From the IMG/VR virus record IMGVR_UViG_3300025322_000015, positions 1-64,000 of that record: a stretch of 64,000 bases of DNA; one strand, written 5' to 3'. Below are positions 1 through 64,000 of this stretch, piece after piece. This DNA is from a virus. Within the stretch, counting starts at the first letter, position 1; each line of letters starts with the position of its first letter. The position numbers and the translations under genes are program-made. The notes under the pieces are model-generated. The model worked only from the letters and a program-made list of their open reading frames with translations. It did not search any database and was not told where the DNA came from.

Positions 1-669
1 GCTTTGCGCCGTGTCGATCTGCGCGTTTCCAGCAGCGGTCCAAGTCTTTGCAGAACCCCCAGCATTTACATCCGTAAATGTTGTAGAAGCATCCGCGCCG
101 TCCATGTGAAGCATCACTTTAGTGGTGCCACTATTCCCCACAACAACAGATCCACCACTACGCGCTACACCAAGAATAACGTTTCGAATGCTAAGAGCTA
201 AAGAGTCAGTGGCGCCACTCGTCAATCCTTGAGCGCTATCTCCATATGTTGTTACATTACCGAATACCTGCCATACAGAAATAGTAAAACCGTTGTGAGT
301 AGAATTCAAAAGTACATTGATATCACCTGCGGAGAAACTAGTAGGATCCACCAACCAGAAAGCTAGGAAAGTACTACCATTAGTTACTTCGAAAAGTTCC
401 TGACCGAGTTGACCATCAATCGATACTCCCTGCACACCTGGAGCATCAACAGACCGACCCTCCAACGCAATAATATACGTTCCCGATGCTGGGATTACCG
501 CCGAGAACGTGTTTTCTCGAGATTGTACTGGACTAACGGCTGAAGAGATAAACTCATATCCAATACCAAGAACGGTGGCGGTGGCTGCTGTATTCCAGCG
601 CTTCGTCCAGTCAGAAGCGGACAAGTCACTGTCCGCTTGGTACCCGCCAAATTTAGTTTTGTAAGCCAT
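1..669 (-). CDS. Tail protein with LamG/concanavalin-A-like domain (partial, runs off window start; not in ORF track)
   Basis: Translated by hand: ATG at 669, open to position 1 (MAYKTKFGGYQADSDLSASDWTKRW...KVMLHMDGADASTTFTDVNAGGSAKTWTAAGNAQIDTAQS). The LHMDGADASTTFTD..GNAQIDTAQS segment is typical of the start of phage LamG domains; directly follows the tape measure gene. Confidence 0.75.
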   Translation of the reverse strand, partial: MAYKTKFGGYQADSDLSASDWTKRWNTAATATVLGIGYEFISSAVSPVQSRENTFSAVIPASGTYIIALEGRSVDAPGVQGVSIDGQLGQELFEVTNGSTFLAFWLVDPTSFSAGDINVLLNSTHNGFTISVWQVFGNVTTYGDSAQGLTSGATDSLALSIRNVILGVARSGGSVVVGNSGTTKVMLHMDGADASTTFTDVNAGGSAKTWTAAGNAQIDTAQS

Positions 670-679
670 GCCCTACTCC

Positions 680-2989
680 CTACCGGCGAGTACCAACAAC
701 CTGATTACCGTACCGACCGCGCATGGAACCATCGAAGGCTCCACGGGTCATACCTTTATTCGTCTCTTCGATAACGAACCTGCGAATCTCTTCGCCGTCT
801 GATGACCGAGTAGAGTCTTCTTTAACTTGCGCACTTGAGTTATTGATGATCTGAACAGTAACCTTACCGTTATCATTTGCACCAGCAGGAACAACTCGTT
901 CACCCCGATTGAGAATCGCAGGCACCTCATTCGCGCCGAGGATCTGACCACCTTTGTGCATCCGGGGAGCACCAAAGAATGCAGCCATCGGCATTTCACG
1001 CTTCACACCACTACCGCTACCGGCGACACCACCCGTATGAAACAACGAGGCGATCATACTTCCAATGGCTCCACCACCACCACCGCCCGCACCCCCACCA
1101 AACAACGGTTGCAGCACAGCCATGCGGAGAGCGATAACAGCGATATCGGCGAGGATGGAACGAGTCAACTCATTAAAGTCGACCTTACCTGTCTCGATAA
1201 ATGAGCGGAAGGCTCCCTCCAGCCCACTCGAAATCGCTCCGGTGATATCCTCAATGAACTTCAAGTCCTTCTGGCGGAGCTCCTCCATCTTCTTCTGAGT
1301 GACTTCACCCAGTTGCCGGACAGCGTTCTCGTACTCCGTCTGAGAAATCAACTTCTTTTCGAGAAGCTCTTTAAACTTGGCAAGCTCGCGTTCTTGCTCA
1401 ACCTCGATAAGACGTTTATTCTGTTTAGTGCTCTCGAGGTATTCAGATTCCAACCGCTGGAGAGCTTCTTGCGCTGCCTTACGCTTCGCTAGGCCACCTT
1501 CAACATCTACAGCGGCGGGAGGTGTAACATCGTCAAGCTGCTCTTTTACTTTTGCTGCCGGAGCCTTGAGAGCAGTTTGTACCTGCTGTTGCTGCATGAG
1601 AAATTCATGCGTGGTCGTCATATTCTCGACCATCTTCTTGCGACCGGCTTCAAGAGCTGCGATCTGACCCGCACCTGCTCGATTGGTCCGCAAACGCTCA
1701 ATGGCGCGATCAACCTGATCGAGTTCGGCTTGCTGCGAAGATAATGTATTTCGAAGAACCGCGGCTGACTGCTCTTGAAGGGGGGCCATGCCCTTTAGAG
1801 CGGCAGTCATTGCATTGAGTGCGGAAGTAGCCTTATCAGCGAGATACTCGAAAGCCTTACCAAGGCCGCTTTCACCGATAGCCACCGCTAGTCCGGATGC
1901 CGCTGTACCTAATTGCAGCATCGCGCCTTTGAGACCCTCCATCTGAATCTCAGAGACGCGTTTGGCGACATCACCTGTATTCTGCAAGTTCTTTGTAAAC
2001 TTGTCGAACTCGTCCGCGCCCGCTTTCGTAAGAGCTGCAATGCCCTGGAAAGGTCGAGCGCCGAAGACAGTGAACATATCCTCTAAGCCGCGTGCTCCCG
2101 CCTTGGCCATCGGTTCGAACTGTCGAATAACATCGCTAAGAGGCTTAAACTTCCCTGAGGCATCAACTACCGAGATGCCCCAAGCCTTCATCACCTTGCG
2201 GGCTTCCTCTGTGGGGCCAACAAGTCGTGTGATGATACCGCGGAGGGCTGTACCTGCGGTTGAGCCTTTGGTACCCGCTTGCGCCATCAAGCCCATGGCA
2301 GCGGCTACTTCTTCGAGACTAACACCTGCTGTCTCGGAGATCCCCGATGCGTACTTAAAGGCATACGCAAGTTCGGTAACACCAGTAGTAGAATCTATAC
2401 TGGTTTTGGTTAGGACGTTAACCGCACGGTCGAGGTCTTTGACTGACAGACCCATGCCAGTCATGATGTTGACAACGGCTTCAGTAGACGTGGCCAGATC
2501 GAGACCCTCAACGGCTGCAAGTTGTAGCGTACTCGCAACACCACCGTAGACCTGACCGGCAGACATTCCGGCCTTGGCCATGAGGGTCATCGCCTCAGCA
2601 ACCTGCTCGGCCGAGTACCGAGTAGAACTACCGAGTTCTTGGGCCTTGGTATTGAGAAGCGCGAACTCTGATCCTGTTGTGTTCAGGACCGCCCGCACGG
2701 TATTCATGTTGTATTCGAAGCTAGCGAACTGATCTGAGACTTTGTAGAGCGCAAAGCCAGCAGTCAAGGTGCCTAGGAACGCAAACTGTCGCGTGAATGC
2801 TGCAATAGCTCCTGATGCTCGCGAGGAAGCAGAACCCATAGCGTCGAACTGCTTAGCCGTTCCAGCAGTTGTTCGAGTTGCCGTCGAACTGAACTTCTGC
2901 AACTCCATACGCGCCCGTTCGAGATCGCGTAGGAATAGCTGCATATTTGCACGGACGGCGACTTCCACAGATCCAGCTACTTGGGTCAT
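680..2989 (-). CDS. Tail tape measure protein (TP901-type core)
   Basis: 769 aa, Ala/Gly-rich helical; AQELGSSTRYSAEQVAEAMTLMAKAG and GTKGSTAGTALR motifs; C-terminal FHTGG..EVPAILNRGERV; downstream of the tail chaperone genes. Confidence 0.95.
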   Translation of the reverse strand: MTQVAGSVEVAVRANMQLFLRDLERARMELQKFSSTATRTTAGTAKQFDAMGSASSRASGAIAAFTRQFAFLGTLTAGFALYKVSDQFASFEYNMNTVRAVLNTTGSEFALLNTKAQELGSSTRYSAEQVAEAMTLMAKAGMSAGQVYGGVASTLQLAAVEGLDLATSTEAVVNIMTGMGLSVKDLDRAVNVLTKTSIDSTTGVTELAYAFKYASGISETAGVSLEEVAAAMGLMAQAGTKGSTAGTALRGIITRLVGPTEEARKVMKAWGISVVDASGKFKPLSDVIRQFEPMAKAGARGLEDMFTVFGARPFQGIAALTKAGADEFDKFTKNLQNTGDVAKRVSEIQMEGLKGAMLQLGTAASGLAVAIGESGLGKAFEYLADKATSALNAMTAALKGMAPLQEQSAAVLRNTLSSQQAELDQVDRAIERLRTNRAGAGQIAALEAGRKKMVENMTTTHEFLMQQQQVQTALKAPAAKVKEQLDDVTPPAAVDVEGGLAKRKAAQEALQRLESEYLESTKQNKRLIEVEQERELAKFKELLEKKLISQTEYENAVRQLGEVTQKKMEELRQKDLKFIEDITGAISSGLEGAFRSFIETGKVDFNELTRSILADIAVIALRMAVLQPLFGGGAGGGGGGAIGSMIASLFHTGGVAGSGSGVKREMPMAAFFGAPRMHKGGQILGANEVPAILNRGERVVPAGANDNGKVTVQIINNSSAQVKEDSTRSSDGEEIRRFVIEETNKGMTRGAFDGSMRGRYGNQVVGTRR

Positions 2990-3288
2990 ACTACTTTCGC
3001 TTTCGCTTTCTTCTTAGGAAGTTTCACCTTACCCGTACGTACAAGAAGGTTGTGCGTCTTTGCGAACTGTTTAATATCGTTCGCTTTCGCTCTTTTCTGC
3101 GGAGGTTCCTGTTCCCTAGATCCGAAGAGCATCTGGAACATCGACATCCGACCCTGGTACGCGTATACTAGATAGTTAATGTCGCATGCTAGGGCTTGTT
3201 CTTGAGGCCAACCGAGCCAGCCCGCTGCAAATTCTAACAGCTTGCCATAATATTCCGATAGGCTTACAGGCTCGGCTCCTGAGGGTTT
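2986..3288 (-). CDS. Tail assembly chaperone -1 frameshift extension (gpT-like part of a gpGT fusion)
   Basis: Open -1 frame from the slippery site (KPSGAEPVSLSEYYGKLLEFAAGWLGWPQEQALACDINYL...KKKAKAKVV*), with its TGA overlapping the tape measure ATG. Confidence 0.8.
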   Translation of the reverse strand, partial: KPSGAEPVSLSEYYGKLLEFAAGWLGWPQEQALACDINYLVYAYQGRMSMFQMLFGSREQEPPQKRAKANDIKQFAKTHNLLVRTGKVKLPKKKAKAKVV

Positions 3289-3644
3289 TCTTCTTCTTTC
3301 TTCTCATCCTCCGAACCTTCGTCTTCGATCGGCCGACCGCCGTTGTTGACGATGTGGATGAATGAGATCAGGGATGCTCGGAGATTCACGAGACCTGTAC
3401 GATACACCTTCTCCTGAAGATCTTTGTTGGTCGTTCGGCGAAGACCAATGCCAACAACAGCGACGACCGTATCGAAGTCCATCGCCATAATCTTAGTGGC
3501 GGTGTCGTGTGGATTCCCATGAAGCCGAGAAATCCTCAGGCAGGCTTCCAATGTTGGCTTCAGGAAAAGATCTTCCCCATCGAGGGTGATAGGGACGTCG
3601 CCTGAGCCAGGCAGCGGTAGGTTCTTTGTCATTGCTTGTTCCAT
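3264..3644 (-). CDS. Tail assembly chaperone (gpG-like)
   Basis: 126 aa between tail tube and tape measure genes; acidic C-terminus ends just after a slippery heptamer. Confidence 0.8.
   Translation of the reverse strand: MEQAMTKNLPLPGSGDVPITLDGEDLFLKPTLEACLRISRLHGNPHDTATKIMAMDFDTVVAVVGIGLRRTTNKDLQEKVYRTGLVNLRASLISFIHIVNNGGRPIEDEGSEDEKKEEENPQEPSL
3282..3288 (-). other. -1 programmed ribosomal frameshift heptamer A-AAC-CCT
   Basis: Fits X-XXY-YYZ in the gpG reading frame (GAA AAC CCT CAG), 5 codons before the TAA; the -1 frame stays open for 100 codons up to the TMP start. Confidence 0.7.
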
Positions 3645-3671
3645 TCCAACGATTTTACGCTAGCCGTGAGC

Positions 3672-3765
3672 CGGCGAATCTGCGGCGCTCGCTCGCGGAA
3701 GCGGTGCCTCTGGTACGGTAGCAGCGGCGAGACCGTTAGGGCCCGTCGCTCGTCCAGATTTGCCG
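3672..3765. repeat. Intergenic palindromic element, copy A
   Basis: Arms cggcgaatctg / cagatttgccg; the core 3674-3731 matches the reverse complement of 45633-45690 in three blocks (9, 17 and 20 bp) with identical 6-bp spacer lengths. Confidence 0.8.
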
Positions 3766-3769
3766 CCGA

Positions 3770-4237
3770 TTAAGTCGCAGTGACCTCGAGGATCTCGGTA
3801 TTGATACCGACCATGAACGTCTGCCGAACGACGTTATTCACCTGACCCACGTTCCGACTCTTCGACATCACCTTGCCGCTGAAGAACAGCGTGGACGGCG
3901 CGCCTGCAGGAGTAATGTTGTCGTTCAGCGTGACTTTGAAGTTGTAATCAAAGTCGGACAAGAACGCGGCGAGGAGTGCATCCTGTCCAACATCCTCGGG
4001 ATCGGAACCGCAGATGATAGTCATTGTTCCTGCGTTGAACGATCCTTTGAACTTCCGAGTACGACGATCCTTCAAGGCTGTGAAGGTGACTTCCTCAGCC
4101 GTGTCGCCGAACTCGCCGAGGTCCTCGACTTCGCCGACCTCAATGTAGCTATCGGCCTCGTAGTCCGTCACGTCATTCGCCTGACCTGTAGTACCGATAA
4201 ACACTCGGGATTGGGCGGCTGTATTGACTGTCATCAA
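3770..4237 (-). CDS. Major tail (tube) protein
   Basis: 155 aa; EVGEVEDLGEFGDTAEEVTFTALKDRRTRKFKGSFNAG is typical of siphovirus tail tube proteins; position fits. Confidence 0.9.
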   Translation of the reverse strand: MMTVNTAAQSRVFIGTTGQANDVTDYEADSYIEVGEVEDLGEFGDTAEEVTFTALKDRRTRKFKGSFNAGTMTIICGSDPEDVGQDALLAAFLSDFDYNFKVTLNDNITPAGAPSTLFFSGKVMSKSRNVGQVNNVVRQTFMVGINTEILEVTAT

Positions 4238-4249
4238 ATATCCTTTCTA

Positions 4250-4675
4250 CTACTCCGCTACCAAACGAATGGTTAGCGTTACTACTCGAGCTACGTGATT
4301 AAAGTCATCTGTGGGGCCAGGGATAGGCCCTACGGCGACTACGTCAACAACATGAAAACCTGAAATGGTAAAGGAATCGCGTTGCCTATGAAACTTCGTA
4401 CGGAGGAGGTCAGCCAGCTGCTCAACTACACGATACTGACTATCCTGTTCCCCGTACGCGATGATATCACGAACGAGGATGGGACGCCGAGATACCAATC
4501 CATCCTCGTCCGTGACTCCGACGTTGGCCGAAACGATCAACATCGGATATCCTGCTTCTTCTGGAACCGGCCTTCTTGTATGAATGGACGGACCCGAAAG
4601 AAATGTTCCTAGTAGACTCGTTATCGCCGCATCAGCACTCAACGCTGCGTATAGCGGGGCCGCCAAATCCATCAC
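4250..4675 (-). CDS. Tail terminator/completion protein (DUF3168-like)
   Basis: 141 aa; LYAALSADAAITSLLG...GYP N-terminus; lies immediately before the tail tube gene. Confidence 0.75.
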   Translation of the reverse strand: MMDLAAPLYAALSADAAITSLLGTFLSGPSIHTRRPVPEEAGYPMLIVSANVGVTDEDGLVSRRPILVRDIIAYGEQDSQYRVVEQLADLLRTKFHRQRDSFTISGFHVVDVVAVGPIPGPTDDFNHVARVVTLTIRLVAE

Positions 4676-5094
4676 TTACCTCCGCTGGCAAGATACGCGC
4701 GAACCTCAAGCGCTACCAGATTATCAATCGATCGAGCGTGCTGCAACAAAGCTGGTCTGAGGTACGGACGCGGTTCCATCTTCGCTGTTCCATATTCAAG
4801 TGCGGCCGCGTACTTGGCACCAGCATTGACGTAGACAGTAAGACTTTTGACATCAGGACGAATGGTTATCGAGTTGTTCAACGTTCCGATATCAGCCGCT
4901 GGTGGTTCTCCTGGAGCAGATGCCTGATGCGCTACACCTCTACGATGATACACAATACCGGTCTTCGGACCCTCAATGATTGAGTCCACTGCTGTGTTAC
5001 GAACATCATTCGCAGCAGTGATCAACCCCCGCATGACAGCACTGCGGATACCTGCTGAGATTCGCTTCCCGTTCCAGGTAATTGGGGATGCCAT
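4672..5094 (-). CDS. HK97 gp10-like neck/tail-completion protein
   Basis: HQASAPGEPPAADIGTLNNSI and YAAALEYGTAKMEPRPYLRPAL motifs. Confidence 0.9.
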   Translation of the reverse strand: MASPITWNGKRISAGIRSAVMRGLITAANDVRNTAVDSIIEGPKTGIVYHRRGVAHQASAPGEPPAADIGTLNNSITIRPDVKSLTVYVNAGAKYAAALEYGTAKMEPRPYLRPALLQHARSIDNLVALEVRAYLASGGK

Positions 5095-5723
5095 TACGCC
5101 ACCTTTTTAAAGATGTGCCGAACGAACGGAAGCAACGCCGTTCCTTGATCTTTGTAGTCTCCAATCGTTCCTGTACAGGTGAGTCCCACGCCCTCGAGTG
5201 CTTGCCGAGCTTCTGGTTTGTGCAGATCGATTATCAGCACACCTCCTCGATCTAACAAGTGTGGCACGAGATTCAGATAACAGTCTACAGGATAATGCAG
5301 CCCCCAAGACTTGAGCGAGATCACCAGGTCAACGCTTTTGGTTGGCCACGTCGGTACGATCTTGAGCAACCTCGATGTATTTGCCTGCACGAACTCGACG
5401 GCGTCAGCAACGTTATTCCAAGGCTCGGATACGTCACGATACTCGCCATGCCGCTCGTGCGACCCATCACCGTCAACAAGATAGAGAGTTGTGACCGGCC
5501 GCTCGGCAACGAGAACGACATCAATCGCACCAAGCCCGCAACCGATATCGAGGACCCGTTCTACGTCTTTGCCGATGTACGGGGATAGGGCTTCAAACTG
5601 TTTCCGCGCACGCATAGCCTGACGTTCGCACGTTCTTTGAACGCTAGCAGCATCGCCCTTGTGTCGTAGTAGATACGCGATTGCGGATTCAGGGAAGGAC
5701 AAACCCTCGTACACTTGCATCAC
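5094..5723 (-). CDS. Class I SAM-dependent methyltransferase (paralog of 35247-35888)
   Basis: VLDIGCGLG motif I, acidic VDGD, DLVISLKSWGLHYP, GGVLIID. Confidence 0.85.
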   Translation of the reverse strand: MMQVYEGLSFPESAIAYLLRHKGDAASVQRTCERQAMRARKQFEALSPYIGKDVERVLDIGCGLGAIDVVLVAERPVTTLYLVDGDGSHERHGEYRDVSEPWNNVADAVEFVQANTSRLLKIVPTWPTKSVDLVISLKSWGLHYPVDCYLNLVPHLLDRGGVLIIDLHKPEARQALEGVGLTCTGTIGDYKDQGTALLPFVRHIFKKVA

Positions 5724-6556
5724 AATACTTTCTTTACGAGCATCGGCCGGATTGCAGCCCAGGCCACGCCTGATTTAAATTCATCCCAAGACCATTGATG
5801 GTACGCCAAGTCGTTCAGGACTGCGATAACTTCTTCTGCGAAGACCAACAGAGGATTCTCGATTTTGGTTAGGTCGGCAGTTGAAATGTTTACAGTTACC
5901 GCGTCACCAAGAACTATTGTAGGGACACCTGACAGCACCGACTCAAGCACGATGCTCGATCCAACTGTTACCAGGGCGTGCGCACCCTGCAAATCTTCTT
6001 GTACAGTTCTGCCCTGAGGAGATTGAGTTGTGCCCGGAACAGAGAAGACAGGATTCTGATTTGGTTTGCAGCGATGAATAATCGGTCTGTCTGTAAAGCG
6101 TCGGATCTTCTCAACTACTGAAACTGCATATTCTTGTGGGGAAGGAAGTCCACGCCATTCGTGCTCTACTTCATTTGAGGAGGCCAGAACGATATGGTTT
6201 CCAGACCTCCTCCAAGGATGGAAGAGCCAATTGAACGCTTTGCGCCGATTATCTGGAAAACCGTAGGTCCCAAGAGTAAACCCAGGCTCGGTTCCATCAA
6301 ATGCAATCCGCTGCCATTCGTGAGTGCGAGTGTATCCTTTATCGAAGTAGAGCAAAGGAATCTGCTTTGCCTCAGCATGGTCGAGAAGCTCTTTCCGCCT
6401 AACGCGGTACATCACAATAGCATCGGCCTGATTATCGACATCGCCGAAGACTGGGTACTCTGTTACGGTATCGCCCTGTGCCAAAAGCGCAGTACGAAAG
6501 ACGCCAGCGAATTGTTGGCATCTCTCTTTTTCACTTCTGTAGAAGGCGATATGCAT
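5720..6556 (-). CDS. GT-B-like glycosyltransferase (KpsS/KpsC capsule-synthesis-like); start trimmed to MHIAFYRS at 6556
   Basis: YFDKGY, IIHRCKP, HALVTVGSSIVLESVLSGVP, LNDLAYHQWSWDEFKSG; the ATG overlaps the upstream stop codon (TGATG). Confidence 0.7.
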   Translation of the reverse strand: MHIAFYRSEKERCQQFAGVFRTALLAQGDTVTEYPVFGDVDNQADAIVMYRVRRKELLDHAEAKQIPLLYFDKGYTRTHEWQRIAFDGTEPGFTLGTYGFPDNRRKAFNWLFHPWRRSGNHIVLASSNEVEHEWRGLPSPQEYAVSVVEKIRRFTDRPIIHRCKPNQNPVFSVPGTTQSPQGRTVQEDLQGAHALVTVGSSIVLESVLSGVPTIVLGDAVTVNISTADLTKIENPLLVFAEEVIAVLNDLAYHQWSWDEFKSGVAWAAIRPMLVKKVL

Positions 6557-6927
6557 CAGGTAGGATCCGCTATCTGAAAGCTTTGTAGTTCCCAAGTTGC
6601 TATCGCCGGATCTTTGCCAAGTGCGCGGACCTGGTACCACACACCTCGGAAGCGAACTTGATCATCTTTACGAGGGTCGATAGAAAGGCTACCGGCGATG
6701 ATCAGAAGCTTTACGTCTGACTCGGGAATGCCCGCAGTAGCTTTCTGAAAAACAGAGAAGGTGTCGACGAAACCTTCTAGATTGTAGTTGGTGTAAGTTC
6801 TGCTCGGATCCCCGTTTGCGTCAACTGTGCTGCTGAGCGTCGCTCTGCGCAGAATCCCTTTTAGCAACCTTCCTTGGAAGCCTTTGTGGATCGCGTTCCT
6901 TAACTGGGTTTCCAGAAACGACGCCAT
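6556..6927 (-). CDS. Head closure / head-tail joining protein
   Basis: 123 aa; DPRKDDQVRFRGVWYQVRALGKDPAIATWELQ beta-barrel motif of gpFII/gp16-like proteins; position in neck region. Confidence 0.75.
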   Translation of the reverse strand: MASFLETQLRNAIHKGFQGRLLKGILRRATLSSTVDANGDPSRTYTNYNLEGFVDTFSVFQKATAGIPESDVKLLIIAGSLSIDPRKDDQVRFRGVWYQVRALGKDPAIATWELQSFQIADPT

Positions 6928-7291
6928 CTTCAGCTTCCTTCTCTTTCCGTTGGACGATCTCGGCCAAAGCGATTGTTTTGGCCCGATCGCTTCCCGGTCT
7001 TGGGGTCTTCTGTCGCTGCGCCAACCAACTCACGATAGCAGCGGTCGGCAGTTGTTTAAAATCAATAGAATGCGGAACTACAAGCGTGTTGGGTACCGAG
7101 TCACCCTGTACGATAAAGCGCTGTTCGAACAACTGACGTAGCCGTCGAGTTGTTAGGAGCGTCTTATCGATCACATCACCATCTTTGAATTCCTGACCGT
7201 TAAGACGAATCCCACGACGAACAGTAAATTCACAATCACGATTGAAAGGTAGCGGACGAGGAAATGCTGTATACCTGGACATTGTTGCCAT
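6821..7291 (-). CDS. Conserved post-capsid hypothetical protein (possible small helical SAP/HeH-like domain)
   Basis: Follows the MCP gene; FTVRRGIRLNGQEFKDGD..RRLRQLFEQRFI; the 3' end overlaps the head-closure gene. Confidence 0.5.
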   Translation of the reverse strand: MATMSRYTAFPRPLPFNRDCEFTVRRGIRLNGQEFKDGDVIDKTLLTTRRLRQLFEQRFIVQGDSVPNTLVVPHSIDFKQLPTAAIVSWLAQRQKTPRPGSDRAKTIALAEIVQRKEKEAEDGVVSGNPVKERDPQRLPRKVAKRDSAQSDAQQHS

Positions 7292-7342
7292 TCCTTTTAT
7301 TCCAGGATTAATCTATAGTACTAAAGCTAGTCAATTACTAGC

Positions 7343-8350
7343 TTAGATCACCACGTCGTTGAAGAACACGCCGAGGTCGGCCGACACGCGCTGAAGATCC
7401 CACGCCATACGACCCTGGAAGAAGTCGCTGTGCGCGCGATCGTCACGACCGGACTCGATGACGCCGCCCATCGCATTCGTGGCGCCGGGGATCAGGCCGG
7501 TCCAGGCGAAGTTGGCAATTGCCGTCGGAGAGTCGAGACCGGGATTCGGCTCGATGTACGCCAGCAGCATCGCCTTCTTGTCGACGATGAAGTTGAAGCT
7601 GTCCGTGGCACCTTCGGCCGCCGCATTGTAGACAGAACGAGCAGTCACGACCTGGTCGACGTCGAACAGGGCTGCCAGGATCATATCGTCGGCCACGCCG
7701 TGCTGGACGTATTTGATGCGGTCAGCGATATCGGGATGGGAGCGCAGAGTCCGTTTCACGTCGGCACCAAGAACGAGCTTATTCGGCATGTAGCCGGTAA
7801 GTTCGTTCATCGCATCCTTCGCCGCATCGATAACGCCGATCGGATCGGAGGAGGCATCGCTGAATTGCAGGAACTGGAGGTTGCCGGGAGTTGAGGCGAC
7901 ACCTTCATAGTTCGTGGTCCAGACGCCGGTGCGGAAGAAGTTCTGCGCCCAGACACGGTCCTGTTTGATGAGATGCTTCTGCGTGAGCAGGATCGTGGCG
8001 TTCTCGTCGAGCCGGATCGGATCGTCGGCGTTCGCGCGCTGACGGTCATCGACAGTATGCTCCAGCGCGAACTCGACAGCGCTGTAGGTGCCCTCACCGA
8101 TCTTGTAGCCGACCTGAACGGGACGACCACCGAGCGGGCGGGGAGCAGCCTCATCGCGCCAGAAGTAACCGCGATCGTAAACGACGAACTTGTCGGTCTG
8201 TTTGAGGACCGGAATCACCGAGGCGCAGCTCTGTGCGATGAACCGCGCCGAATCCTGAACGAACATCACGGAGAAGTCGGTCAGGTAGCGGTCGATGTGC
8301 AACGTCCCTTCGATGTTCGTTGCCGAAGGGGAATTCTTTTGAATACGCAT
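7343..8350 (-). CDS. Major capsid protein (HK97 fold, lambda gpE-like family)
   Basis: 335 aa, GC-rich host-like codons; HIDRYLTDFSV, YDRGYFWRDEA, DVDQVVTARSVYN; follows the scaffold and decoration genes. Confidence 0.9.
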   Translation of the reverse strand: MRIQKNSPSATNIEGTLHIDRYLTDFSVMFVQDSARFIAQSCASVIPVLKQTDKFVVYDRGYFWRDEAAPRPLGGRPVQVGYKIGEGTYSAVEFALEHTVDDRQRANADDPIRLDENATILLTQKHLIKQDRVWAQNFFRTGVWTTNYEGVASTPGNLQFLQFSDASSDPIGVIDAAKDAMNELTGYMPNKLVLGADVKRTLRSHPDIADRIKYVQHGVADDMILAALFDVDQVVTARSVYNAAAEGATDSFNFIVDKKAMLLAYIEPNPGLDSPTAIANFAWTGLIPGATNAMGGVIESGRDDRAHSDFFQGRMAWDLQRVSADLGVFFNDVVI

Positions 8351-8398
8351 ATACTTCTACTCCAGAACCAGATTAAACCTGATCGCGACTCGAAAGAG

Positions 8399-8782
8399 TT
8401 ACGCCACAGTGCCCGGGATCAGCGTGACCGGAATCACGTCGCCGGAAACACCAGCCACGAGTGCGACGCCGATCGAGTAGAGCGCCGAAGTCGCTGCGAC
8501 ACCAAGGCCGGACGCATTGGACATCACACGCTGACCGGCCTGAACCGTGCCACCGAGCTTCACCTTGGCGATGCCGAGCATCTGAATGGTGGCCGGCTCG
8601 TCAGCAACAGCCTCCTCGTACAGGGTGCCGATCGCCAACGCACCGTTGCCGGCGAGAACCAACTTCTGCTGCTGGTTGAGTGCGACGATTTTATTCAGAT
8701 CACCGGTGAAATCTTCACCAGCCGTCTCCGAATACATGAATTCCGCAGGCACACGAAAGATTGCCATTTCCGTTTTCTCCAA
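8399..8782 (-). CDS. Capsid decoration/cement protein (DUF2190-like)
   Basis: 127 aa; GIAKVKLGGTVQAGQRVMSNASGLGVAA..GVALVAGVSGDVIPV pattern; immediately upstream of MCP. Confidence 0.8.
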   Translation of the reverse strand: MEKTEMAIFRVPAEFMYSETAGEDFTGDLNKIVALNQQQKLVLAGNGALAIGTLYEEAVADEPATIQMLGIAKVKLGGTVQAGQRVMSNASGLGVAATSALYSIGVALVAGVSGDVIPVTLIPGTVA

Positions 8783-8837
8783 ATCTTCAGTAAGGAATCA
8801 AGGTCGGGGGCTGAGATTCTACACCCAGCCCTCTCGA

Positions 8838-10088
8838 CTAGTTGGCGTCGGACTCACGATACGCAGCGAACTCGTCCGGGTATTCCGTGCGCGCCTTGGT
8901 CATCGCAGCGGCGTGGCCGAGACTGTCACGCTTTTGGATTTCACGCACCTTGCCCATGAACGGATGCGAAGCACCCTTCCGCAGGCCCGACTGCCGGCCG
9001 ATGTCTTCGCCGCCACCATCACCGAGACGAGTGAACGCCGATTTGATGGCACCCTCGCCGGCCGCCAGCATCTTCACGATGGAAGCCTGAACATCTTCGG
9101 AAAGACTCTCGATCCCCTTCAGGACGTGGGCCTTCTCGATATCGGTGCCGGGCAGGTTCGTGTAAGCAGCCTTGGCCACCTTCTCGTATTCGCCCATCTG
9201 GCGAGCAGCCTTCTCGGTAGCGGCCGACTTCACCGCCGACTCGATTTCCTCGGACTGCGCCTTCAGGATAGCGAACATCTCGTCGCCGACCGAAGACTTC
9301 CGAATCGTCTGGCCCTTGACCGTCAGGGTCTCGTCGTCGGCAGCCTTGCCCATCTTCTTCTTGCGATCGCCGGCCGACAAACCGCGGAAAGCCTTCTGCT
9401 CCTCGCGGCCCAGGCTGGACATGTAAGCCTTTTCCTGGTCGTTCATCGAGGCCTTAGCGGTCTCCACCTCGAGCGAAGTGGTGAGCTCCTCGACCTTAGC
9501 AGTCAGGGATTCGACCTGAGTCGTCAGTTCAGCAGCCACACCAGCATCCGTAGAAGCCTTCGTGAGATCCTCGAGCTTCTTCTCCAGATCAGAAATCTGA
9601 ACCTTCATCTGCTCGGTGGTCAACACCTTCGCCATATCCTCAATCTCCTCAGTTGATTTACCCAAAGCTGACATCATTACCATGTCGGCTTCGCTCCACA
9701 TCCGTCTGATAACGGACATGAAATCTTCTACCGTGTTCCTAGCCATGGTAAGTTTAGTTTCCGGAGGAGTAACAGGATCTCCGGCAATCGATCTGAGCGA
9801 CGTTTCCATTGCATTGATAATGGGCCCAACGTGCTCAAGCGCTTCGTAATACTGCTCGCATCGCATCGTCTCGGAAAGAACAGTCGAGAACGGAACGGCG
9901 CCATCCATCGGATCAATATATCGTTTTGTAAGGGCTCCAATATCGAGTTTCGTCATATCAACATCTCCATCCGCACTTTTGGCAATGCGCATGAGTGCGC
10001 CCTGTTGGGCCGGAGTATCAACAGCACTGATTTCGCCGATCTCAAAAGCGCGCATAATCTTCTGTTCTTTGTTCTTACCCTTACTCAT
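8838..10088 (-). CDS. Prohead protease-associated scaffolding protein
   Basis: N-terminal IGEISAVDTPAQQGA (protease-like segment) followed by long coiled coil; C-terminal AAAMTKARTEYPDEFAAY. Confidence 0.75.
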   Translation of the reverse strand: MSKGKNKEQKIMRAFEIGEISAVDTPAQQGALMRIAKSADGDVDMTKLDIGALTKRYIDPMDGAVPFSTVLSETMRCEQYYEALEHVGPIINAMETSLRSIAGDPVTPPETKLTMARNTVEDFMSVIRRMWSEADMVMMSALGKSTEEIEDMAKVLTTEQMKVQISDLEKKLEDLTKASTDAGVAAELTTQVESLTAKVEELTTSLEVETAKASMNDQEKAYMSSLGREEQKAFRGLSAGDRKKKMGKAADDETLTVKGQTIRKSSVGDEMFAILKAQSEEIESAVKSAATEKAARQMGEYEKVAKAAYTNLPGTDIEKAHVLKGIESLSEDVQASIVKMLAAGEGAIKSAFTRLGDGGGEDIGRQSGLRKGASHPFMGKVREIQKRDSLGHAAAMTKARTEYPDEFAAYRESDAN

Positions 10089-11257
10089 GCGCCTACCTCT
10101 TCATCAAGTAACCGGCGACCGCCAATACTAAACCCGGTGTACGTCCCGTTCTTAAACTTCTCGAGGATGTCAGGCCGGTCTACTTTCATGCCGATCATCA
10201 ATCCTGTAGTTGGGGAAGCAATACCCATCGCCTTCGCAATATCTGTTGTCAAGGGAAATGCGAAGATTACTTCTCCGGCACGTTCTACTGACTCCGCATC
10301 ATTTCCCCGATAGCGATGCATGTGTCCACCGATGCGGGATTTCTGCATGTAGTTGGCCGAAGCGACGAGCATCGAATCCTCAGGAATGTGATCGCCCTGG
10401 ACGTCAAAATACTCCTTGCCGCGAATCTTCGAGATGATTGCCCAACCGAAGACGATACCGAGTTCTTCGTTGACTTCCTCGACCTTGGCAACGTGGAACA
10501 CCTTCTCGGTGATCGAATCGTGCCAATCATCTTTTACAACGTTGAAGCGCTCAGGACCGAAGAGCAGCACACCTGTAAAGGGATGCACCTTGGTAAGATC
10601 AACGTCACCGGCATCCCAGGATATCGTCACGTGCGGGGTGTATTGGAAGTGATCCCAGGTCGCACCAACGGAGCGCAGATAATCCCAGCGCTCGTTCAAC
10701 TCATTAGATTTGAATTGCAGAACGACAGCACCACCATCACCCAACGCGACAACTTCCCGCCCAGCTGTATCCTCAGCAGCAAGAGTAGAAGTCACGGAAG
10801 CGGGCCACTCAAGCGGAGCGTGCGAGTACGCGATGGTTACGTGAAGGTCTCCAGGCTGTAGCACTGTCTTGAATCCCTGTGCCTTCGCCCACTTAATAAA
10901 CTCATCGGAATTGATTAAACGACGACTGACATACATCGAACGTTCAGCTGAACGTTTCTCAATCCCAGGACCATGAGCTTCGCATACAGCACCAAGCCGT
11001 ACAGCAGCATTATGTATTGATTGGATGTCTGTAAGATCGTTACGGGAATTCCGCGCACCAATCTTGGCAATCCACCGGTCATCGTCACCCCTCTCCCAGT
11101 TTTCCTTGACCGCCGCCCATGCCGATTGCTTGGCAACGGGTTCGGATGCTCCGGATTCTATTTGAGAGTTTGCGACTTCTCTGAATACAGTCTGTGCTGC
11201 CTCGGGGAGAGCTGATCTCACCGACTCAGGAAGGTCAGCGTTCGATTGCCATGGCAT
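10085..11257 (-). CDS. ChaB - Acb1-like 2H phosphodiesterase - XkdF-like prohead protease fusion; start trimmed to MPWQSNADLP at 11257
   Basis: ChaB: LPESVRSALPEAAQTVFREVAN..AWAAVKENW. 2H: LHVTIAYS and YTPHVTISW. XkdF-like: IVFGWA..DVQGDHI..GGHMH..VIFAFP..KNGTYTGFSIGG. Confidence 0.8.
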   Translation of the reverse strand: MPWQSNADLPESVRSALPEAAQTVFREVANSQIESGASEPVAKQSAWAAVKENWERGDDDRWIAKIGARNSRNDLTDIQSIHNAAVRLGAVCEAHGPGIEKRSAERSMYVSRRLINSDEFIKWAKAQGFKTVLQPGDLHVTIAYSHAPLEWPASVTSTLAAEDTAGREVVALGDGGAVVLQFKSNELNERWDYLRSVGATWDHFQYTPHVTISWDAGDVDLTKVHPFTGVLLFGPERFNVVKDDWHDSITEKVFHVAKVEEVNEELGIVFGWAIISKIRGKEYFDVQGDHIPEDSMLVASANYMQKSRIGGHMHRYRGNDAESVERAGEVIFAFPLTTDIAKAMGIASPTTGLMIGMKVDRPDILEKFKNGTYTGFSIGGRRLLDEEVGA

Positions 11258-11427
11258 ATGTGCTGGGGAGCTACGGAGAGCGCTGGCAGCCACCGTAGTG
11301 CGGTAGGGGCCGGTCCTCGTAGGACGACAAAAGTAGCATACCCCTTTACGTGACGCAATATAGGAAAATTCGACGAAACATGCGAATGGCTCCGAAATCC
11401 ATGGAGCCATTCATTCTCGATAGATTG

Positions 11428-11589
11428 TTATGAAGTCTTTAGCATTGCACGGCTCTCGGCGAGCAGCGCCTCTATAGTTTTCCTCCGAGCTTCGTCGTCG
11501 TAACGAATGATATCAAACTCCCGTTCGCTGTCATCCCAGACGAATCTACTCACTACTTTCTTCTGTGCAACCTTCTTTGTTCTTGCCAT
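11428..11589 (-). CDS. Small ORF (53 aa) directly downstream of MuF-ART; candidate immunity protein (not in ORF track)
   Basis: AGGTGG Shine-Dalgarno-like site; MARTKKVAQKKVVSRFVWDDSEREFDIIRYDDEARRKTIEALLAESRAMLKTS*. Confidence 0.5.
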   Translation of the reverse strand: MARTKKVAQKKVVSRFVWDDSEREFDIIRYDDEARRKTIEALLAESRAMLKTS

Positions 11590-11598
11590 CATCTCCAC

Positions 11599-13662
11599 CT
11601 ATGGTAGTAGTTCGAGAACTACTGCATTCGCTTTAATTTCTCGAACGATAAACTTGGAACCTCTATCAAGAAGTATTTCGAATTCGGTTTTGTTGGATGT
11701 CAACTTTTCCATGGAGATCGCTCTAGAGCCCTTAGGAAGAAGAATCTCGACAACAAAACCGCTGCCGTGTATCCAATTCGCCGCAAAGCTCCTGCTCATG
11801 CTAGTGCTTAACACAGCTTGATCTATAAGCACTGTTTGCCCAATTTGCAAGCTCGCAAAGGTGCGTTTCCACCTACTGCCCTTCATGCCGCGGTAGACGA
11901 TGACGTCCTCAGCGAGAACGGCTTTTGCAAAAGCACTGTCAAGCTCAGCTATCATCCTGTCGGCACTACGCATCGTATCAGCATAACCAAGGAATGGAGC
12001 GTCACCGTACCGCAACCGCTTCACTACCTGTTTATTGATTATTTCATAACCGTAACCAGAAGTGTAGTGCTTTAGCGTATCCATTTCGGCTAGTGTTAAT
12101 TTTGCCGTGAAACCTTCTTTATACAAATCGTCTAAAAGTTCACGCATCTCCATTGTTTTCAAATTACTGATAAAATCTTCTGGATTTTTCCCAGTACCTT
12201 TCGGAGGTTTCGTAACTGTTGTAGGCACACCATATTCATACTTAGCAGCCTGTACAACATCTTCACCGGCGATAGTCTTAGTTGATGTCGACGTGATGCC
12301 ACGGTTCTTTGCAGCTTGTCGAACAACCTCAGTATACTTCTTTGCCGCTTTCAATTCAGCAAGTTCTAAAGCCTCCGCCGTCTTCAAGGCCGCGCTGAGT
12401 ATCTTGTCTGCTTCAGCAATTTGAGCAGCTTCTACATTCTTTAGAACATCAGCCACCTGCGAGTTCAGCTGATTGAATGCTCCTCGTGCTGCATCATTAT
12501 CAGCAAAGGTGACAAAGCCATCAGCGTAGTCAGTATCGTACGAGGTTTTAAGACTCGTGTATATTGGCGGAGGGGCAGGTTTTGGCGTAACAACAATCGG
12601 GCGTTGTAACGCTGTACTCTGACCCGGTGGAAGTATTTTCGTGAGCGTAGTACAGCGGCATTGAATAGTCTCCGCCGCTGGTGCTGATCTATCTCCAGGA
12701 TACATCAATTTCGCACCAGATACGCTAACGAAATGTTCTTCAGCACCGCGCTCTTGTTTGTTTAGAAAGAAGTGTGTCTGACGCTCACGACCATCTACAT
12801 TCGTACGCCAGGTGCGGCGGATGCGGCCCATCTCCAAATCAACTTTAGTAGCCGTCTGCATCATCGCTTGATGTCGTGCCACATTGGTCGTACTCAGCAT
12901 CTCCGTACGCGCGATAGTTTCCGCGCGCATAGACAACATCCGTTCCTGGTAGCGACCCACCATCCTATCGATTTGAGAAGTAGATAATTGAACACCTCGA
13001 TCGATTGCACGAGATACAGAGGAATCAAATCGACGATCCCGAAGAGTACGATCCAGCGCTTCCGAACTTCCACTCTGTAGAAGGCTACGATAGTTGGAGA
13101 CTGCTCCCATCTGGCGTTGTGTCAAGCCAATCTGATCACGAAACAACCTTGAGGCCTCGATGGGACTCATACCTTCTTTCAACGCACGTGCGAGGACAGT
13201 ACGAATTGCTTTCCTTTGCGCATCTACTATCTCACGAATGAATTCAAGAAGTGATTGACGCATCAAGCGTGCAGCATCAGCACTACCAGGATCGAACGAT
13301 AGATTGACTGTCGGGCTAACTTCTATCTTCTTGACTTGCGTGATATCCAATTCTTTAATCAGCCAGCGCGTCTCGAAGTTTCCTGCGTTCTCGAAGACGG
13401 TAGGAAGAACCTCTGAAAAGTCTTCTACAAGATCGTCGGTGACGGATAAGCACTGCACAAGCCTGTTGGCGGCGTACATGTCACGGAACTTGCCGACCAC
13501 ATCATCTGACTTACAGCCCTCCAGAAATGTATTGAAGGCTGCGCGAATCAGAGTCTCTTGACCGGTCTCGAATGTAACGATACGTCGCACATCGGGAGGT
13601 AAGGCCTTACCTAGAACGGCGTGCTTGCACTGCACGATTCGAGACTGCGGAATAAACTGCAT
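11599..13662 (-). CDS. Head morphogenesis protein (MuF / SPP1 gp7-like) with C-terminal VIP2-like ADP-ribosyltransferase
   Basis: MuF: RAETIARTEML, RRTW..DGRERQTH, YPGD..ETIQCRCT. ART R-S-E motifs: IVYRG, LSTS, TEFEILLDRGSKF. Confidence 0.9.
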   Translation of the reverse strand: MQFIPQSRIVQCKHAVLGKALPPDVRRIVTFETGQETLIRAAFNTFLEGCKSDDVVGKFRDMYAANRLVQCLSVTDDLVEDFSEVLPTVFENAGNFETRWLIKELDITQVKKIEVSPTVNLSFDPGSADAARLMRQSLLEFIREIVDAQRKAIRTVLARALKEGMSPIEASRLFRDQIGLTQRQMGAVSNYRSLLQSGSSEALDRTLRDRRFDSSVSRAIDRGVQLSTSQIDRMVGRYQERMLSMRAETIARTEMLSTTNVARHQAMMQTATKVDLEMGRIRRTWRTNVDGRERQTHFFLNKQERGAEEHFVSVSGAKLMYPGDRSAPAAETIQCRCTTLTKILPPGQSTALQRPIVVTPKPAPPPIYTSLKTSYDTDYADGFVTFADNDAARGAFNQLNSQVADVLKNVEAAQIAEADKILSAALKTAEALELAELKAAKKYTEVVRQAAKNRGITSTSTKTIAGEDVVQAAKYEYGVPTTVTKPPKGTGKNPEDFISNLKTMEMRELLDDLYKEGFTAKLTLAEMDTLKHYTSGYGYEIINKQVVKRLRYGDAPFLGYADTMRSADRMIAELDSAFAKAVLAEDVIVYRGMKGSRWKRTFASLQIGQTVLIDQAVLSTSMSRSFAANWIHGSGFVVEILLPKGSRAISMEKLTSNKTEFEILLDRGSKFIVREIKANAVVLELLP

Positions 13663-14217
13663 CTAACCCTCCAACCACTCAACAGTAGGGGAACCTAAAA
13701 GAGTGGCTGTCCAACCACTCATGCTCCGTACTCGATCCCTGAACTCTGATTCTTTAGCTGCGATCCAATGCTTCTGATATTTGGAAGCCTCTGTCCACGG
13801 CAGACCCCGCTTGTGAGCGTGGTAATGGGGCATCGCCGGGTCGATAGGCACGCCGCACAAAACGACCGCTGTCGCGCCAGCTCGCAAGGCTGCGAACGCT
13901 GCCAGCATGCCGGACGATCCCCCAACCGCGTTCACGGTCCGCGTTCCCTTTGGAGCCGCCCGCGTTGGGCCGCCCTTCCCTGCCCAATATGTGCCTGCTG
14001 GATCTAATCCACGCGCCGCTCGCTCCCTAGACCACTTGCCCAACTGATCCGAATGATATGAAACCCAGTGATCTATTTTTCCTGGGTAGTCGATACCGAT
14101 GTCGTTGACGACAACCACCATGTCAGGCATACACAGATCCTGGGCTGACGCAAGGTCAGCCCAGACGCACTTAGCACCTCCGAGAACGAAGGCTATAACC
14201 CTAGCTGAGGGAGCCAC
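13663..14217 (-). CDS. Putative Maf/MptE/CstII-fold (sialyltransferase-like) transferase
   Basis: VLGGAKCV, VVVVND, DHWVSYH, GGSSGMLAAFAAL..AVVLCGVPID pattern; similarity judged by eye. Confidence 0.5.
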   Translation of the reverse strand: MAPSARVIAFVLGGAKCVWADLASAQDLCMPDMVVVVNDIGIDYPGKIDHWVSYHSDQLGKWSRERAARGLDPAGTYWAGKGGPTRAAPKGTRTVNAVGGSSGMLAAFAALRAGATAVVLCGVPIDPAMPHYHAHKRGLPWTEASKYQKHWIAAKESEFRDRVRSMSGWTATLLGSPTVEWLEG

Positions 14218-14983
14218 CGCGATTCGCCCACGAGTTTAGTACACGATGGTAGTCATCGTAGAATTCAGTATTCTCACGGGCGAGGATATCAGGACTGCCG
14301 AGCGTCCAGTGAATCAAGTTCAATGGCTCAGAGCCGATTGCAAGCTCGCTCACGGTAACAAGGTGGTTCCACGTCGGCGGCAGCTCGCCGATCTCGTCAT
14401 CCTGTAGCCAGCAGAAGCGATGTAAGTCCCGGCCAGGAAGAGTGTTGACCATTTCAACGGTCAGCTTCTCGTTCGCCGGATGCTCGCAGTTGAACAGCAT
14501 CACCGAAGACCAGTTCTTCCTTGGGTAGACCGTCTGCACCTCACCGCTCTTCTTCTTGGTCTCCACAGGAACGTGATTATGCTTTACGCACATCACAGCT
14601 TTGGAGGAATCGGCGAGTGCGAAGACGTCGGCCGGATCGGCCAGGAACATCGTATCGCAGTCAGCAAACAATGCCCAACCTTCCTTTTGGATGACCGGAA
14701 CAAGGAAGCGGGAGTTGGCGAACTCCGAAGACATTGGAGCCTCGCTGATGCAGTCCCACAACTTGCCCTCGCTGCTCACAGACGTCTTGCGTGTATACAA
14801 CCCCTGCCGGCGAAGCGTGTCGAGAACCAGGCCTCGGATCTCGATACTCTCACGCATGTGGCCGACCGCCGACTTCACGCACACGACGAAGTTATTAGTC
14901 TCACGAGAGTCGAACCCAATAAAAATGCTACGCGTAGGTGACAACGTAATCTCCTGACTTTTCCCAAACAAGTTTATAACCAA
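14201..14983 (-). CDS. GT-A glycosyltransferase (GT8-like)
   Basis: IFIGFDSRE, FANSRFLVP, ALFADCD (DxD), RKNWSSVMLFN, WNHLV, IHWTLGSP. Confidence 0.85.
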   Translation of the reverse strand: MVINLFGKSQEITLSPTRSIFIGFDSRETNNFVVCVKSAVGHMRESIEIRGLVLDTLRRQGLYTRKTSVSSEGKLWDCISEAPMSSEFANSRFLVPVIQKEGWALFADCDTMFLADPADVFALADSSKAVMCVKHNHVPVETKKKSGEVQTVYPRKNWSSVMLFNCEHPANEKLTVEMVNTLPGRDLHRFCWLQDDEIGELPPTWNHLVTVSELAIGSEPLNLIHWTLGSPDILARENTEFYDDYHRVLNSWANRGGSLS

Positions 14984-15599
14984 GTGCGATCAGATACTCC
15001 AGGGCTGCCAAACGTCTGATGTTGAATCGTTCGGCATTCCCAGGTTTCTGCTCGAGTATAATGACAGGCTTGTCTTCTTGTATTGTTCTTTTTGCTCCTT
15101 GTACTACAAATAATTCCCAGCCCTCTACATCGATCTTGAGGAGATCGATCTTGCGACCTAGAGGGAAGTTGTCCAACGCGTACGTGCGCGTAAAACTAGC
15201 GCCTTGCGCAGGCTTATCGACAACATGGGCGTTGCCGCTGTTGCCTTGAACATACGCGATACTGATATCGTCGTTCGTATGCGACAGTGCCATATGGTAG
15301 CATATCGCATTATCGATATCATTGCAGTTGCGATTCCAACACTCGTAAAGCGCGAGGTGAGGCTCGAATGCTACGACTTCCTCGAACATCGTAGAGAGCA
15401 CATGCGACCACAGTCCAACATGGGCCCCGACGTCGACCGCGAGGCCGCGTGCAGACTCGGGAACGAACCCCACAGCAGCCTGAAGCTTCTTCAGCTGATA
15501 CGTCCCTCTCTCATTGAGCATCGGGCTGCTCTCGAGGTGATGCTGGAAGTGCGTATCGTCGTCGGGGAACCACATCCCCTTAATTTCTTTCATCTCCAA
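14928..15599 (-). CDS. FkbM-family methyltransferase
   Basis: AVDVGAHVGLWS, VVAFEP, IDLLKIDVEGWE, KPVIILEQK. Confidence 0.9.
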   Translation of the reverse strand: MEMKEIKGMWFPDDDTHFQHHLESSPMLNERGTYQLKKLQAAVGFVPESARGLAVDVGAHVGLWSHVLSTMFEEVVAFEPHLALYECWNRNCNDIDNAICYHMALSHTNDDISIAYVQGNSGNAHVVDKPAQGASFTRTYALDNFPLGRKIDLLKIDVEGWELFVVQGAKRTIQEDKPVIILEQKPGNAERFNIRRLAALEYLIALGYKLVWEKSGDYVVTYA

Positions 15600-16441
15600 T
15601 AAGGCTCCCGTCTCTCATTCCTGACTTCTACTTTTGACGTCCTGCCGATCTTCTTCCGAGCGCCCTTCGCATGATCAAGCCGAGCGGCAAGCTCACACCG
15701 AACGAATGGATGATGGTAGCGACTGGCATCACCCGATAGGCTGTGGGGATCAGTCATCCAACCCTCAGCGATTCCCCTACGAACGATCTGCTGAAAGATG
15801 TAAGAATCGTGAGTCTCATCCTCCTCAAAAATCTTTCCAGATTCATATATCGTCCGCAACTCCGACATGAATCGCACATGCTCAGGGCGCCAACACTTGA
15901 ACATCATAAAGCCGCATTCAGGATAACCACGATTCCTATGCAACCATGCGAGATAGGTGTCAGATCGAAATAGATTGTAGAGCCATTCACAATCGACGTT
16001 GTCATGCGCCAAGGTATCGGCATCGATCATGATCAGCAGATCTTCTCCTACGTTTGAAGCTACGTCTGTCAAGGCTGCGACCTTGTGTCCGAACTTCAAA
16101 CAATCTCGGCGGAAGTCGTACTCTCGCTTTTCTCTATTCCTCCTTCTGTCACGACCAACAGCATCAGGGACAGCAGAATACTTCTCTTTGAACTTTGTAT
16201 ACCAGTCCGGAATCTGCCGATATACAACATTGTCGATGACGGGAAGCGTGTTCCGAGGTATGTCCTCGCTGTAGAAGTAGAGTTTAATCTCCTTCGCCCA
16301 ATAACGCTGGAAGGTCTTCAACATGCGATGGCCGTATTCGTCGTATCCTCTCTTACTCGTCGTCGTAACAAGTCGGATCATCGTTAACCTCGTAGTCCGC
16401 GCGGATGATAAAGTTCTTGCGATTGTACTTTTTAAGTACAT
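15590..16441 (-). CDS. GT-A nucleotide-diphospho-sugar transferase
   Basis: LVTTTS..GYDEYG, KFGHKV, MIDAD (DxD), YPECGF, HDSYIF, DHAKGARK. Confidence 0.75.
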   Translation of the reverse strand: MYLKSTIARTLSSARTTRLTMIRLVTTTSKRGYDEYGHRMLKTFQRYWAKEIKLYFYSEDIPRNTLPVIDNVVYRQIPDWYTKFKEKYSAVPDAVGRDRRRNREKREYDFRRDCLKFGHKVAALTDVASNVGEDLLIMIDADTLAHDNVDCEWLYNLFRSDTYLAWLHRNRGYPECGFMMFKCWRPEHVRFMSELRTIYESGKIFEEDETHDSYIFQQIVRRGIAEGWMTDPHSLSGDASRYHHPFVRCELAARLDHAKGARKKIGRTSKVEVRNERREPYWR

Positions 16442-16892
16442 CGTTCCACCACCGAGGTGTACGGACCGTCAGGTGTACGTTGACACCGTCATTGAACGAC
16501 TTCCTCGCCGGCCGGCAGCAGATCGCGAAATACGCAAACTTAGTCGCGTATTGGCAAACGTCTGCTAAAACTTCTTCGACGTTGTCGTGCGCAATGTGTT
16601 CCATCACATCTGTGCAGATAGCTCCGTCGAATCTACCTGTAGGTTTATTCTTGAGTTGTATGACACCGACGTCGTAGCATACAGGAAGGATACCGCCCCA
16701 GGCTTCATGTACACGAGTCGCAAGATACTGATAGCCTTTCCCGCTTCCGTAATCAAGAAGGGTCTTGGCTCCGGTATCGCGCACCAGGTCAGTAATATTC
16801 TGAACTGAGACTGGTTTTAGAGCACCACTGAACCACTTCGGATGCTCTTGGTGAAGTTCCCTATAACGCTTTTCGTATTTGAACGCACCCAT
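16353..16892 (-). CDS. Class I SAM-dependent methyltransferase (paralog of 34715-35245)
   Basis: LLDYGSGKG, YDVG, FDGAICTDVMEHI, VHLTVRTPRWW. Confidence 0.9.
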   Translation of the reverse strand: MGAFKYEKRYRELHQEHPKWFSGALKPVSVQNITDLVRDTGAKTLLDYGSGKGYQYLATRVHEAWGGILPVCYDVGVIQLKNKPTGRFDGAICTDVMEHIAHDNVEEVLADVCQYATKFAYFAICCRPARKSFNDGVNVHLTVRTPRWWNDVLKKYNRKNFIIRADYEVNDDPTCYDDE

Positions 16893-17757
16893 TCAACGTA
16901 CTCCAGAATTTCCCGTCGTTGATTTCGTCAGTACTCCATTGGCAATACGCCAAATCGTTCAGTATAGCGTTAACTTCTTCTGCACTTGCCTCCTTTGGTG
17001 AAATTACGTCTTCCAGTGTCCGCGATGATATTCCAGCAGTGACAGCATCGCCGAGACAGATTGCAGGAATGCCGGCAGTTATCGCCTCCATGACAGCATT
17101 GCTGCCATAGGTAACCATCGCATGCGCGCCACGAAGATCATCGAGAATATTGTATTCCGTCGAGAAATCACTGCCAGGAAGTTTCTCAGCGTGGTGCCAG
17201 GATTTCTTCGGACGGTACAAAACCTTACGGTCGGTAATCTTCGCAAGCCGATCAACAACATCTTGCCAATACGGCGTGGGATGTTCGAGGTGGTGAAACA
17301 TATGATACTTCAAGCTGGATCCCGCGATCAGCACGTGACCCTTCTTTGTCTTCGGACGCCAGCCTTTGAAGCACCAACCTTCCGCTTCCCTACGATCAGA
17401 AGGTGAGTTCAACTTGCCGAGGTACTTCGTGGGTTGGTGGCCTCCATAAGAAATCTTCCACCAATTCTTCTCACGGTTGTAGGGCTTGTCGAAGTAGATG
17501 TACGGAACGCCCGCCTTGTCGCAGTTGCCGGAAAGGAACACCTGCTTCACGCCGATGAACCCGACGACATCGAACTGCGTAACATCTTCGATATAGCCAA
17601 GACAATGCACCTCCCAGCCGTGCATCTCCGCGCCGCGTTTGAAAGCCTGGCCTAAGGCGTATTCTAATTCTTTCCAACCACCACGCTCGGGTCGCTTCTC
17701 GGGAACCTGGAAACCTATCTTCATATCGTCAATACCCCCTTGATGTAATCCCAACAC
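16861..17757 (-). CDS. GT-B-like glycosyltransferase (KpsS/KpsC-like); true start probably MKIGFQV
   Basis: YFDKPY, VLYRPKK, HAMVTYGSNAVMEAITAGIP, LNDLAYCQWSTDEINDG. Confidence 0.7.
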   Translation of the reverse strand: MLGLHQGGIDDMKIGFQVPEKRPERGGWKELEYALGQAFKRGAEMHGWEVHCLGYIEDVTQFDVVGFIGVKQVFLSGNCDKAGVPYIYFDKPYNREKNWWKISYGGHQPTKYLGKLNSPSDRREAEGWCFKGWRPKTKKGHVLIAGSSLKYHMFHHLEHPTPYWQDVVDRLAKITDRKVLYRPKKSWHHAEKLPGSDFSTEYNILDDLRGAHAMVTYGSNAVMEAITAGIPAICLGDAVTAGISSRTLEDVISPKEASAEEVNAILNDLAYCQWSTDEINDGKFWSTLNGCVQIRKAL

Positions 17758-18554
17758 TCACCGCTGCGCATCTCGTTAGGCGTCCATTGCGCGTAAGCCG
17801 TGTCATACAATAGTTGCATTTTATCTTCAGTAGTGGGATGTGTTGGGTTAAGTAAAGTATCCTCACTGAAATCAGGATTGGAGAGTAAGGAACCAACGCC
17901 CTTCTTCGCATAAAAAGGGATACCGGCGACAAGACAATCAACCGCTACATTGCTGTGATGACTGACAACGAAGTAGGCCTCGCGCAATGCAGCGTCAATA
18001 GTCCCAATCTTCGTTGTTCTGAGATTCTGCTTATTCGGTTTTTGTCTGACGTAGACTGATCCTTGCGGAAATATCTTCTCAACGGCGTCCTTCGTTTGTT
18101 GTTCCCATTGTCCATCTTTGTATCCATGGGTCCAAGCTGCTTTTCCCGACATCCCAACAATCATGATGACATTGCTGGTATGATCCCACTCGTCCCTGAC
18201 GTTCACCTTCAGGCGATTAAATCGATCAGGGGGACAATTCCTACGCATGCGTACAGCTGTATCCCAATCGTCGATGCCTAGCCGATAATGACCCTCTGTA
18301 CCTCGATCCCAGTAACCAAGGTCGAGAAAGACAAAATGCTTTCCCGCTGCCTTGTATTTGGAAAATAGGTGAGTGGTCAGCTCATTGATCCAACCATACG
18401 CGACAGCAACGTCGGCAATTACATTGCCATCAAACTTTTCTGGAGTAAGACAATTAATCCCGTGGCGACGAAAACCTGTGCGGAATGCATTGCCTAGAAG
18501 ATTTGGCTTGTCCCGGCCCCAGCCATTGTTTATACCGTATACAGCTACCTTCAC
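17721..18554 (-). CDS. GT-B-like glycosyltransferase (KpsS/KpsC-like)
   Basis: FLDLGYW, VYVRQKP, VVSHHSNVAVDCLVAGIP, LYDTAYAQWTPNEMRSG. Confidence 0.7.
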   Translation of the reverse strand: MKVAVYGINNGWGRDKPNLLGNAFRTGFRRHGINCLTPEKFDGNVIADVAVAYGWINELTTHLFSKYKAAGKHFVFLDLGYWDRGTEGHYRLGIDDWDTAVRMRRNCPPDRFNRLKVNVRDEWDHTSNVIMIVGMSGKAAWTHGYKDGQWEQQTKDAVEKIFPQGSVYVRQKPNKQNLRTTKIGTIDAALREAYFVVSHHSNVAVDCLVAGIPFYAKKGVGSLLSNPDFSEDTLLNPTHPTTEDKMQLLYDTAYAQWTPNEMRSGECWDYIKGVLTI

Positions 18555-19369
18555 AAAACTCTCCGTTTGTGGATTTCCAAAAGCCGTGCCATCGGCTCAC
18601 CTGTTAAAACCTCATCCAGGGTCCATTGCGCCCAGGCGAGGTTACTCAACATCGCCACACGGTCACCCATCAGAGTGTGCGCGCTAACATCCATCGAGAT
18701 GTTTTTGATCCCGAAGCACGCCGCTGGTCCAGCAATCCATCTATCAAATTCGTAGAAGACCGGGATACCAGAAACCAGAGCCTTCGTCGCTGCACTACTT
18801 CCCCAAGTCACCGAACACCAAGCATGCTGGAAATCTTCAGAGAGGGGTGTTGTCTCCTTACTTGTTCCTGGGTGTCTACGAACATGCACCATAGAAGATT
18901 TGGTTATCCTCCTGATGCGCGGGACAACACTTCCTTCCCAGTCACGTGGCATCGCGACACCAGGCAACCCAACACCGCGCTGCGGTAGCACGAGGATATG
19001 AGTCCCTGATTCCTTCCAGGGTTGCAGCTCGATATCCAGCTTCTCGTATCTGGAGTAATCAGGACCTGGCCAGACACCTGCGCCGTTATGACGATTTAAC
19101 GCCATCGCGAAAGACTTCTTAGACTTCCGCATGTTGAGATAAGAGTTCTCAACAACAATAACAGCGGCGCCGTGATCCTCGAACAGCGTCGCTTGTTTGT
19201 CTCCTGTACCATATCTGTTCCAGATCAATACGACGTCATCTGGAGTAGGTCGGCGACCTTTACTGAATGGTTGGATCTCAACTTGATAGCCGAGCTTTTG
19301 CATTCCCGCTATAAACGCGTCGTGGCGGTATACAGGATTGGGGCGGATTAGGCATAGAGCTGTTTTCAT
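18551..19369 (-). CDS. GT-B-like glycosyltransferase (KpsS/KpsC-like)
   Basis: VVENSY, VHVRRHP, SVTWGSSAATKALVSGIP, LSNLAWAQWTLDEVLTG. Confidence 0.7.
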   Translation of the reverse strand: MKTALCLIRPNPVYRHDAFIAGMQKLGYQVEIQPFSKGRRPTPDDVVLIWNRYGTGDKQATLFEDHGAAVIVVENSYLNMRKSKKSFAMALNRHNGAGVWPGPDYSRYEKLDIELQPWKESGTHILVLPQRGVGLPGVAMPRDWEGSVVPRIRRITKSSMVHVRRHPGTSKETTPLSEDFQHAWCSVTWGSSAATKALVSGIPVFYEFDRWIAGPAACFGIKNISMDVSAHTLMGDRVAMLSNLAWAQWTLDEVLTGEPMARLLEIHKRRVL

Positions 19370-19387
19370 TGCTTGGTGCTCAAAGTA

Positions 19388-19942
19388 TTACAGGGATTCG
19401 CTGTATCCAAAATCATCAGCCGTCACCGACTCATTATCGGTACCGGAAGAAATAACCCCGAAGGAAGTTGACGTCCCTGCAAGGTAGTCACGAATCAACT
19501 CCATGATGTTGAACGGGAAGCGAGAAGGCTCACCGCCAGCTCCGCGAAAGAACGTAATCGCGGCTGATCCGGCCCGCAGCGATTGGATGCTCTGCTCGGT
19601 ATTCTGAGAAGTTACCGAAGCTGTATCATCGACCAAGGCCGCGGCTAGCTCGATGCACGCGTTGATGATAGCCTGAGGAACTACAGTATCCTCGACACCA
19701 TCGATACCTGTACCCGTACGCGGCCACGCGAGGGGCTGAGCAGCATCAGTCTTCTCGCCTAGCCAGTTCTGCCTATCGAGTGTGCGGGTAGCTGTCACCA
19801 GGAATCTGGCTTTGTCATCGGGATCAGTGAGCGCCCTCCACGAAGCTGCGGTCGCCGATGCGTCCAGGTACTCATCCGCCTGCTCGACCGTAGCGTAGGT
19901 ATCGTAAAACGCCCCACTGCCGATTTGTACGAATTCAGTCAT
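19388..19942 (-). CDS. Head-to-tail adaptor (DnaT-like/gp15-type connector)
   Basis: YATVEQADEYL..LVTATRTLD..WLGEKT..QPLAWPR..VPQAIINACIELA. Confidence 0.85.
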   Translation of the reverse strand: MTEFVQIGSGAFYDTYATVEQADEYLDASATAASWRALTDPDDKARFLVTATRTLDRQNWLGEKTDAAQPLAWPRTGTGIDGVEDTVVPQAIINACIELAAALVDDTASVTSQNTEQSIQSLRAGSAAITFFRGAGGEPSRFPFNIMELIRDYLAGTSTSFGVISSGTDNESVTADDFGYSESL

Positions 19943-20004
19943 TGTCCTATCTCCTTCTTTGCGCTATACAGGACTAATCAACCACAGGGTAAAAGGACAA
20001 ACCA

Positions 20005-20301
20005 ATGAAACATTTTAAAGTCTCAAAAATCTTCCGGGTTATCGAACCGGGTGAGTTCATCGAAGTTGGTACTGTCTTTGCCGTCGGGGAAGATGGCATA
20101 TACATTTACACCTTCTGGAAGAACGTACCAAAACTCACTGAAGCTGCCGTCGCCATCTGGCCGAAGAAAGATAAAGACGGGAAAATAGAACTCTTCAGGG
20201 ACTACTGGAAGTATGCTGTTGATGCTGAAGACTCACTGCATTACGGAAAACGCTACACCGAAGTCTTCAAACTGGTAACCGAAACTCTATCCGTATCCTA
20301 G
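20005..20301 (+). CDS. Hypothetical protein; the only convincing plus-strand gene
   Basis: AAAGGA Shine-Dalgarno site; 98 aa with natural-looking composition; mostly occupies an intergenic gap on the minus strand. Confidence 0.7.
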   Translation: MKHFKVSKIFRVIEPGEFIEVGTVFAVGEDGIYIYTFWKNVPKLTEAAVAIWPKKDKDGKIELFRDYWKYAVDAEDSLHYGKRYTEVFKLVTETLSVS

Positions 20302-20719
20302 GCTCTCTGAGGATCCGGGCCTTGACAGCTTGGATCCTTACTCCTTCTTTCGCGCGCATGCGCAGCTCAGCTTTCCGTTTCACAGTCTGCAAATACAACT
20401 TCCTCTGCAATCTTCTCCACTCGATATCGGCCAAGTAGTGCTTTGGCAATCTCCCAGTCACGCGTCGTACGAAACTCATGTACGACAGCTCACGCAGGGT
20501 TACTTCAATCACCCCTTGCGCTATCGCCAGCTTCCTCTTCGATATCGCGATGTCATAATGCGGACCGCTATGTGTGTTCTGGAACCACTTCCGCTTGATC
20601 CCAATCGCATCAGCCATCTCATGCAGTTCGTCAAGGTTGTCGGCGATCATATGCGACATCTTCATCTTGCCGAACTGACCCATCGGACGTAGATACATGT
20701 CGTCGACGTAGACAGTCAT
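20267..20719 (-). CDS. DUF4031 family protein
   Basis: MTVYVDD..MSHMIADNLDELHEMADAIGIKRKWFQ..HYDI. Confidence 0.85.
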   Translation of the reverse strand: MTVYVDDMYLRPMGQFGKMKMSHMIADNLDELHEMADAIGIKRKWFQNTHSGPHYDIAISKRKLAIAQGVIEVTLRELSYMSFVRRVTGRLPKHYLADIEWRRLQRKLYLQTVKRKAELRMRAKEGVRIQAVKARILREPRIRIEFRLPV

Positions 20720-21090
20720 GGAAACATCCAGATCGCAAGTCCGTTGATGATGATATGCAAAGTATTGTCAACGATGATTAACAACCAGACTGCCAAGAAC
20801 GGTGGAGTGTCTTTCGGGAAACCATGCGATCCTACATCTCTGGGAAATCCATTCTTGGCCCAAACCACCCAGGCTGCTAAACCAAATCGATCAATAAAGA
20901 AATGCGTAATTGAGATGATCAACAACGCATAGATGTTTTGCGTGATGAGCGTAAACGGTATTGTGTAGGTAACGGCATGAATTCCTGCCGCGATGCTACT
21001 TTGTCTTTTAGAAGTTGCCATCCAATGTGATTGTAGTATGTAATCACCCACAAGGTGTGCGACAATCTGATCAGCTGTTATCAATGGCAT
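20716..21090 (-). CDS. DUF3307-like membrane protein
   Basis: AHLVGDYILQSHWMA..K, HAVTY, THFFID, DNTLH; hydrophobic. Confidence 0.8.
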   Translation of the reverse strand: MPLITADQIVAHLVGDYILQSHWMATSKRQSSIAAGIHAVTYTIPFTLITQNIYALLIISITHFFIDRFGLAAWVVWAKNGFPRDVGSHGFPKDTPPFLAVWLLIIVDNTLHIIINGLAIWMFP

Positions 21091-21335
21091 CGTGCCCTAC
21101 GCGTTCTTTGTCCAATTGGATAAGTAGTAGAAGATTCACCAGTCTCGCTGTTGTAGACAGTGAAGTAAGCTACGTGTCCCCAAGCCATTCGCTGTTGCCA
21201 CACTAGCACTTCTACGTCCTTGCTGCTGTCACTCAGGTGTCGAGTTTGGACAAGAAGATCGCCATACTTGACTTTCGGATGCGGATGCTTGTCACTCGCG
21301 AATCCAGTAACGACCCATTTCCATTTTCCAGCCAT
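21081..21335 (-). CDS. Hypothetical protein
   Basis: 84-aa ORF coupled to both neighbours. Confidence 0.55.
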   Translation of the reverse strand: MAGKWKWVVTGFASDKHPHPKVKYGDLLVQTRHLSDSSKDVEVLVWQQRMAWGHVAYFTVYNSETGESSTTYPIGQRTRRARCH

Positions 21336-22336
21336 CAGAGATCTCGAATGATTGCAGCTTCCAGAACACCCTCGACGTAGTAGACACAGACGACGGCCCC
21401 ATCCGATCGAGCGAACAGTTGAGGATACCCAAAGTCTCGACAGCCAACCAACTTAATGACGTGCGTCCGCCAGGTCTGTCCTTTGGTGTAGTCCGAGACC
21501 GCTACCATCATATTTCCAGTAGACCGATTACCGTACGCAGCAATCAACCTACCCTGATGCGAAAGCAATGCGGGAGGGTTACCGTTATGGTCCCCAGTCA
21601 CAGCTACTATCTCAGTCCGCGTGCGCCACGAGACTCCTTGATTGTCGGAGACGTATGCTGAGATCCAGCTCTGCTTATTCAATCTACGTCGGCAAAGAAC
21701 GATAATCTCGTTATCAAGAGCGGCGGCGGCGGGCATCACCTGCCTACTACCATCTCCATAATCAGGCAACTCCGATATCTCGAAGAACGGCGTGTATTTT
21801 CCACGTTGTGCGACAACTACACGATCGCTACCAAACACACCTTTATGCGCGTGCGAGAGAAAGACGAGATCACCCAGCTGGCAGGTTCGAGTAGTACAGA
21901 TACGCTTTCCGCCCTTGGTCAAATCTAAATCTTCGATAAGGAAAGGACCAGCCCAGTTGTATCCTTTGTCATTCGAGTAGTAGAAAGCTCCCCGAGGATC
22001 ACAGGCCTCGCCACCGTGATCGTAGAATCCACAAAACCGTAGAATTGAACTATCAGGTTCTGCTTCTCCTAAAGATTGATAGACGTGTCTGGGATCCGCA
22101 CCTTCAAAATCAACATCAGGTAAGGTGCTGATCCAACTCTCTCCACCGTCCTTACTGCGAAAGAGAAACTTCTGAAGAATACCAGTAACCTTGTGCATAC
22201 TCTTTATAGTAGTATCACGCATGCCGACAGCAGCACCGAAAAGTAATTCATCTCCCCATTGCCAATGCCCGTGGTTCGCCGGCCAGCCAAAGAACAAGGT
22301 CGACGAATTGGTAATGCGAACAAAATCAACTTTCAT
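21335..22336 (-). CDS. BNR/Asp-box beta-propeller, sialidase-like glycoside hydrolase
   Basis: Asp-boxes RSKDGGESW, YSNDKGYNW, VSDNQGVSW, VSDYTKGQTW; C-terminal DFGYP. Confidence 0.8.
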   Translation of the reverse strand: MKVDFVRITNSSTLFFGWPANHGHWQWGDELLFGAAVGMRDTTIKSMHKVTGILQKFLFRSKDGGESWISTLPDVDFEGADPRHVYQSLGEAEPDSSILRFCGFYDHGGEACDPRGAFYYSNDKGYNWAGPFLIEDLDLTKGGKRICTTRTCQLGDLVFLSHAHKGVFGSDRVVVAQRGKYTPFFEISELPDYGDGSRQVMPAAAALDNEIIVLCRRRLNKQSWISAYVSDNQGVSWRTRTEIVAVTGDHNGNPPALLSHQGRLIAAYGNRSTGNMMVAVSDYTKGQTWRTHVIKLVGCRDFGYPQLFARSDGAVVCVYYVEGVLEAAIIRDL

Positions 22337-22367
22337 AGTCTTTCTCCTGTGTGAGAAATCTTATTGC

Positions 22368-22706
22368 TTACTGGTCGATACCAGCAGCCCATAACGGTTT
22401 ACATCCAGTTATATGTATGCCTGCATCATCCACACCGTCCGACCAGGGATTGATGCACAGCAAATAAATGCCAACCCGAAGACCTTGATCCCAATTAGAA
22501 TCGAAGTTGTTATCTTCCGCCGTCTCTTCGAGAAGAATATCACGCTCAATAATATCATCAGATCGTGCGAGGATATAACCTGTACCGTCCTCCGAAAGCG
22601 CAACAATGCACTGATCTTTTGCCAAGGTCAGCGATCCGTGTATTGACGGCAGGTCGTCTTCTACAGAAGCTGATACACCGTTTAGACAACTACAATGCTG
22701 GGTCAT
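22368..22706 (-). CDS. Hypothetical protein
   Basis: 112-aa acidic ORF coupled to the upstream gene. Confidence 0.55.
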   Translation of the reverse strand: MTQHCSCLNGVSASVEDDLPSIHGSLTLAKDQCIVALSEDGTGYILARSDDIIERDILLEETAEDNNFDSNWDQGLRVGIYLLCINPWSDGVDDAGIHITGCKPLWAAGIDQ

Positions 22707-23269
22707 TACACATCCTCCTCAAGTGAGCAATACAGCCAGTCATGTACTCGGATCCGTCCATAATGACTGCGAGCCGCTGCGTATAAAATTATCGTTCCAA
22801 CGGTAAATCCCATTCCGAAGGGAAGATGTATACCCATGAAGCAAATTGCGAGTAAGATGAAGTTAACAAAGGTGATTACCGGAAATCGTACGTCTCCACG
22901 AATCTGTGTTGTTGATACGTTTGGAGTACGCGGAAATACAACTACTTCCCAGCGAGGATCTCGCCGAACCGAGTCTGCCCAATCATCGCCGACGAATAAC
23001 ACATCAAACTTGTGCCGCTCCCAAAGTGCAGAGATATCCGTATCGTGTACCTTCACAATTACATCTACACAGACAACTTCAGCGATACGTGCCGCACGAT
23101 CGTGAACAGAGGATGACGTCTGTCTACCTTTTCGAGCAACAACCAACGCATCATCAATAATACCAACGGTGAGATGCTTGCTTCGACTACTACACCTTTG
23201 TAGTAATTCAAGATGTCCGGTATGTAGCATACCAAACGTCCCCATCGTAAATCCACGTTCATATGTCAT
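22706..23269 (-). CDS. Cytidylyltransferase (TagD/RfaE-like HxGH family) with hydrophobic C-terminal extension
   Basis: GTFGMLHTGH, LFVGDDW, RTPNVSTTQI; then an approximately 40-aa hydrophobic segment. Confidence 0.85.
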   Translation of the reverse strand: MTYERGFTMGTFGMLHTGHLELLQRCSSRSKHLTVGIIDDALVVARKGRQTSSSVHDRAARIAEVVCVDVIVKVHDTDISALWERHKFDVLFVGDDWADSVRRDPRWEVVVFPRTPNVSTTQIRGDVRFPVITFVNFILLAICFMGIHLPFGMGFTVGTIILYAAARSHYGRIRVHDWLYCSLEEDV

Positions 23270-23538
23270 CTCATGTTCTCCCGTCTCCCACCTTCGCCGC
23301 CGTGGCCGCCGATAGCTTTTGAATTCGATCCCAGAACGATAGCATGACCACCGGTACCACCTGAACCCGTGATCGATCCCTTTCCGCCTGATCCCCCTTT
23401 GGCGAAGTTGCCCGGACCCACAGCAACGCTCCTACCGTCTTTGCCATCCTGAGACTTACAGCGCTTCGGGAAGACGAGGCTAAGGTAAGAGAATAGATTG
23501 CCGAACATGACACTCTCCTGTTGTATTGAGTAACACAT
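23266..23538 (-). CDS. Gly-rich hypothetical protein
   Basis: GGSGGKG..GGTGGHA..GGHGGEGG repeats; probable start at MFGNL. Confidence 0.5.
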   Translation of the reverse strand: MCYSIQQESVMFGNLFSYLSLVFPKRCKSQDGKDGRSVAVGPGNFAKGGSGGKGSITGSGGTGGHAIVLGSNSKAIGGHGGEGGRRENMR

Positions 23539-23716
23539 CGCGATACACGCAGTACCTAAATCGAGAGTCGGCTAAGAGCTGGTTTGCTCTCCACGGCGAC
23601 ATTTCGAGTAATTGGAGCCTAGTAATATAAGGTTCGTTAGCCCAATCCCTCGAATCCAGCTTAATCCGTTCTCTGTGAATCGCAATGAATTCCTTTTCAG
23701 CTTCTGTTAGCTTCAT
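23480..23716 (-). CDS. Hypothetical protein
   Basis: 78-aa ORF in the operon. Confidence 0.5.
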   Translation of the reverse strand: MKLTEAEKEFIAIHRERIKLDSRDWANEPYITRLQLLEMSPWRANQLLADSRFRYCVYRDVLLNTTGECHVRQSILLP

Positions 23717-23717
23717 T

Positions 23718-23987
23718 CTATTTCCTTATGAAGCGGGTCCGCTCGGCTTTTCCGTCAAGCATAACGAACTCGACATCGTAGTGGGGAATCGCTAACCCCC
23801 GCTTAACAACATCAAAGTCGGCATGCATCAGGTCCATGTGGAAGGATGAGTCACTGACCCTGTACTCACATCGCAATACTGCACAGTCCTTTTGCGCAGC
23901 CATCAAGTCAGCAGGCCACCTCGGACCCACAACCTCGAGACGAACCTTACCAATCCGTTGTTCTGTATCTTGAGTAAACAACATCAA
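23718..23987 (-). CDS. Hypothetical protein
   Basis: 89-aa ORF coupled to neighbours. Confidence 0.55.
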   Translation of the reverse strand: MMLFTQDTEQRIGKVRLEVVGPRWPADLMAAQKDCAVLRCEYRVSDSSFHMDLMHADFDVVKRGLAIPHYDVEFVMLDGKAERTRFIRK

Positions 23988-24166
23988 TTGCGATCCTTTG
24001 TTTTAGCAACACCTGTACGAATATACTCCTCGAATACGCGCGCACGCTCAACATACGCGTTTGTTGTCGTGCTCGTGGGCTGGTCACTCGTCACAGAGCA
24101 GAACAATGCTACTGCTCGAATGACAGGATCCATATCAGGATCTTCAGTGATAGGTTTATTCGCCAT
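23984..24166 (-). CDS. Hypothetical protein
   Basis: 60-aa ORF coupled to neighbours. Confidence 0.5.
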   Translation of the reverse strand: MANKPITEDPDMDPVIRAVALFCSVTSDQPTSTTTNAYVERARVFEEYIRTGVAKTKDRN

Positions 24167-24767
24167 TTGTAGTATCCTTGATTAATGCTGCTGATTTAAA
24201 CTTCTTGTGTTTATGCTTAGCACGTATTTTATCGATGTTATCCCAATTCCGAGTAAGGATGCGATGCGTCTCTTCTTGTAGATCAACCTCATGCGTTGTT
24301 GCAAGTGCTGAAAGGCAGATCAGTACGTCGGCGCACTCCTCTGAGATCTTACCAAGGTCGGCGGGACTCTTTCTCGCCTCCTTGCTATAGACAGCTTGAA
24401 TTACTGAGATGATGGTAATGAGTGGAGCCTGGCACGCTGCCATCAACTCAGCAAACTCTTCCGCAAGACGAAGATAGCGCTCGTCTGCATTATCAGCAAC
24501 CTCATTACCCATACACGTGCGCAACCAGTAGTTGGTGCGCTGTTGTATTTCATCGATGTTAGAAGGACCTAAGGGGGTCCACCACTTACCGTTGTAGTAA
24601 TTCATCTCTCCATTTGTAATCCCCATCTGCTGTTCTGCTGTCAAGGGCATGCCCGGACATTCTTTTGCAAGAGTGATCTCACCTCCTTGGCAAACAGTAC
24701 AGGAGGATAGACCTCCCTCGCAGATGTAACATCTTTCTTTATCGCACTTATGTAAAGTATGTTTCAT
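24156..24767 (-). CDS. MazG-like nucleotide pyrophosphohydrolase with N-terminal Cys-rich domain
   Basis: RLAEEFAEL..EECADVLICL MazG acidic motifs; N-terminal CxxxxCxxC..CxxC..C. Confidence 0.75.
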   Translation of the reverse strand: MKHTLHKCDKERCYICEGGLSSCTVCQGGEITLAKECPGMPLTAEQQMGITNGEMNYYNGKWWTPLGPSNIDEIQQRTNYWLRTCMGNEVADNADERYLRLAEEFAELMAACQAPLITIISVIQAVYSKEARKSPADLGKISEECADVLICLSALATTHEVDLQEETHRILTRNWDNIDKIRAKHKHKKFKSAALIKDTTNGE

Positions 24768-25000
24768 TTTAAAGTTCTTTCAAATGCCCTAACTCGATGT
24801 TTAATCTCATTGTAGATGGCAGTACGCTCTTCTGCATTCGCGTACTCTAGTCTACGCCATTTGCCGTCTCGACTACAAACATACCAGAATCCATTTCCAG
24901 GATGGTAGGATGTCTCACCCGTAATCTCAACTACATCAAGGTCAAGGAAGTCCACGCCCAGGAAGATAGGCTTCACCAATGATCCTTCCTCGCGTTTCAT
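24764..25000 (-). CDS. Hypothetical protein
   Basis: 78-aa ORF with GGAAT/AGGA Shine-Dalgarno-like site. Confidence 0.55.
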   Translation of the reverse strand: MKREEGSLVKPIFLGVDFLDLDVVEITGETSYHPGNGFWYVCSRDGKWRRLEYANAEERTAIYNEIKHRVRAFERTLK

Positions 25001-25034
25001 TCCTGATTCCTTTCATTCTCCCCTGCGACAGCCT

Positions 25035-25113
25035 GCGAATCTGGCTGCTCTAGCTGGGCTGAGCTTTCCTAGCGGCTGAGGTAGCGGAAAGCTCGCTAAC
25101 CCGGCTCATTCGC
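25035..25113. repeat. Intergenic palindromic element, copy B
   Basis: gcgaat..attcgc outer arms; gagctttcc (25061-25069) / ggaaagctc (25086-25094) inner arms; ggtagc in the loop; starts gcgaatctgg like copies A, C and D. Confidence 0.6.
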
Positions 25114-25144
25114 GCTCGCTCACAGGCTCGTTCTGCGTCGCTAC

Positions 25145-25837
25145 CTACTCCCGCAACAGACCCCCGCAATGCGAGCAGCGACCGGACCCATGCGGAATTG
25201 ATACGTCACAGGAGCAGTCATGCAGGACAGGAGGCGAGGCCCATTTAGCTTCACCCTTCTCTACTATCAACGTCTCGGGCCAATTGGCTTGTCCGCCGCC
25301 GCCACCAGAGCTTTGCGAAGGTTCCTGAGGACCTACCGATGCCGATCCACCCCCACCATTTACACTAAGCCCACCACCTGCATGTAAATTATTTCGTGCT
25401 TCCTTCCTTGACGCCATCTGACTCTTAATCCGAGTAACGCGATGTTGAAGTTTTGTAAACTTCTCCTCAGCGCCCTCTAAGGAAATAGAATCAATCACCT
25501 GAAGGAGACTCTCTAGTTGTCTCGTGTACCACGCGGCGTCACCTATTGCTGCCTGGAGTAGCACATCAGCAGTGAACGTATCCTCGCGTTCTTCGACTAC
25601 AAGGTTGGTGGAATGCGTGTCTACTGCCGCTTCTAATTCTTCGATCCGCTTACCTTGTTGTACGTTCGCAATACAACACTTATCTCTATCCGAACGCGCA
25701 TCGTCTAAAGCTGTAGATAAATAGGATACCTGCCTATCAAGTTTTGTATTACGCTCTAACGCATCATTCGAAAAGCGAAGAAGTTGAGAGATAAAATCAG
25801 CATCAACTACTATAGGATTTTTAAGAGCAGTCATCAT
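25145..25837 (-). CDS. Coiled-coil hypothetical protein with Gly-rich linker and C-terminal CxxC motif
   Basis: 230 aa; heptad-rich N-terminal half; CSHCGG at the end. Confidence 0.6.
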   Translation of the reverse strand: MMTALKNPIVVDADFISQLLRFSNDALERNTKLDRQVSYLSTALDDARSDRDKCCIANVQQGKRIEELEAAVDTHSTNLVVEEREDTFTADVLLQAAIGDAAWYTRQLESLLQVIDSISLEGAEEKFTKLQHRVTRIKSQMASRKEARNNLHAGGGLSVNGGGGSASVGPQEPSQSSGGGGGQANWPETLIVEKGEAKWASPPVLHDCSCDVSIPHGSGRCSHCGGLLRE

Positions 25838-25895
25838 GTTCCTATCCGATCTGCGGAGTTGCTATTGCTTACACATATTACATATCGCTGCGGAA

Positions 25896-26447
25896 TTAGG
25901 TGTCCAAAATCAGCGGAGAGGAGTAATGGTCACAACCAACGAACGCCACCTGCGCGCCTCCAGATCTGTTCGTCACGCGCATCAGATAGTTAATGCCCGT
26001 CTGCAGAATCCATTCCGCTTCAAATGATGATGCTCCGCCACTCGCTTGATTCCTAGATCCCGCCGGAAGCATCTGAGAGATAAGACGAGTACCCAAATCA
26101 GAAATACTGGGGTTAGAAACCATCGTACCTCCCCATACACGAGAGCTTGTACGCTTATGGTTGTATACAGCTTCTACGTCACCTCCAGTTGCAGCAACAC
26201 CTTCGAAGAATCCCAATTCAGCAGTACCGCCGCAACCGACCTCCATAATCATATGAATGGGATCTCCCGCAGGAGCGTTAATCATCATGTCAAGGTTAGC
26301 GTTGTTCGCTAACGCAGCATCAATCAGAGAGCAATGATACATCACTCCTTCGTTAATCCGACTTATTGGATCATCGGCAACTTTCCGCCCTGACGCTGTT
26401 AATGGATATACACCTCCGAGTCGTAACAGTCGTGACCATGAACTCAT
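25896..26447 (-). CDS. Putative structural beta-rich protein (tandem paralog 1)
   Basis: Aligns by eye along its full length with 26474-27031 (SW.KLL.L.G...LTA..R....D....R.N.GVM.H; EWIL....YL.R.TNR). Confidence 0.65.
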   Translation of the reverse strand: MSSWSRLLRLGGVYPLTASGRKVADDPISRINEGVMYHCSLIDAALANNANLDMMINAPAGDPIHMIMEVGCGGTAELGFFEGVAATGGDVEAVYNHKRTSSRVWGGTMVSNPSISDLGTRLISQMLPAGSRNQASGGASSFEAEWILQTGINYLMRVTNRSGGAQVAFVGCDHYSSPLILDT

Positions 26448-26473
26448 GTCTATATCCCTTCGTTGAAAAGAGT

Positions 26474-27031
26474 TCAGCTCTTTGTATCGAACACCTCAGG
26501 TGAGGAGTAAAAGGTACAACCGATAGAAGCTGACTGTGCTTGACCCGTAACGCGGTTGGTCAGCCGAATGAGGTATCGCGTACTTGCCCGCAAGATCCAT
26601 TCCCCGTCAACTGTTTGTACGGTACCAGAGGAATTTGATTTATTTCCTCCAGGAAGTAGTTGCAAGGCTAAACGCGTACCAGCATCTGATACGCTGGGAT
26701 CAACTACAATAGTACCTCCCCATAGCAAACTACTTGTTCGTTTCTGATTGCGAGGAACAACAGTAGTACCTCCTGTTGCAACAGCATCCTCGTACAAGGC
26801 TAATTCAGCATTGCCCTGACAAGCTCCCTCCACCACCATATGGATGAAATCATTCGCTGGAGTAGTAAGGATAAGATCGAGGTTAGCATCACTCGCCAGA
26901 CTAGCTAACGAGGAGACATGAAACATCACGCCCTGGTTAACTCTATCGAGAGACGAATCTGACGTTATCCGATCTGTTGCGGTAAGTGTGCGCAAACCAC
27001 GAAGCGCTAACAACTTAGTCCAGGATGTCAT
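26474..27031 (-). CDS. Putative structural beta-rich protein (tandem paralog 2)
   Basis: Directly downstream of the portal gene; paralog of 25896-26447. Confidence 0.65.
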   Translation of the reverse strand: MTSWTKLLALRGLRTLTATDRITSDSSLDRVNQGVMFHVSSLASLASDANLDLILTTPANDFIHMVVEGACQGNAELALYEDAVATGGTTVVPRNQKRTSSLLWGGTIVVDPSVSDAGTRLALQLLPGGNKSNSSGTVQTVDGEWILRASTRYLIRLTNRVTGQAQSASIGCTFYSSPEVFDTKS

Positions 27032-27091
27032 TTACATATCTCCTTACACCAATCAAACTCGTGAGCGCGAGCGAAAACGCTCAATAGTAAT

Positions 27092-28588
27092 TTACTCTTC
27101 TGAGATTCGAGTTCTCCTTCTTGCAGGTTTGTTCGACGATCCAGTATCCTCAGGATTGTTTTCTTCCGGAGGATTCAATATTGCTTCCGTCGCAGCTTGC
27201 GATGCTGCCATTGAGTTCTCGGCCATCATCGTCGGATCGATAACTCCGTCATATCTACTGACACCAAGGAGATCTCGAACATCATCGATAACAGGATCGT
27301 CTGGTGCGAGCACTGCTCCAGCTGTCGCCATATCGCGCAGAGCAGATGTCACCTGACCAACATCCTTGAACGATACATCTTCGGCAGAGAACCAGGGTTT
27401 GGACTCTTCTGGAAAACCATTTAGTGCCCAGGCGGCTTCGACCAAATCTGCATCATATGCTGCCGTGACGGTACTCAGAGTCGCATTCGCGATCAAATAC
27501 AGGTTTCTGCTCTTATCTACTGCTAAGGCTCGGTTGCCTCCCTGATCACCCATCATCAGATGTTCCGTGCCGATGATACGCGCCATCTCTCTTTGCAGTC
27601 TATCGATCGCAGTAGACAGCTCAGGCAAACCATTCGCAGTACCCTGGAGCAGATCCATGCCATACTGATAGACGGACGACACCTTAAAGCCATCAGCGGC
27701 TTCAGACTCATAAGGCATCGAGTCGAGAACGATACCTGTATTTGAATCCTTAACCTGCAACTCCACAAACTGGGTCATCTGCGCAATCGAGGTATCCATC
27801 TGATCTTTGGTGATAGTACCAGCCTTAACCAGTTCTTGTAGTTTTGCTATCGGCATCCGACCAATTGGAATACCGCGGAGGTCTCTTTCAAACGTCCTGG
27901 CTTCCAATGCAAGGTACTGCTTCAACCTGTTATGCGGCTCAAGCAAGTTGCGGAAGATGCCGAAACCTTCAGGTGAATCAGTAAACGTGTCGTCTACAAG
28001 GTAAACGAGTTTCGATCTCGGTATGCCCAGAAGGTTATTGCTCTGAGGTGACCGCTGCCATACACCGAGAACACTACCCTTCTCAGACACCTCCCAGCGC
28101 TCAACTGTATGCTGCATTCTCGGCTCGAGACTCTCGAAGCCAATCTTGCCGTCCATTCTCTTCTTTGCAGTCCACTCCTGTATTCCAAAGCCATGGAACA
28201 GATATGTCGCTGCTCGCCGGACAGAGGATTGAAAAGGTGTTGACATGTCATGGATGATGTCCTCCATGAACTCAGCATACATCTTATCGTCAGGTTTATC
28301 GCTTGCCGGCACCACAGTCCACTGCGGATGCGCAATCAGGTTTAGGAAGTATCTGACGCTCGCTGCGACAATCGAGATGTTCGACAGTATCTCAGAAGAG
28401 ATTGTATAGCGCTCTCTGCCATACCACTGAGCGCTTTTATCTTTCCTCTGTACGAACCCACCAAAGATGGCAGTACCTGATCCGCCCATCTCTTTGAACG
28501 GAGTAGCAGGAGGCACACCCCGACCTGGTGTATTAAATCCCCGGAAACGATTCAACGTCTCCTTATTCAATCGTACGCGCTCAACCAT
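27092..28588 (-). CDS. Portal protein (DUF935/Mu gp29-like)
   Basis: 498 aa following TerL; HGFGIQEW, GIPRSKLVY, PEGFGIFR, ERDLRGIP, DDPVIDDVRDLLG. Confidence 0.85.
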   Translation of the reverse strand: MVERVRLNKETLNRFRGFNTPGRGVPPATPFKEMGGSGTAIFGGFVQRKDKSAQWYGRERYTISSEILSNISIVAASVRYFLNLIAHPQWTVVPASDKPDDKMYAEFMEDIIHDMSTPFQSSVRRAATYLFHGFGIQEWTAKKRMDGKIGFESLEPRMQHTVERWEVSEKGSVLGVWQRSPQSNNLLGIPRSKLVYLVDDTFTDSPEGFGIFRNLLEPHNRLKQYLALEARTFERDLRGIPIGRMPIAKLQELVKAGTITKDQMDTSIAQMTQFVELQVKDSNTGIVLDSMPYESEAADGFKVSSVYQYGMDLLQGTANGLPELSTAIDRLQREMARIIGTEHLMMGDQGGNRALAVDKSRNLYLIANATLSTVTAAYDADLVEAAWALNGFPEESKPWFSAEDVSFKDVGQVTSALRDMATAGAVLAPDDPVIDDVRDLLGVSRYDGVIDPTMMAENSMAASQAATEAILNPPEENNPEDTGSSNKPARRRTRISEE

Positions 28589-28611
28589 CGATTCGATACT
28601 CCTTACTTCTT

Positions 28612-30417
28612 TTATCGGTTTCTAACTATCACCATACCAAGGCTGGCGATCATTCTATCTCTCTTCTTCGCTGGCCAAAACGCCATCATGCACGAATCAC
28701 CTAAGTTCGGCGATTTCGAATTCTCTGGTGTCTTCTTAACCATCATCTTCAAGGTGCCGCTCTTGGCGAATATCGGCTGGCTCAACTCTTTCATTAACTT
28801 CTGAAGTAGTTTAGCTGGCAAGGTCGAAGGCAGCGATATCAACATATCAGGAGTCCATACGAAACCTTCTTCATATATCGCCTTATACGTGTTCTCGAAT
28901 CTTCTTGCGAGCTCCCACCAAGCCTGTGCTTTGATGTTCTGAAAGAAGTCTCTATTCTTAGGTGACCGCTTATCTACGTCGTCTTTAACTACACGGTCTA
29001 GCGGATTGAGAACTGCTCCACCTGCTGCCCAAGGTGAGATGCTCCAATGCTTCGGTATCTTACCTTTTTCGTTTAGGCGATTGGTTTCAGCTTTCACACC
29101 AGCACCAACCCCAATGCAGTCATACTCGAACTCGAGGAAATCTTCTTCCGGGACAATCGTCTTGCAATTCGATACACTACGTCTTGCAGTCAATCCTGTA
29201 TCCCGATCTCCCCACTCATCTATGAATCGGACGACAGAACCTTTCCGAATGGTTTGAGCGTTCTCATCCTGCCCCTCGTCACCAACGTCAAGTCCTGATG
29301 CCCAACCGCCGCTGTCATCAAAGCCGAGTCGAAGGTGCGCGTCAAGTGCTGCCTTAACATGATCTGGTGAGATAATGACACCTTCGACAGATGCGGCGGA
29401 ATCTCTATCAACCTCTCTTGCGAATACGTGACTGAGACCATCTGACTTGGCTTTGGCTTTTCTCTGCTGATACCACTCTTTAGTCTTTTCAGGATGATGC
29501 GACCAATCCATGACAAAGACGTTCGTCTTGCCATTCTGAATCTGATCACCTGGTGCCCATTCAATTCCGGTATCTCGCTTGCGGTAGAAGATTGTAGTCG
29601 TGTCGCCAACTGAGGAGATATCAATCTGGCAACGCGTATTATCCATAAGCGCCGCTTCGATTGATTCCGCTTTATCGTAATGGGCTGACTCATCCTTAAA
29701 ATAACAAAGGGTTCTGCCACCACGTCCGATCTGATCGCCAATTTCCCCGATAATACTTGATCCATTAGCAGGGTTTGTAATCCGCATGAAGTGGGCATTG
29801 CCATCGAACGTAAATCCCTTGGGTAACAAGAATGGTGGGAACAATCTTAAGATCATTCTCATCTTCTCAAAGATGCTACTCGGATCACCTATCCGATCTA
29901 CTAGCTCCTGTTTCCTACTGCCCCAGCCTATTGCCGAACCATCCTTAAATAACCACAACCATATGCTTATCGCGCAGCAAGCCCAAGTAGCGCCCATATC
30001 ACGGCTTTTCTCTACTAAGCCGTCTGCCTCTTTATTTATGCACGCAAGTATGAACTGTACAAACTCATCTTGCCTGGTGAACATAATGAATGGCATCTTA
30101 GCAGTCTTACCCTGCGATATCATTCTGGGGTCGTATGTAGTACACCAGTCATTAATAAAGTCTATCGCACCAGTCTTATTATTCTTGTAGTGATCTAATG
30201 CAGCTTCAGCCAACTCAGGATCTAATGCAAATCTTTCTAACTGCTGTTGTCTCCATGCCTTGATCAAATCATAGTTAGGTGGCCATTCATTCAGCTGTAA
30301 GGTCGAGGGTGCGGGAATAGTTTTTAACTGGCTTCTTATCTTTGTTATTCTCACCTTCTCGGCTATCTCCTCTTCCGAGGAGTTTACCGAATACCTTTTC
30401 AAAGGTTGCGAGTTCAT
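28612..30417 (-). CDS. terL: Terminase large subunit (true start possibly GTG at 30354)
   Basis: TYDPR, VEKSRDMGATW (Walker A variant), GRGGR, FKDESAH (Walker B), GLDVGDEGQD nuclease motif, KSPNLGDS. Confidence 0.95.
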   Translation of the reverse strand: MNSQPLKRYSVNSSEEEIAEKVRITKIRSQLKTIPAPSTLQLNEWPPNYDLIKAWRQQQLERFALDPELAEAALDHYKNNKTGAIDFINDWCTTYDPRMISQGKTAKMPFIMFTRQDEFVQFILACINKEADGLVEKSRDMGATWACCAISIWLWLFKDGSAIGWGSRKQELVDRIGDPSSIFEKMRMILRLFPPFLLPKGFTFDGNAHFMRITNPANGSSIIGEIGDQIGRGGRTLCYFKDESAHYDKAESIEAALMDNTRCQIDISSVGDTTTIFYRKRDTGIEWAPGDQIQNGKTNVFVMDWSHHPEKTKEWYQQRKAKAKSDGLSHVFAREVDRDSAASVEGVIISPDHVKAALDAHLRLGFDDSGGWASGLDVGDEGQDENAQTIRKGSVVRFIDEWGDRDTGLTARRSVSNCKTIVPEEDFLEFEYDCIGVGAGVKAETNRLNEKGKIPKHWSISPWAAGGAVLNPLDRVVKDDVDKRSPKNRDFFQNIKAQAWWELARRFENTYKAIYEEGFVWTPDMLISLPSTLPAKLLQKLMKELSQPIFAKSGTLKMMVKKTPENSKSPNLGDSCMMAFWPAKKRDRMIASLGMVIVRNR

Positions 30418-30748
30418 CTGGACTTAAACTTTCTAAGGCTTCTGCGTTAAACACCATCTGCTGAGTAGGTACCGGATCGACATCTTCTTTCACAGCTAAC
30501 GAACCCAACTTCGGTACAAAGTATTGTGCGCACGCCTTTGCACAATCTATACGCTCTTCCATAGTAGGGCGATGATTATCTATCATCTCTCCCCTACTTA
30601 TCCTCAATAGAAACAAGTGCGGCATCTCACCTGTTTGAAAAGCGTATTCACGTGCTGCCTTAGCAGTCCATACAATAGGAACCGTAACCGGTACCTCTGT
30701 CACCTTAGGTGTTTTTGGCCTATCATTCAACCTTACTCGCTCAACCAT
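30287..30748 (-). CDS. terS: Terminase small subunit (putative)
   Basis: Upstream of and overlapping terL; ERIDCAKACAQYFVPKL helical motif. Confidence 0.7.
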   Translation of the reverse strand: MVERVRLNDRPKTPKVTEVPVTVPIVWTAKAAREYAFQTGEMPHLFLLRISRGEMIDNHRPTMEERIDCAKACAQYFVPKLGSLAVKEDVDPVPTQQMVFNAEALESLSPDELATFEKVFGKLLGRGDSREGENNKDKKPVKNYSRTLDLTAE

Positions 30749-30878
30749 GGTCCTTCTTTCTATTACTTGCTTTCTTTAACTCAACCCGTTATCTTCCGTC
30801 GTGTACTTTCTTGCTCATACAAATAATCGTCTAGGTTATACTTGTATGGTTCGTAACATCTTGTGTTCAGGAAAACCT

Positions 30879-31460
30879 TTACTTCAAATAAAGCATTGCC
30901 TTCTTAATATACTCTGCTCTATCTTCTGGGGTCGTATTCGGTAACAACCAATACTGGATATTAAACTGATGTAATAGGCCGAGCATCAAGGTCGAGCAGG
31001 CTACCCTGTACGCCTTATTACTCTGCCTAAATCCATCCTCATTTGCCTTTTCCCAATCATACATCGGGAAGAAGAAGATTAGGTTATATCGCTGCGTATA
31101 CAGGCGTACTAGGTTTTCTACATTCTCATAATCATCATCGCTGATATGCGATCCACAACGATAAAGACAATAAGCCATATGATCAATTGGTGTCCGATCG
31201 AAGATGCCTGTACTGCATGCTGCATCTTGTGCGCACTTCTCTGCTAAGATTTCTCTCTGCAGATACCATTGATGTTCTGCTGACATGTTTAATTGGGTGG
31301 ATTCATCAGGAACATCCAACCTCTTATATACTTCTCTAACTATCGAGGGTCGGAAGGTTTCTTTGATCTCCTCATCTTTTGCCATCAGGTTTGCTACCGA
31401 TGTCTTTCCTGTTCCGCCGGCACCAACAAAACCTACCTTGAGTAATCTACGCTCTTTCAT
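30879..31460 (-). CDS. P-loop nucleotide kinase-like ATPase (AAA_28/NadR-type)
   Basis: GAGGTGKTS Walker A; IFDRTPIDHMAY; EDGFR; adjacent to dcd and thyX. Confidence 0.8.
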   Translation of the reverse strand: MKERRLLKVGFVGAGGTGKTSVANLMAKDEEIKETFRPSIVREVYKRLDVPDESTQLNMSAEHQWYLQREILAEKCAQDAACSTGIFDRTPIDHMAYCLYRCGSHISDDDYENVENLVRLYTQRYNLIFFFPMYDWEKANEDGFRQSNKAYRVACSTLMLGLLHQFNIQYWLLPNTTPEDRAEYIKKAMLYLK

Positions 31461-31461
31461 C

Positions 31462-31947
31462 TTATTCTGCCTCTCTTATCAACCTGGCTTGTTGCGGTCC
31501 CGGATCCTGATTCTGGTATCGACCCTCGTAAACCTGATCGGTGGCTTGTACGAGCATATGAAATACAATCTGCGCGATAGGAGTGCCGCGCCGGATCATT
31601 ATCACTTGGTCGCTACAGTTGCTCAGCTCTAGCGTCAAATATCCTGACCAGCCTGGTTCGATAACTGTATTCTGAACGACGAGGCCTTGTCTTGCCCATG
31701 TCGACTTGTCATGTACTATCGCCATGAGATCATTCGGCATCGTAAATCTTTCGATTGTCGATGCGAGTTGGAAGGATCCACGATAAGATGTTGGGCTTAC
31801 CGTAACATCTTGATCGATTCTGACGTCGTATCCAGCTGGGGACAATCCGTACGTCAACCCTTCTGCTGTAGAACGCTCGCTGAACGGCGATATCAGCGGT
31901 GGGTTAGATAAACACCGTACACGGATATGCTGCGCAGGTAAAATCAT
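31462..31947 (-). CDS. dcd: dCTP deaminase / dUTPase-family protein
   Basis: YGLSPAGYDVR, DKSTWARQG, IEPGWSGYLTLEL, PIAQIVF, YEGRYQNQ. Confidence 0.9.
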   Translation of the reverse strand: MILPAQHIRVRCLSNPPLISPFSERSTAEGLTYGLSPAGYDVRIDQDVTVSPTSYRGSFQLASTIERFTMPNDLMAIVHDKSTWARQGLVVQNTVIEPGWSGYLTLELSNCSDQVIMIRRGTPIAQIVFHMLVQATDQVYEGRYQNQDPGPQQARLIREAE

Positions 31948-31958
31948 CTGCTATTCCT

Positions 31959-32864
31959 TTAGTTGGTAGTTAAACCACCATTGCCATTAACTACTGGAGC
32001 CTGTGTGTATTCGTGTAGTGCCTCAGTTGGATACAACTTCCGATGCTGTATCCAACCATGAAAGTTACCCCACAAATGTCGTCCCTGCTCGAACGGATCA
32101 GGAGTTGCTTGATGTTCCATTGGTGAGGCGTGCAACGGATCACCTGTTGTCAAGCGCAATCCTAATTTGTAGTCATCTTCGCATGACCGCCTACTGTGAT
32201 TGAATAGGGTGTAGGATACTCGGGCGCATCGCGCAGTCGAGATTAGCCTGAGTTTCATACTGAGTTGTTTGATATCGGTCAATACAAATTCATCGGAGTA
32301 ATCGTCAGATACAATAAACGGAAGGTGCCAACCGTCAATGCCTATGCGTCTCGGTCTGCTCAAATTGTACCAATGCAACATCTTCTCAGCGAGATCTTTG
32401 AACTCTGGTTGAGCATCCTTGTGCGCTCTTAAGTGAAAGAAGTTTGCCCACTGCGTTGATGTTACAAGAACAGTGATGTGGGCATGCGATTCGAGTAGGC
32501 GGTTGGCGAGCTGTTTGTGCAGCCCCAGCTTGTTTAACAGATAGACGCACGCGAGGCTGTACCAGCGATGTATAAACCACACGAACTTGACAGCGCGAAG
32601 ACGCCAACCTGTGACTTGCGTGTAGGCCTGCATACCCGTCTGATGCTTGCCCCAGAAGACTGGAAGAGCGGGAGTCTCGACAATCGACTCCAACATCTTC
32701 TTGATCGGGATCGCTCGACTTGATGCGCTATTCCTCGAGAACACTCGATGAGTCATCAGCTCAGCGTGAATGAATCTCGGGTACGTCAACAGGAAAGTAG
32801 TAATCCGAACATCTGCTTCGGATATGCTGTCGGCGATTATCTCAGCTTGTATCATCTCTACCAC
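31959..32864 (-). CDS. thyX: FAD-dependent thymidylate synthase
   Basis: ELMTHRVFSRNSASSRAIP, HKQLANRLLE, FFHLR.HKDAQPE, HASPMEH. Confidence 0.92.
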   Translation of the reverse strand: MVEMIQAEIIADSISEADVRITTFLLTYPRFIHAELMTHRVFSRNSASSRAIPIKKMLESIVETPALPVFWGKHQTGMQAYTQVTGWRLRAVKFVWFIHRWYSLACVYLLNKLGLHKQLANRLLESHAHITVLVTSTQWANFFHLRAHKDAQPEFKDLAEKMLHWYNLSRPRRIGIDGWHLPFIVSDDYSDEFVLTDIKQLSMKLRLISTARCARVSYTLFNHSRRSCEDDYKLGLRLTTGDPLHASPMEHQATPDPFEQGRHLWGNFHGWIQHRKLYPTEALHEYTQAPVVNGNGGLTTN

Positions 32865-33430
32865 CCAAACAAGAATGTTCTATTGCTTACTGCGATCTGT
32901 TTCATATCCAAATGAAGTAGATGTGTACTTGCATACCGATGCGGATCCATATCTTCATTGAGAAGAACAATCGGCTTGCACTTCTTTATCGTCTCTGTTG
33001 CCCCCTTGACGACTCTGTATTCGTTACCGTTGGTGTTTATCTTGATAAAATTAACATCAGGAAGTCTCAAAGTATCAATTGTTGTAATATCAACAACTTC
33101 TTGCATTCCTACAGCGCTGGGACCTGTACGCCAACCACGAGCTGGGAACAGAAGATCTTTGCAATGCATAACTGCTTTGCCCGCTCTGGAACCTAAAGCC
33201 TCTTGTCGAACAGTCACGTTAACAAGATGGGCTTCCTTGATTCGCTGTTCGAGTTTCTTGAAGTTGCTACCAATCGGTTCGAAAGCCATCACAAACTCGA
33301 AGCGTCTTGACAGATGTGTCGTGCATTCCCCGACATAGGCACCAACGTCAATTGCCGTCTTCTTTGCACTACAGGCATCAACACCTGATAGCAGAAAATC
33401 TATCGCATCTGGAACATCGATTATTGCCAT
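32858..33430 (-). CDS. FkbM-family methyltransferase (divergent)
   Basis: AIDVGAYVG, MAFEP, FIKINTNGNE (in place of KIDVEG.E), KPIVL. Confidence 0.8.
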   Translation of the reverse strand: MAIIDVPDAIDFLLSGVDACSAKKTAIDVGAYVGECTTHLSRRFEFVMAFEPIGSNFKKLEQRIKEAHLVNVTVRQEALGSRAGKAVMHCKDLLFPARGWRTGPSAVGMQEVVDITTIDTLRLPDVNFIKINTNGNEYRVVKGATETIKKCKPIVLLNEDMDPHRYASTHLLHLDMKQIAVSNRTFLFGW

Positions 33431-33457
33431 TGCTTACTTCCTAGTCCCGATTAAAGT

Positions 33458-33622
33458 TTACGAGGTCGGCCAGGCTGCGAGAACAGTCTTCCGCTTGCGC
33501 CGCATGATGTTACGAATCAGAGCGGCCCGCGCTGTCCCTGTACTCTCGTTCGGAAGCAACCGAACCAACTTCGTCGTGGCGCCCTGACGAATCAACGCGC
33601 GAATTGTATTGTTCAACAACAT
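33458..33622 (-). CDS. Small basic protein (54 aa; not in ORF track)
   Basis: GGAGA Shine-Dalgarno site; MLLNNTIRALIRQGATTKLVRLLPNESTGTARAALIRNIMRRKRKTVLAAWPTS*. Confidence 0.5.
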   Translation of the reverse strand: MLLNNTIRALIRQGATTKLVRLLPNESTGTARAALIRNIMRRKRKTVLAAWPTS

Positions 33623-33664
33623 CTGCACTTCTCCTTTTCAGCTACTACTTCAGTACAACTACGA

Positions 33665-34030
33665 CTACTCCACCTCCCTAAACAACAAACAGATTTTAGA
33701 GGAAATCGTGGCCGAGGGAAACTCCACAACAATGGGCCAATACCAACGCATGGGCGGAGGCATGGGATTAGGTGTATTCGCATAAGGAATCAAAATCTGT
33801 CCAGGAATAGCTAGAGCCAACGCTACTCCCGCAGTCGGAGCTTGTGAATAGTTGCTTACCAAAAGTTCGCACTGCACGCCGTCATTCGATAACGCGTGAA
33901 TACTTAGAAGCTCACAATCCTCCACCTCGAACGGCGCTCCAGTCTGCACACCTGATTGAGTAGGATCAAGTTCCCACTCAACGGTAAACAACTTATTGCC
34001 CAACTCAAACTTTGTATAAGGAATTGTCAT
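33665..34030 (-). CDS. Hypothetical beta-rich protein
   Basis: 121 aa; GAGGAG Shine-Dalgarno site. Confidence 0.6.
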   Translation of the reverse strand: MTIPYTKFELGNKLFTVEWELDPTQSGVQTGAPFEVEDCELLSIHALSNDGVQCELLVSNYSQAPTAGVALALAIPGQILIPYANTPNPMPPPMRWYWPIVVEFPSATISSKICLLFREVE

Positions 34031-34048
34031 ACGTCGTTCTCCTCGTCT

Positions 34049-34708
34049 TTACCAAGCGAATAGGTAATCATGTTTTCTACTACGCCAAACATTACGCATA
34101 CCTAAGTCCAACAGTAGTTTAGTAGCGCGCTTCTTCGGGTCTAATTTCTCCTCAATAATTACTACGGGTTTAAACTTCAATAAAGTAGAAGATGCTCCTT
34201 GCAGCACCCAGCATTCATGACCCTCAACATCAAGTTTTAGCAAATCCAAAGCTTGAACACCGTAACTATCTAGAGATCGAGTTAGGGTAGGAAGTGTATT
34301 AATAACTTGATGTCGACCATACGTATCAAATCTATGGCCGTATTCCTTACCGATATCTAAAAGAACTCCGGTACCTGAGGTCTCACTAAGGGCTGTTGTT
34401 TCAATCTCCCAAGAGTGTCGCTTCGGTCGTTGAATAAACTCCATATTCTTTTTGTAACAACTAACATTCTGCTCAATCGGTTCAAAAGCCAGAACATGTT
34501 TAAAATGCTGAATCAAATGCATCGACCAAGTTCCAACGTAAGCCCCGCCATCAATAGCAAAACTCCGCCGAGACGGATCCAGAAACGCTAGGCACGCCTT
34601 AACTTCAGGTTCACAATACGAGGGCAAACCTCTTTTCGTGATACCCTTAAAAAAGGAGTTACCGTAGATTTCCCCAGGAACCCAAAAACCGGAAGGCAAC
34701 TGTTTCAT
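34049..34708 (-). CDS. FkbM-family methyltransferase
   Basis: AIDGGAYVGTWS, LAFEP, LDLLKLDVEGHE, KPVVIIEEK. Confidence 0.9.
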   Translation of the reverse strand: MKQLPSGFWVPGEIYGNSFFKGITKRGLPSYCEPEVKACLAFLDPSRRSFAIDGGAYVGTWSMHLIQHFKHVLAFEPIEQNVSCYKKNMEFIQRPKRHSWEIETTALSETSGTGVLLDIGKEYGHRFDTYGRHQVINTLPTLTRSLDSYGVQALDLLKLDVEGHECWVLQGASSTLLKFKPVVIIEEKLDPKKRATKLLLDLGMRNVWRSRKHDYLFAW

Positions 34709-34714
34709 GATGTA

Positions 34715-35245
34715 CTACACCTTCCTAAGCCACAACCTTAGACTCTTCTTACCTATATTTTGTCTTACAACACTCCATGGTAATCTATTGATTTCACGCA
34801 CCCACCACTCACCTGATTTTAGTGTGATGTGTGCGTTTCTCCCATCAGGTAGATTTCGTTTAGCTTTCGTGAGAGCTATGCAGAAATACGCGCCCACCTG
34901 AGTGAGTTCACAAATCTTGGCTAAGGTAGCAGGTACAAACTGCTCTTCGACGTGTTCCATCACATCGGTGCAAACCACAAATTGCATAGCAGTAGGAAGA
35001 TCTGCATACTCAATAATTCCTGGGTCGTACCCAACAACGTCAATCTCTGGATAAAGTTCAGCGAGATGTTGTTTTATTGTACCGCGCCCACATCCGTAAT
35101 CGAGAATGTTAGTACACCCTAATTTACGACAATACGGCAAGAACTCCTCGATGTATCGATAGCCTTTAGTTCCCCAAGGAGCAGCATCATGCATATCCTC
35201 ACAGAGTTTCCGATACTCATTTGAAATCAGTTGCATCATACCCAC
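34715..35245 (-). CDS. Class I SAM-dependent methyltransferase (paralog of 16353-16892)
   Basis: ILDYGCGRG, YDPG, VVCTDVMEHV, AHITLKSGEWW. Confidence 0.9.
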   Translation of the reverse strand: MGMMQLISNEYRKLCEDMHDAAPWGTKGYRYIEEFLPYCRKLGCTNILDYGCGRGTIKQHLAELYPEIDVVGYDPGIIEYADLPTAMQFVVCTDVMEHVEEQFVPATLAKICELTQVGAYFCIALTKAKRNLPDGRNAHITLKSGEWWVREINRLPWSVVRQNIGKKSLRLWLRKV

Positions 35246-35246
35246 C

Positions 35247-35888
35247 CTATCGAACGAAAATGAATCGTGAACACTTCTCCGAAAACGATGGAAGCTCCTG
35301 GTCTACAAGGAATCCGGCCTCCAGCATCTTTTCTTTTCCATTCGTATTCCTGCGGATATCAAGAATAACGCTGCCGGTTGTACTCAGGATTGCCTTTGCC
35401 TGTTCCACATACATCTCAACAGGGAAGTGATGTCCCCATGCCCGAGTTGAGATGATCAGATCAACCTTGATGTCCGTTGGAAAAGAAGTGTGCGCAAATG
35501 ATTGAACACCACCCTGAACATTTGGAACGTTTGCAGCGACGACACCATGCCCGATCTCAACGTTGTACCAAGGTCTCGACTTGGGATCGAATGAGTGACT
35601 TTGCTTACCAGTACCGTCACCGTCGAGAAGGTGTATTGTGTGTACACCGCCAAACCTTGCAAGTAGCACATCAATAACAGCGAAGCCGCAGCCAACATCG
35701 AGCACGGATGTTGGTCTGAAATACTCGAAATACTCCTTCATTGACGCGTATCGAACGCTAATCCGATCAACGTGGTCAACAAGGTAGTTGGTGATCGACT
35801 GCGCAGTCCTGCCGAGTCCGCAGTAGGCATAGACGTTAGGCGGGAAGATAATCGTTCCGGAATCTTTTGAGTGGACAGTGATTTCCAT
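35247..35888 (-). CDS. Class I SAM-dependent methyltransferase (paralog of 5094-5723)
   Basis: VLDVGCGF, LLDGDG, DLIISTRAWGHHFP, GSVILDIR. Confidence 0.85.
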   Translation of the reverse strand: MEITVHSKDSGTIIFPPNVYAYCGLGRTAQSITNYLVDHVDRISVRYASMKEYFEYFRPTSVLDVGCGFAVIDVLLARFGGVHTIHLLDGDGTGKQSHSFDPKSRPWYNVEIGHGVVAANVPNVQGGVQSFAHTSFPTDIKVDLIISTRAWGHHFPVEMYVEQAKAILSTTGSVILDIRRNTNGKEKMLEAGFLVDQELPSFSEKCSRFIFVR

Positions 35889-35909
35889 CGTACTTTCTCA
35901 GGATTACTG

Positions 35910-36008
35910 TTAGAAAATCAGCAGGCCTAGGACGAACCCAATACCGAGCAGCACGATCGCGTAAAAGATAACAACCGTGCCGATGCCGTCGAACATCCCG
36001 CCAGTCAT
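35910..36008 (-). CDS. 32-aa single-transmembrane peptide after the endolysin (not in ORF track)
   Basis: MTGGMFDGIGTVVIFYAIVLLGIGFVLGLLIF*; start overlaps the endolysin stop. Confidence 0.45.
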   Translation of the reverse strand: MTGGMFDGIGTVVIFYAIVLLGIGFVLGLLIF

Positions 36009-36805
36009 AGATTTGCCGCCTGTATGTGCATCCAGTCATAATTGCGTTCGCGTCCGAGCGAGATCCAACCTTCCTCTTCCCACATCTCCCACCACTTCAT
36101 AGCAGATGGCTTCGCGAGGTTCGCGCGATCGCGTCCCCAACGCAACTGGTTCCTTTCGGGATCAAAATCAATCGCAATTCCGTAGTTATGCGTCGAAGGA
36201 GATGATTTGCTACCCCGCTTAAACCTTGGTGGATTTGCAATGCAGCCTCCGAACAGATCAAGCCCGAGTCGTTTCAAGGCTGGCAAGCCGTAGTGCGCAA
36301 GTGCCTTTGTAAGAACACGATGAGCTGAGTCTGCACATTTCCCGTGGATCGTGATTTTAGTGACCACCTCATCGAGATCCCAGGCGATCTTCATCGGGTA
36401 GGGCAGGTCCATCATAATGAGTCCGGTTCCTGCTTTCCCGTAGAACTTCTCGACATCTTTCTCGCGAGGCCAGGAACTCATGCCGATCGCCTTGACGACC
36501 TTCTTTGAAACCTCGACATCGCGAATGAGATTCTGCCACTGCTCAAGCGCATTGCGCGTGCCTGGGCCGACGAGTCCGTCGATGGTTCCTGGGGCTGCTC
36601 CAGCGTCCTTGAACATCAGCTGTTGCACGGCGATAGATTTCCGCCCTTCCGACCATCCCTCCGTTTTTATTTTCCTCTTTATAAGAAATAAAGTTAACGT
36701 ATCAGATGGTGAATCTACTCCGGGGACGGAAACAGAAACCCCTTGACCGAGAAGATAGCGATCAATCTCTTTCTCACTAACGAGCATTACATCTTCCTTA
36801 GCCAT
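36005..36805 (-). CDS. Endolysin: peptidoglycan-binding domain plus M15-family peptidase
   Basis: DGLVGPGTRNAL PG-binding motif; SPSTHNYGIAIDF (SxHxxGxAxD) and DWMHIQ. Confidence 0.9.
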   Translation of the reverse strand: MAKEDVMLVSEKEIDRYLLGQGVSVSVPGVDSPSDTLTLFLIKRKIKTEGWSEGRKSIAVQQLMFKDAGAAPGTIDGLVGPGTRNALEQWQNLIRDVEVSKKVVKAIGMSSWPREKDVEKFYGKAGTGLIMMDLPYPMKIAWDLDEVVTKITIHGKCADSAHRVLTKALAHYGLPALKRLGLDLFGGCIANPPRFKRGSKSSPSTHNYGIAIDFDPERNQLRWGRDRANLAKPSAMKWWEMWEEEGWISLGRERNYDWMHIQAANL

Positions 36806-36837
36806 ACATCTTCTCCTATTGCTTTTCTTTCGTCGAG

Positions 36838-37479
36838 TCAGACATCCAGAGGTGTAATTCGTGGATATGATTCTACGTACGCGATGATTGCATCAACCTT
36901 ATGTTTTAGATTGAAATGCTCGCACCACATTTTCAATCGCTTCAGCTTCCGAGCGACATCTTTCGCGGTCTCATCTGTAGAGGGAAGCATCTCGCACTTG
37001 GCCCCACGAGTCTCGCCATCAACCTGAAGCATCGCATGTGCGCGGCCGTACAACTTCTGAGTAAGAATATTCGAATGAGCAGCGCTTGAATAGCGAAGGA
37101 AACGAATCAATTCGAAGTCGCAAGAAAAGGGATGCTCACCATGAATGTCGCATCGGCCATCGTCCTTGACATTCCGACAATGGTGATTGGTGTGGTCGTC
37201 CTGCGCATCGGAGTAGATCAAGATGCTGTTACCGTTGAACTCAACAGTACGTTTGGTGAGCCGATACGGATGAGCTTCGAGAGGCTTGGGAAGATAATCA
37301 AGCGAGAAGCGGCCACAACAAGCTGCGCAGGCAGCTGGACAGGTGTAACCGCGGAAGATGTAAGGACTAACGCGCAGACGCTTAGGCTCAAACCTTTCTC
37401 CGTTGTAGGTAAAAGGTTCCGCGGTGACGCACGCGAAATATGAATTCACGATCTTATCGATGGAGTCGCGTTGTGGCAT
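36838..37479 (-). CDS. YkgJ/FliB-like cysteine-cluster (CxxCxxCC) protein
   Basis: CPAACAACC N-terminal cluster; C-terminal HCRNV..GRCDIHGEHPFSC motif. Confidence 0.7.
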   Translation of the reverse strand: MPQRDSIDKIVNSYFACVTAEPFTYNGERFEPKRLRVSPYIFRGYTCPAACAACCGRFSLDYLPKPLEAHPYRLTKRTVEFNGNSILIYSDAQDDHTNHHCRNVKDDGRCDIHGEHPFSCDFELIRFLRYSSAAHSNILTQKLYGRAHAMLQVDGETRGAKCEMLPSTDETAKDVARKLKRLKMWCEHFNLKHKVDAIIAYVESYPRITPLDV

Positions 37480-37500
37480 GGGTTCATCGCCAGAATTTCT

Positions 37501-37568
37501 GCGAATGACTCACGAAACGCCCGGGCCCTTAGGTAGGGTAGCGGACCGGGATCTCGCCAGTCGCTCGT
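37501..37568. repeat. Intergenic palindromic element, copy E (degenerate)
   Basis: gcgaatgact start as in copy C; cccgg/ccggg arms; gggtagcgg loop; ctcgccagtc is the reverse complement of gactggcgag in copy C. Confidence 0.5.
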
Positions 37569-37640
37569 GGACGTCGTGGTCCACGTCTCGCACTCGGTTT
37601 CGTTTCAGTCATACATAAACTAGAACAATCGGCTCTCTCC

Positions 37641-37669
37641 AATATACCCTCGGTTTCGAAGGCCCGCAA
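37641..37669 (-). promoter_or_regulatory. Sigma70-like promoter driving the leftward lysis/late region
   Basis: Minus strand TTGCGG-N17-TATATT, just downstream of a terminator. Confidence 0.55.
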
Positions 37670-37713
37670 CCACTTCTTAGAGCAAATTACTTCACCAATA
37701 TCGTACAGATAGT

Positions 37714-37745
37714 AAAAAAAGCTCTAGGGAGTTACCCGCTAGAGC
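37714..37745 (-). terminator. Rho-independent terminator after imm
   Basis: gctctag/ctagagc stem followed by a 7-T run on the minus strand. Confidence 0.7.
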
Positions 37746-37775
37746 TATCTGTGAGCAGTAACACTACAATCAATC

Positions 37776-37973
37776 CTAACGCCGCAGCGCCCGCACTAAG
37801 GCGACAACCCAACCCACGACAGTCCACCCAAGAAATAAATTGAGTAGAAATATCTTACGACTGCTACGCGGGTTCCACTCTACAGCGATAAGGGTTGGTG
37901 TGAAATACATGGCTGCGACGGTAACCGTTGCAACAACCCGAAACAGGCGTGTAACGAAGTCGACCTCTTCCAT
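37776..37973 (-). CDS. Superinfection immunity protein (T4 Imm-like)
   Basis: YFTPTLIA...IFLLNLFLGWTVVGWVVAL signature. Confidence 0.9.
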   Translation of the reverse strand: MEEVDFVTRLFRVVATVTVAAMYFTPTLIAVEWNPRSSRKIFLLNLFLGWTVVGWVVALVRALRR

Positions 37974-37985
37974 TCCTGGATGCCC

Positions 37986-38450
37986 CTACCGGCCGCGGAA
38001 CGCAGGCTGCGGCATTGCTGGAATATCGTGGACGGACAGCTCGCTGGGTACGCGACCGTGATAGAACCAGACGTCAATCGGGATGCCACCGCGAGCATTG
38101 AAAATCCCCGCGACACGCATCCAAACCGGGTTGAGGATCTCAGCCAAGGTCTCGCCGATTTGGTTCACGACAGCCTCGTGGTAGGCGCCGTGGTTCCTAA
38201 AGCTGAACATGTAGAGCTTCAATGACTTCGACTCGACCAGATATTTCCTGGGAATGTAATCGAGGACGATCGTCGCGAAGTCAGGTTGTCCGGTCTTCGG
38301 ACACAGACTCGTGAATTCGGGGATCGTGAACCGGCAAACATACAAGCGCTGCGGGTTGGGATTCTCGATCCTATCGAAGACATAGCCTTCGGGATCCTGG
38401 GGAATCTCGGCGAGTCTACCGAGCACGCCCTCATCGTCGATTGCACTCAT
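37986..38450 (-). CDS. queF: preQ0 reductase (unimodular QueF type I)
   Basis: PEFTSLCPKTGQPDFA, ESKSLKLYMFSFRNHGAYHE, FNARGGI. Confidence 0.95.
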   Translation of the reverse strand: MSAIDDEGVLGRLAEIPQDPEGYVFDRIENPNPQRLYVCRFTIPEFTSLCPKTGQPDFATIVLDYIPRKYLVESKSLKLYMFSFRNHGAYHEAVVNQIGETLAEILNPVWMRVAGIFNARGGIPIDVWFYHGRVPSELSVHDIPAMPQPAFRGR

Positions 38451-38582
38451 ACTCGTCTCCTGGGTGGGTGGGAGAGCGGAGGCAGCTTTGAACTGCCAGA
38501 TTCCCTATGAGCATCACCGGTCTATGCTTCTGGCCAACCGTATATTGCAGTCTAGGATATCCCCCTGCGGGGCCGCTCGAAA

Positions 38583-38633
38583 GAAAAAGCCCCGGCTAGG
38601 GGAGAGGGAGAGAGAGAGGGAACCTAGCCGGGG
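38583..38633 (-). terminator. Hairpin terminator after the OMP gene
   Basis: ccccggctagg / cctagccgggg inverted repeat followed by a T-rich tract on the minus strand. Confidence 0.6.
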
Positions 38634-38673
38634 AATACAACCGAGCTGGAGCGGGGGCGCCAGCCGAGGCGTA

Positions 38674-39627
38674 TTAGTAGATCTGGTAGATCAACTTCGC
38701 TTTCACTTCCCAGAGGCTCGGATCGCCGCTGACCTGATCGGAAGTGGTAGTGGTGAGCACATCACCGCCAACCTCATTGCCATCAATGATGGGATTTCCA
38801 CGCCGGGAAGAACCAATCTTCAGCTCTTCGTAACCGATGTGGTAACCTTCCAAGCCAACCGACCAGCGCTTATCTTCGCCGAAACGAGTCTGGATACCAA
38901 TGCCGAGTTTCAGGCCGACCAGCGTCTCATCCTTATTGAAAGACGACCCCGGATACGGCTGAATGATGCCTTCGATCAACGTCAGATCAGAATTGCCTTT
39001 GGCATTGAACCGACCCCAGTTGGCGCCGATGATGCCATAGACCAGCGTGTTCGGAGTAACAAGGGCGCCGGGCGTAAAGTCAACGCCAGCGCTCCACTCC
39101 CGCTCGACCGACAGAGTGCCACGCTCTTCGCCGAGCTGAAAATCATCTTCGAATCCGAAGTTCGATGTATTCAGCACAACCTGCCGGCTGTAAGAGTCGG
39201 ATCCCTTGAACTTGCCGAAGTCGAAGTAGGCATCGACGCCGATGACGAAAGTCGAGCCAAGCTGTTGTTTAGCTCCGATGTTGCCGCCGCCGAAGAATCC
39301 TTCGAGGCCGAGATCGAGTTTGTCCTGGCGCGAGTCAGTCAGCACACGGATGGGATCGCCGACAGCCACCTCGCCGTCAAACTTCTGATAGTCGACGCCG
39401 TTCTCGACATTGCGAATCGCTTCAAAGATGCCGGCGCCACCGCCCGCCTCGACACCGATGTAGAAACCAGTCCAGCTCTTGGTAGCGGGTTCGACCGCAT
39501 AGGCCGACAGCGGTGCTTCGTATCTCGACTTCGAGGTAATGTCAGCGGCCGAGGCCCCGTGTGGAATGAACATACCCATCGATAGAACGATGGCTGCACG
39601 TAGAACGTATCTCATTGTATTCCCCAA
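38674..39627 (-). CDS. Outer-membrane beta-barrel protein (Omp25/RopB/Omp31-like)
   Basis: Signal peptide ending ASAAD; SWTGFYIG motif; alternating amphipathic strands; C-terminal aromatic residue (LIYQIY) as a BAM signal. Confidence 0.85.
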   Translation of the reverse strand: MGNTMRYVLRAAIVLSMGMFIPHGASAADITSKSRYEAPLSAYAVEPATKSWTGFYIGVEAGGGAGIFEAIRNVENGVDYQKFDGEVAVGDPIRVLTDSRQDKLDLGLEGFFGGGNIGAKQQLGSTFVIGVDAYFDFGKFKGSDSYSRQVVLNTSNFGFEDDFQLGEERGTLSVEREWSAGVDFTPGALVTPNTLVYGIIGANWGRFNAKGNSDLTLIEGIIQPYPGSSFNKDETLVGLKLGIGIQTRFGEDKRWSVGLEGYHIGYEELKIGSSRRGNPIIDGNEVGGDVLTTTTSDQVSGDPSLWEVKAKLIYQIY

Positions 39628-39670
39628 TTCCCAGATTATTTCAGAAGTAGGACCACCCCACCTCCGTAGT

Positions 39671-39955
39671 CTACTGTTCTATATCCTCTTCCCGTTTACA
39701 ATCCCAACCCCGAGGCTCGACGTGTTCTACGCCAGAAGCATACTGCGGACGCAGCAAATCATCTTCATCGCAGTCGCCAGGACGCAGAGCAGCATCACGA
39801 GCTTTCTTGTCACCGACGATAGTAGTCAAGGGGAGCTGGCCCTCTGACTCACACTCGCAATACTCAAAAGGTTCGAGTACCTCAGCGGTGACCATCGTCG
39901 CCAACGGAAACAGGACAAGGAAGGCGACGGAAAACAGCTTCATACAATCCCCCAC
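39671..39955 (-). CDS. Small secreted Cys-containing protein
   Basis: Signal-peptide-like MKLFSVAFLVLFPLATMVTAE; 4 Cys in the mature part. Confidence 0.55.
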   Translation of the reverse strand: MGDCMKLFSVAFLVLFPLATMVTAEVLEPFEYCECESEGQLPLTTIVGDKKARDAALRPGDCDEDDLLRPQYASGVEHVEPRGWDCKREEDIEQ

Positions 39956-39986
39956 TATTTAGTGTTTCAACAATACGCAGAACAAA

Positions 39987-40367
39987 CTAGATGTAGCCGG
40001 CCAGGCGCGCGAACTGAAACGCGAACTGAAACGCGAACTGAAACACGAATGACCAGCAGAACACAAATACAAATCGAGAAGCCAGCGTCGGCCAGAACCG
40101 CCAAATCATCGCCAGATGATACTGCAACCTCGCCGGCAGACGAATGTGTTTCACAGACGGACGCATAAAGAAATCATAAACGCGATCGGAGATTTGCAGA
40201 GTGGCATAAACCGTAGAATCGATGCCGCCGAGGACGACGTTCGCGGCACTCATGAACGATTGTAGTATTACCGTGCGAAGACACGACATCAACATACGCG
40301 AGTGGAAGCTGGCTTGGTACATCATTGCACGCGAGTCAACGGGATCATACGTCATCACTAACGCCAT
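39987..40367 (-). CDS. Hypothetical protein with hydrophobic repeat-encoded C-terminus
   Basis: AGGAG Shine-Dalgarno site; first gene after the promoter at 40408-40437. Confidence 0.5.
   Translation of the reverse strand: MALVMTYDPVDSRAMMYQASFHSRMLMSCLRTVILQSFMSAANVVLGGIDSTVYATLQISDRVYDFFMRPSVKHIRLPARLQYHLAMIWRFWPTLASRFVFVFCWSFVFQFAFQFAFQFARLAGYI
40009..40044. repeat. 12-bp tandem repeat x3 (gcgaactgaaac)
   Basis: Three perfect copies, encoding FQFA repeats on the minus strand. Confidence 0.85.
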
Positions 40368-40407
40368 CGGAGTCTCCTAACGCTACATAGACGAAGCACT
40401 GCAATTT

Positions 40408-40437
40408 CTTATAGAACTTAAATAAGCCACAGGTCAA
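40408..40437 (-). promoter_or_regulatory. Sigma70-like promoter for the OMP/queF/imm island
   Basis: Minus strand TTGACC-N18-TATAAG in an AT-rich intergenic gap. Confidence 0.55.
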
Positions 40438-40542
40438 GTTCAAAATTCTACTTATGAAGTCTACGACAAACACAAATGCTTAGAATATACAACTACAACT
40501 ACAAGTATTCATAGTAACTATACTTGATGCAATACTAAATAG

Positions 40543-40866
40543 TCAACCGCGATTTAGTAAGGCCTGCATATACGGGGAAAGCCGATCCGACGGCGTAACA
40601 TCTATGACGGGTTCAGCAACGACACCTGCGACGACATCCACGTCCGGAACAGCACACAACGCCAGCAACGCCAGGATAGGCGTAAGGAAGATCGCGATCA
40701 GGAACCAAACAAATGCATTACGATTCTTCTGCGCTGCAACAAAGGCGCACAGGATCGAGACAGCAAGCCAGAGTACGATAATCATAAACTTTCTCCTTCC
40801 TAAGATTTTGCCACTCTCCCTTCGAGAGCCAACGCAAGGATTAGCGGCAATTTTACCATAGGTCAA
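40543..40866 (-). CDS. Small membrane protein
   Basis: MIIVLWLAVSILCAFVAAQKNRNAFVWFLIAIFLTPILALLAL; two TM segments; probable start at MIIVLW. Confidence 0.75.
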   Translation of the reverse strand: MTYGKIAANPCVGSRRESGKILGRRKFMIIVLWLAVSILCAFVAAQKNRNAFVWFLIAIFLTPILALLALCAVPDVDVVAGVVAEPVIDVTPSDRLSPYMQALLNRG

Positions 40867-42710
40867 GTGGTAAAAATTTGTGATCCACAGTCAACGGTTT
40901 TACGCACAGTTACAACAGCAGAAAACAATGAGCTCTCCGTTGTGTGGTGATCGGTGTACCAAATCTGCTTCTGGAGATCACGGGCCCGAGTGTGTAAGAA
41001 CTCACACAAATCTCTCACACCACCTTCGGACAAACTACGCGTAGGCTCATCGAAGATCTCTAGGTTGACAGATACAGAGGCGTATGAGAGCAGCACCTCA
41101 GATAACGCCATCGCCCCAACAAGCCGTAAGCGCTGTCGTTCTCCCCCAGACCAGCATTCCCATCGTACTGGTGTTGTATTATACGGCGAGAGCACCTTAA
41201 CAACGAGACCACGCTTTGTCGTCCCCGACTTCGTCTCCTGCTCTACATCGTACTCAATAGACCAATCATGCAGACCTACGTCACCGAGCATTGAATTCGT
41301 CGCCAGTTGTAATTCAGTAAGAATCTCCTGCAGGATAAATAGACGCACATCCTTGAAACCTCTAATCCAGAACTTGGTGCGCTCAAGTCGTGCGGCTCGT
41401 TTCTCAATCTCCTGTTCAAGGTCGGTGGCTACCATCTTCTGTTTCTTCAGATCCTTCTTGAACCCACCAACCTGGTCATGATAAGGATTGGTGTCAGCCT
41501 CCAGTCGCGCAGCTTCGCGCTTCTTCGAAAGTAGATTAACCTGGATCTCACGAAGACGGATGTCCCACATATCGATCTCGGATCGAGCCTTCTTCGCAGT
41601 CGCTTCTTTTTCTTCTAGAGCTGGGCGTACTCTTTCAACTTTCTTGTCTTGCGCGTTGTACTTCTTCTCAAGAGTCTGGAGATCCAGATCGTGCGAGTCC
41701 TGAATGAGTTTGCGAACCTTCGCTTTCAACTTCTTCTTATGCTCTAGAAGCGAGGTGCCTTCGAGCGACTGACCGCACGTAGGACAGTCATCCATCTCAC
41801 CCAACCCATCAATTTCTTTCTTCAGTTCGACTACGCGTCGCCGAATCTGTTCGACTTGTGCTTCGCCTGTGGAAAGTTTATCGCGAAGTTTAAACAGCTC
41901 GTCGTACAGATCACGGAACTGCTTATCTAATGCATCCTTCTCAGTAAGAGCACCATCCTCGATAAGCGTGGCCGTTCCCCGCTTCGCGACAGCGGAATCA
42001 TTTGCGGCTGCGAGCTTCTTTATCTCGCTTTTCAACTTGTCTAGGTCCGCGAGACGATTCTCCTCGAACTCAGAAGATTCCTTCTGGGCTCGATCCAACA
42101 ACTCCTTGGTTCGAGTAATCTGAGCTTTCGCGGCAACAAGGTCGCGGTCGGCTGCTACTTGTTTCATCTCCAGAGTACGAACTTCTGTAGAAGCATGCTG
42201 GGACCGCTCGTCCCACCTATTCAAATCGAGCGCATCAGTGAAGAGTCCGAGCTTGTCGCTTGCGGACAAATCAAAAAACAAATCACGGTCCTGACCGAAC
42301 AGAACCGTGTGCGTGAACGTCTCGAAGTTGAGTCCTATGAGTCGTTCTACTTTTTCTTGGTTCGCATCTTTATCGTTGATGCGCAACGTATTTGGAGCCG
42401 CTGTTCGCTTGATCTTGTAGAGCACATCATCAACATTCACCGCGACAGTAACTTTAGGAGATGCCGTCAACCCCCATGGAGCGATATCAGGGTTGCGCAG
42501 ACCATCAGGTGTCTTGCCGAACAAACACCACGACAAGGCGTTCCAGATAGAAGTCTTCCCCGATCCATTTGCGCCGAGGCTTTCCTCGACATCGTTCTCA
42601 CCTCGAAGGAAACATACTCCTAGCGGTAGAGCTGCAAGGTCTAGGTTCTGAGTATTGCCAACAAAGCTCCTAAAGTTCCGGATCGCGATGTGTTGAAACT
42701 GGATTTTCAT
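40863..42710 (-). CDS. SbcC/Rad50-like (T4 gp46-like) recombination ATPase
   Basis: GANGSGKTS Walker A, CPTCG zinc hook, WSGGERQR signature, IFDEP Walker B. Confidence 0.93.
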   Translation of the reverse strand: MKIQFQHIAIRNFRSFVGNTQNLDLAALPLGVCFLRGENDVEESLGANGSGKTSIWNALSWCLFGKTPDGLRNPDIAPWGLTASPKVTVAVNVDDVLYKIKRTAAPNTLRINDKDANQEKVERLIGLNFETFTHTVLFGQDRDLFFDLSASDKLGLFTDALDLNRWDERSQHASTEVRTLEMKQVAADRDLVAAKAQITRTKELLDRAQKESSEFEENRLADLDKLKSEIKKLAAANDSAVAKRGTATLIEDGALTEKDALDKQFRDLYDELFKLRDKLSTGEAQVEQIRRRVVELKKEIDGLGEMDDCPTCGQSLEGTSLLEHKKKLKAKVRKLIQDSHDLDLQTLEKKYNAQDKKVERVRPALEEKEATAKKARSEIDMWDIRLREIQVNLLSKKREAARLEADTNPYHDQVGGFKKDLKKQKMVATDLEQEIEKRAARLERTKFWIRGFKDVRLFILQEILTELQLATNSMLGDVGLHDWSIEYDVEQETKSGTTKRGLVVKVLSPYNTTPVRWECWSGGERQRLRLVGAMALSEVLLSYASVSVNLEIFDEPTRSLSEGGVRDLCEFLHTRARDLQKQIWYTDHHTTESSLFSAVVTVRKTVDCGSQIFTT

Positions 42711-42712
42711 TA

Positions 42713-42859
42713 CTACTTACTTCCGTACCGCTCACGATATAAATCGGTAATCTGAAGGTGAATAGCCGCCTGTTGCATGAGTGAGGCAGTTTCTGCTTCT
42801 GCAATCAATTCGTCAATCAATACATCGAATTCCTTTTCGCCCAAATCTCTTGCAGTCAT
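42713..42859 (-). CDS. Small acidic protein (48 aa; not in ORF track)
   Basis: MTARDLGEKEFDVLIDELIAEAETASLMQQAAIHLQITDLYRERYGSK*; fills the gap between the sbcD- and sbcC-like genes. Confidence 0.5.
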   Translation of the reverse strand: MTARDLGEKEFDVLIDELIAEAETASLMQQAAIHLQITDLYRERYGSK

Positions 42860-42860
42860 C

Positions 42861-43898
42861 CTACTTCACCTTCTCCATGAGTTTCTTACCTCGAACCAAC
42901 AACCTGGATTCAAGGTTGCGCTGACTTCCATACGACTCCAGTACTTCTACATCAGACAAACGCGATCGCTGTACTGTGTCTACTTTTCGAGACACAGCTT
43001 TATCCGCAACCGCCTGTATCGCGTAAATGATGTATCCATGCGTATGCCCCCATTGCTGTATTTCTGTCTTGATTGCCGCCCATCTAGCGTACTGCTCTGA
43101 GGTCACAGCAACTCGAACCTTAAGGATATCACCTGCGTTCAGAGTCTGCTCCGGCCAGATGGTCTTGCCTTTGGAAATACTACATTCTACCAATCGCTTC
43201 TGAGGACCAGGAACGGTGATGCTCTTTCGCTTGAGTGTCTCAGAATCAATGAGCAGCATACGCGGACGGAAGTCATCGCCGAAGTCGATCAGATACGGAG
43301 ATCCTGTATAGGTAATCGGGCCGATTGTATGCGGGACATGAACATCACCCGCGATGACGTTCGTGTACGAGTTGAAGATATCAGTGGGGATACCATCCAA
43401 TTCTCGATGCTGACCCGATGCTCCCTTGAATGTATTGTGCGCGAAGATGTAATCGTACTTGGTGTCCTTCAGATTGATCATTCCCCAATCTTCTTTGTAG
43501 TTTGTCGAATGAGGAAGGAACAGGCATTGACCAATTCCGGGGATTTCTTTCTCAGAAGGATTGACGACAAAACTGATGTTGGAAAAGATTCTAAGAAAAC
43601 CAAAGAAGGGAAGCGTGGGATCAACACCGTCATGGTTCCCACGCAGAATTGTAATCGGACACCACGAGGCGAGAGCGACCATCTCAGCCACGATGTTATT
43701 GGTAAGCCAGGCTCCGTGGTTATCTTTCTGTTCAGTCAAATCACCGAGAATCAACAGATGCTTGACGTCGTACTTATTGATTAAATTGATAAGGGTCTGG
43801 GTGATCAGAAAACGATAGGCATCGCGAGGATTGTCGCTGAAGTGCAAATCAGCAGTTATCAGTACGCTCATGCTCTCCACTTTCCGATGCCAGCCCAT
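42861..43898 (-). CDS. SbcD/Mre11-like (T4 gp47-like) metallophosphoesterase nuclease
   Basis: ADLH, LGDL, GNHD, AHNT, GDVH motifs; probable start at MSVLITADLH. Confidence 0.92.
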   Translation of the reverse strand: MGWHRKVESMSVLITADLHFSDNPRDAYRFLITQTLINLINKYDVKHLLILGDLTEQKDNHGAWLTNNIVAEMVALASWCPITILRGNHDGVDPTLPFFGFLRIFSNISFVVNPSEKEIPGIGQCLFLPHSTNYKEDWGMINLKDTKYDYIFAHNTFKGASGQHRELDGIPTDIFNSYTNVIAGDVHVPHTIGPITYTGSPYLIDFGDDFRPRMLLIDSETLKRKSITVPGPQKRLVECSISKGKTIWPEQTLNAGDILKVRVAVTSEQYARWAAIKTEIQQWGHTHGYIIYAIQAVADKAVSRKVDTVQRSRLSDVEVLESYGSQRNLESRLLVRGKKLMEKVK

Positions 43899-44200
43899 TT
43901 CCTATCAAGAACTTCGGTAATCAGCCTAGGAGGGATGTTAGTCACCTTAAATCTATCGAGAGCACAATCGCGTGCTGCTATCATCACAGGTAGACCTCCC
44001 ATGGCATCTAGATACTCGCCGAGCATCCTGATCCCCACCTCCAGACAGAATAGATAGGGTTCCTCATGTAGAGCCTCAATGTCATCTCGAATGTCCGAGC
44101 GATCGCGGCGAACTGCTTCTACATCTTTCGCCTTTGACAAGTAGGGAACCAACAACGCGACAAGGGCATTACAGGATCTATCGAATGGATCTACATACAC
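43868..44200 (-). CDS. Hypothetical protein
   Basis: 110-aa ORF in the operon. Confidence 0.55.
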   Translation of the reverse strand: MYVDPFDRSCNALVALLVPYLSKAKDVEAVRRDRSDIRDDIEALHEEPYLFCLEVGIRMLGEYLDAMGGLPVMIAARDCALDRFKVTNIPPRLITEVLDRKWAGIGKWRA

Positions 44201-44493
44201 GGCTTAAATCCTCGTGGACAGTTATTCGTCATGCAGCCGTCGAACATGGGCGCCAGTGTGTCTCGCCTGCATGTAGTACAAATCTGCGGACGTCGCGTCC
44301 CGTCAGTAGTACGAGCTTCAGCACGATCTACTACGAACTGTTGTCCCTGAACCACAAACAGGTCCAGGATTCGCTGGACCTGTGCTACTGCGGTTCTACC
44401 GGTCACGGGCTGACCGAATCTGATATCAACAAGAACTTTGTGTTTCCGCTTCCGGAGGATTCGCTTCCCCGGAGCCTTCGGCAGCTTTTTCAT
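44191..44493 (-). CDS. Hypothetical protein with C-terminal Cys motifs
   Basis: CTTC..C...C at the C-terminus. Confidence 0.45.
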   Translation of the reverse strand: MKKLPKAPGKRILRKRKHKVLVDIRFGQPVTGRTAVAQVQRILDLFVVQGQQFVVDRAEARTTDGTRRPQICTTCRRDTLAPMFDGCMTNNCPRGFKPCM

Positions 44494-45004
44494 AATGTTT
44501 CACCAGCTCCATCTTCTTGGCATCGGGGGCCTTGATCAAATGACACGGCACACCCTCTTCGGTAAACATATCGACCACGATTTGGCGATCGTCGAAAGCC
44601 ATGAAGACGTTCAAACCTTTGGCCCGTAACTCATTCAACATCTCGCGCTTGATGACGTAATCGGGTCGGTAGTCACCGGCAAACCGCATCAACAAATCAT
44701 CGTAGCCCTCACCCAGCTTACACTGAGCCTCCGCAAACCATGCATTAGTCAACGTACGCGTACGCTCATTACGACCCGTAAGTAGCGCGATATAAATTCC
44801 CGCATCCGATAAAGCGCGCATCAACTTCAAGTTGTGGTGAATCGGAGTATCACCATCAACAGCAGAAAAGAAACTTTCCCAATCAGGAGTAGGGCGATCA
44901 ATAAAGTGCAATCGATGCGTACAGTCCGCAAGTACGCCATCAATATCGAAGATCGCACAGTCGAGGTTGGTCTTGGCAATCGCAATAGATGTGCTGTATC
45001 TCAT
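44426..45004 (-). CDS. HAD-superfamily phosphatase (PNKP phosphatase-like)
   Basis: IFDIDGVLAD motif I, LLTGR motif II, DYRPDYVIK, AFDDR motif IV. Confidence 0.88.
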   Translation of the reverse strand: MRYSTSIAIAKTNLDCAIFDIDGVLADCTHRLHFIDRPTPDWESFFSAVDGDTPIHHNLKLMRALSDAGIYIALLTGRNERTRTLTNAWFAEAQCKLGEGYDDLLMRFAGDYRPDYVIKREMLNELRAKGLNVFMAFDDRQIVVDMFTEEGVPCHLIKAPDAKKMELVKHYEKAAEGSGEANPPEAETQSSC

Positions 45005-45056
45005 AGCTAATTCCTAACTTAGGTGGTTGATATCGATAACATATGAATACGAATTA

Positions 45057-45593
45057 CTACAACCTAATTCGCGTATTCTTTGCCCTAGGCGTAACAACGT
45101 AATCTGAGGCCATGATATCTTGAAAACGATAGATCATACATTTTCGATGTACGACCTCAAGCCGCCAACTGCGCGAATTCCGAGTCCAGTGCAAGGGTGT
45201 CTGCCCGATCTGCGAAATCCATAAGATTGGCATCCGATTCTGCTTCACGATCAAGATTGGGATGAGTCTGTACGTATTGGCTTCGACTATTGTACGACGC
45301 CAGAATTCAGTCAACACGCCCTTCCCCTTGACTAGGAAGGGTGCGAAATCTAGATTCTTATAGTGTTTCAGCTCGAAGTAGTAAGTATCAGTTAGGGCAT
45401 GACCTTCTGGAGCTATCGCACAGATGTCTCCCGATTGTCGAAAGAGTGAACCCTTCTTCTTGAATACTGTAGCTCGACCGCCTGACATGGAATTGCGCCA
45501 AAAGACGTCTTGCTTCTGTCCACCGGTAACCCACTCAGACATCTTGACGCAAATCTCACGCTCGAACTGTGATCCTTTTTGCTGAATAGCCAT
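45057..45593 (-). CDS. Holliday junction resolvase (PD-(D/E)xK, Hjc-like)
   Basis: KGSQFEREI, SGG, GDI, FELKHYK. Confidence 0.8.
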   Translation of the reverse strand: MAIQQKGSQFEREICVKMSEWVTGGQKQDVFWRNSMSGGRATVFKKKGSLFRQSGDICAIAPEGHALTDTYYFELKHYKNLDFAPFLVKGKGVLTEFWRRTIVEANTYRLIPILIVKQNRMPILWISQIGQTPLHWTRNSRSWRLEVVHRKCMIYRFQDIMASDYVVTPRAKNTRIRL

Positions 45594-45606
45594 ATGACCC
45601 TACGAA

Positions 45607-45695
45607 TCTCCGCGAATGACTGGCGAGTCGCGCTCGCCGCTGCTACCATACCGACAATACCGCTTCCGCGAGCGATTGAGCCAGATTCGCGGAGA
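45607..45695. repeat. Intergenic palindromic element, copy C
   Basis: Perfect 11-bp arms tctccgcgaat / attcgcggaga; core 45633-45690 is the inverted match of copy A. Confidence 0.8.
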
Positions 45696-45705
45696 GCGAT
45701 AGGGG

Positions 45706-46179
45706 TTACTCCGTGAGCCGTGTTCCTTTGAACTGCCCGACACTCTCCGCATGCTTCATCGGAGCAAAGAGCCAGAAGATCGTCTTCCTGGCCTTCGTAA
45801 ACGTCCAGATCTCAACGTCGACGTAGTGCATCTCTGTTCCCATGTGTTTGAACAATCCTGTCATTTTGTTGAAGTTGCATCGGGTCTGTTTCTTCTCGAG
45901 AGCAAACTTCGCAGCAGATCCAAGCGCGAGCTTCTTCGTAGGCATAATGCGAAGCCAGAGCCCATGCCTCTCAACGTCCCACGCCATCTTGTAGGAACTC
46001 TCTGAGAACTTGATTCCTACTTTTTCCGCGGCTGCGGTACTGATGAATGATAGACGAGGATACCCTGTATGCTCAGGATCTTCATCACGTTTCTTGACAA
46101 CCGCCCAGGTCGCGTTAAGTCGAAGGGTTTCAAGAGTGGCGCCTACCGGGGGTCGAAGTGGATCTGTGAAGGTGACCAT
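45706..46179 (-). CDS. Hypothetical protein
   Basis: 157 aa, coupled to the upstream gene. Confidence 0.6.
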   Translation of the reverse strand: MVTFTDPLRPPVGATLETLRLNATWAVVKKRDEDPEHTGYPRLSFISTAAAEKVGIKFSESSYKMAWDVERHGLWLRIMPTKKLALGSAAKFALEKKQTRCNFNKMTGLFKHMGTEMHYVDVEIWTFTKARKTIFWLFAPMKHAESVGQFKGTRLTE

Positions 46180-46430
46180 TAGAATCCAATCTCCTCATCA
46201 TCTTCATCCTCTGAGAACTCTTCCTCTTCCGGCCACAGAGTAAAGATGTAATCTTCGTTATCTCGGTAACTAAGCACAACACCCATGTTGAATTTAATCC
46301 CGATTCCACCTGCGCTGTTCAGCCAGCCTGCGCCGATCCTGACAGCACCTTTTTTCTTGCGATCTCTCGATTTCATCTTCAGTATGAAATCAGGTTGATC
46401 GCCTGTCTGAGCTTTCTTACGCTTGCGCAT
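46179..46430 (-). CDS. Hypothetical protein with acidic tail
   Basis: RIGAGW..GIGIKFN; SSB/DUF736-like appearance, unconfirmed. Confidence 0.55.
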   Translation of the reverse strand: MRKRKKAQTGDQPDFILKMKSRDRKKKGAVRIGAGWLNSAGGIGIKFNMGVVLSYRDNEDYIFTLWPEEEEFSEDEDDEEIGF

Positions 46431-46442
46431 CTTATCTGTAGA

Positions 46443-47456
46443 TTACCTCTTGTATTTTTTCCTCGTTGGCATGAACGAACTCTCGATGTCGTACCAGCGG
46501 TCGGTGACTACCGTATGCAGCTTCTTAACTTCTGCACGATACTCACGATCGCCCATCTGGTCGAGCGACTTCAGGTATCCTTTGATTCCCTCCTTCTCAA
46601 CGCCAATAAGGTCGAGGGCCTTCACAGCCTTCAACCATTCTACGCACGATGGTACATCGTCAATGCCGTACCCGAACGAGACTTCGAAGTCAGCTTCTCG
46701 ATAAGGCAGGCTGACTTTGTTCTTATCAACCTTAACCCGCAACGCAATTCCGATCGGACGCTCAACACCTTTTATCGTCTTCTTGATTGTCCCCCGCTGC
46801 GCAAGGAATATCGTCTGGCTGGAGTAGAAATCAAGTGCGCGACCGCCGGACCGGGTCGTCTTCCTGCCGAAGGTAACTCCGATGTTGTCACGAACCTGCG
46901 ACACGATAATGAGCGTCACCTTGGAGTCCTGCATCTTCCGAACAAGCCTGCGAAAGATCTGCGACATCATCTTCGCTTTGCCAGTCCCGTACGATCCTTC
47001 ATCGAGACCCCGGTCCATCTCTGCTTTGTCCGAAAGCGAGTCCAGCGAGTCCACAATATACAGCGTCGGTACCTTGGCTTTATCAACTACAGCAGTAAGG
47101 TCCACGAACAGATCTTCTACTGTATCGAACGAGGCTCCGAAATCGACACGATCCAGAGGCATTCCCAACGCCTCGGCATACCCGGGATCGAATGCAGCTT
47201 CGCATTCACGATACTTGATTTGCCCTCGGTCGTGCTTCGCGACAAAATTAGCGCAAGCCTCAATACAAAGTAAACTCTTCCCAGTAGCCTTATCTCCCAC
47301 GATGTTGGCGATACGGTTTTCTACCCATCCGCCACCTAGAGCCAAGTCCAACAGCTTGGATCCTGTTGGTATGAAGGATAGATCAGTTTTGGGAGCTGAA
47401 AAATACGAACCAGCTCCCTCCACCCGCTCCTTCAATAAGCGTTCGCGTTTTACCAT
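46443..47456 (-). CDS. recA: RecA/UvsX-like recombinase
   Basis: TGSKLLDLALGGG, GDKATGKS, IVDSLDSL, SQVRDNIG, SGGRALDFYSS, KVDKNKV. Confidence 0.95.
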   Translation of the reverse strand: MVKRERLLKERVEGAGSYFSAPKTDLSFIPTGSKLLDLALGGGWVENRIANIVGDKATGKSLLCIEACANFVAKHDRGQIKYRECEAAFDPGYAEALGMPLDRVDFGASFDTVEDLFVDLTAVVDKAKVPTLYIVDSLDSLSDKAEMDRGLDEGSYGTGKAKMMSQIFRRLVRKMQDSKVTLIIVSQVRDNIGVTFGRKTTRSGGRALDFYSSQTIFLAQRGTIKKTIKGVERPIGIALRVKVDKNKVSLPYREADFEVSFGYGIDDVPSCVEWLKAVKALDLIGVEKEGIKGYLKSLDQMGDREYRAEVKKLHTVVTDRWYDIESSFMPTRKKYKR

Positions 47457-47525
47457 TCATACCCACTCCTGTGTGCAAAAAGTCCCGAGGAGAACGAATC
47501 CCCCCGAGACTGCTTAGATCACATC

Positions 47526-48779
47526 CTAACGCCCGAATCTCTTCGCGCGTGCCGACTTTCCTCCAGAGCTTGAACTCTCCTTAGAAGAGGATTTCTTCTT
47601 AGGACGCTCGTCTTCCTCTTCTTCCTCGTTATCCTCATCATCATCGTCGTCATCGTCGTCATCGCGAGAAGACTTTTTAGAGGAAGCTTTGCCAGCCTTC
47701 TTCTTAGGCTGCTCATCCTCATCTTCTTCATTCTCGTCGTCGTCATCGTCGTCATCGCGACGCTTCTTCTTTTTGTCGTCCTTCTTGGAAGATGACTTCT
47801 TCTTGGGTTTCTCGTCCTCGTCATCATCCTCATCGGGATCCTCATCCTCGAAGGGATCCTCGTCTTCATCGTCATCATCACGCCGCTTGGACGACTTCTT
47901 TTTCTTCTTCGGCTCGTCGTCTTCCTCGTCAGGATCCTCGTCTTCGTCTTCGTCCTCGTCACGGGACTTCTTTTTCTTCTTGGGCTCGTCCTTTACCTTG
48001 CCGCCCTTCTTTTTCTTCTTCGGCTCGTCGTCTTCCTCCTCCTCGTTCTCGTCGTCTTCCGAGACCGTGCCAGAGATCACACCCTTGAGGTAATCCGCCG
48101 TATAGTAGTGCAGAATGTCAGGGAGGGGGTTCTCACGAATCTCCTCGAGGATCGAATCCTGCTGATCCTCATCGTCGGAGATCGGGCTGGGATCGCTGTC
48201 AATCCTATGTCCGAAATATTTCGTGTTGATTCCCTGCCCGCGCTTCTGGATTGTAACGTCGCGACCATCATCGGGATGATCGATGGCAATTACCTTCCCC
48301 GACCGCTTGTGCGTACACAAGGCTGCGACCGCTTGATCCATCGACCAACTGAGATCGGCGATCTTCGGACCGGTGCCCTCATCGTCACGATCGAGGACCC
48401 AGAAAAGGTAACGCTGCTTTGCCGAAAGTTCAGCAGCCTCCTCCTTGTCGCCGACATCGCGAGCATCCTTGGCGGCGTCGCAGATCGGGCACTTCTGCTT
48501 CTTCATATGCGCCAGGCACAGGTACGTGCCGTTGTTGGCGCCAACGAAAGGATGCACGAAAACTTCCAGGCCGTAGTATTCCGCGTTGTCCCAAGTCGGC
48601 GGGAGGATGCGGAAGGTGTTGTCGCCAGGCTTAAACTTGAACAGCTCAACGCCGTTTTTCAGGATGCCGTCGAAACGACTCCCAGTCTGCTCAGCCTGGC
48701 GCTTCAGGCGTTCGGGACTTGTGGCCTTGTACGCAAAACCACTGCCCTTCTTTTTCTTCTTCTTGTCTTTCACGGCCAT
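47526..48779 (-). CDS. ssDNA-binding protein (T4 gp32-like) with a long K/D/E low-complexity tail
   Basis: FRILPP, HPFVG..YLC..CPIC Zn site, RYLFWVLDR; the C-terminal ~180 aa are alternating acidic and basic blocks. Confidence 0.8.
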   Translation of the reverse strand: MAVKDKKKKKKGSGFAYKATSPERLKRQAEQTGSRFDGILKNGVELFKFKPGDNTFRILPPTWDNAEYYGLEVFVHPFVGANNGTYLCLAHMKKQKCPICDAAKDARDVGDKEEAAELSAKQRYLFWVLDRDDEGTGPKIADLSWSMDQAVAALCTHKRSGKVIAIDHPDDGRDVTIQKRGQGINTKYFGHRIDSDPSPISDDEDQQDSILEEIRENPLPDILHYYTADYLKGVISGTVSEDDENEEEEDDEPKKKKKGGKVKDEPKKKKKSRDEDEDEDEDPDEEDDEPKKKKKSSKRRDDDDEDEDPFEDEDPDEDDDEDEKPKKKSSSKKDDKKKKRRDDDDDDDENEEDEDEQPKKKAGKASSKKSSRDDDDDDDDDEDNEEEEEDERPKKKSSSKESSSSGGKSARAKRFGR

Positions 48780-48802
48780 GCTACTTCTCCTTACAGTTAA
48801 CG

Positions 48803-49372
48803 CTATTGACGACGAAGACGTTCTCTAGTCGCTTGCTTTGTGGTCTCCGCCTTACTATTCCGAACGGTCCTGTTGGCCCGCTCATCTTCCGAACCTCCAT
48901 AGTAGTTGGAGATCCATAACGACACCATGTCCTTCAACACATACGAGCGTTGTGTGTAGGCGTCCTTCAGCGCGGTGATATCTCTCACTCGCGCTTCCGC
49001 ATCCATAAGAATATGAGTGGCTGCAAGAACTTCTTCATCAGAAATCCTGCGAGCCTCAACTCCTGGTTCAGTGATCTTCTCACCATCGTCCTTCGCCTTA
49101 CGCCGTATCTTAGAATCGACACGAGCCTCGACCGATTTCAAATACTGCTTAGCAGCATCGCGTCTCGATACCTCGAGACTGAGTTGCTTCGACACAGCAT
49201 AATAAGAAGTAACCTGAAGCTGAAGAGCCTCCTCCAAACCGTGCTCATCGATCTGAAGACCGTCCTCGTGCTCCTCAATAAATTCAACGTGCTCCGTACT
49301 CACAATCGGCATCCGAAACTCGAAACCCAACTCAGATACCTTCGGCCGTCTTGCCATGGCGCTACCTCTCAC
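48803..49372 (-). CDS. UvsY-like recombination mediator (putative)
   Basis: Helical protein with KITEPGVEARRISDEEV..LKDAYTQRSYVLKDM; sits next to SSB and UvsX. Confidence 0.6.
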   Translation of the reverse strand: MRGSAMARRPKVSELGFEFRMPIVSTEHVEFIEEHEDGLQIDEHGLEEALQLQVTSYYAVSKQLSLEVSRRDAAKQYLKSVEARVDSKIRRKAKDDGEKITEPGVEARRISDEEVLAATHILMDAEARVRDITALKDAYTQRSYVLKDMVSLWISNYYGGSEDERANRTVRNSKAETTKQATRERLRRQ

Positions 49373-49396
49373 ATATTACATATCACTGCGGAGAAA

Positions 49397-50326
49397 CTAC
49401 TGAAGCAGCACACGACCTAATGACAGGAGTAGCGGAGCCATCTTCTCTGAAGGATTATAGTACCCCTCAAACGCTTCAAGGATGGCCAGCAGTCGAGCAG
49501 CATCCTTATCTGATTTCGCACCTTTCAGAACAGCGGCGACGTAGTTGCACATGATGATGCGAACAGACTCGGGATTCTCTTCCTTGAGACGACTGACGAT
49601 CTCCATTGCCTTTGCCCATGATCCTCCAGAACCTACGAGGAAGCGGCAAAGCTCAATCGTCGCGTCAGAGGCGATCGCCGACTTCAGGATCTCAGCAGCC
49701 TGCTTCTTCGTCTCGGACTCAGCACACAGGTCGAGATTCACGATCGCCTGGCGCGGAGAGCCGCGAGCCTCAGAAATGATGACTTCGAGCACGTCATCAG
49801 AGACCTTCATCTTCTCCGCTTTGATCACCCGCTTGACAACGATCTTCAGCTGATCAGATGACAGCAGGCTGAGACCAAACGCACTACAACGCGTCTTGAT
49901 CGTCGCCGGAACCTTGTCGAGCTCAGTTGTGCAGAGGAACCAGTACACATGCGGAGGAGGATTCTCAGTAACCTTCAGAAGTGAGTTCCACGCCGACTTC
50001 GTCAGCATGTGCGCCTCATCGAGGATGATCGCTTTCTTGCTGTTTCCCATCGGAAGGTAGCGAAGCGTCTCCTGAATATCACGAATGTTTTCTACGCCCG
50101 TATTCGTCGCGGCGTCAACCTCGAGGATGTATTCAGGAAGACAACCAACCTCAGCGGCAATGATACGCGCCAGAGTCGTCTTACCTGTTCCTGAGGGTCC
50201 GTGGAACAAGAAGGTTCTGGAGGACTTCCGTTTGATTACGCTCTCGATAGACTTCAAAATAACCTTGTGCCCAACAACCTCTTCAAAGGATGCCGGGCGA
50301 TACTTAACAGGCAATGATTGTGTCAT
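49397..50326 (-). CDS. Clamp loader subunit (DnaX gamma/tau-like)
   Basis: KYRPASFEEVVG, GPSGTGKTTLARI, IILDEAHML, TIKTRC (SRC-like). Confidence 0.92.
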   Translation of the reverse strand: MTQSLPVKYRPASFEEVVGHKVILKSIESVIKRKSSRTFLFHGPSGTGKTTLARIIAAEVGCLPEYILEVDAATNTGVENIRDIQETLRYLPMGNSKKAIILDEAHMLTKSAWNSLLKVTENPPPHVYWFLCTTELDKVPATIKTRCSAFGLSLLSSDQLKIVVKRVIKAEKMKVSDDVLEVIISEARGSPRQAIVNLDLCAESETKKQAAEILKSAIASDATIELCRFLVGSGGSWAKAMEIVSRLKEENPESVRIIMCNYVAAVLKGAKSDKDAARLLAILEAFEGYYNPSEKMAPLLLSLGRVLLQ

Positions 50327-50327
50327 C

Positions 50328-50639
50328 TTATCCCCGTAGCCTAACTCGAGTGTTCATCCGAACTCGAGGCAATGGTTTCTTCTTCGTAATCATCTTGTTA
50401 GGATTCTTAATCAAATCCTCGTAACTCACCCAAGCTCGACCCTCACCCGATACCTGCCGCCAAGCTTGGCGTAGACAGATGCCGAGATCCTTATCACGAC
50501 CGTAATAGTAGTTACCGTTCAACCCAACGGAGATAAACCACGTACCCTCGTTAGCTTGATAGAAGTTGTTAACACGATAATTCTTCGTTGCTATCTTAGT
50601 AAGAAACTCGTCCATGCCTAACTTATCGTCTAACGACAT
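50328..50639 (-). CDS. Hypothetical protein
   Basis: 103 aa; ends in PRVRMNTRVRLRG. Confidence 0.6.
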   Translation of the reverse strand: MSLDDKLGMDEFLTKIATKNYRVNNFYQANEGTWFISVGLNGNYYYGRDKDLGICLRQAWRQVSGEGRAWVSYEDLIKNPNKMITKKKPLPRVRMNTRVRLRG

Positions 50640-50648
50640 GGTCCTCTC

Positions 50649-53201
50649 CTATACAGCGATGCGGCCATTCCACTCGTCAGAGAAGTATTCTCCGACGTGT
50701 TCTAGGTTTGCCCAATTTGTACCAACTGACATCTCAACGCTCATCGGGACTATCTTGACCCAATCATATGACGAATCTAGCATAATGGTGATCACAGTCT
50801 CAGCATTACGGTCCACATCTTTCTTCGGCCAGATGAATGTCAAATCATCGTGAATTTCGAATACGGGAATGAATCGATCATCATCAAGGTCGGCTAGGCG
50901 TATCAGAGCATCGAGAACAATCACTGATTCATCTGACTGTATCGGGGTGTTGATAATCTCCGTTGGGGCGACTGGCGCGCGACGCCGGAACCCCGATAAT
51001 CCTGTTACATATCCGTTCTTGCGATAGAAGGTTCGCAAAGTCTTATGCCACTTCGCGATGCCTGGAAATTCATCGCGGAACTCTTGACCGAGATCGTGGC
51101 CGATCGATTCAGGAATACCGAGCCCCGAAGAAGTCGTTCTGGCGCCCGCTCCGAAGAATAGCGGAAACACCAACTTGTTCTTGGACTGCTGCCGATAGTG
51201 CTTCGCGAGCTTCTTGTCCGTCGCTAACTTCTTCGCTCCTTCAGTGACCCATTTCGGATGTCTGCGAATGATCCGTTCCATCCAGTCCGTATGAATATCA
51301 TATCGCTCTTTGAAATACTTGACGAGAGTCTTATCTTTTGACTCCATCGCAACATTTCGAGCTTGGATACCGCCGAAGTCAAACGCGACCACAACAAGGT
51401 CGCCACCGGGCTCGACAATCTCACGAACCTCCTTGCCATCGTACTTCGGCCAGTTCTGTGAGTTAGGAGAGTCCGAAGACGTACGCCACGTGCGCGTAGT
51501 CGTAGTAGATACAATTGGGTGGAAGCGATTGCCGAACAAGACGGGGGAACCGGGCAATGCTGCCGACACATAAGTTGAGTGAAGCTTCGCAATCTTCCGG
51601 CGCTTCAAGATCAGCGTGGCCTCGCCACCTAGGCCTTTGATCGCCTCTTCATCAGCTGAAGTGATTACGTGCTTAAGTACATCAACCATCAACTTCTTGA
51701 CGTCATCGTTGGACCCCGGTTTAAACGGGCGTTGAAAACGCTTCTGGAACGTCTTAACAGAAGGGTACTCGATAATATCCTTATCAATCACCTCGATCTG
51801 TTTTGTGTACTTCTTATCAAACGTCGCAGCCTTCAGAGCATTGACAGGAACACCCTTGACTTGCATCAATACAAGAGCGGCGACTCTTTCGAGGTTGTGG
51901 TGATACTGCTCCACGAGTTCGTCGGCGACTAGCCTCGCGGATTGAACAATGTACAACAGCCGATGGTACTTCGAGTCAACACCATTGTAGAGCAGGACAT
52001 CGCGCAGCGGAGCATTATCGAGATTGGCTCGATCTATCGGATTGATCGATTTTACGGAGATGCCAAAATACTGCTGGCATAGGCCATCGAGACTCAGGAC
52101 ACCCGATCCCGCGCGCTCGTCGAGAATGTAGGCCTGCGATTGCGAACATCCCCACCGACCGTTCCGCAGAGTCTCTCCGCCAAATTTCTCCACACTCCAT
52201 TCAAGCTCAAATGGAAGGTTGTGAGAAACCTTTACGCAGTTCGAAGTCTCGAGAAATTCAACAAAGGCAGCTTCTAGCCGCTTGCGTTGTTTTGGTGTCC
52301 AGGGAGCCTGTTTATGTCGAATTGGAAATACGTACGTGAGTTTAGCCCCACTCAAAGCAACCGTTAGGATCTTCGATCCCTCTTTGAAGGGGCGGAGGCC
52401 ATTCGTCTCGTAGTCAAGCCCGACGATATCTTCTTTCGCGAACCGCTTCAAAGTTCGAATGATATCCAGAACATCGTCGTCGCCGTTGGAACCATCGACA
52501 ATCTGAATATCTGCCAGCGCCTCTTCTCGTGAATGCACTCGAGCCTTTGGCAGCTTTTCTACAAGCTCGAATGCTTTCTTGAGTTGAATCTCGAATGCGA
52601 ACTCTTCCTCGGAGGCGTAAGCAGAGTCACCTCCGCGACCTCCACCACCTCGAACAATAAAAGAAGGATGGTACATCGGGAAGTACCAACAGACGTGCAA
52701 GCCGATCTTGACTGGCATGTACCGACCGCACCAGCGGGAGATGCCAGATAGTCCCGTTGCCCAGGTTAGGGCGATGTTCCCGAAACCAAATATTGCTTTG
52801 GGCTTGGCCTTCTCGATGTCACGGACGATGCTGGGCCGGCAGCACTCAATCTCGATGTATGTCGGTGTCTTGTTGTTTGGCGGACGAGTTCGAACTACAT
52901 TGTTCCAACGGATCTGGTCCTTCCACTTAGGCGGGATCCTGTCGCGCAGCACTTCACCTGATTTGCCAATGAAGTGTTTTCCGGTTCTATCTTCGTCCTT
53001 GCCTGGAGCCTCTCCTAGGATGTACACCTTTGGCGTGTCCGAGCCCGTCGGCTTCATATGCGGGGTCTTCAAACCAACTTGGCTGTTCAACGGACATGCC
53101 GAGCACTCCGCTTTGTGCAACATCTCCTTGGAATACTTCGCAGCACTAGGCTTAGATTTCTTCTGTGAAGTTTCTAATCCGACGAAGCCAATAAGACCCA
53201 T
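50649..53201 (-). CDS. polA: Family A DNA polymerase with N-terminal uracil-DNA glycosylase-like domain and 3'-5' exonuclease
   Basis: UDG family 4-like: CSACPL, GEAPG, HPSF. Exo: DYET, HNLPFE, YNGVD. Pol: TWRTSSDSPNSQN, DFGGIQAR, KNKLVFPLFFG, IHDD. Confidence 0.93.
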   Translation of the reverse strand: MGLIGFVGLETSQKKSKPSAAKYSKEMLHKAECSACPLNSQVGLKTPHMKPTGSDTPKVYILGEAPGKDEDRTGKHFIGKSGEVLRDRIPPKWKDQIRWNNVVRTRPPNNKTPTYIEIECCRPSIVRDIEKAKPKAIFGFGNIALTWATGLSGISRWCGRYMPVKIGLHVCWYFPMYHPSFIVRGGGGRGGDSAYASEEEFAFEIQLKKAFELVEKLPKARVHSREEALADIQIVDGSNGDDDVLDIIRTLKRFAKEDIVGLDYETNGLRPFKEGSKILTVALSGAKLTYVFPIRHKQAPWTPKQRKRLEAAFVEFLETSNCVKVSHNLPFELEWSVEKFGGETLRNGRWGCSQSQAYILDERAGSGVLSLDGLCQQYFGISVKSINPIDRANLDNAPLRDVLLYNGVDSKYHRLLYIVQSARLVADELVEQYHHNLERVAALVLMQVKGVPVNALKAATFDKKYTKQIEVIDKDIIEYPSVKTFQKRFQRPFKPGSNDDVKKLMVDVLKHVITSADEEAIKGLGGEATLILKRRKIAKLHSTYVSAALPGSPVLFGNRFHPIVSTTTTRTWRTSSDSPNSQNWPKYDGKEVREIVEPGGDLVVVAFDFGGIQARNVAMESKDKTLVKYFKERYDIHTDWMERIIRRHPKWVTEGAKKLATDKKLAKHYRQQSKNKLVFPLFFGAGARTTSSGLGIPESIGHDLGQEFRDEFPGIAKWHKTLRTFYRKNGYVTGLSGFRRRAPVAPTEIINTPIQSDESVIVLDALIRLADLDDDRFIPVFEIHDDLTFIWPKKDVDRNAETVITIMLDSSYDWVKIVPMSVEMSVGTNWANLEHVGEYFSDEWNGRIAV

Positions 53202-53224
53202 GTACCCACCACCCTCATGATCCT

Positions 53225-53302
53225 GCGAATCTGGACGAGAGACGGGCGAAGCGCGATCCGGGTAGCGAGGGGCAGCGGACTCGAGGAACGCCCGTCTTTC
53301 GC
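53225..53302. repeat. Intergenic palindromic element, copy D
   Basis: cctgcgaatctgg start shared with copy B; agacgggcg (53240-53248) / cgcccgtct (53289-53297) arms; gggtagcg loop. Confidence 0.6.
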
Positions 53303-53315
53303 TGAGCTCGACCGC

Positions 53316-54404
53316 TCAGCCCTGGACAGCGACTAAGTGATACGTATCACGGCCGCTTGCGAGAACGATACAGCCGGCATCGAAAATAATCTTATCGAAC
53401 TTCGTCAGATCGCACTCGCGGAAACGTGCCAGGTCAATCTTCAAGCTGACCTCAGGATGATCGCCTATCTCGACAGATTCCGTAACTTCACCGGTCTCGG
53501 ACTTCGAGGAAATACGAAGGAGCCTCTTCCCTTTCGAATTCTCAGCCACCCGAAGCTTCGTTACCGGCTCCAACGCTTTATGCACAACAAGGTAGGCGCG
53601 CTCTAGTGCTGCCGACAGTCCGGCCGGAACCGGGACCATTCCGTTGCCCTTGCCCTTCGGGAGATAGTTCCCCACGATCTCCTTGAACTTCGGAGGATTA
53701 GGATCATCGATGAGTCGGCCATACAGTTTGACGCCGTTGTCAAACAGCATGAGGGCGTACTCATCGTCAAGGTATAGCTTCACTTCCTTCACGTCTTTGC
53801 GCTGCATCAACTTGAGCGCACTTTCGCAGAACAACTTGGACATGGTGACGTGCTTCTCAAGACCATGTCCGTCGGCCGCAACAGGAGCGGAAGACAACGT
53901 TACGGAATCAGTGCTGTAGAACGTAAGAGCCTTTTTCGACTCAGGGACAACAGTAATTCCCAGCCGCTGCGGTTCAGATACACGCCGGCTGAGCGATTGC
54001 AGGCAAATGTCAAAGGCTCGGATCAAAGCCGGCTTGCTTTCCTCATCGAGGGACAACATTGCGTCGTCCTCATCAACCTTCGGAAAGGTGAATAGGAAGG
54101 AATCAGGCGGCAACAGAGGAACCTCGAGCCGGGACCGACCCGACTTGATAACCATAGAGTTGTCCCCTTGTGTGAACAAGACATCGTCGCCGGCGAGCTT
54201 GCTCAGGACACCGCCAAGAAGTGATCCGCGGATCGCTCCTTTAAACTCGGTCTTGTACGGCGCTGCAATAGCGACGACATCGTTGTATGCCATTACCGCC
54301 TTACCCGTAAACCAGTAGTGGGTCAGGACCGGGATCAGATCGTTCGCCGCCAACGCGGGATCGACAGTAGAAAGGACTCCTAGTAGACTCTCACGCTTCA
54401 TCAA
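53316..54404 (-). CDS. DNA sliding clamp (DnaN beta-like)
   Basis: 362 aa; DLIPVLTHYWF, YGRLIDDPNPP, LSAALERA; between polA and dpdA. Confidence 0.75.
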   Translation of the reverse strand: MMKRESLLGVLSTVDPALAANDLIPVLTHYWFTGKAVMAYNDVVAIAAPYKTEFKGAIRGSLLGGVLSKLAGDDVLFTQGDNSMVIKSGRSRLEVPLLPPDSFLFTFPKVDEDDAMLSLDEESKPALIRAFDICLQSLSRRVSEPQRLGITVVPESKKALTFYSTDSVTLSSAPVAADGHGLEKHVTMSKLFCESALKLMQRKDVKEVKLYLDDEYALMLFDNGVKLYGRLIDDPNPPKFKEIVGNYLPKGKGNGMVPVPAGLSAALERAYLVVHKALEPVTKLRVAENSKGKRLLRISSKSETGEVTESVEIGDHPEVSLKIDLARFRECDLTKFDKIIFDAGCIVLASGRDTYHLVAVQG

Positions 54405-55617
54405 GTTTATCCTTTATCTGCTCTAGCCAATAGGCATCTTTGGGGTCAATGTAAGGAGGAGTAGAACCTCTACGAAACACTCTGTCAGCTAATTGGATCT
54501 TCCGACGATTCCAATACTCCTCGCGATGGATGTTCTTAAACTTCAGAGTCCTTCGAGCCGGCGGCGCCTTCACTGCCCCATACTTCGCGTAAGCAATAAT
54601 CTCCGCAGGGTCGGCATCACGCAAATCGAAGTAAGACAAAAGCCTCTCGGCGATACCGAGTCTGTTTAAAATTGCAGACCGGCGCACGTTTCCAGTAGGG
54701 CCTACCGCAAAGATCGCTTTCTTCATCTTCCACGTCGGAAGGTCGTAAGTACTCTGGCTTGGTAGCAGCGTGCCTTTCTTCCGATACGGTTTGTAAGGAA
54801 GCATGCGCGACAAGTTCTGATAATAGATCGCCATGGCTTCCATACGTACATATGGATCATGTCGAAGGTAATGCATCTGCGTCTTCACCTCGTCTTCGAT
54901 GAAGCGCCGCGCCAACCTCTGATACTCTGGACCCTGCATCTCCATCTCGTATCGGTCGTTCTTTCTAGGAGATCCTGTCACCCAAACTGATATCGGGTTG
55001 CAGCTGTAGTTAAACCCAGAGCCCTTGCCGTTCAGCTCAGGAGGAACGAAGATACAACCATATCCTGACTTGATCACCCAAGTCACACTATCGAAGCTGT
55101 ACCAAGGATACGTGTGCAGCACGGGCACGGCTGTGACGCCGAACCCATGAGTCTTAACATATGGACGGCCAGAGGAATCAGTGATGTAGTCGAACACCTT
55201 ATCGAACCATCCCGAGTTCTGCGAGATGGAATCACCTGATGGCGATACCCCAATATAAGGTTCACCGTCGTCTAGGAGTCGCTCAAGGTGATGGAATTCC
55301 TCACCTTGGTGAAACACAGGAATAGGCGACAAACCTGCCGCCTTCATTTCTTGAAGATTGTCGTAAGAACGTTGTGCTCCGATCTCAACGTCCTTGGGTG
55401 TCTTCGTCCTTCCAAAATCACCTGGAATAATATCAAGGTTGACGACGGAATGAAAGTACTGACCATACTCCTTGACGAACGCAATGTAGTCCTGGACCTT
55501 GATTTCCTGGCCGCGAGTCCACGCTCCAAAGGCCCCCGAGTCCAGCATGAGCTCTACATCGATAGGCTGCAAACCCTCAGTTCGCACCTTGGGAGCATGT
55601 ACTCGAATTCTTTTCAT
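54391..55617 (-). CDS. dpdA: TGT-like 7-deazaguanine DNA transglycosylase (DpdA family, subfamily undetermined)
   Basis: MLDSGAF, NLDIIPG, PIPVFHQGE, HGFG, YSFDSVTW TGT-fold motifs; clustered with folE, queC and queD. Confidence 0.8.
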   Translation of the reverse strand: MKRIRVHAPKVRTEGLQPIDVELMLDSGAFGAWTRGQEIKVQDYIAFVKEYGQYFHSVVNLDIIPGDFGRTKTPKDVEIGAQRSYDNLQEMKAAGLSPIPVFHQGEEFHHLERLLDDGEPYIGVSPSGDSISQNSGWFDKVFDYITDSSGRPYVKTHGFGVTAVPVLHTYPWYSFDSVTWVIKSGYGCIFVPPELNGKGSGFNYSCNPISVWVTGSPRKNDRYEMEMQGPEYQRLARRFIEDEVKTQMHYLRHDPYVRMEAMAIYYQNLSRMLPYKPYRKKGTLLPSQSTYDLPTWKMKKAIFAVGPTGNVRRSAILNRLGIAERLLSYFDLRDADPAEIIAYAKYGAVKAPPARRTLKFKNIHREEYWNRRKIQLADRVFRRGSTPPYIDPKDAYWLEQIKDKLDEA

Positions 55618-56228
55618 ATATGTAACCCCGAGTCTGCCATCTCAACAAACTTCATGAATTCAGCCCTGGCCTCAGGCTCATTCAGGAAATCACCTGATAG
55701 ATGCGAAGTGTACGTCACCGTCCCCGACTTCTGGACGCCTCGCATCTCCATGCACATATGACGGCAGCGAATAACCACGCCCACAGCCGCAGGTTGTAGA
55801 TACTCGTCAAGAGCATCGGCGACTTGTCGGGTCAATCGTTCTTGTACCTGGAACCGCTGCGCAAACATATTCACGATGCGCGCGATCTTCGACAGGCCAA
55901 TAATCTTTCCTCGGGGAATGTAGCCAACGTGTGCTACTCCGAAGAACGGGAGCATATGATGCTCACACAAACTGTAGAGCTGAATCTGCCCTTGAAACAC
56001 AAGACCGTTGTAGCCCTCGGCCCCATCCTCAAACGCCTTTAGGAACGTCGTGGGATCAATATGATAACCCTGCGTCAAGGACTGCATGGCCTTCATGTAC
56101 CGCGCAGGCGTCTCACTAAGACCCGCCCGACGCATCTCATCGGGACCGACGAGGCGCTCCATAAAATTCTCGATACAATCAGATCCGAGTACGTGAGGAG
56201 TGCCCGCCTGTGGCAGTCGTTGGGTCAT
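55614..56228 (-). CDS. folE: GTP cyclohydrolase I
   Basis: ETPARY, SLCEHHMLPF, GLSKIAR, QVQERLT, HMCMEMRGV. Confidence 0.97.
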   Translation of the reverse strand: MTQRLPQAGTPHVLGSDCIENFMERLVGPDEMRRAGLSETPARYMKAMQSLTQGYHIDPTTFLKAFEDGAEGYNGLVFQGQIQLYSLCEHHMLPFFGVAHVGYIPRGKIIGLSKIARIVNMFAQRFQVQERLTRQVADALDEYLQPAAVGVVIRCRHMCMEMRGVQKSGTVTYTSHLSGDFLNEPEARAEFMKFVEMADSGLHI

Positions 56229-56318
56229 GTAAAAGATCCTGGGAAGTTAGCAATGTAGCAGGACCAGGATCTTGTCAATCCTGGCCCCAACTCTAAACGA
56301 GATGCCCTACAGGTGGGT

Positions 56319-57134
56319 CTACTCGTCGTCCATCTTCGAAGAGAGCGCCTTGCTGAGGCCGCCTTCTTCCTTCATGATCCGCAGCGTGTGGCGGAAGTCG
56401 GCGCGAACGGTCGTGACAGTCATATTACTGATCGTATCGAAACCCTTCTCCTTGAGAGCGTCGGTGAGGTTCTCGACCGATATCTGCGGGTCGCCGAGCA
56501 TGATCTTCTTGATGCTCGCCGTGACACCCTGCGCACCCGAGCGCTTGCCGGCCTTGGCTTCGGGCTTGGCAGCCTTCTTATCGGACTTGGCAGACTTCTC
56601 GTCCTTCTTGCCCTTCTTCTTCGGAGCCTCGTCTTCGTCGTCGTCCTCGGTCTCCTCCTCTTCCTTCTCTTCCTCTTCCTCTTCGTCGTCGTCCTTCGCC
56701 TTCTTCTTCGCCGGCTTCTTCTCTTCCTTCGCCGGCTTCTTATCTTCCTTGGCTTTCTCCTTGCCCTTCTTCTTCGCCGGCTTCTCTTCTTCTTCTTCTT
56801 CCTCGCCGTCCTCTTCTTCCTCGGTCTCCTCTTCCTCGTCGTCGTCCTTCTTGGACTTCTTCTTCGCCGGCTTCTCTTCTTCTTCTTCCTCGCCCTCTTC
56901 TTCCTCGTCTTCCTTGTCCTTCGGGAAGTCGGGGATATCCTTCTTCGCCTTGGCCTTCTTGGCCGCGTCGTTTGCCCACTTCTGCGCCGCCTCGGAAAGC
57001 TCAGCCCAGCCGTCATCGTCGAGATCGTCGATGGCCTTGAGAGCCCGAGCGAGATAATCGTCCCGACCTTCGCTGGATTTCTGCTTCTTGAGTTTCAGCG
57101 CTTTGACGAGTTCGGCTTCGACTTTCGATACCAT
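56319..57134 (-). CDS. Protein with folded termini and a central K/E/D block low-complexity region
   Basis: Helical N- and C-terminal domains flank about 130 aa of EEEEEKPAKKK-type repeats. Confidence 0.75.
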   Translation of the reverse strand: MVSKVEAELVKALKLKKQKSSEGRDDYLARALKAIDDLDDDGWAELSEAAQKWANDAAKKAKAKKDIPDFPKDKEDEEEEGEEEEEEKPAKKKSKKDDDEEEETEEEEDGEEEEEEEKPAKKKGKEKAKEDKKPAKEEKKPAKKKAKDDDEEEEEEKEEEETEDDDEDEAPKKKGKKDEKSAKSDKKAAKPEAKAGKRSGAQGVTASIKKIMLGDPQISVENLTDALKEKGFDTISNMTVTTVRADFRHTLRIMKEEGGLSKALSSKMDDE

Positions 57135-57185
57135 AATACTTCACCTTTGTTATTGCTGTTCAATCAGAACAAACAGTTTTAAACC

Positions 57186-57896
57186 CTAAGCGGCGTAGTG
57201 AGTAGGATCAGCGACCCCAGCCAATTCGAATCCTGCGCGGCGTGCCCGACACGTGGGACACTCTCCGCAATGCATTTCACCTCCTTTATAACAACTCCAA
57301 GTGTTGCTCCACCACACACCCAGTTCCTGCCCCTTGCGGATGATATCCGCTTTCGTCAACCATTGCAAGGGCGTATGCAACCGCACCTGAGAGTAGGTGC
57401 CGATGTAGATAGCATTCGCCATCGCACCATTGAACTCAGGCGAACAGTCGGGGTATGCCCAACCTTGAGCATCTTCGGCGTGAGCACCGTAATACAGAAT
57501 GTGCTCACCAGAATCCTCGACGGAACTGACGTCTCCGAATTCACCATTCAGGAGACCGCCGTGAAAGATAGATGCCGCCGCCGAAAGCAGCAATCCGTTT
57601 CGATACGGAACATACGTAGGAGAGGTGCCGACAATATCTTTGTAAGAGATACTGGGTACCTCACGCGACTCGTCGGTCAACATCGTCGAGGGAATGATCG
57701 AGCCGATATCGACGACTTTCCGAAGCACGCCGAGCACCTCACAACTGCGATCCGCGTACTCGATTTCCTTCCGGTGGCGCTGACCATAAGTAAGCGACAA
57801 ACCGAGTACGTTCGCCGCGCCGTGCTCCTTCGCTGCCATGTACAGAACTGTAGTGCTGTCGATACCACCACTCAATAAAACTGCTGCTTTCGACAT
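57186..57896 (-). CDS. queC: 7-cyano-7-deazaguanine synthase
   Basis: LLSGGIDST, YGQRH, YVPYRN, YPDC, TWSCY..HCGECPTC. Confidence 0.97.
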   Translation of the reverse strand: MSKAAVLLSGGIDSTTVLYMAAKEHGAANVLGLSLTYGQRHRKEIEYADRSCEVLGVLRKVVDIGSIIPSTMLTDESREVPSISYKDIVGTSPTYVPYRNGLLLSAAASIFHGGLLNGEFGDVSSVEDSGEHILYYGAHAEDAQGWAYPDCSPEFNGAMANAIYIGTYSQVRLHTPLQWLTKADIIRKGQELGVWWSNTWSCYKGGEMHCGECPTCRARRAGFELAGVADPTHYAA

Positions 57897-57905
57897 GCTA
57901 GACTC

Positions 57906-58511
57906 CTAGTGCGTTGCTTCGAGAAGATATTGCTTTGTCATTCCCAAGAGGTCGAGATTCTCCCCCTTACCTATGTATCGACGAATGCGAGCGTTTACGG
58001 TCTCCCTCGATCCATCAAGTCTGCGTCGAAACGGACGGCGCATCACATCTATTCCATGATCAGATACCAAGAATTGCAGGACTGACCGAATAGGCTCTGA
58101 GGCTTCAATTATCGTCCGCTGCACGCTGGAGTCACTGAACAAATCACCTGACTGACCGTTCCGTAGACAAACCCGATCAAGAAAGGCGTACCACTGCTCT
58201 AACGATACATGCTCTCCAGGATGGACTAAGTCGTCCATACGAACTTTTAATTTGTTGTATTCTTTGTCCTTGTCCCGTGAAGCGACCCATCGAATATGAT
58301 TCACGAACGTCATCTTGAACAAGCTCATCAGACGTCCATCCTGTGTCAGATCGCCGACGTCTGTATACTTGTTTACAACGATCCCCCAACACATATGCCC
58401 GTCTTGTATCAGGTCGTTCACGTCATCGTAGATATGACGAACCTTCCAATAATTCTTCCACGCGTACCTTTCCAACCATCGCGTTCCCCCTACGTCCAGT
58501 TTCACCACCAT
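57906..58511 (-). CDS. Putative sigma-factor-like transcription protein
   Basis: DDVNDLIQDG..KY..FKMTFVNHIR resembles sigma region 2; weak. Confidence 0.4.
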   Translation of the reverse strand: MVVKLDVGGTRWLERYAWKNYWKVRHIYDDVNDLIQDGHMCWGIVVNKYTDVGDLTQDGRLMSLFKMTFVNHIRWVASRDKDKEYNKLKVRMDDLVHPGEHVSLEQWYAFLDRVCLRNGQSGDLFSDSSVQRTIIEASEPIRSVLQFLVSDHGIDVMRRPFRRRLDGSRETVNARIRRYIGKGENLDLLGMTKQYLLEATH

Positions 58512-58600
58512 ACAAACCTCCTACGCCGTACGGAGGCTTAGCTTAAGGGTACTTTTATATTTTGCAATAGGTAAGGAAGGTACGCTACAGTAGGGCGTTA

Positions 58601-59101
58601 CTATAGCGGTTGGAAGTGCCTCTTGTTGAAGCAAACCGCTGAATTGCCGCCGTGCTCTGCGACTTCAACAGAGATAAGGAAACAGCGAGGACTGTAGCCA
58701 ACGTCGACAAGCCACTGCTCAGCGTGCTCAAGAATCAGCACGGAGACGGCTTCGCAGCCAACAGCAGGAAGTACCCGAATACAAAGAAGGCCACGACGGT
58801 CAGCCTCTTGTAGGAATGCCAACTGAGGATCATCCGCAGCCACGAGACACGTGTGATCGAACATGTCTTCCAGGTAGGCCTTAAGGGGCTTCAGACTGCC
58901 AAAGTCAACTACCCAGTTGTTATCGTCAAGCTCGGAGGCGCCGAACGTGAACTTTACTTTTAGAGGGTAGCCATGCAAATACCGACAATGGGAGTTGGCC
59001 CGCCATTGTCGGAAGCAGCAGGAGAGTCCTGCTTCATGCATATACGTTTTTGTGGAGATGTGACCGCGGTTCGGGTCTGGCGGGATATTTGACATACGCA
59101 A
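58601..59101 (-). CDS. queD: 6-carboxytetrahydropterin synthase
   Basis: SHCRYLHGY, WVVDFGSLK, FDHT, VEVAEH. Confidence 0.92.
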   Translation of the reverse strand: MRMSNIPPDPNRGHISTKTYMHEAGLSCCFRQWRANSHCRYLHGYPLKVKFTFGASELDDNNWVVDFGSLKPLKAYLEDMFDHTCLVAADDPQLAFLQEADRRGLLCIRVLPAVGCEAVSVLILEHAEQWLVDVGYSPRCFLISVEVAEHGGNSAVCFNKRHFQPL

Positions 59102-59196
59102 GCCTTGTTGTCATTACTTATTACTTTGGGGGTTTCTCGATAAACGGGACCCCCAGCTCCGCCACAGGAGAACCATGATGTGCTTCATGGTTATGC

Positions 59197-60216
59197 CTAT
59201 CGAGATAAGGCAAACACTTTCAGGAAATCTGTTTTAGACAGTTCTCCCGGATCCTTTACACCTTCTGGCAGATGTAGGACCTCAATATCAGCAGATGCAA
59301 GAACCCAGTCAAATTCGGTCTTCAGCGTAAGAGATTTCGAAAGGGTTCCTGCATCCAGTAGTAAACATCTTCTCTTGTATTTCGGTAGCAGTCTGTACAG
59401 TAGTCCTATTTGCCGATGTGACGGCTGGGCGGTGAAAAAGCATGTTGCGATTAGAGCATGGCGGTCTCCTAACACTCTCAGCCTTAGCGCATCAAACGGA
59501 CCCTCTACGATCACCAAGGTCTCGAAGGTTCCTGCACTTGCTTCATCATACCACAACAGGAAATCACTAATGTTGCCTGCTGCGTATTCTTGCCCGAGCA
59601 CACTAGCACGATCGGGATCGACGGTCAATGTTTTATAGCGCAAAGTGTCAGACTGAAATATAGATCTCCCTGTCCAGGTAACAAGCTTTCCTTCATAAAA
59701 AATGGGGAACATGATCCGTCCTCGAAATGGACCATGTTTACAATACCGGATCCCGTACTTAGCCGTCAGGGAGTCGATCTTCTTGTTGGAATACCCACGC
59801 CGTAGCAGGTACGATCGGTAGTACCGCTCACCAGGTTTATTGGAAAACGGAAGAAATTCTTCAGGCATTTTTAGGCTACGCAAAGGCGCAGGGTCTGGAA
59901 CGGACGTCGACAGCAACGCTTCCACGCTCCCTAAGAGATCACCCGGTAGACTCGCGGACTCGCCGGCAAGACGCTGGGCTTGCTCCCATGAGCAACCGAG
60001 AAGCAATTGAACCAGACGCGCCACGCTCGTGCCGCGATGCGCATGGTCTCGCCAGCAGCCCCACCAGGGCCCCACGAGAGAGATGCCTAAGTGGTGCGAG
60101 GGATCCCCCGCACCACAAAGGGGACAATGAACGTTGATATTATTCCGAGCAACGTTAGGACCGGTGGTGATATACTCAATCCCGTTCCGGTCCAAAAAAT
60201 CTGGCCAATCAAACAT
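59197..60216 (-). CDS. DNA primase (Zn finger plus TOPRIM)
   Basis: CPLCG..H..CWRD Zn finger, RIMFPI, GRSI, IVEGPFD, LLDAG, KDPGE. Confidence 0.9.
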   Translation of the reverse strand: MFDWPDFLDRNGIEYITTGPNVARNNINVHCPLCGAGDPSHHLGISLVGPWWGCWRDHAHRGTSVARLVQLLLGCSWEQAQRLAGESASLPGDLLGSVEALLSTSVPDPAPLRSLKMPEEFLPFSNKPGERYYRSYLLRRGYSNKKIDSLTAKYGIRYCKHGPFRGRIMFPIFYEGKLVTWTGRSIFQSDTLRYKTLTVDPDRASVLGQEYAAGNISDFLLWYDEASAGTFETLVIVEGPFDALRLRVLGDRHALIATCFFTAQPSHRQIGLLYRLLPKYKRRCLLLDAGTLSKSLTLKTEFDWVLASADIEVLHLPEGVKDPGELSKTDFLKVFALSR

Positions 60217-60217
60217 G

Positions 60218-60865
60218 CTACTTCTTCACCAGGTCCTTGACTTCGATCTCCGAAAGATCGGGTATTTCATCGTTCATGTTCATCAACCAATATGCGTCGT
60301 CTTCAAGGTCGCTGACATCCTTAAACGCCAGCCTGGTGAGGTTGCGATAGAAGGCGCCCATGATCCCGTAGTTGGCGATGCCGACGGAAGGATCACTCAT
60401 CTGGTACAGCTCATGCCCTTGCGGAACAAAGGCGATACGAGTTAGTGCTGCGGGCGGGATACGGCCGAAATACGTACAGGTCCCCATATGCTGAACAGAT
60501 GCGGGAGCATGCTGCTTGAACTCGACAAGGGCTCGCTTGCGGAACCATAGAGTACGCTCTTTCATATCCTTTCCGCAGTTCGAGTACTTCGGATCTTTTC
60601 GAGTTGCTTGCTCGAGGAAATCCTCATCGGGAGCGAGTAAATCGAATGACAAAAGTTCTGTGTCTACCTCGAGCAGCGCGAGGCGTTCTTCCCTCCGCAC
60701 GCACGCCTTAGCGAAGTGAATGGGATACGCTGTAGTGAGGTATACAGCACGACTATTCGAGGTAACAGTGTTCTGCCAATTACCTTTGCGATTGCCGCGA
60801 GGCGTAATGCCGTTCCGAAGAATCGACTCCACGTACCGCTCACTTGTTCCATGATAGAGTTTCAT
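60218..60865 (-). CDS. ADP-ribosyltransferase-fold protein (HGT/YLT type, Tpt1/PARP-like); start trimmed to MKLYHGT
   Basis: LYHGTS..SILRNGI, AVYLTT, LLEVD. Confidence 0.6.
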   Translation of the reverse strand: MKLYHGTSERYVESILRNGITPRGNRKGNWQNTVTSNSRAVYLTTAYPIHFAKACVRREERLALLEVDTELLSFDLLAPDEDFLEQATRKDPKYSNCGKDMKERTLWFRKRALVEFKQHAPASVQHMGTCTYFGRIPPAALTRIAFVPQGHELYQMSDPSVGIANYGIMGAFYRNLTRLAFKDVSDLEDDAYWLMNMNDEIPDLSEIEVKDLVKK

Positions 60866-60867
60866 TC

Positions 60868-61314
60868 TCAAACTCCGTCTTTGTCTGAATCGTCGGAGTG
60901 CTCGGCACGATCCCAACCGTTCTGCCAAGCTCGATCGAGAGTCGAACCTAACTCATACGGCCGCCCAGACATGCGCGCAGTATCTCCTTCGAGGAACGCG
61001 GAGTATCCTTCGAGGTCGGCCGCGTCGATATCATCTTGAGTCACGATGCCGTCCGGCTTTGGTTTGTCGAACGTAGGCATCGATCCCGTAGGTTTGAGAT
61101 CACGGTGGACATACCCAGAGTGGCGCGGGCGAGGGTCTCCGTAAGGCTGGTACGTACAGGCGGTGGGTGTCCGATCGAGATAGGTATCCGTGCCGGGCAC
61201 TTTCGGAGCGCTGGGAACCTCCCGCATAACTATAGATGTCGCCTCCGCCAGCTGAAGCACATTGCCGAGAAAGGGCCGTGTCGGAAATTTAACTGTAACT
61301 TCCCAGTCCATCAT
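60868..61314 (-). CDS. Hypothetical protein with C-terminal ribosome-modulation-factor-like motif
   Basis: EGYSAFLEG..RPYELGSTLDRAWQNGW resembles the RMF pattern GY.AG..G....PY......W..GW. Confidence 0.55.
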   Translation of the reverse strand: MMDWEVTVKFPTRPFLGNVLQLAEATSIVMREVPSAPKVPGTDTYLDRTPTACTYQPYGDPRPRHSGYVHRDLKPTGSMPTFDKPKPDGIVTQDDIDAADLEGYSAFLEGDTARMSGRPYELGSTLDRAWQNGWDRAEHSDDSDKDGV

Positions 61315-61363
61315 CTTCTCCTGTGTTGAGAAGCGGAGGCGTTGCCGCCCCCGCAGTGCTGTT

Positions 61364-62341
61364 CTAGCGCTTTACCAACTCGAGGGCAATCTCGAATGCC
61401 TTCCGTTTGATATCGCCCGTGTAGCCGAACCAAGCCGAAGTCAGACCGTTATCACGAGTCCGACCCATGTCGTGGTCGATGACGTACGTGACGGCGTTCA
61501 GAGCTCCCCACAGCGTGCCCTTGCAGGACTTGAAATCCTGGCCGGGAGCGGACTCGAGAGCCTCGTTGAACTTATTCAACATGCTGGGTAGACGTACCGT
61601 TCCGTCTTTCCGCAGCTTGGCAGTTTCTGGATCGAACTTCAAAATCGTGTTGAAGTATGAATCGAGGGCCTCCTGCTTGAGCTTCGTCTTGGCGAACAAC
61701 TTAGTCGCCTCCTCAAACTCCGCAGACTGCGTCAACGCAATCCCGAGGGCCTTCTCCGCAGCAGCCCTAGAGACCTCATCGAAATCGATCGAGTGCGGGA
61801 TATTGAAAGTCAGCCCCCGAGTATTCCTCCCCGTAAGGTTGGCTCCGAGTGCAAAGTTCAACGTGTTCCAGCACACCACACGCACGCCTGTAAATTTGAT
61901 CGAGCGGCTGTACCCGTAGATGTGCGGGTTGCAGAAGAGTAGATACGTACGAACCTCGTCGTCCTTGCCGATGACAAAATCCCGCTTGACGCGAGCCAGA
62001 CACCAGACATACTGGCCACCATGTAGTGAGCCGGCCGTCTCGAGTTCCATATTCCCCGCTTCCACGAACTTGTGAAAGAATCCGAGGACTTCGTAATTCT
62101 GAGTCACCTTGTAGGTGGAACCGACGATCGAGATGATCTTCTTGTCCGTGTCGCGCACAATAGCGCGCATCTTCGGAACCTCGGTATTATCACCAAGGTA
62201 AAGCTTCTCCTTGGTCACCAGCCAATCGAGACCGGAGAGCTTTAACATCTCGTCGGTGCTGACACCGGGAGGAATTTCTGTGCCGAGGCCGTGCCAGGGG
62301 GTTTCACCCGCGTACGCCATTGTTTCTACATGATCAGCCAT
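61364..62341 (-). CDS. DUF932/DUF945-family protein; start trimmed to MADHVETM
   Basis: VETMAYAGETPWHGLG, LETAGSLHGG..VWCLA, VRVVCWNTL, GTLWGALNAVTYVIDH. Confidence 0.9.
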   Translation of the reverse strand: MADHVETMAYAGETPWHGLGTEIPPGVSTDEMLKLSGLDWLVTKEKLYLGDNTEVPKMRAIVRDTDKKIISIVGSTYKVTQNYEVLGFFHKFVEAGNMELETAGSLHGGQYVWCLARVKRDFVIGKDDEVRTYLLFCNPHIYGYSRSIKFTGVRVVCWNTLNFALGANLTGRNTRGLTFNIPHSIDFDEVSRAAAEKALGIALTQSAEFEEATKLFAKTKLKQEALDSYFNTILKFDPETAKLRKDGTVRLPSMLNKFNEALESAPGQDFKSCKGTLWGALNAVTYVIDHDMGRTRDNGLTSAWFGYTGDIKRKAFEIALELVKR

Positions 62342-62392
62342 TGTAGTCTCCTGTGGTGGGAAGGGGCGGAGGATTTCTCCCCCGCGCAAGTG

Positions 62393-62575
62393 TTACTTCG
62401 CTTCGACAACTTCGTAGGTAAACGTCCTTGGACCGCTTCCGGTCAGGCGAACAGCCATGGCGTCCACCTTCTCCTTATCATTACCAATGCGGCCGAGAAT
62501 ACGAGGCAGCGTAGTACGGAGGTCAGTAACTTCACCGGTGGCCGTGCGCGTCTCTAGAATCGTGTATCTAGTCAT
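62393..62575 (-). CDS. Hypothetical early protein
   Basis: 60 aa with the strong leader motif. Confidence 0.65.
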   Translation of the reverse strand: MTRYTILETRTATGEVTDLRTTLPRILGRIGNDKEKVDAMAVRLTGSGPRTFTYEVVEAK

Positions 62576-62612
62576 CTTCTTCTCCTGTGATTAGGAAGGG
62601 GAAAGGTGGGGG

Positions 62613-62855
62613 TTATTCCCCCACCACCACAAGTCCGAAAGCTGATTTGGGATCGTTGTCTTCTGGGCGGTAAAGACCTTTCTTGGTTAGGCTTGACAAG
62701 ACTCCTGACCAAGTGCGGCGAGGCATTTCAACTTTTGCTGACGCGTTGTCGATATAAACCGATTTCCAGATCTTTCCGGCTTGGCTGATTTCTCCGCCTT
62801 CGACGTTGGAGCGGAGGGAGGCAAGGGCTTTCGTTTCGAGATCCGTGAGCTTCAT
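62613..62855 (-). CDS. Hypothetical early protein (possible winged helix)
   Basis: 80 aa; WSGVLSSLTKKGLY; strong leader motif. Confidence 0.7.
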   Translation of the reverse strand: MKLTDLETKALASLRSNVEGGEISQAGKIWKSVYIDNASAKVEMPRRTWSGVLSSLTKKGLYRPEDNDPKSAFGLVVVGE

Positions 62856-62944
62856 CTTCTTCTCCTGTGTGTCGTCTTCGTCTGCCTATGCATTATGTGT
62901 AAGGCATAGACTCTACCTACGCAATGGAAAAAATTAGTTCAAAC

Positions 62945-62970
62945 AAAAAAAAAGCGGGGACCAGCCCCGC
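62945..62970 (-). terminator. Rho-independent terminator
   Basis: gcgggg/ccccgc stem followed by 9 T on the minus strand. Confidence 0.85.
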
Positions 62971-62973
62971 CTC

Positions 62974-63267
62974 TCATTCTCCAATATCACTGTAAAGCTG
63001 CTCTAGGTGAAGCGCCAGGAGGAACTTCCGGCGCCGCATGCGAGCCGCACTCATCTTCGCATGCTTCTTGCTCTTGGGGGAACCGACAGGCTCACCTCCG
63101 CAATCGGGATACACCTTACCCTCGACAACCTTGTAGCAGCCGCGACCCCAAATCTCTCCGTTGATACGACGGCCCTTCTGATCGTGCTTGGAGCGGCTCA
63201 TTGTATTCTCCTTTCTACGTGTATTTACCAAACAGGCCCTTAGCTTCAAAAACTTTCTTTTGGGCAC
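62974..63267 (-). CDS. Small basic hypothetical protein (probable start MSRSKHD)
   Basis: AGGAG Shine-Dalgarno site before MSRSK; ends at the terminator. Confidence 0.55.
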   Translation of the reverse strand: MPKRKFLKLRACLVNTRRKENTMSRSKHDQKGRRINGEIWGRGCYKVVEGKVYPDCGGEPVGSPKSKKHAKMSAARMRRRKFLLALHLEQLYSDIGE

Positions 63268-63448
63268 TTTGAAAAGCTATGCCAGTACTCCTCGCATCTT
63301 CTTCGTATTCAAGGCTGTGGAGGATCTGTGCGAGGACTTGAAGTTCCGCTTCCGTAAACTTCACGGTCGCAATCTTCTTCCTCGTTGTCGCATTCTTGAC
63401 TGCCATCATTCTTCTCCTGAATAGGTGTGGAAAGTCTCCTCCCCACAC
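63215..63448 (-). CDS. Hypothetical protein (probable start MMAVKN)
   Basis: CAGGAGAAG Shine-Dalgarno site before MMAVK. Confidence 0.55.
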   Translation of the reverse strand: MWGGDFPHLFRRRMMAVKNATTRKKIATVKFTEAELQVLAQILHSLEYEEDARSTGIAFQSAQKKVFEAKGLFGKYT

Positions 63449-63463
63449 CTTAGCTACAACTGG

Positions 63464-64000
63464 CTACGTCAGCAGATTACTGGTGTTGCCCCCTCCGCCG
63501 ATCTGAGTGTCCAGGCCGATCGAATCGCCAGCGACTCGACCAGCTCGCAGCCCAGCAGCATCGTACATCTGCTTCTTTGTCTTCCCCGGGCTCAGAGACA
63601 TCTGACTTTCCAGGAAAGCTCGGATCTCAGAGTCGGCCCGATCGTAGAGGCTCGCGAGGGCCGGAAGATTACCACCGGAAGTCGTCGGAGCCGTGACAGC
63701 CTGAATCTTCGCCATGACACGATCGGCAACTCGATGCGCAGCCGCCGTCTTGAATGCTGTCATGAAGCTCCAATACTTCTTCTTGTCCTCGATCTGGTCA
63801 GCAGCCTCCTTCGCGAGACGGTCGATCGTAGCAACAATGTAATCGAACATCATATTCGCGATATCAAGGTTGTGCTCCTCACCGGCGAAGCAATGCCGCT
63901 CGCGCTTGTACATATTCTTGCCCTTCGACTGAACGTGAACCACGCTGTAGAAGTATTTGCAGAAATACATCTTCCCAACTGCGACACCGATCTGCCGTTT
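63464..64000 (-). CDS. DUF2786-associated family protein (partial; 5' end beyond window)
   Basis: Frame is open to the window edge; FAGEEHNLDIANMMFDYIV..SFMTAFKTAAAHRVADRV. Confidence 0.65.
   Translation of the reverse strand, partial: KRQIGVAVGKMYFCKYFYSVVHVQSKGKNMYKRERHCFAGEEHNLDIANMMFDYIVATIDRLAKEAADQIEDKKKYWSFMTAFKTAAAHRVADRVMAKIQAVTAPTTSGGNLPALASLYDRADSEIRAFLESQMSLSPGKTKKQMYDAAGLRAGRVAGDSIGLDTQIGGGGNTSNLLT

What the first reader, a model, noticed from the sequence alone, without database searches (positions are those of the whole stretch)
10085..11257. Anti-CBASS Acb1-like phosphodiesterase fused inside a ChaB-prohead protease polyprotein
Seen: the central ~140 aa (about 10520-10940) has two HxT motifs (LHVTIAYS, YTPHVTISW) and the segment LRSVGATWDHFQYTPHVT. 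From memory this closely parallels T4 57B/Acb1 ([21 protein letters not shown]). It is flanked by a ChaB domain and an XkdF-like protease. Established: Acb1 2H enzymes cleave cyclic oligonucleotide signals. Inference: the enzyme is produced at capsid-assembly time, when several CBASS systems are thought to sense late or structural proteins. It may be released by the protease or packaged for delivery.
Basis: partly seen in the sequence, partly recalled or inferred. Interest (0 to 1): 0.75.

Follow-up and report, generated by a model that had tools for sequence, protein, structure and literature searches.

The report
Anti-CBASS enzyme fused to capsid protease
An uncultured phage has built an Acb1-type enzyme, which destroys the cyclic-nucleotide alarm signals of bacterial CBASS immunity, into its only capsid-maturation protease, so the enzyme is probably loaded into the capsid; such fusions are common in phage metagenomes and were predicted in 2017, but none has been tested.

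Summary
Window 10085-11257 (-) encodes a 390-aa protein with three folded domains joined by flexible linkers:
- ChaB, residues 1-65.
- Acb1-type 2H phosphodiesterase, residues 106-249 (Pfam PF23474, E 7.7e-38). Both HxT motifs, the adenine-contacting Glu and the lid Trp are kept. The model matches FBB1 Acb1 at Z 17.8, clearly above LigT-type enzymes.
- XkdF-type prohead protease, residues 257-390 (T4 gp21-like fold; invariant His314 and Ser377).

The gene sits between a MuF-ADP-ribosyltransferase gene and the scaffold, cement and capsid genes. It holds the only recognisable head protease in the 72.7-kb record.

The architecture is not unique. Hundreds of metagenomic proteins share it. Among the 150 nearest Acb1-domain cluster representatives, only 7 are stand-alone size. 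The others are fused to three head-protease families, three portal families, MuF, or giant polyvalent proteins.

A co-fold model places the conserved N-terminus of the scaffold against the protease active-site region (0.84 versus best control 0.01). This gives a route into the procapsid.

My best reading is a capsid-targeted anti-signalling enzyme. Whether it acts late in the producing cell or is ejected into the next cell is open. Iyer et al. 2017 predicted 2H-portal/MuF cargo, and Doherty et al. 2025 tabulated 2H-protease fusions, so this is a new variant of a known kind. An overlapping window of the same genome also noted this stretch.

The parts
10085..11257 (-). Whole gene: ChaB - Acb1 - XkdF protease fusion, 390 aa plus stop. 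Its stop overlaps the scaffold start (ATGA).
   Evidence: start codon fixed by comparison with L002
11063..11257 (-). ChaB domain (residues 1-65). Function unknown. It is missing in the closest relatives (342-345 aa forms), so it is dispensable.
   Evidence: Pfam E 1.8e-13; model against 1sg7 Z 9.1, rmsd 1.9 A; N-terminal variation in relatives
10976..11062 (-). Helical mini-module 'GARNSxxDxxxIQxIH(D/N)xxxxLGAxC' (residues 66-94). It is present in a subset of relatives and lies after Acb1 in some of them.
   Evidence: predicted helix 72-87
10943..10975 (-). Disordered linker (residues 95-105) holding I99-E100-K101, a candidate processing site.
   Evidence: pLDDT below 50 at 95-102; hydrophobic-E-K motif found in 20 of 83 relatives with an N-terminal extension, against 2.3% of background windows
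10511..10942 (-). Acb1-type 2H cyclic-oligonucleotide phosphodiesterase domain (residues 106-249).
   Evidence: PF23474 E 7.7e-38; family profile against 7t26 E 5.4e-18; VIA Z 17.8 against 7t27_A
10835..10843 (-). First catalytic HxT motif (H139-V-T141).
   Evidence: invariant in 120 of 120 homologues
10625..10633 (-). Second catalytic HxT motif (H209-V-T211).
   Evidence: His in 120 of 120; Thr 115 and Ser 5 of 120
10502..10513 (-). I249-T250-E251-K252 at the Acb1/protease junction. This is the natural C-terminal end of Acb1 and a candidate cleavage site of the gp21 type (after Glu).
   Evidence: E251 in 113 and K252 in 111 of 120; motif in 107 of 120; portal-fused and solo Acb1 end 1-3 residues after the same Glu
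10088..10489 (-). XkdF-type (Peptidase_S78_2) prohead protease domain (residues 257-390). Invariant D285, H314 and S377 (GFSIGG).
   Evidence: Pfam E 1.9e-9; T4 gp21 5jbl Z 9.3, rmsd 2.7 A over 115 residues; invariants; only such domain in the record
9978..10067 (-). Scaffold N-terminal motif (residues 8-37, 'IMRAFEIGEISAVDTPAQQGALMRIAK'), modelled to dock on the protease domain.
   Evidence: conserved at the start of the downstream gene in nearly all related loci and fused in frame in L065; alignment A3; co-fold score 0.84 against best control 0.01
8838..10088 (-). Scaffolding-type protein, 416 aa, translationally coupled to the fusion gene.
11599..13662 (-). Neighbouring MuF (head morphogenesis) - ADP-ribosyltransferase (Alt-like) fusion, a second candidate capsid-carried effector.
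   Evidence: Pfam Phage_Mu_F plus ADPrib_exo_Tox; PHROG head morphogenesis and Alt-like ART
7343..8350 (-). Major capsid protein. The cement/decoration protein lies at 8399-8782.

Best explanation
The gene encodes the phage's head-maturation protease (XkdF type) with two cargo domains on its N-terminal arm: ChaB, and a catalytically intact Acb1-type 2H phosphodiesterase.

Shown by computation: the domain identities, the intact catalytic and substrate-contact residues, the beads-on-a-string organisation, the late head-module position, and the recurrence of the fusion.

Inferred:
1. The Acb1 domain hydrolyses 3'-5' cyclic di- and trinucleotide signals that contain adenosine (CBASS signals, and possibly cA3 of type III CRISPR), as T4 and FBB1 Acb1 do.
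2. The protease domain docks on the conserved N-terminus of the scaffolding protein and is co-assembled into the procapsid, taking Acb1 with it.
3. The protease may then cut the flexible linkers after Glu100 and/or Glu251 and free a 16-kDa Acb1.
4. The enzyme works in the late cytoplasm before assembly and/or is ejected with the DNA into the next host, so that signal-degrading activity is present before any phage gene is expressed.
For: Identity of the Acb1 domain:
- PF23474 E 7.7e-38. The family profile matches FBB1 Acb1 at E 5.4e-18 and aligns the adenine-contacting Glu (E236, invariant) and the lid Trp (W245, 80%) (residue roles from PMC9117128).
- The AF2 model has pLDDT 88.6. VIA gives Z 17.8, rmsd 1.7 A over 135 of 140 residues against 7t27, above BCSR5 PDE (14.0) and LigT-type enzymes (10.4 or less).
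- H139, T141 and H209 are invariant in 120 homologues.

Protease:
- The fold matches T4 gp21 at Z 9.3, with invariant H314 and S377.
- It is the only protease-like head gene in the record, so the fusion must take part in head assembly.

Packaging logic:
- Among the 150 nearest 50%-identity cluster representatives of this Acb1 domain, only 7 are 220 aa or shorter.
- Fusion partners are XkdF (29 of 99 scanned), three portal families (16), DUF2213 head-maturation protease (5, plus 4 of 9 large proteins), Peptidase_S78, MuF, and polyvalent proteins carrying ART, NUDIX, GNAT or TopoIB.
- Co-expression does not require covalent fusion. What these unrelated partners share is residence inside the procapsid.
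- XkdF also carries other cargo: ParB-like domains and DNA methyltransferase.
- An independent LigT-type 2H-XkdF fusion occupies the same genomic slot in Arthrobacter phage Kharcho.

Docking:
- The scaffold N-terminal motif is conserved in nearly all loci and is fused to XkdF in L065.
- The co-fold model supports binding but does not show it. Score 0.84, best of 3 controls 0.01. That mark was reached by 58 of 80 solved complexes and 2 of 110 mismatched pairs, and these counts hold only roughly because my own alignments were used. The runs agree in at least 69% of contacts, and the partner's pLDDT is at least 47. Scaffold residues 8-25 touch 372-389, including S377.
- This pair behaves like the halves of a split gene, so the pass may partly reflect likeness to solved prohead proteases.

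Published prediction: Iyer et al. 2017 proposed that 2H domains fused to MuF or portal are packaged and could degrade defence nucleotides.
Against: - No biochemical, proteomic or expression data exist for this protein or for any Acb1-protease fusion.
- T4 Acb1 is a soluble enzyme whose activity appears about 15 min into infection, and CBASS acts late. Late cytoplasmic action would therefore be enough, and ejection is not required.
- Prohead proteases are often degraded or expelled after maturation. A folded 16-kDa domain would have to unfold to leave through the portal.
- The [ILV]-x-E motif after the lid Trp is also found at the C-terminus of portal-fused and solo Acb1. Its conservation may reflect lid function rather than a cleavage site.
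- The N-side E-K motif occurs in only 24% of relatives that have an N-terminal extension.
- The third catalytic residue of the protease is not assigned.
- The host, and whether it has CBASS, are unknown.
Confidence: 0.55

Rival explanations
1. Late cytoplasmic enzyme only. The fusion ensures that Acb1 is made in step with the head proteins, when CBASS is triggered. The enzyme works as part of the free, unassembled polyprotein or after autocleavage in the cytoplasm. Any copies taken into procapsids are degraded or lost and have no role in the next infection.
For: T4 Acb1 activity starts about 15 min into infection, coinciding with late CBASS action. The gene lies in the late head operon. The domains are independent beads (pTM 0.53, low-pLDDT linkers), so the enzyme should be active while fused.
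Against: Timing can be had from operon position without covalent fusion. Yet this Acb1 clade is almost never free-standing: only 7 of the 150 nearest representatives are stand-alone size. It has been joined independently to at least three protease families, three portal families and MuF. What these share is location inside the capsid, not only timing.
Confidence: 0.27
2. The 2H domain has a different substrate. It might be an RNA end-healing 2',3'-cyclic phosphodiesterase, an RNase, or a degrader of 2'-5' oligoadenylate or another nucleotide, rather than a degrader of CBASS signals.
For: 2H enzymes are catalytically versatile. PHROG names the family 'RNA ligase'. Iyer et al. 2017 considered an RNase role for portal- and MuF-fused 2H domains. 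Doherty et al. 2025 report divergent specificities among phage 2H PDEs. Identity to FBB1 Acb1 is only about 21%.
Against: The Acb1-specific model scores 130 bits, while LigT and 2'-5' ligase models fall below threshold. The fold is closest to Acb1 by a wide margin. The Acb1-specific adenine-contacting Glu and lid Trp are conserved. No RNA ligase partner is seen next to the gene.
Confidence: 0.13
3. The Acb1-like domain is an inert structural or pro-domain of the protease, for example a core or spacer protein, with no enzymatic role.
For: Some relatives have a shortened or vestigial middle domain (L061 and L062). The ChaB and GARNS modules come and go between relatives.
Against: Both HxT motifs, E236 and many pocket residues are invariant across 120 diverged homologues at 36-79% identity. 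That pattern is the signature of selection on catalysis.
Confidence: 0.03

Closest known systems
Acb1 (T4 gp57B; Erwinia phage FBB1 Acb1, PDB 7T26/7T27; Pfam PF23474), Hobbs et al. 2022, PMC9117128
   Same: Compact 2H fold, HxT/HxT tetrad, adenine-contacting Glu and a C-terminal lid with Trp. The predicted structure superposes at 1.7 A rmsd.
   Different: The characterised Acb1 proteins are free-standing, about 150 aa. Here the domain is internal to a 390-aa head protein: its N-terminus is tied to ChaB and its lid end to a prohead protease. Identity is about 21%. Activity is untested.
2H domains of phage 'polyvalent proteins' fused to MuF or portal (Iyer, Burroughs, Anand, de Souza, Aravind 2017, PMC5512222)
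   Same: The same logic applies: a 2H phosphoesterase is joined covalently to a protein that resides in the phage head, and it is predicted to be packaged and to degrade defence-related nucleotides. The neighbouring gene here is a MuF-ART protein of exactly that class.
   Different: The carrier here is the prohead protease (XkdF type), not MuF or portal. That paper predates Acb1 and did not assign a substrate.
Portal-Acb1 fusions, e.g. cyanophage Pam3 gp3 (PDB 8HDS), Pseudomonas phage phiPSA1, Rhizobium phages RHEph04/06
   Same: These are the closest sequence relatives of the Acb1 domain among solved or cultured entries (E 1.3e-17 for the single sequence, 5.9e-38 for the profile).
   Different: There the domain is at the extreme C-terminus of the portal behind a long acidic linker. 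[quoted passage not shown]
2H PDE-protease fusions listed by Doherty, Nomburg et al. 2025 (bioRxiv 10.1101/2025.08.21.671373, supplementary table), e.g. Arthrobacter phage Kharcho gp87
   Same: A 2H phosphodiesterase sits N-terminal to an XkdF-type protease, in the same slot after portal and MuF.
   Different: The Kharcho 2H domain is LigT-like (PF13563/PF02834), not of the Acb1 family, and there is no ChaB. The fusion is tabulated there but not analysed.
T4 capsid-targeted internal proteins and Alt, processed by prohead protease gp21
   Same: Enzymes are carried into the prohead, trimmed by a protease that cuts after Glu in an [LI]-x-E context, and injected with the DNA. The protease domain here has the gp21 fold.
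   Different: In T4 the cargo uses a short capsid-targeting peptide and is separate from the protease. Here the cargo is part of the protease polypeptide. Cleavage specificity is unknown.

Membership tests
Acb1 (PF23474, anti-CBASS 2H phosphodiesterase) | Match to the family HMM above the curated cut-off, over the full length | tested here: met
   129.9 bits against a cut-off of 27; model positions 2-143 of 144. Confirmed in six-frame search of the record.
Acb1 (PF23474, anti-CBASS 2H phosphodiesterase) | HxT/HxT catalytic tetrad | tested here: met
   H139-V-T141 and H209-V-T211. His residues invariant in 120 homologues.
Acb1 (PF23474, anti-CBASS 2H phosphodiesterase) | Compact Acb1-type 2H fold, closer to Acb1 than to LigT/CPDase-type 2H enzymes | tested here: met
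   On a predicted model (pLDDT 88.6): 7t27_A Z 17.8, rmsd 1.7 A, 135 residues aligned. LigT-type enzymes score Z 10.4 or less.
Acb1 (PF23474, anti-CBASS 2H phosphodiesterase) | Adenine-N6-contacting Glu and lid Trp (E141 and W147 in PMC9117128) | tested here: met
   The profile alignment to 7t26 places E236 (120 of 120) and W245 (96 of 120) at these positions. The mapping is by sequence alignment only.
Acb1 (PF23474, anti-CBASS 2H phosphodiesterase) | Other base-stacking aromatics (Y12, W74, F107) | tested here: inconclusive
   Conserved aromatics exist (Y109, F182, W201, Y206), but one-to-one mapping was not possible without coordinates. The numbering offsets in the PDB chain were ambiguous.
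Acb1 (PF23474, anti-CBASS 2H phosphodiesterase) | Hydrolysis of 3'3'-cGAMP, cUA, cAAA and similar signals, and protection from CBASS | not testable with these tools
   Needs enzyme assays and plaque assays.
XkdF-type prohead protease (Peptidase_S78_2, PF14550) | HMM match above the cut-off | tested here: met
   38 bits against 24; 40.4 bits in the six-frame search.
XkdF-type prohead protease (Peptidase_S78_2, PF14550) | Herpesvirus/T4 gp21-like protease fold with catalytic His then Ser | tested here: met
   5jbl_A Z 9.3, rmsd 2.7 A, 115 residues; VZV protease Z 5.4. H314 and S377 are invariant.
XkdF-type prohead protease (Peptidase_S78_2, PF14550) | Third catalytic residue (Asp about 25 residues after Ser in gp21-type enzymes, PMC5694885) | tested here: inconclusive
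   The protein ends 13 residues after S377. Candidates are the invariant D285, or the Asp of the scaffold 'EISAVD' motif that is modelled beside S377.
XkdF-type prohead protease (Peptidase_S78_2, PF14550) | Position in the head module next to scaffold and capsid genes | tested here: met
   Gene order is portal ... MuF-ART, this gene, scaffold, cement, MCP.
ChaB (PF06150) | HMM match and ChaB fold | tested here: met
   51.3 bits against 27; 1sg7 Z 9.1, rmsd 1.9 A, 43% identity.
Phage polyvalent proteins (Iyer et al. 2017) | Several unrelated effector or enzymatic domains in one polypeptide with a head-associated domain, encoded among virion genes | tested here: met
   ChaB plus Acb1 plus head protease within the head module. 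The same Acb1 clade occurs in proteins of 1,000-3,300 aa together with GNAT, TopoIB, MuF, NUDIX and ART.
Phage polyvalent proteins (Iyer et al. 2017) | Packaged in the virion and delivered to the host | not testable with these tools
   Needs virion proteomics and ejection assays.

The most novel reading that the evidence does not exclude
Acb1 enzymes of this clade are virion cargo. Phages pre-load the capsid with a cyclic-oligonucleotide phosphodiesterase by fusing it to whichever internal head protein is available (maturation protease, portal or MuF). The protease docks on the scaffold N-terminus, then cuts the cargo free, and the enzyme is ejected with the genome. Signal-based immunity (CBASS, and cA3-dependent type III CRISPR) would then be blunted from the first second of infection, and in cells that receive abortive or superinfecting particles.
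Probability: 0.35. Interest if true: 0.7.

Novelty: new variant of a known kind. Interest (0 to 1): 0.5.

Why it matters
Every characterised anti-CBASS protein (Acb1 to Acb4) is a soluble protein made after infection. If this clade is really carried in capsids, counter-defence against nucleotide signalling can be delivered ready-made, like T4 Alt or P1 Dar. That would change how the timing of CBASS evasion is modelled.

The survey also shows that free-standing Acb1, the form that has been studied, is the minority among the nearest relatives of this domain. Most copies are hidden inside genes annotated as portal, protease, 'RNA ligase' or hypothetical, so genome screens for anti-defence genes under-count them.

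The conserved scaffold N-terminal motif that is modelled against the XkdF active site suggests how this poorly studied protease family is recruited, and perhaps completed.

Tried and rejected
- The 441-aa ORF from ATG 11410 is rejected. The upstream 153 nt is conserved at the DNA level, but with frame-breaking indels in L002.
- That 170-nt intergenic region has no Rfam match. Its fold z-score is only -2.28. Its conserved 33-nt block occurs once in the window. The promoter and terminator scan gave no more sites than chance.
- No INPHARED phage carries the whole three-domain architecture: 0 of 148 hits cover 80% or more. There is no nucleotide-level relative among cultured phages.
Relatives were taken from IMG/VR instead.
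- I first read 'I-T-E-K' after the lid as a conserved cleavage site. This was weakened when portal-fused and solo Acb1 proteins were seen to end with the same [ILV]-x-E. It is kept only as a candidate.
- The GARNS mini-module was sought elsewhere in the window as a possible capsid-targeting signal. No second copy was found.
- Other head-protease families (Peptidase_S78, S49) are absent from the record.
- Literature searches for Acb1 with portal, fusion or virion packaging, and for XkdF with ChaB, found no study of such fusions.
- The passages of the Pam3 paper that I searched do not mention the portal's C-terminal Acb1-like domain.
Full report
**What is there.** On the minus strand, an ORF runs from 11410 to 10085. 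The protein then begins MPWQSNADLPESV, like E. coli ChaB. The closest relative in IMG/VR (L002, a 100,945-nt contig, 73% identity) has several single-base indels in the upstream 170 nt, and its ORF starts at the aligned ATG.

Pfam finds three domains:
- ChaB at 9-65 (E 1.8e-13).
- Acb1 PF23474 at 107-247, covering the whole model (E 7.7e-38, 129.9 bits against a cut-off of 27).
- Peptidase_S78_2/XkdF at 257-381 (E 1.9e-9).

The generic 2'-5' RNA-ligase model is below threshold.

**Structure.** An AlphaFold2 model built on 98 homologues has mean pLDDT 88.6 but pTM 0.53. Confidence is low only at 95-102 and around 250-258. This means three well-folded beads on flexible linkers.

- Foldseek ranks FBB1 Acb1 first (7t26, E 6.4e-9), ahead of BCSR5 phosphodiesterase and LigT.
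- The Foldseek-independent VIA search gives Z 17.8, rmsd 1.7 A over 135 of 140 residues for 7t27_A. BCSR5 PDE scores 14.0 and LigT/CPDase-type 2H enzymes 10.4 or less.
- Residues 255-390 match the T4 capsid-assembly protease gp21 (5jbl, Z 9.3, rmsd 2.7 A, 115 residues) and herpesvirus proteases.
- Residues 2-66 match ChaB (1sg7, Z 9.1).

**Catalytic residues.** In 120 metagenomic homologues (36-79% identity), H139, T141 and H209 are invariant, and position 211 is Thr or Ser. The family profile aligns to FBB1 Acb1 through its C-terminus (E 5.4e-18). It places the invariant E236 and W245 (80% Trp) at the adenine-contacting Glu and the lid Trp described by Hobbs et al.. In the protease domain, D285, H314 and S377 (GFSIGG) are invariant.

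**Context.** The record is an IMG/VR virus contig of 72,665 nt, estimated 69% complete. Gene order on the minus strand is:
- terminase large subunit (28612-30417)
- portal (27092-28588)
- a block of other genes
- MuF-ADP-ribosyltransferase (11599-13662)
- a 56-aa ORF
- this gene
- scaffold (8838-10088, start overlapping this gene's stop)
- cement protein
- major capsid protein

No other head-protease family is detectable, so this fusion is the candidate maturation protease. The capsid protein is closest to those of Erythrobacter and Roseobacter phages, which suggests an alphaproteobacterial host.

**How common is it.**
- No cultured phage in INPHARED has the whole architecture. There, the Acb1 part hits the C-termini of portal proteins (Rhizobium, Pseudomonas phiPSA1 and Synechococcus phages), and the protease part hits 'DNA methyltransferase/prohead protease' fusions.
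- In metagenomes the architecture is frequent. There are 472 hits of similar length, and all 120 listed carry Acb1 followed by the protease, with or without ChaB.
- Among 80 IMG/VR loci I found Acb1-XkdF (12), ChaB-Acb1-XkdF with variants (9), ChaB-XkdF without Acb1 (3), XkdF alone or with other N-terminal domains (41), and Acb1 at the end of portal-sized ORFs (about 16). One 1,508-aa protein is GNAT-TopoIB-Acb1-MuF.
- A search of 1.84 billion cluster representatives with the Acb1 domain alone gave 1,972 hits. Of the best 150, only 7 are 220 aa or shorter, 35 carry XkdF, and 45 exceed 750 aa.
- Pfam scans show fusion to XkdF, three portal families, DUF2213 (a PHROG 'head maturation protease'), Peptidase_S78, MuF, ART, NUDIX, InPase and Zeta toxin.
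- Arthrobacter phage Kharcho gp87, annotated 'RNA ligase', is an independent LigT-type 2H-XkdF fusion in the same genomic slot.

**Route into the capsid.** In nearly every related locus, the gene after the protease begins with a conserved motif, consensus IMRxFxIxEISAVDxPAQxGAxxxIMKR. In L065 this segment is fused in frame to the protease domain.

A co-fold of residues 253-390 with scaffold residues 1-60 supports binding but does not show it:
- Score 0.84, best of 3 controls 0.01.
- That mark was reached by 58 of 80 solved complexes and 2 of 110 mismatched pairs. These counts hold only roughly, because my own alignments were used.
- The runs agree in at least 69% of contacts, and the partner's pLDDT is at least 47.
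- Scaffold residues 8-25 lie against residues 372-389, with S21 next to S377.

Because the two pieces are fused in some phages, this behaves like a split gene, and the pass may partly reflect likeness to solved proteases. gp21-type proteases have their third catalytic Asp about 25 residues after the Ser (PMC5694885). This protein ends 13 residues after S377, so the scaffold segment may complete or occupy the active site. That is inference.

**Processing.** A hydrophobic-x-Glu-Lys motif follows the lid Trp in 107 of 120 homologues (I249-T250-E251-K252 here). A hydrophobic-Glu-Lys motif precedes the domain in 20 of 83 homologues that have an N-terminal extension (I99-E100-K101 here). The background rate is 2.3% of windows. 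Proteases with the gp21 fold cut after Glu. However, portal-fused and solo Acb1 proteins end with the same [ILV]-x-E. The C-side motif therefore marks the natural end of Acb1, and it may be conserved for lid function. Cleavage is a candidate, not a finding.

**Interpretation.** The enzyme identity is secure at the level computation allows. Co-expression alone does not need covalent fusion. The many independent fusions of this Acb1 clade to unrelated proteins that all reside inside the procapsid argue for selection on physical incorporation. I therefore favour a capsid-targeted Acb1 (0.55). The main rival is purely late cytoplasmic action (0.27), followed by a different substrate (0.13) and an inert domain (0.03). 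Whether the packaged enzyme is ejected is untested anywhere, and I found no paper on virion-borne anti-CBASS proteins.

**Novelty.**
- Iyer et al. 2017 described 2H domains fused to MuF and portal in polyvalent proteins. They proposed that these could degrade nucleotides of nucleotide-activated defence systems, and more generally that phage polyvalent proteins are packaged into the virion.
- Doherty, Nomburg et al. 2025 state that 13 of 75 phage 2H PDEs carry extra domains, including proteases. Their supplement lists Kharcho gp87 under a herpes-protease CATH fold.
- Pfam already holds the Acb1 family.

The finding is thus a new variant of a known kind. It is a bona fide Acb1-family domain embedded between ChaB and an XkdF protease, with a modelled docking route.

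Noticed in passing
window 9978-10067 (-), scaffold residues 8-37; also L002-L078 downstream genes; L065:968-2143: The gene after an XkdF protease almost always starts with the motif IMRxFxIxEISAVDxPAQxGA...IMKR. It is fused in frame to the protease in L065. It is modelled against the active-site Ser of the protease (score 0.84 against control 0.01). XkdF proteases may be split enzymes completed or recruited by the scaffold N-terminus.
   Followed up: partly
window 11258-11427 (-): The 170-nt intergenic region upstream of the gene is conserved with L002 (about 75-80% identity, with indels). It includes an identical-length block, ATATTGCGTCA..TA.AGGG.TATGCTACTTTT, and several hairpins. There is no Rfam match, the fold z-score is -2.28, and the block is unique in the window. 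It may be a late promoter or leader.
   Followed up: partly
window 10976-11062 (-), residues 66-94: A mobile helical mini-module, GARNSxxDxxxIQxIH(D/N)xxxxLGAxC, lies before Acb1 here but between Acb1 and the protease in other relatives (L005, L006, L014, P0040, P0046). Its function is unknown.
   Followed up: partly
window 11599-13662 (-): MuF head-morphogenesis domain fused to an ADP-ribosyltransferase (ADPrib_exo_Tox, Alt-like). This is a second likely capsid-delivered effector, right next to the Acb1 fusion.
   Followed up: partly
L082:5918-7054 (Arthrobacter phage Kharcho gp87, OQ938578.1): This protein is annotated 'RNA ligase', but it is a LigT-type 2H phosphoesterase fused to an XkdF protease, located after portal and MuF. 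The annotation is probably wrong. It is an independent 2H-protease fusion in a cultured phage, and so would be usable for virion proteomics.
   Followed up: partly
L025:5446-6381, L052:5428-6375; Rhizobium phage RHph_TM3_3_9 and Roseobacter RDJL phages: XkdF proteases also carry ParB-like/VapB-like domains or DNA methyltransferases on their N-terminal arm. The arm looks like a general cargo site for anti-defence enzymes.
   Followed up: no
L020:1906-3873 with L020:5743-6435; L027:1-1488 with L027:2921-3691: In these loci Acb1 sits on the portal C-terminus, while a separate XkdF or ChaB-XkdF protease lies about 2 kb downstream. The same cargo has moved between carriers within related head modules.
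   Followed up: no
window 11428-11598 (-): A 56-aa ORF between the MuF-ART gene and the fusion gene is conserved in L002 (5604-5768). It has no Pfam or PHROG match.
   Followed up: no
P0237 (773 aa, metagenome): An Acb1-MuF protein gives a weak, sub-threshold match (21.2 bits against a 35.8-bit cut-off) to an intein splicing domain inside the MuF region.
   Followed up: no

Follow-up and report, generated by a model that had tools for sequence, protein, structure and literature searches.

The eight-gene cassette analysed here belongs to a widespread phage module that probably builds a short methylated glycan, most likely on the virion. The cassette occupies positions 13663-19369 of a 64,000-nucleotide stretch of viral DNA (the window) from an uncultured soil phage with a genome of ~100 kb. 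From its position among the head genes, virion glycosylation is the best reading of its function, and one to which we give slightly less than an even chance. The module appears to be uncharacterised in the literature that was searched.

Organization of the cassette

The cassette consists of eight abutting ORFs with essentially zero intergenic space, and these form a gapless run from the head-tail adaptor through g1-g8 to the MuF gene; all genes located below by coordinates in the window are on the minus strand. Upstream, at a distance of 18 bp from g1, lies the Ad1 head-tail adaptor (19388..19942; phrog_477, E 5.5e-32; Pfam DnaT_2). Downstream, and abutting the stop codon of g8, is the gene for a MuF head-morphogenesis protein that carries a fused ADP-ribosyltransferase (11599..13662; Phage_Mu_F and ADPrib_exo_Tox domains; phrog_3517, E 6.9e-72). 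The first-pass annotation had placed eight genes between these flanks and described them as embedded in the head module, and every component was indeed recovered there, within the late head operon. It had also described the genes as co-oriented and overlapping; the shared orientation and the tight packing are real, but part of the overlap results from choosing the start of the longest ORF. No terminator-like or promoter-like site stood out inside the cassette block.

The GT-B paralogues

The first three genes encode compact KpsC-like GT-B transferases: g1 (18551..19369), g2 (17721..18554) and g3 (16861..17757, likely start 17730). BLASTP (g1 versus g2, E 9e-10) and a four-way alignment of the window paralogues agree with the earlier description of three tandem paralogues with shared motifs. 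The fourth sequence in that alignment is an additional copy, p4 (5720..6640), which forms a second mini-module with a methyltransferase between the capsid and tail genes. The p4 protein shares 36% identity with g3 (E 4e-52), is sister to it in the tree (g3+p4 clade, SH-aLRT 99), is kept at 88% in L075, and scores 27.4 bits against DUF6716, compared with 25.4 bits for g3. Across phages, the tree separates a g1-type clade of first-position genes from 8 phages, CcrSC included (SH-aLRT 99), from a g2-type clade of second-position genes (SH-aLRT 98); the orthologues in the relative L101 are 83% identical to g1 and 70% identical to g2. We propose from these sequence relationships that g1, g2 and g3 are anciently diverged and position-specific, and the clades point to distinct roles for the paralogues.

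The resemblance to KpsS and KpsC noticed at first reading is backed by structural and profile comparisons. The AlphaFold model of g3, the paralogue chosen for modelling, has a pLDDT of 95.5, and its top Foldseek matches are KrkA, WbbB and KpsC at E about 1e-7. VIA comparison of the same model gave KpsC at Z 13.0 and 12.5 and WbbB at Z 10.9, against generic GT-B structures at 9.9 or less. A profile of the phage GT-B family aligned with KpsC domains in hhalign at 93.8% probability (E 1.8e-7, 178 columns), and none of the phage GT-B proteins reached the Pfam Capsule_synth threshold in a Pfam scan.

The motifs (D/E)xG(Y/F)xR, (K/R)x(H/K)P and S/T...G(I/V)P are common to the phage GT-Bs and to KpsC/KpsS (GT107), WbbB (GT99) and KrkA. 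The phage proteins are shorter, however, at 270-300 aa, and their signature motif turned up mainly in viral contigs. They also differ at the Asp of QxxxD, which forms the adduct in KpsC (D160), WbbB (D232) and KrkA (D193) according to the PDB titles: none of 64 phage GT-B sequences has Asp in that column, which holds Tyr, Ala, Gly, Phe or Glu instead. In 57 of the 64, Lys replaces the HP-motif His, and only g1 among the window paralogues retains the motif (RRHPGT). The first-pass annotation had raised the possibility of a ulosonic acid in the glycan; such a donor is still plausible but is weakened by these changes, since the family is without the Asp nucleophile of retaining beta-Kdo transferases and mostly carries Lys for the HP His. 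Elsewhere among phages, GT-B domains are found fused to methyltransferases and to GT8 domains.

The other enzymes

The family assignments first made for the remaining five genes all stood, on evidence ranging from strong matches to indirect ones. The g4 gene (16353..16892) encodes a class I SAM methyltransferase (phrog_24759, E 5e-25; Methyltransf_23, E 1.1e-4, below cut-off), and a homologue is fused to a GT-B at L002:12502-13995. The g5 product (15590..16441; homologues and L101 place the start at M21, 16381) is a retaining-type GT-A glycosyltransferase with a D140-A-D142 motif. Its AlphaFold model (pLDDT 85) has a GT6/GT8-like fold, with Foldseek matches to alpha-1,3-GalT, GTA/GTB, GlyE and glycogenin; the top VIA match is the PBCV-1 A64R domain (Z 13.9), level with other retaining GT-A enzymes at Z 13.2-13.7 (BoGT6a 13.7, WbbM 13.3). 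The g6 gene (14928..15599) encodes an FkbM-family methyltransferase (PF05050, 61.4 bits against a cut-off of 22.7; TIGR01444, 84.7 bits; phrog_8156, E 4.8e-26). The g7 gene (14201..14983) encodes a GT8-like GT-A enzyme with a DCD motif and a clear phage family (phrog_28018, E 1.3e-45), and its matches to Pfam GT8 (E 0.035) and, by profile, to WbbM and GlyE in the PDB (E 0.06-0.075) are weak.

The last gene, g8 (13663..14217; its GTG start is backed by homologues and L101), encodes a small Maf/DUF115/CstII-like protein with at least 124 homologues, each about 180 aa long. Neither Pfam nor the PDB gave a direct match to g8, so membership is assigned by a two-step profile chain with sub-threshold links. 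In the first step, the g8 family profile matches a family of cassette-first genes annotated as 'alpha-2,3-sialyltransferase' or MptE-like (hhalign 94.4%, E 8.7e-8, 150 columns). That family in turn matches phrog_4603 (E 5e-37), PF01973 (E 2e-7 to 6e-6, below cut-off) and CstII (E 0.04); the Atlas lead for g8 is likewise MptE-like (0.88). Both g8 and the cassette-first gene share with the Maf/CstII proteins (PF01973 MptE-like/DUF115; GT42) an N-terminal GGxxS(L) Rossmann motif and a G(N/S)SG...GA...L.G.DM segment followed by His, but g8 has only about 184 aa. Characterised Maf/CstII members use CMP-activated nonulosonic acids, and g8 is a candidate CMP-ulosonic-acid-type or initiating transferase.

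A recount of the whole window gave 7 GT-like genes and 7 methyltransferases, the same numbers as before, with 6 of the former and 2 of the latter in the cassette. The class I methyltransferase paired with p4 (5094..5723; weak Methyltransf_23 and MTS matches) resembles the one at 35247-35888. The latter is part of a second block of four methyltransferases (32858..35888; two FkbM, two class I) that are paralogous to those of the cassette and have homologues inside the GT clusters of other phages. A TagD-like cytidylyltransferase (22706..23269; PF01467, E 6e-11; PDB 1coz, E 3.8e-12) is a possible donor-activating enzyme and is related to a cytidylyltransferase-cupin gene within marine GT clusters; it is not conserved in the close relative and is missing from G029. 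Pfam scans of about 68 larger window ORFs found no flippase, polymerase or exporter families, as had been noted at first reading, and the cassette proteins have no transmembrane-like segments.

Distribution and conservation

A 99%-complete relative of 101 kb carries the eight genes in the same order, with amino-acid identities of 63-83%. The cassette dN of 0.10-0.26, with dS saturated, is similar to that of the adjacent head genes and reflects purifying selection. About 4,600 cluster representatives make up the phage GT-B family. Searches for its signature motif gave 135 occurrences in IMG/VR and 4 in some 185,000 genomes of bacteria and archaea. Position-specific orthologues of the cassette genes occur in many viral contigs, and the cultured carriers, among them Pelagibacter phage Mosig and Caulobacter jumbo phages (CcrSC gp169-174), have alphaproteobacterial hosts. 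The earlier statement that no equivalent of this size had been characterised agrees with the literature searched, but the uniqueness it implied does not hold.

Among 50 non-redundant groups of related loci, g5 was present in 31 and g7 in 23. Head-neck placement was seen in three independent siphovirus lineages. The order is TerL - portal - MCP - [MT - GT-B] - Ad1 - TMP in L055, L063 and L003, and Neck1/connector - [Maf-like, GT-Bs, g5, FkbM] - tail-side genes in L007, L004 and L006; in CcrSC it is tail fibre - [gp169-174] - lysozyme. The largest group consists of T4-like marine phages, including Mosig, in which the cassette lies beside UvsX, gp32, UvsW, RNR and RuvC and not beside structural genes.

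Proposed function and alternatives

On the reading we favour, the cassette provides soluble enzymes that assemble a glycan in the cytoplasm, and its genes are transcribed together with those of the head late in infection. The glycosyltransferases (g8; g1-g3; g5 and g7) would add sugars sequentially from host-made nucleotide sugars, and g4 and g6 would O-methylate the product. The donors are likely to be UDP-sugars; other possibilities are an acidic sugar activated with CMP, for example Kdo, and a CDP-activated donor. One or more virion proteins made concurrently (capsid, cement, neck or tail) would most likely serve as acceptor, giving the particle a glycan coat. We infer the sequential action, the identity of the donors and, above all, the acceptor. 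The major capsid protein (7343-8350; phrog_1005, E 6.4e-78) and the cement/decoration protein (8399-8782; Phage_cement_2) are candidate acceptors only, and the capsid, cement and tail proteins showed neither a Ser/Thr-rich tail nor any other motif that might mark an acceptor. Location in the head operon favours virion glycosylation as first suggested; the placement among replication genes in the T4-like phages counts against it, as does the fact that published phage DNA-glycosylation clusters can also adjoin structural genes (10.1101/2023.12.21.572611).

An unlikely alternative, although the leading one, is remodelling of the host envelope. Working from the cytoplasmic side of the inner membrane, the enzymes would cap or otherwise alter lipid-linked glycans (LPS core, O-antigen or capsule linker), which host exporters would then display; this could exclude superinfecting phages or drain the CMP-Kdo and UDP-sugar pools. 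To our knowledge, all characterised structural relatives of g1-g3 (KpsC, KpsS, WbbB, KrkA) use lipid-linked glycans and not proteins, and the basic pI of several GT-B paralogues (8.5-9.5) would suit peripheral membrane association. Furthermore, clusters of similar small glycosyltransferases in T4-like cyanophages are usually interpreted as cell-surface genes (PMC12801897). Nevertheless, no transporter or membrane anchor was found among the scanned genes, and the mostly viral counts of the signature motif are not expected of borrowed host LPS genes. The phage looks strictly lytic, with its own DNA polymerase, clamp loader, RecA-like protein and DpdA pathway and with no integrase in the scans. 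Envelope remodelling would be of little value to it, because the genes lie in the late head operon and the cell is already dying.

Rather less probable is assembly of a methylated oligosaccharide on a modified base of the phage DNA, blocking restriction and other nucleases. Known DNA sugar-hypermodification clusters (Pyle et al., 10.1101/2023.12.21.572611; Lee et al., PMC13326640) likewise combine several glycosyltransferases of LPS or teichoic-acid enzyme origin with host donors. Those described by Pyle et al. decorate 5hmC with one to three sugars, among them heptose and a Kdo-like acid; the GT8-like secondary transferases of these clusters best match PBCV-1 A64R in the PDB, as g5 does. The phage invests heavily in DNA modification (FolE, QueC, QueD, QueF), the four further methyltransferases adjoin ThyX-like and dCTP-deaminase-like genes, and the cassette neighbours replication genes in T4-like phages. 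However, the published clusters need a ThyA homologue, or a C5-methyltransferase plus a Tet-like dioxygenase, to supply the hydroxylated base, and no known route to a glycosylatable base was found here. A ThyA-type hydroxymethylase or hydroxylase is absent from the 72.7-kb record that contains the window, the 99%-complete relative and the complete CcrSC and Mosig genomes, and none of them has a Tet/JBP dioxygenase that reaches or approaches the cut-off (CcrSC has one Tet_JBP match, at 14.5 bits far under the 34.9-bit cut-off), and the window's own record has no C5-methyltransferase. The predicted base, dPreQ1, offers an amine but not a hydroxyl. In addition, the best structural matches of g3 are KpsC and WbbB rather than T4 beta-GT-like DNA transferases, and the cassette shares its transcription with head genes and lies at least 20 kb away from the replication module.

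Slightly more improbable again is another cytoplasmic target, either a host protein such as flagellin or pilin, glycosylated to block secondary infection, or a methylated oligosaccharide or small-molecule glycoside that stays free or is secreted. Maf proteins, the relatives of g8 and of the cassette-first family, glycosylate flagellin in the cytoplasm, the cultured carriers include members of the flagellotropic phiCbK-like Caulobacter phage group, and FkbM methyltransferases often work on small molecules, but these targets leave the repeated head, neck and tail placement unexplained, and a series of so many transferases points to an oligosaccharide attached to a macromolecule.

Relationship to known virion-glycosylation systems

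Other viruses offer parallels to the proposed virion glycosylation, and flagellin modification by the Maf relatives of g8 is a precedent for glycosylating a protein in the cytoplasm. In chlorovirus PBCV-1, virus-encoded cytoplasmic glycosyltransferases and methyltransferases make methylated glycans on capsid protein (PMC9614988); PBCV-1 differs in being a eukaryotic giant virus that is not known to have KpsC-like or Maf-like components. Closer in organization are the mycobacteriophages of the Corndog type (Cluster O), in which three tandem glycosyltransferases after an O-methyltransferase modify capsid and tail tube, as PMC11600133 relates in citing Freeman et al. 2023. As far as that account and PMC12619734 describe the Corndog-type and Che8 systems, they too combine a run of glycosyltransferases with an O-methyltransferase and act in the cytoplasm without export machinery. 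The enzyme families are not detectably related, and a tblastn search with g3 on 50,697 phage records gave no actinophage match. The cassette is larger than the mycobacteriophage systems, with its 6 GT-like genes and 2 methyltransferases supplemented by a second pair of glycosyltransferase and methyltransferase genes.

Layout of the cassette and its genomic setting

The cassette lies in a late region of siphovirus type, in which Pfam and PHROG scans placed a large terminase candidate (28612-30417), a Mu-type portal (27092-28588), the adaptor Ad1 (19388-19942), a MuF-ADP-ribosyltransferase fusion (11599-13662, minus strand), a ChaB-Acb1-protease fusion (10085-11410), a cement protein (8399-8782), the major capsid protein (7343-8350) and the tape measure protein (680-2989). 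Almost all genes of the window are on the minus strand, and the late region is followed by a replication and nucleotide module with family A DNA polymerase, clamp loader, RecA-like and SbcCD-like genes; by the same scans, this module also encodes FolE, QueC, QueD, QueF, and ThyX-like and dCTP-deaminase-like proteins. The IMG/VR record whose opening 64 kb make up the window is 72.7 kb long and is rated 69% complete by CheckV. A search of sequencing runs found near-identical DNA in soil metagenomes, which may be the source sample, and no RNA run among those listed as carrying it.

Between Ad1 and the MuF gene, positions 13663-19369 are filled by eight minus-strand ORFs with no real gaps. The first-pass annotation had described eight overlapping, co-oriented genes at this location, and they are indeed present, with several of the seeming overlaps being an effect of longest-ORF choice. 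The spacing between Ad1 and the first gene (g1) is 18 bp, the MuF start codon abuts the stop codon of the last gene (g8), and homologues back both the start of g5 at M21 (16381) and the GTG start of g8. A promoter and terminator scan of 5-24.5 kb revealed nothing notable within the cassette. Because the ORFs are gap-free and no notable promoter- or terminator-like site occurs among them, g1-g8 are judged from the layout to be transcribed together with Ad1 and MuF as a single unit. Across the scanned region, the strongest sigma-70-like promoter match (11507-11534, minus strand; 10/12, with an extended -10 TG) falls in the 188-bp gap between the MuF and ChaB-Acb1-protease genes. At the nucleotide level, blastn of the cassette found no match among 50,697 phage records.

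Related enzymes are encoded elsewhere in the window, and the first-pass totals of seven glycosyltransferase-like genes and seven methyltransferases hold. A fourth GT-B paralogue, p4 (5720-6640), is paired with a class I methyltransferase (5094-5723), and the pair sits between the capsid and tail genes. Four more methyltransferases, two FkbM and two class I (32858-35888, minus strand), adjoin ThyX-like, dCTP-deaminase/dUTPase-like and AAA_28 kinase-like genes. Homologues of these four occur within glycosyltransferase clusters in other phages, and so they may serve the glycan of the cassette even though they are 13 kb away.

GT-B paralogues with a KpsC scaffold and a rewired active site

The first three cassette genes, g1 (18551-19369), g2 (17721-18554) and g3 (16861-17757), encode GT-B paralogues that are only 20-25% identical in pairwise comparisons, with the previously listed motifs common to all three; p4 is closer to g3 (36% identity, E 4e-52). 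A profile of the four paralogues matched 4,603 cluster representatives (clustering at 50% identity) at E <= 0.001, most of them about 280 aa long. With 64 homologues as input, AlphaFold modelled g3 at a pLDDT of 95.5, and the top 14 Foldseek matches in the PDB were KrkA, WbbB and KpsC only (E ~1e-7). The independent VIA search placed KpsC first (6mgb, Z 13.0 over 250 aa at rmsd 5.2; 6mgd, Z 12.5), followed by WbbB (5fa0, Z 10.9), while generic GT-B enzymes scored no higher than Z 9.9. The model thus has a two-Rossmann, GT-B-like fold most like that of KpsC and WbbB. The same KpsC-like fold is seen in several proteins of Tetraselmis virus 1, a giant algal virus (TM 0.61-0.67 in BFVD with the g3 model), two of which are annotated as capsule polysaccharide biosynthesis proteins.

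Profile comparisons agree with the structural matches. Reference KpsS-like and true KpsC genes were taken from rhizobial genomes, the latter being brought in because the profile of the KpsS-like alignment found no PDB chain at E 0.001; rhizobial KpsC matched PDB KpsC at E 7e-79. By hhalign, the phage GT-B family alignment (A2) matched four rhizobial KpsC domains at 93.8% (E 1.8e-7, 178 columns), and the match to the KpsS-like alignment was 89% (E 2e-6, 72 columns). Three motifs align with KpsC: (D/E)xG(Y/F)xR, which belongs to the N-terminal domain, (K/R)x(H/K)P, and the nucleotide-binding segment S/T...G(I/V)P. Direct PDB searches with the profiles of alignments A1, A2, A3, A4 and A7 gave nothing, or marginal GT1/GT8 motif matches only. 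For the domain family DUF6716 (PF20471, a putative glycosyltransferase family; cut-off 27 bits), p4 scored 27.4 bits and g3 25.4 bits, but each match spans no more than some 35-45 residues, whereas the model has 342 positions; g1 and g2 had no match.

The active site is where the phage proteins depart from these relatives. PDB entry titles identify the Kdo-adduct Asp of the QxxxD motif as D160 in KpsC, D232 in WbbB and D193 in KrkA. The corresponding column has Asp in none of 64 phage-family sequences (Tyr in 36, Ala in 8, Gly in 6, Phe in 5, Glu in 3 and Cys in 2); the residue is G in g1, A in g2, Y in g3 and E in p4. The Gln column is likewise occupied mainly by other residues (S38, M8, A7, Q5 in the same 64). 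The HP motif (KxHPD) of beta-Kdo transferases binds the CMP phosphate. It is mostly replaced in the phage family, whose consensus is RxKP: the His column reads K57, H6 and R1, Pro is present in 55 of 64 sequences, and the preceding Arg is invariant. Among the four paralogues in the window, only g1 has HP (RRHPGT). The invariant residues specific to the family, in g3 numbering, are R122, R182, G229, P231 and E278, with Q273 nearly so.

The paralogues therefore share fold and profile homology with the beta-Kdo transferases (GT99/GT107) but differ in having no QxxxD Asp, no HP motif outside g1, and, for all four, no PF05159 (Capsule_synth) match with an E-value limit of 0.1. The earlier comparison to KpsS and KpsC is borne out by Foldseek, VIA and hhalign together. 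Since neither the KpsC Asp nor the HP-motif His is conserved, these proteins are homologues of beta-Kdo transferases with a rewired active site. A KpsC scaffold retained without its catalytic Asp should use a different mechanism or donor, which makes the family of enzymological interest. The modelled fold points to a donor of CMP or CDP type, and Kdo itself cannot be asserted.

The remaining enzymes and the supply of donors

The other five genes encode two methyltransferases and three further candidate transferases, and the first-pass enzyme calls survived for all of them, two indirectly. The class I methyltransferase g4 (16353-16892) matches phrog_24759 at E 5e-25. The product of g6 (14928-15599) is clearly an FkbM methyltransferase, being above the curated cut-offs for both PF05050 (61.4 bits against 22.7) and TIGR01444 (84.7 bits against 37.7); FkbM was the only contribution of the NCBIfam scan. 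For g5 (15590-16441), no family match was found by sequence, and the assignment comes from a model (pLDDT 85) with a retaining-type GT-A fold and a DxD motif whose D140 and D142 do not vary across 15 homologues. In VIA comparisons, PBCV-1 A64R (Z 13.9), BoGT6a (13.7), WbbM (13.3) and GlyE (13.3) are effectively tied, the range with glycogenin included being Z 13.9-13.1, and Foldseek returned alpha-1,3-GalT and GTA/GTB at E ~1e-7.

The two indirect cases are g7 and g8. The g7 protein (14201-14983) is below the PF01501 (GT8) cut-off (14.1 bits against 24.3; E 0.035), its profile matches WbbM and GlyE in the PDB at E 0.061 and 0.075, and its D-C-D motif is conserved; by these sequence comparisons it resembles GT8 enzymes and is only a possible member of GT8. 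For the g8 protein (13663-14217), over 120 homologues were found, each some 180 aa long, and neither Pfam nor any other family matched it directly. The profile of its family matches the family that provides the opening gene of the cassette in several related phages (hhalign 94.4%, E 8.7e-8, 150 columns), which is phrog_4603, labelled "alpha-2,3-sialyltransferase" (E 5e-37). Four members of this opening family score 27-31 bits with PF01973 (MptE-like/DUF115, the Maf family), just under the cut-off of 34.6, and match CstII at E 0.04. None of the eight cassette proteins has a membrane-like segment.

CMP-Kdo synthetase (PF02348) was not found in the record that contains the window or in four other cassette-bearing genomes, and the donors, including any CMP-Kdo, should therefore be made by the host. 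A hint of a CDP-activated donor comes from a TagD-like cytidylyltransferase gene (22706-23269, minus strand; PF01467 E 6e-11, PDB 1coz E 3.8e-12) located 3.3 kb upstream of the cassette, a relative of which forms a cytidylyltransferase-cupin fusion inside glycosyltransferase clusters in 18 marine phage locus groups. An identity as NMN adenylyltransferase was ruled out, the best PDB matches being glycerol-3-phosphate cytidylyltransferases. A role as a dedicated, donor-activating core part was set aside because G029, the close relative, does not carry it.

A conserved module in diverse phages

A motif scan of IMG/VR uncovered 135 relatives of the GT-B family, of which 80 were retained; these make up 50 non-redundant locus groups. 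A similar scan of about 185,000 bacterial and archaeal genomes gave four matches, each a lone gene. The GT-B family is present in 49 of the 50 locus groups, in 124 copies, and is accompanied by the g5 family in 31, the g7 family in 23 and small methyltransferases in 23. Natural fusions of a GT-B paralogue to a methyltransferase (locus L002, 12502-13995, plus strand, 497 aa) and to a GT8-like protein (locus L044, 6472-8214, plus strand, 580 aa) argue for a functional link among the cassette parts.

In a tree from a quick maximum-likelihood search only, a single clade (SH-aLRT 99) unites the first-position GT-B genes of the window, of the loci L101, L002, L003, L004, L006 and L029, and of Caulobacter phage CcrSC, the second-position genes form a separate clade (SH-aLRT 98), and g3 and p4 are sister paralogues (SH-aLRT 99). 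This topology shows the GT-B genes to be apparent orthologues by cassette position across phages. The relative G029 (100.9 kb, 99% complete), which carries locus L101, is collinear from Ad1 through g1-g8 to MuF at 63-83% identity; dN for the cassette is 0.10-0.26 with dS saturated, and the neighbouring head genes are alike in this respect.

Cultured phages also carry the module. The GT-B family is found in thirteen records of Caulobacter phages of the phiCbK-like group, and gp169-174 of the jumbo phage CcrSC (MH588547.2, 118481-122967) comprise a Maf-like gene, three genes for KpsC-like GT-Bs, a methyltransferase gene and a further conserved gene. Most of them are annotated as hypothetical, and the cluster is placed between the tail-fibre genes, which it follows directly, and a lysozyme gene. 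Pelagibacter phage Mosig is another cultured carrier. The cassette is a real glycan-building unit, conserved and under selection, and belongs to a phage module that is widespread.

The target of the glycan

Glycosylation of the virion, as first proposed, is the best-supported reading of the target, with a chance that we put somewhat short of even. The cassette is within the late head operon, and a glycosyltransferase and methyltransferase pair lies beside the capsid gene. Two siphovirus lineages beyond that of the window also have related cassettes at head-neck positions: three loci (L055, L063, L003) have the order TerL-portal-MCP-[MT, GT-B]-Ad1-TMP, and three others (L007, L004, L006) the order Neck1/connector-[Maf-like, GT-Bs, g5, FkbM]-tail-side genes. 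In CcrSC the cluster follows tail genes, in the order tail fibre-[cluster]-lysozyme. Export genes, of which the first reading had likewise seen none, were not found in Pfam scans, and this too counts for a virion target, as does the lack of membrane-like segments in all eight proteins. The arrangement matches that of mycobacteriophage-type virion glycosylation, with tandem glycosyltransferases and an O-methyltransferase and without export genes, as described for Cluster O phages (PMC11600133).

Several observations point the other way. The T4-like pelagimyophages, the largest related group, keep the cassette beside replication genes and their like (UvsX, gp32, UvsW, RNR and RuvC), and no Ser/Thr-rich tails or low-complexity ends were found on the capsid, cement, tail or neighbouring proteins. 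Furthermore, those relatives of g1-g3 that have been characterised work on glycans linked to lipids. Remodelling of a host glycolipid is unlikely in our estimate. Glycosylation of the phage DNA is more doubtful again. In its favour, published DNA-glycan clusters can adjoin structural genes and use A64R-like GT8 enzymes (10.1101/2023.12.21.572611). Such sugar-hypermodification clusters require a hydroxylated-pyrimidine route, however, and none was found in the 69%-complete record that contains the window. The known routes to a glycosylatable pyrimidine employ a ThyA homologue, or a C5-methyltransferase with a Tet/JBP dioxygenase (10.1101/2023.12.21.572611; PMC13326640). The 72.7-kb record (69% complete) has no match to PF00303, PF12851 or PF00145; the 99%-complete G029, CcrSC and Mosig are without PF00303 and have no PF12851 match near the cut-off, the one Tet/JBP match in CcrSC scoring only 14.5 bits against 34.9. 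The dPreQ1 predicted for the phage, moreover, has no hydroxyl. Attachment to any other target is the least probable of all.

If virions are indeed the target, the cassette may be one case of an uncharacterised glycosylation machine of phages that is ancient and occurs very widely, in which a Maf-like initiating O-glycosyltransferase and position-specific, Asp-less KpsC-derived transferases, with another mechanism or donor, would give virions a coat of methylated and probably acidic glycan. The same machine would operate in soil siphoviruses of ~100 kb, in jumbo phages of Caulobacter and in pelagimyophages of SAR11, and glycosylated virions would then be common among phages that infect Gram-negative bacteria and no mere oddity of actinophages; we hold this wider picture only tentatively.

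Implications

No characterised equivalent of the cassette was found in the searchable literature. To our knowledge, virion glycosylation has so far been demonstrated only in mycobacteriophages and giant algal viruses. Should the virion reading be true, it would extend to large environmental phage groups, among them phages that infect Caulobacter or SAR11, the latter being the most abundant bacteria in the sea. A glycan on the particle would have effects on adsorption, particle stability, grazing, and recognition by antibodies and lectins. The presence of the module in cultured Caulobacter phages opens the question of the target to direct bench work.

Other genes of the late region

Three neighbouring features deserve mention. 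The MuF fusion has an ADP-ribosyltransferase exoenzyme-type domain at its C-terminus (PF03496, E 3.8e-17) and is probably an effector that is packaged in the capsid and injected. In the late gene run, a 333-aa protein (21335-22336, minus strand) contains repeats that weakly resemble those of BNR/sialidase proteins (BNR_2 E 7.9e-7, under the cut-off) and has no counterpart in the relative that carries L101; any tie to a glycan of acidic sugars would be speculative. Two adjacent paralogues of ~184 aa each (25896-26447 and 26474-27031, minus strand), which lie a short way downstream of the portal gene and have no family match, are alike in their C-terminal halves, and one of the two is kept in L101.
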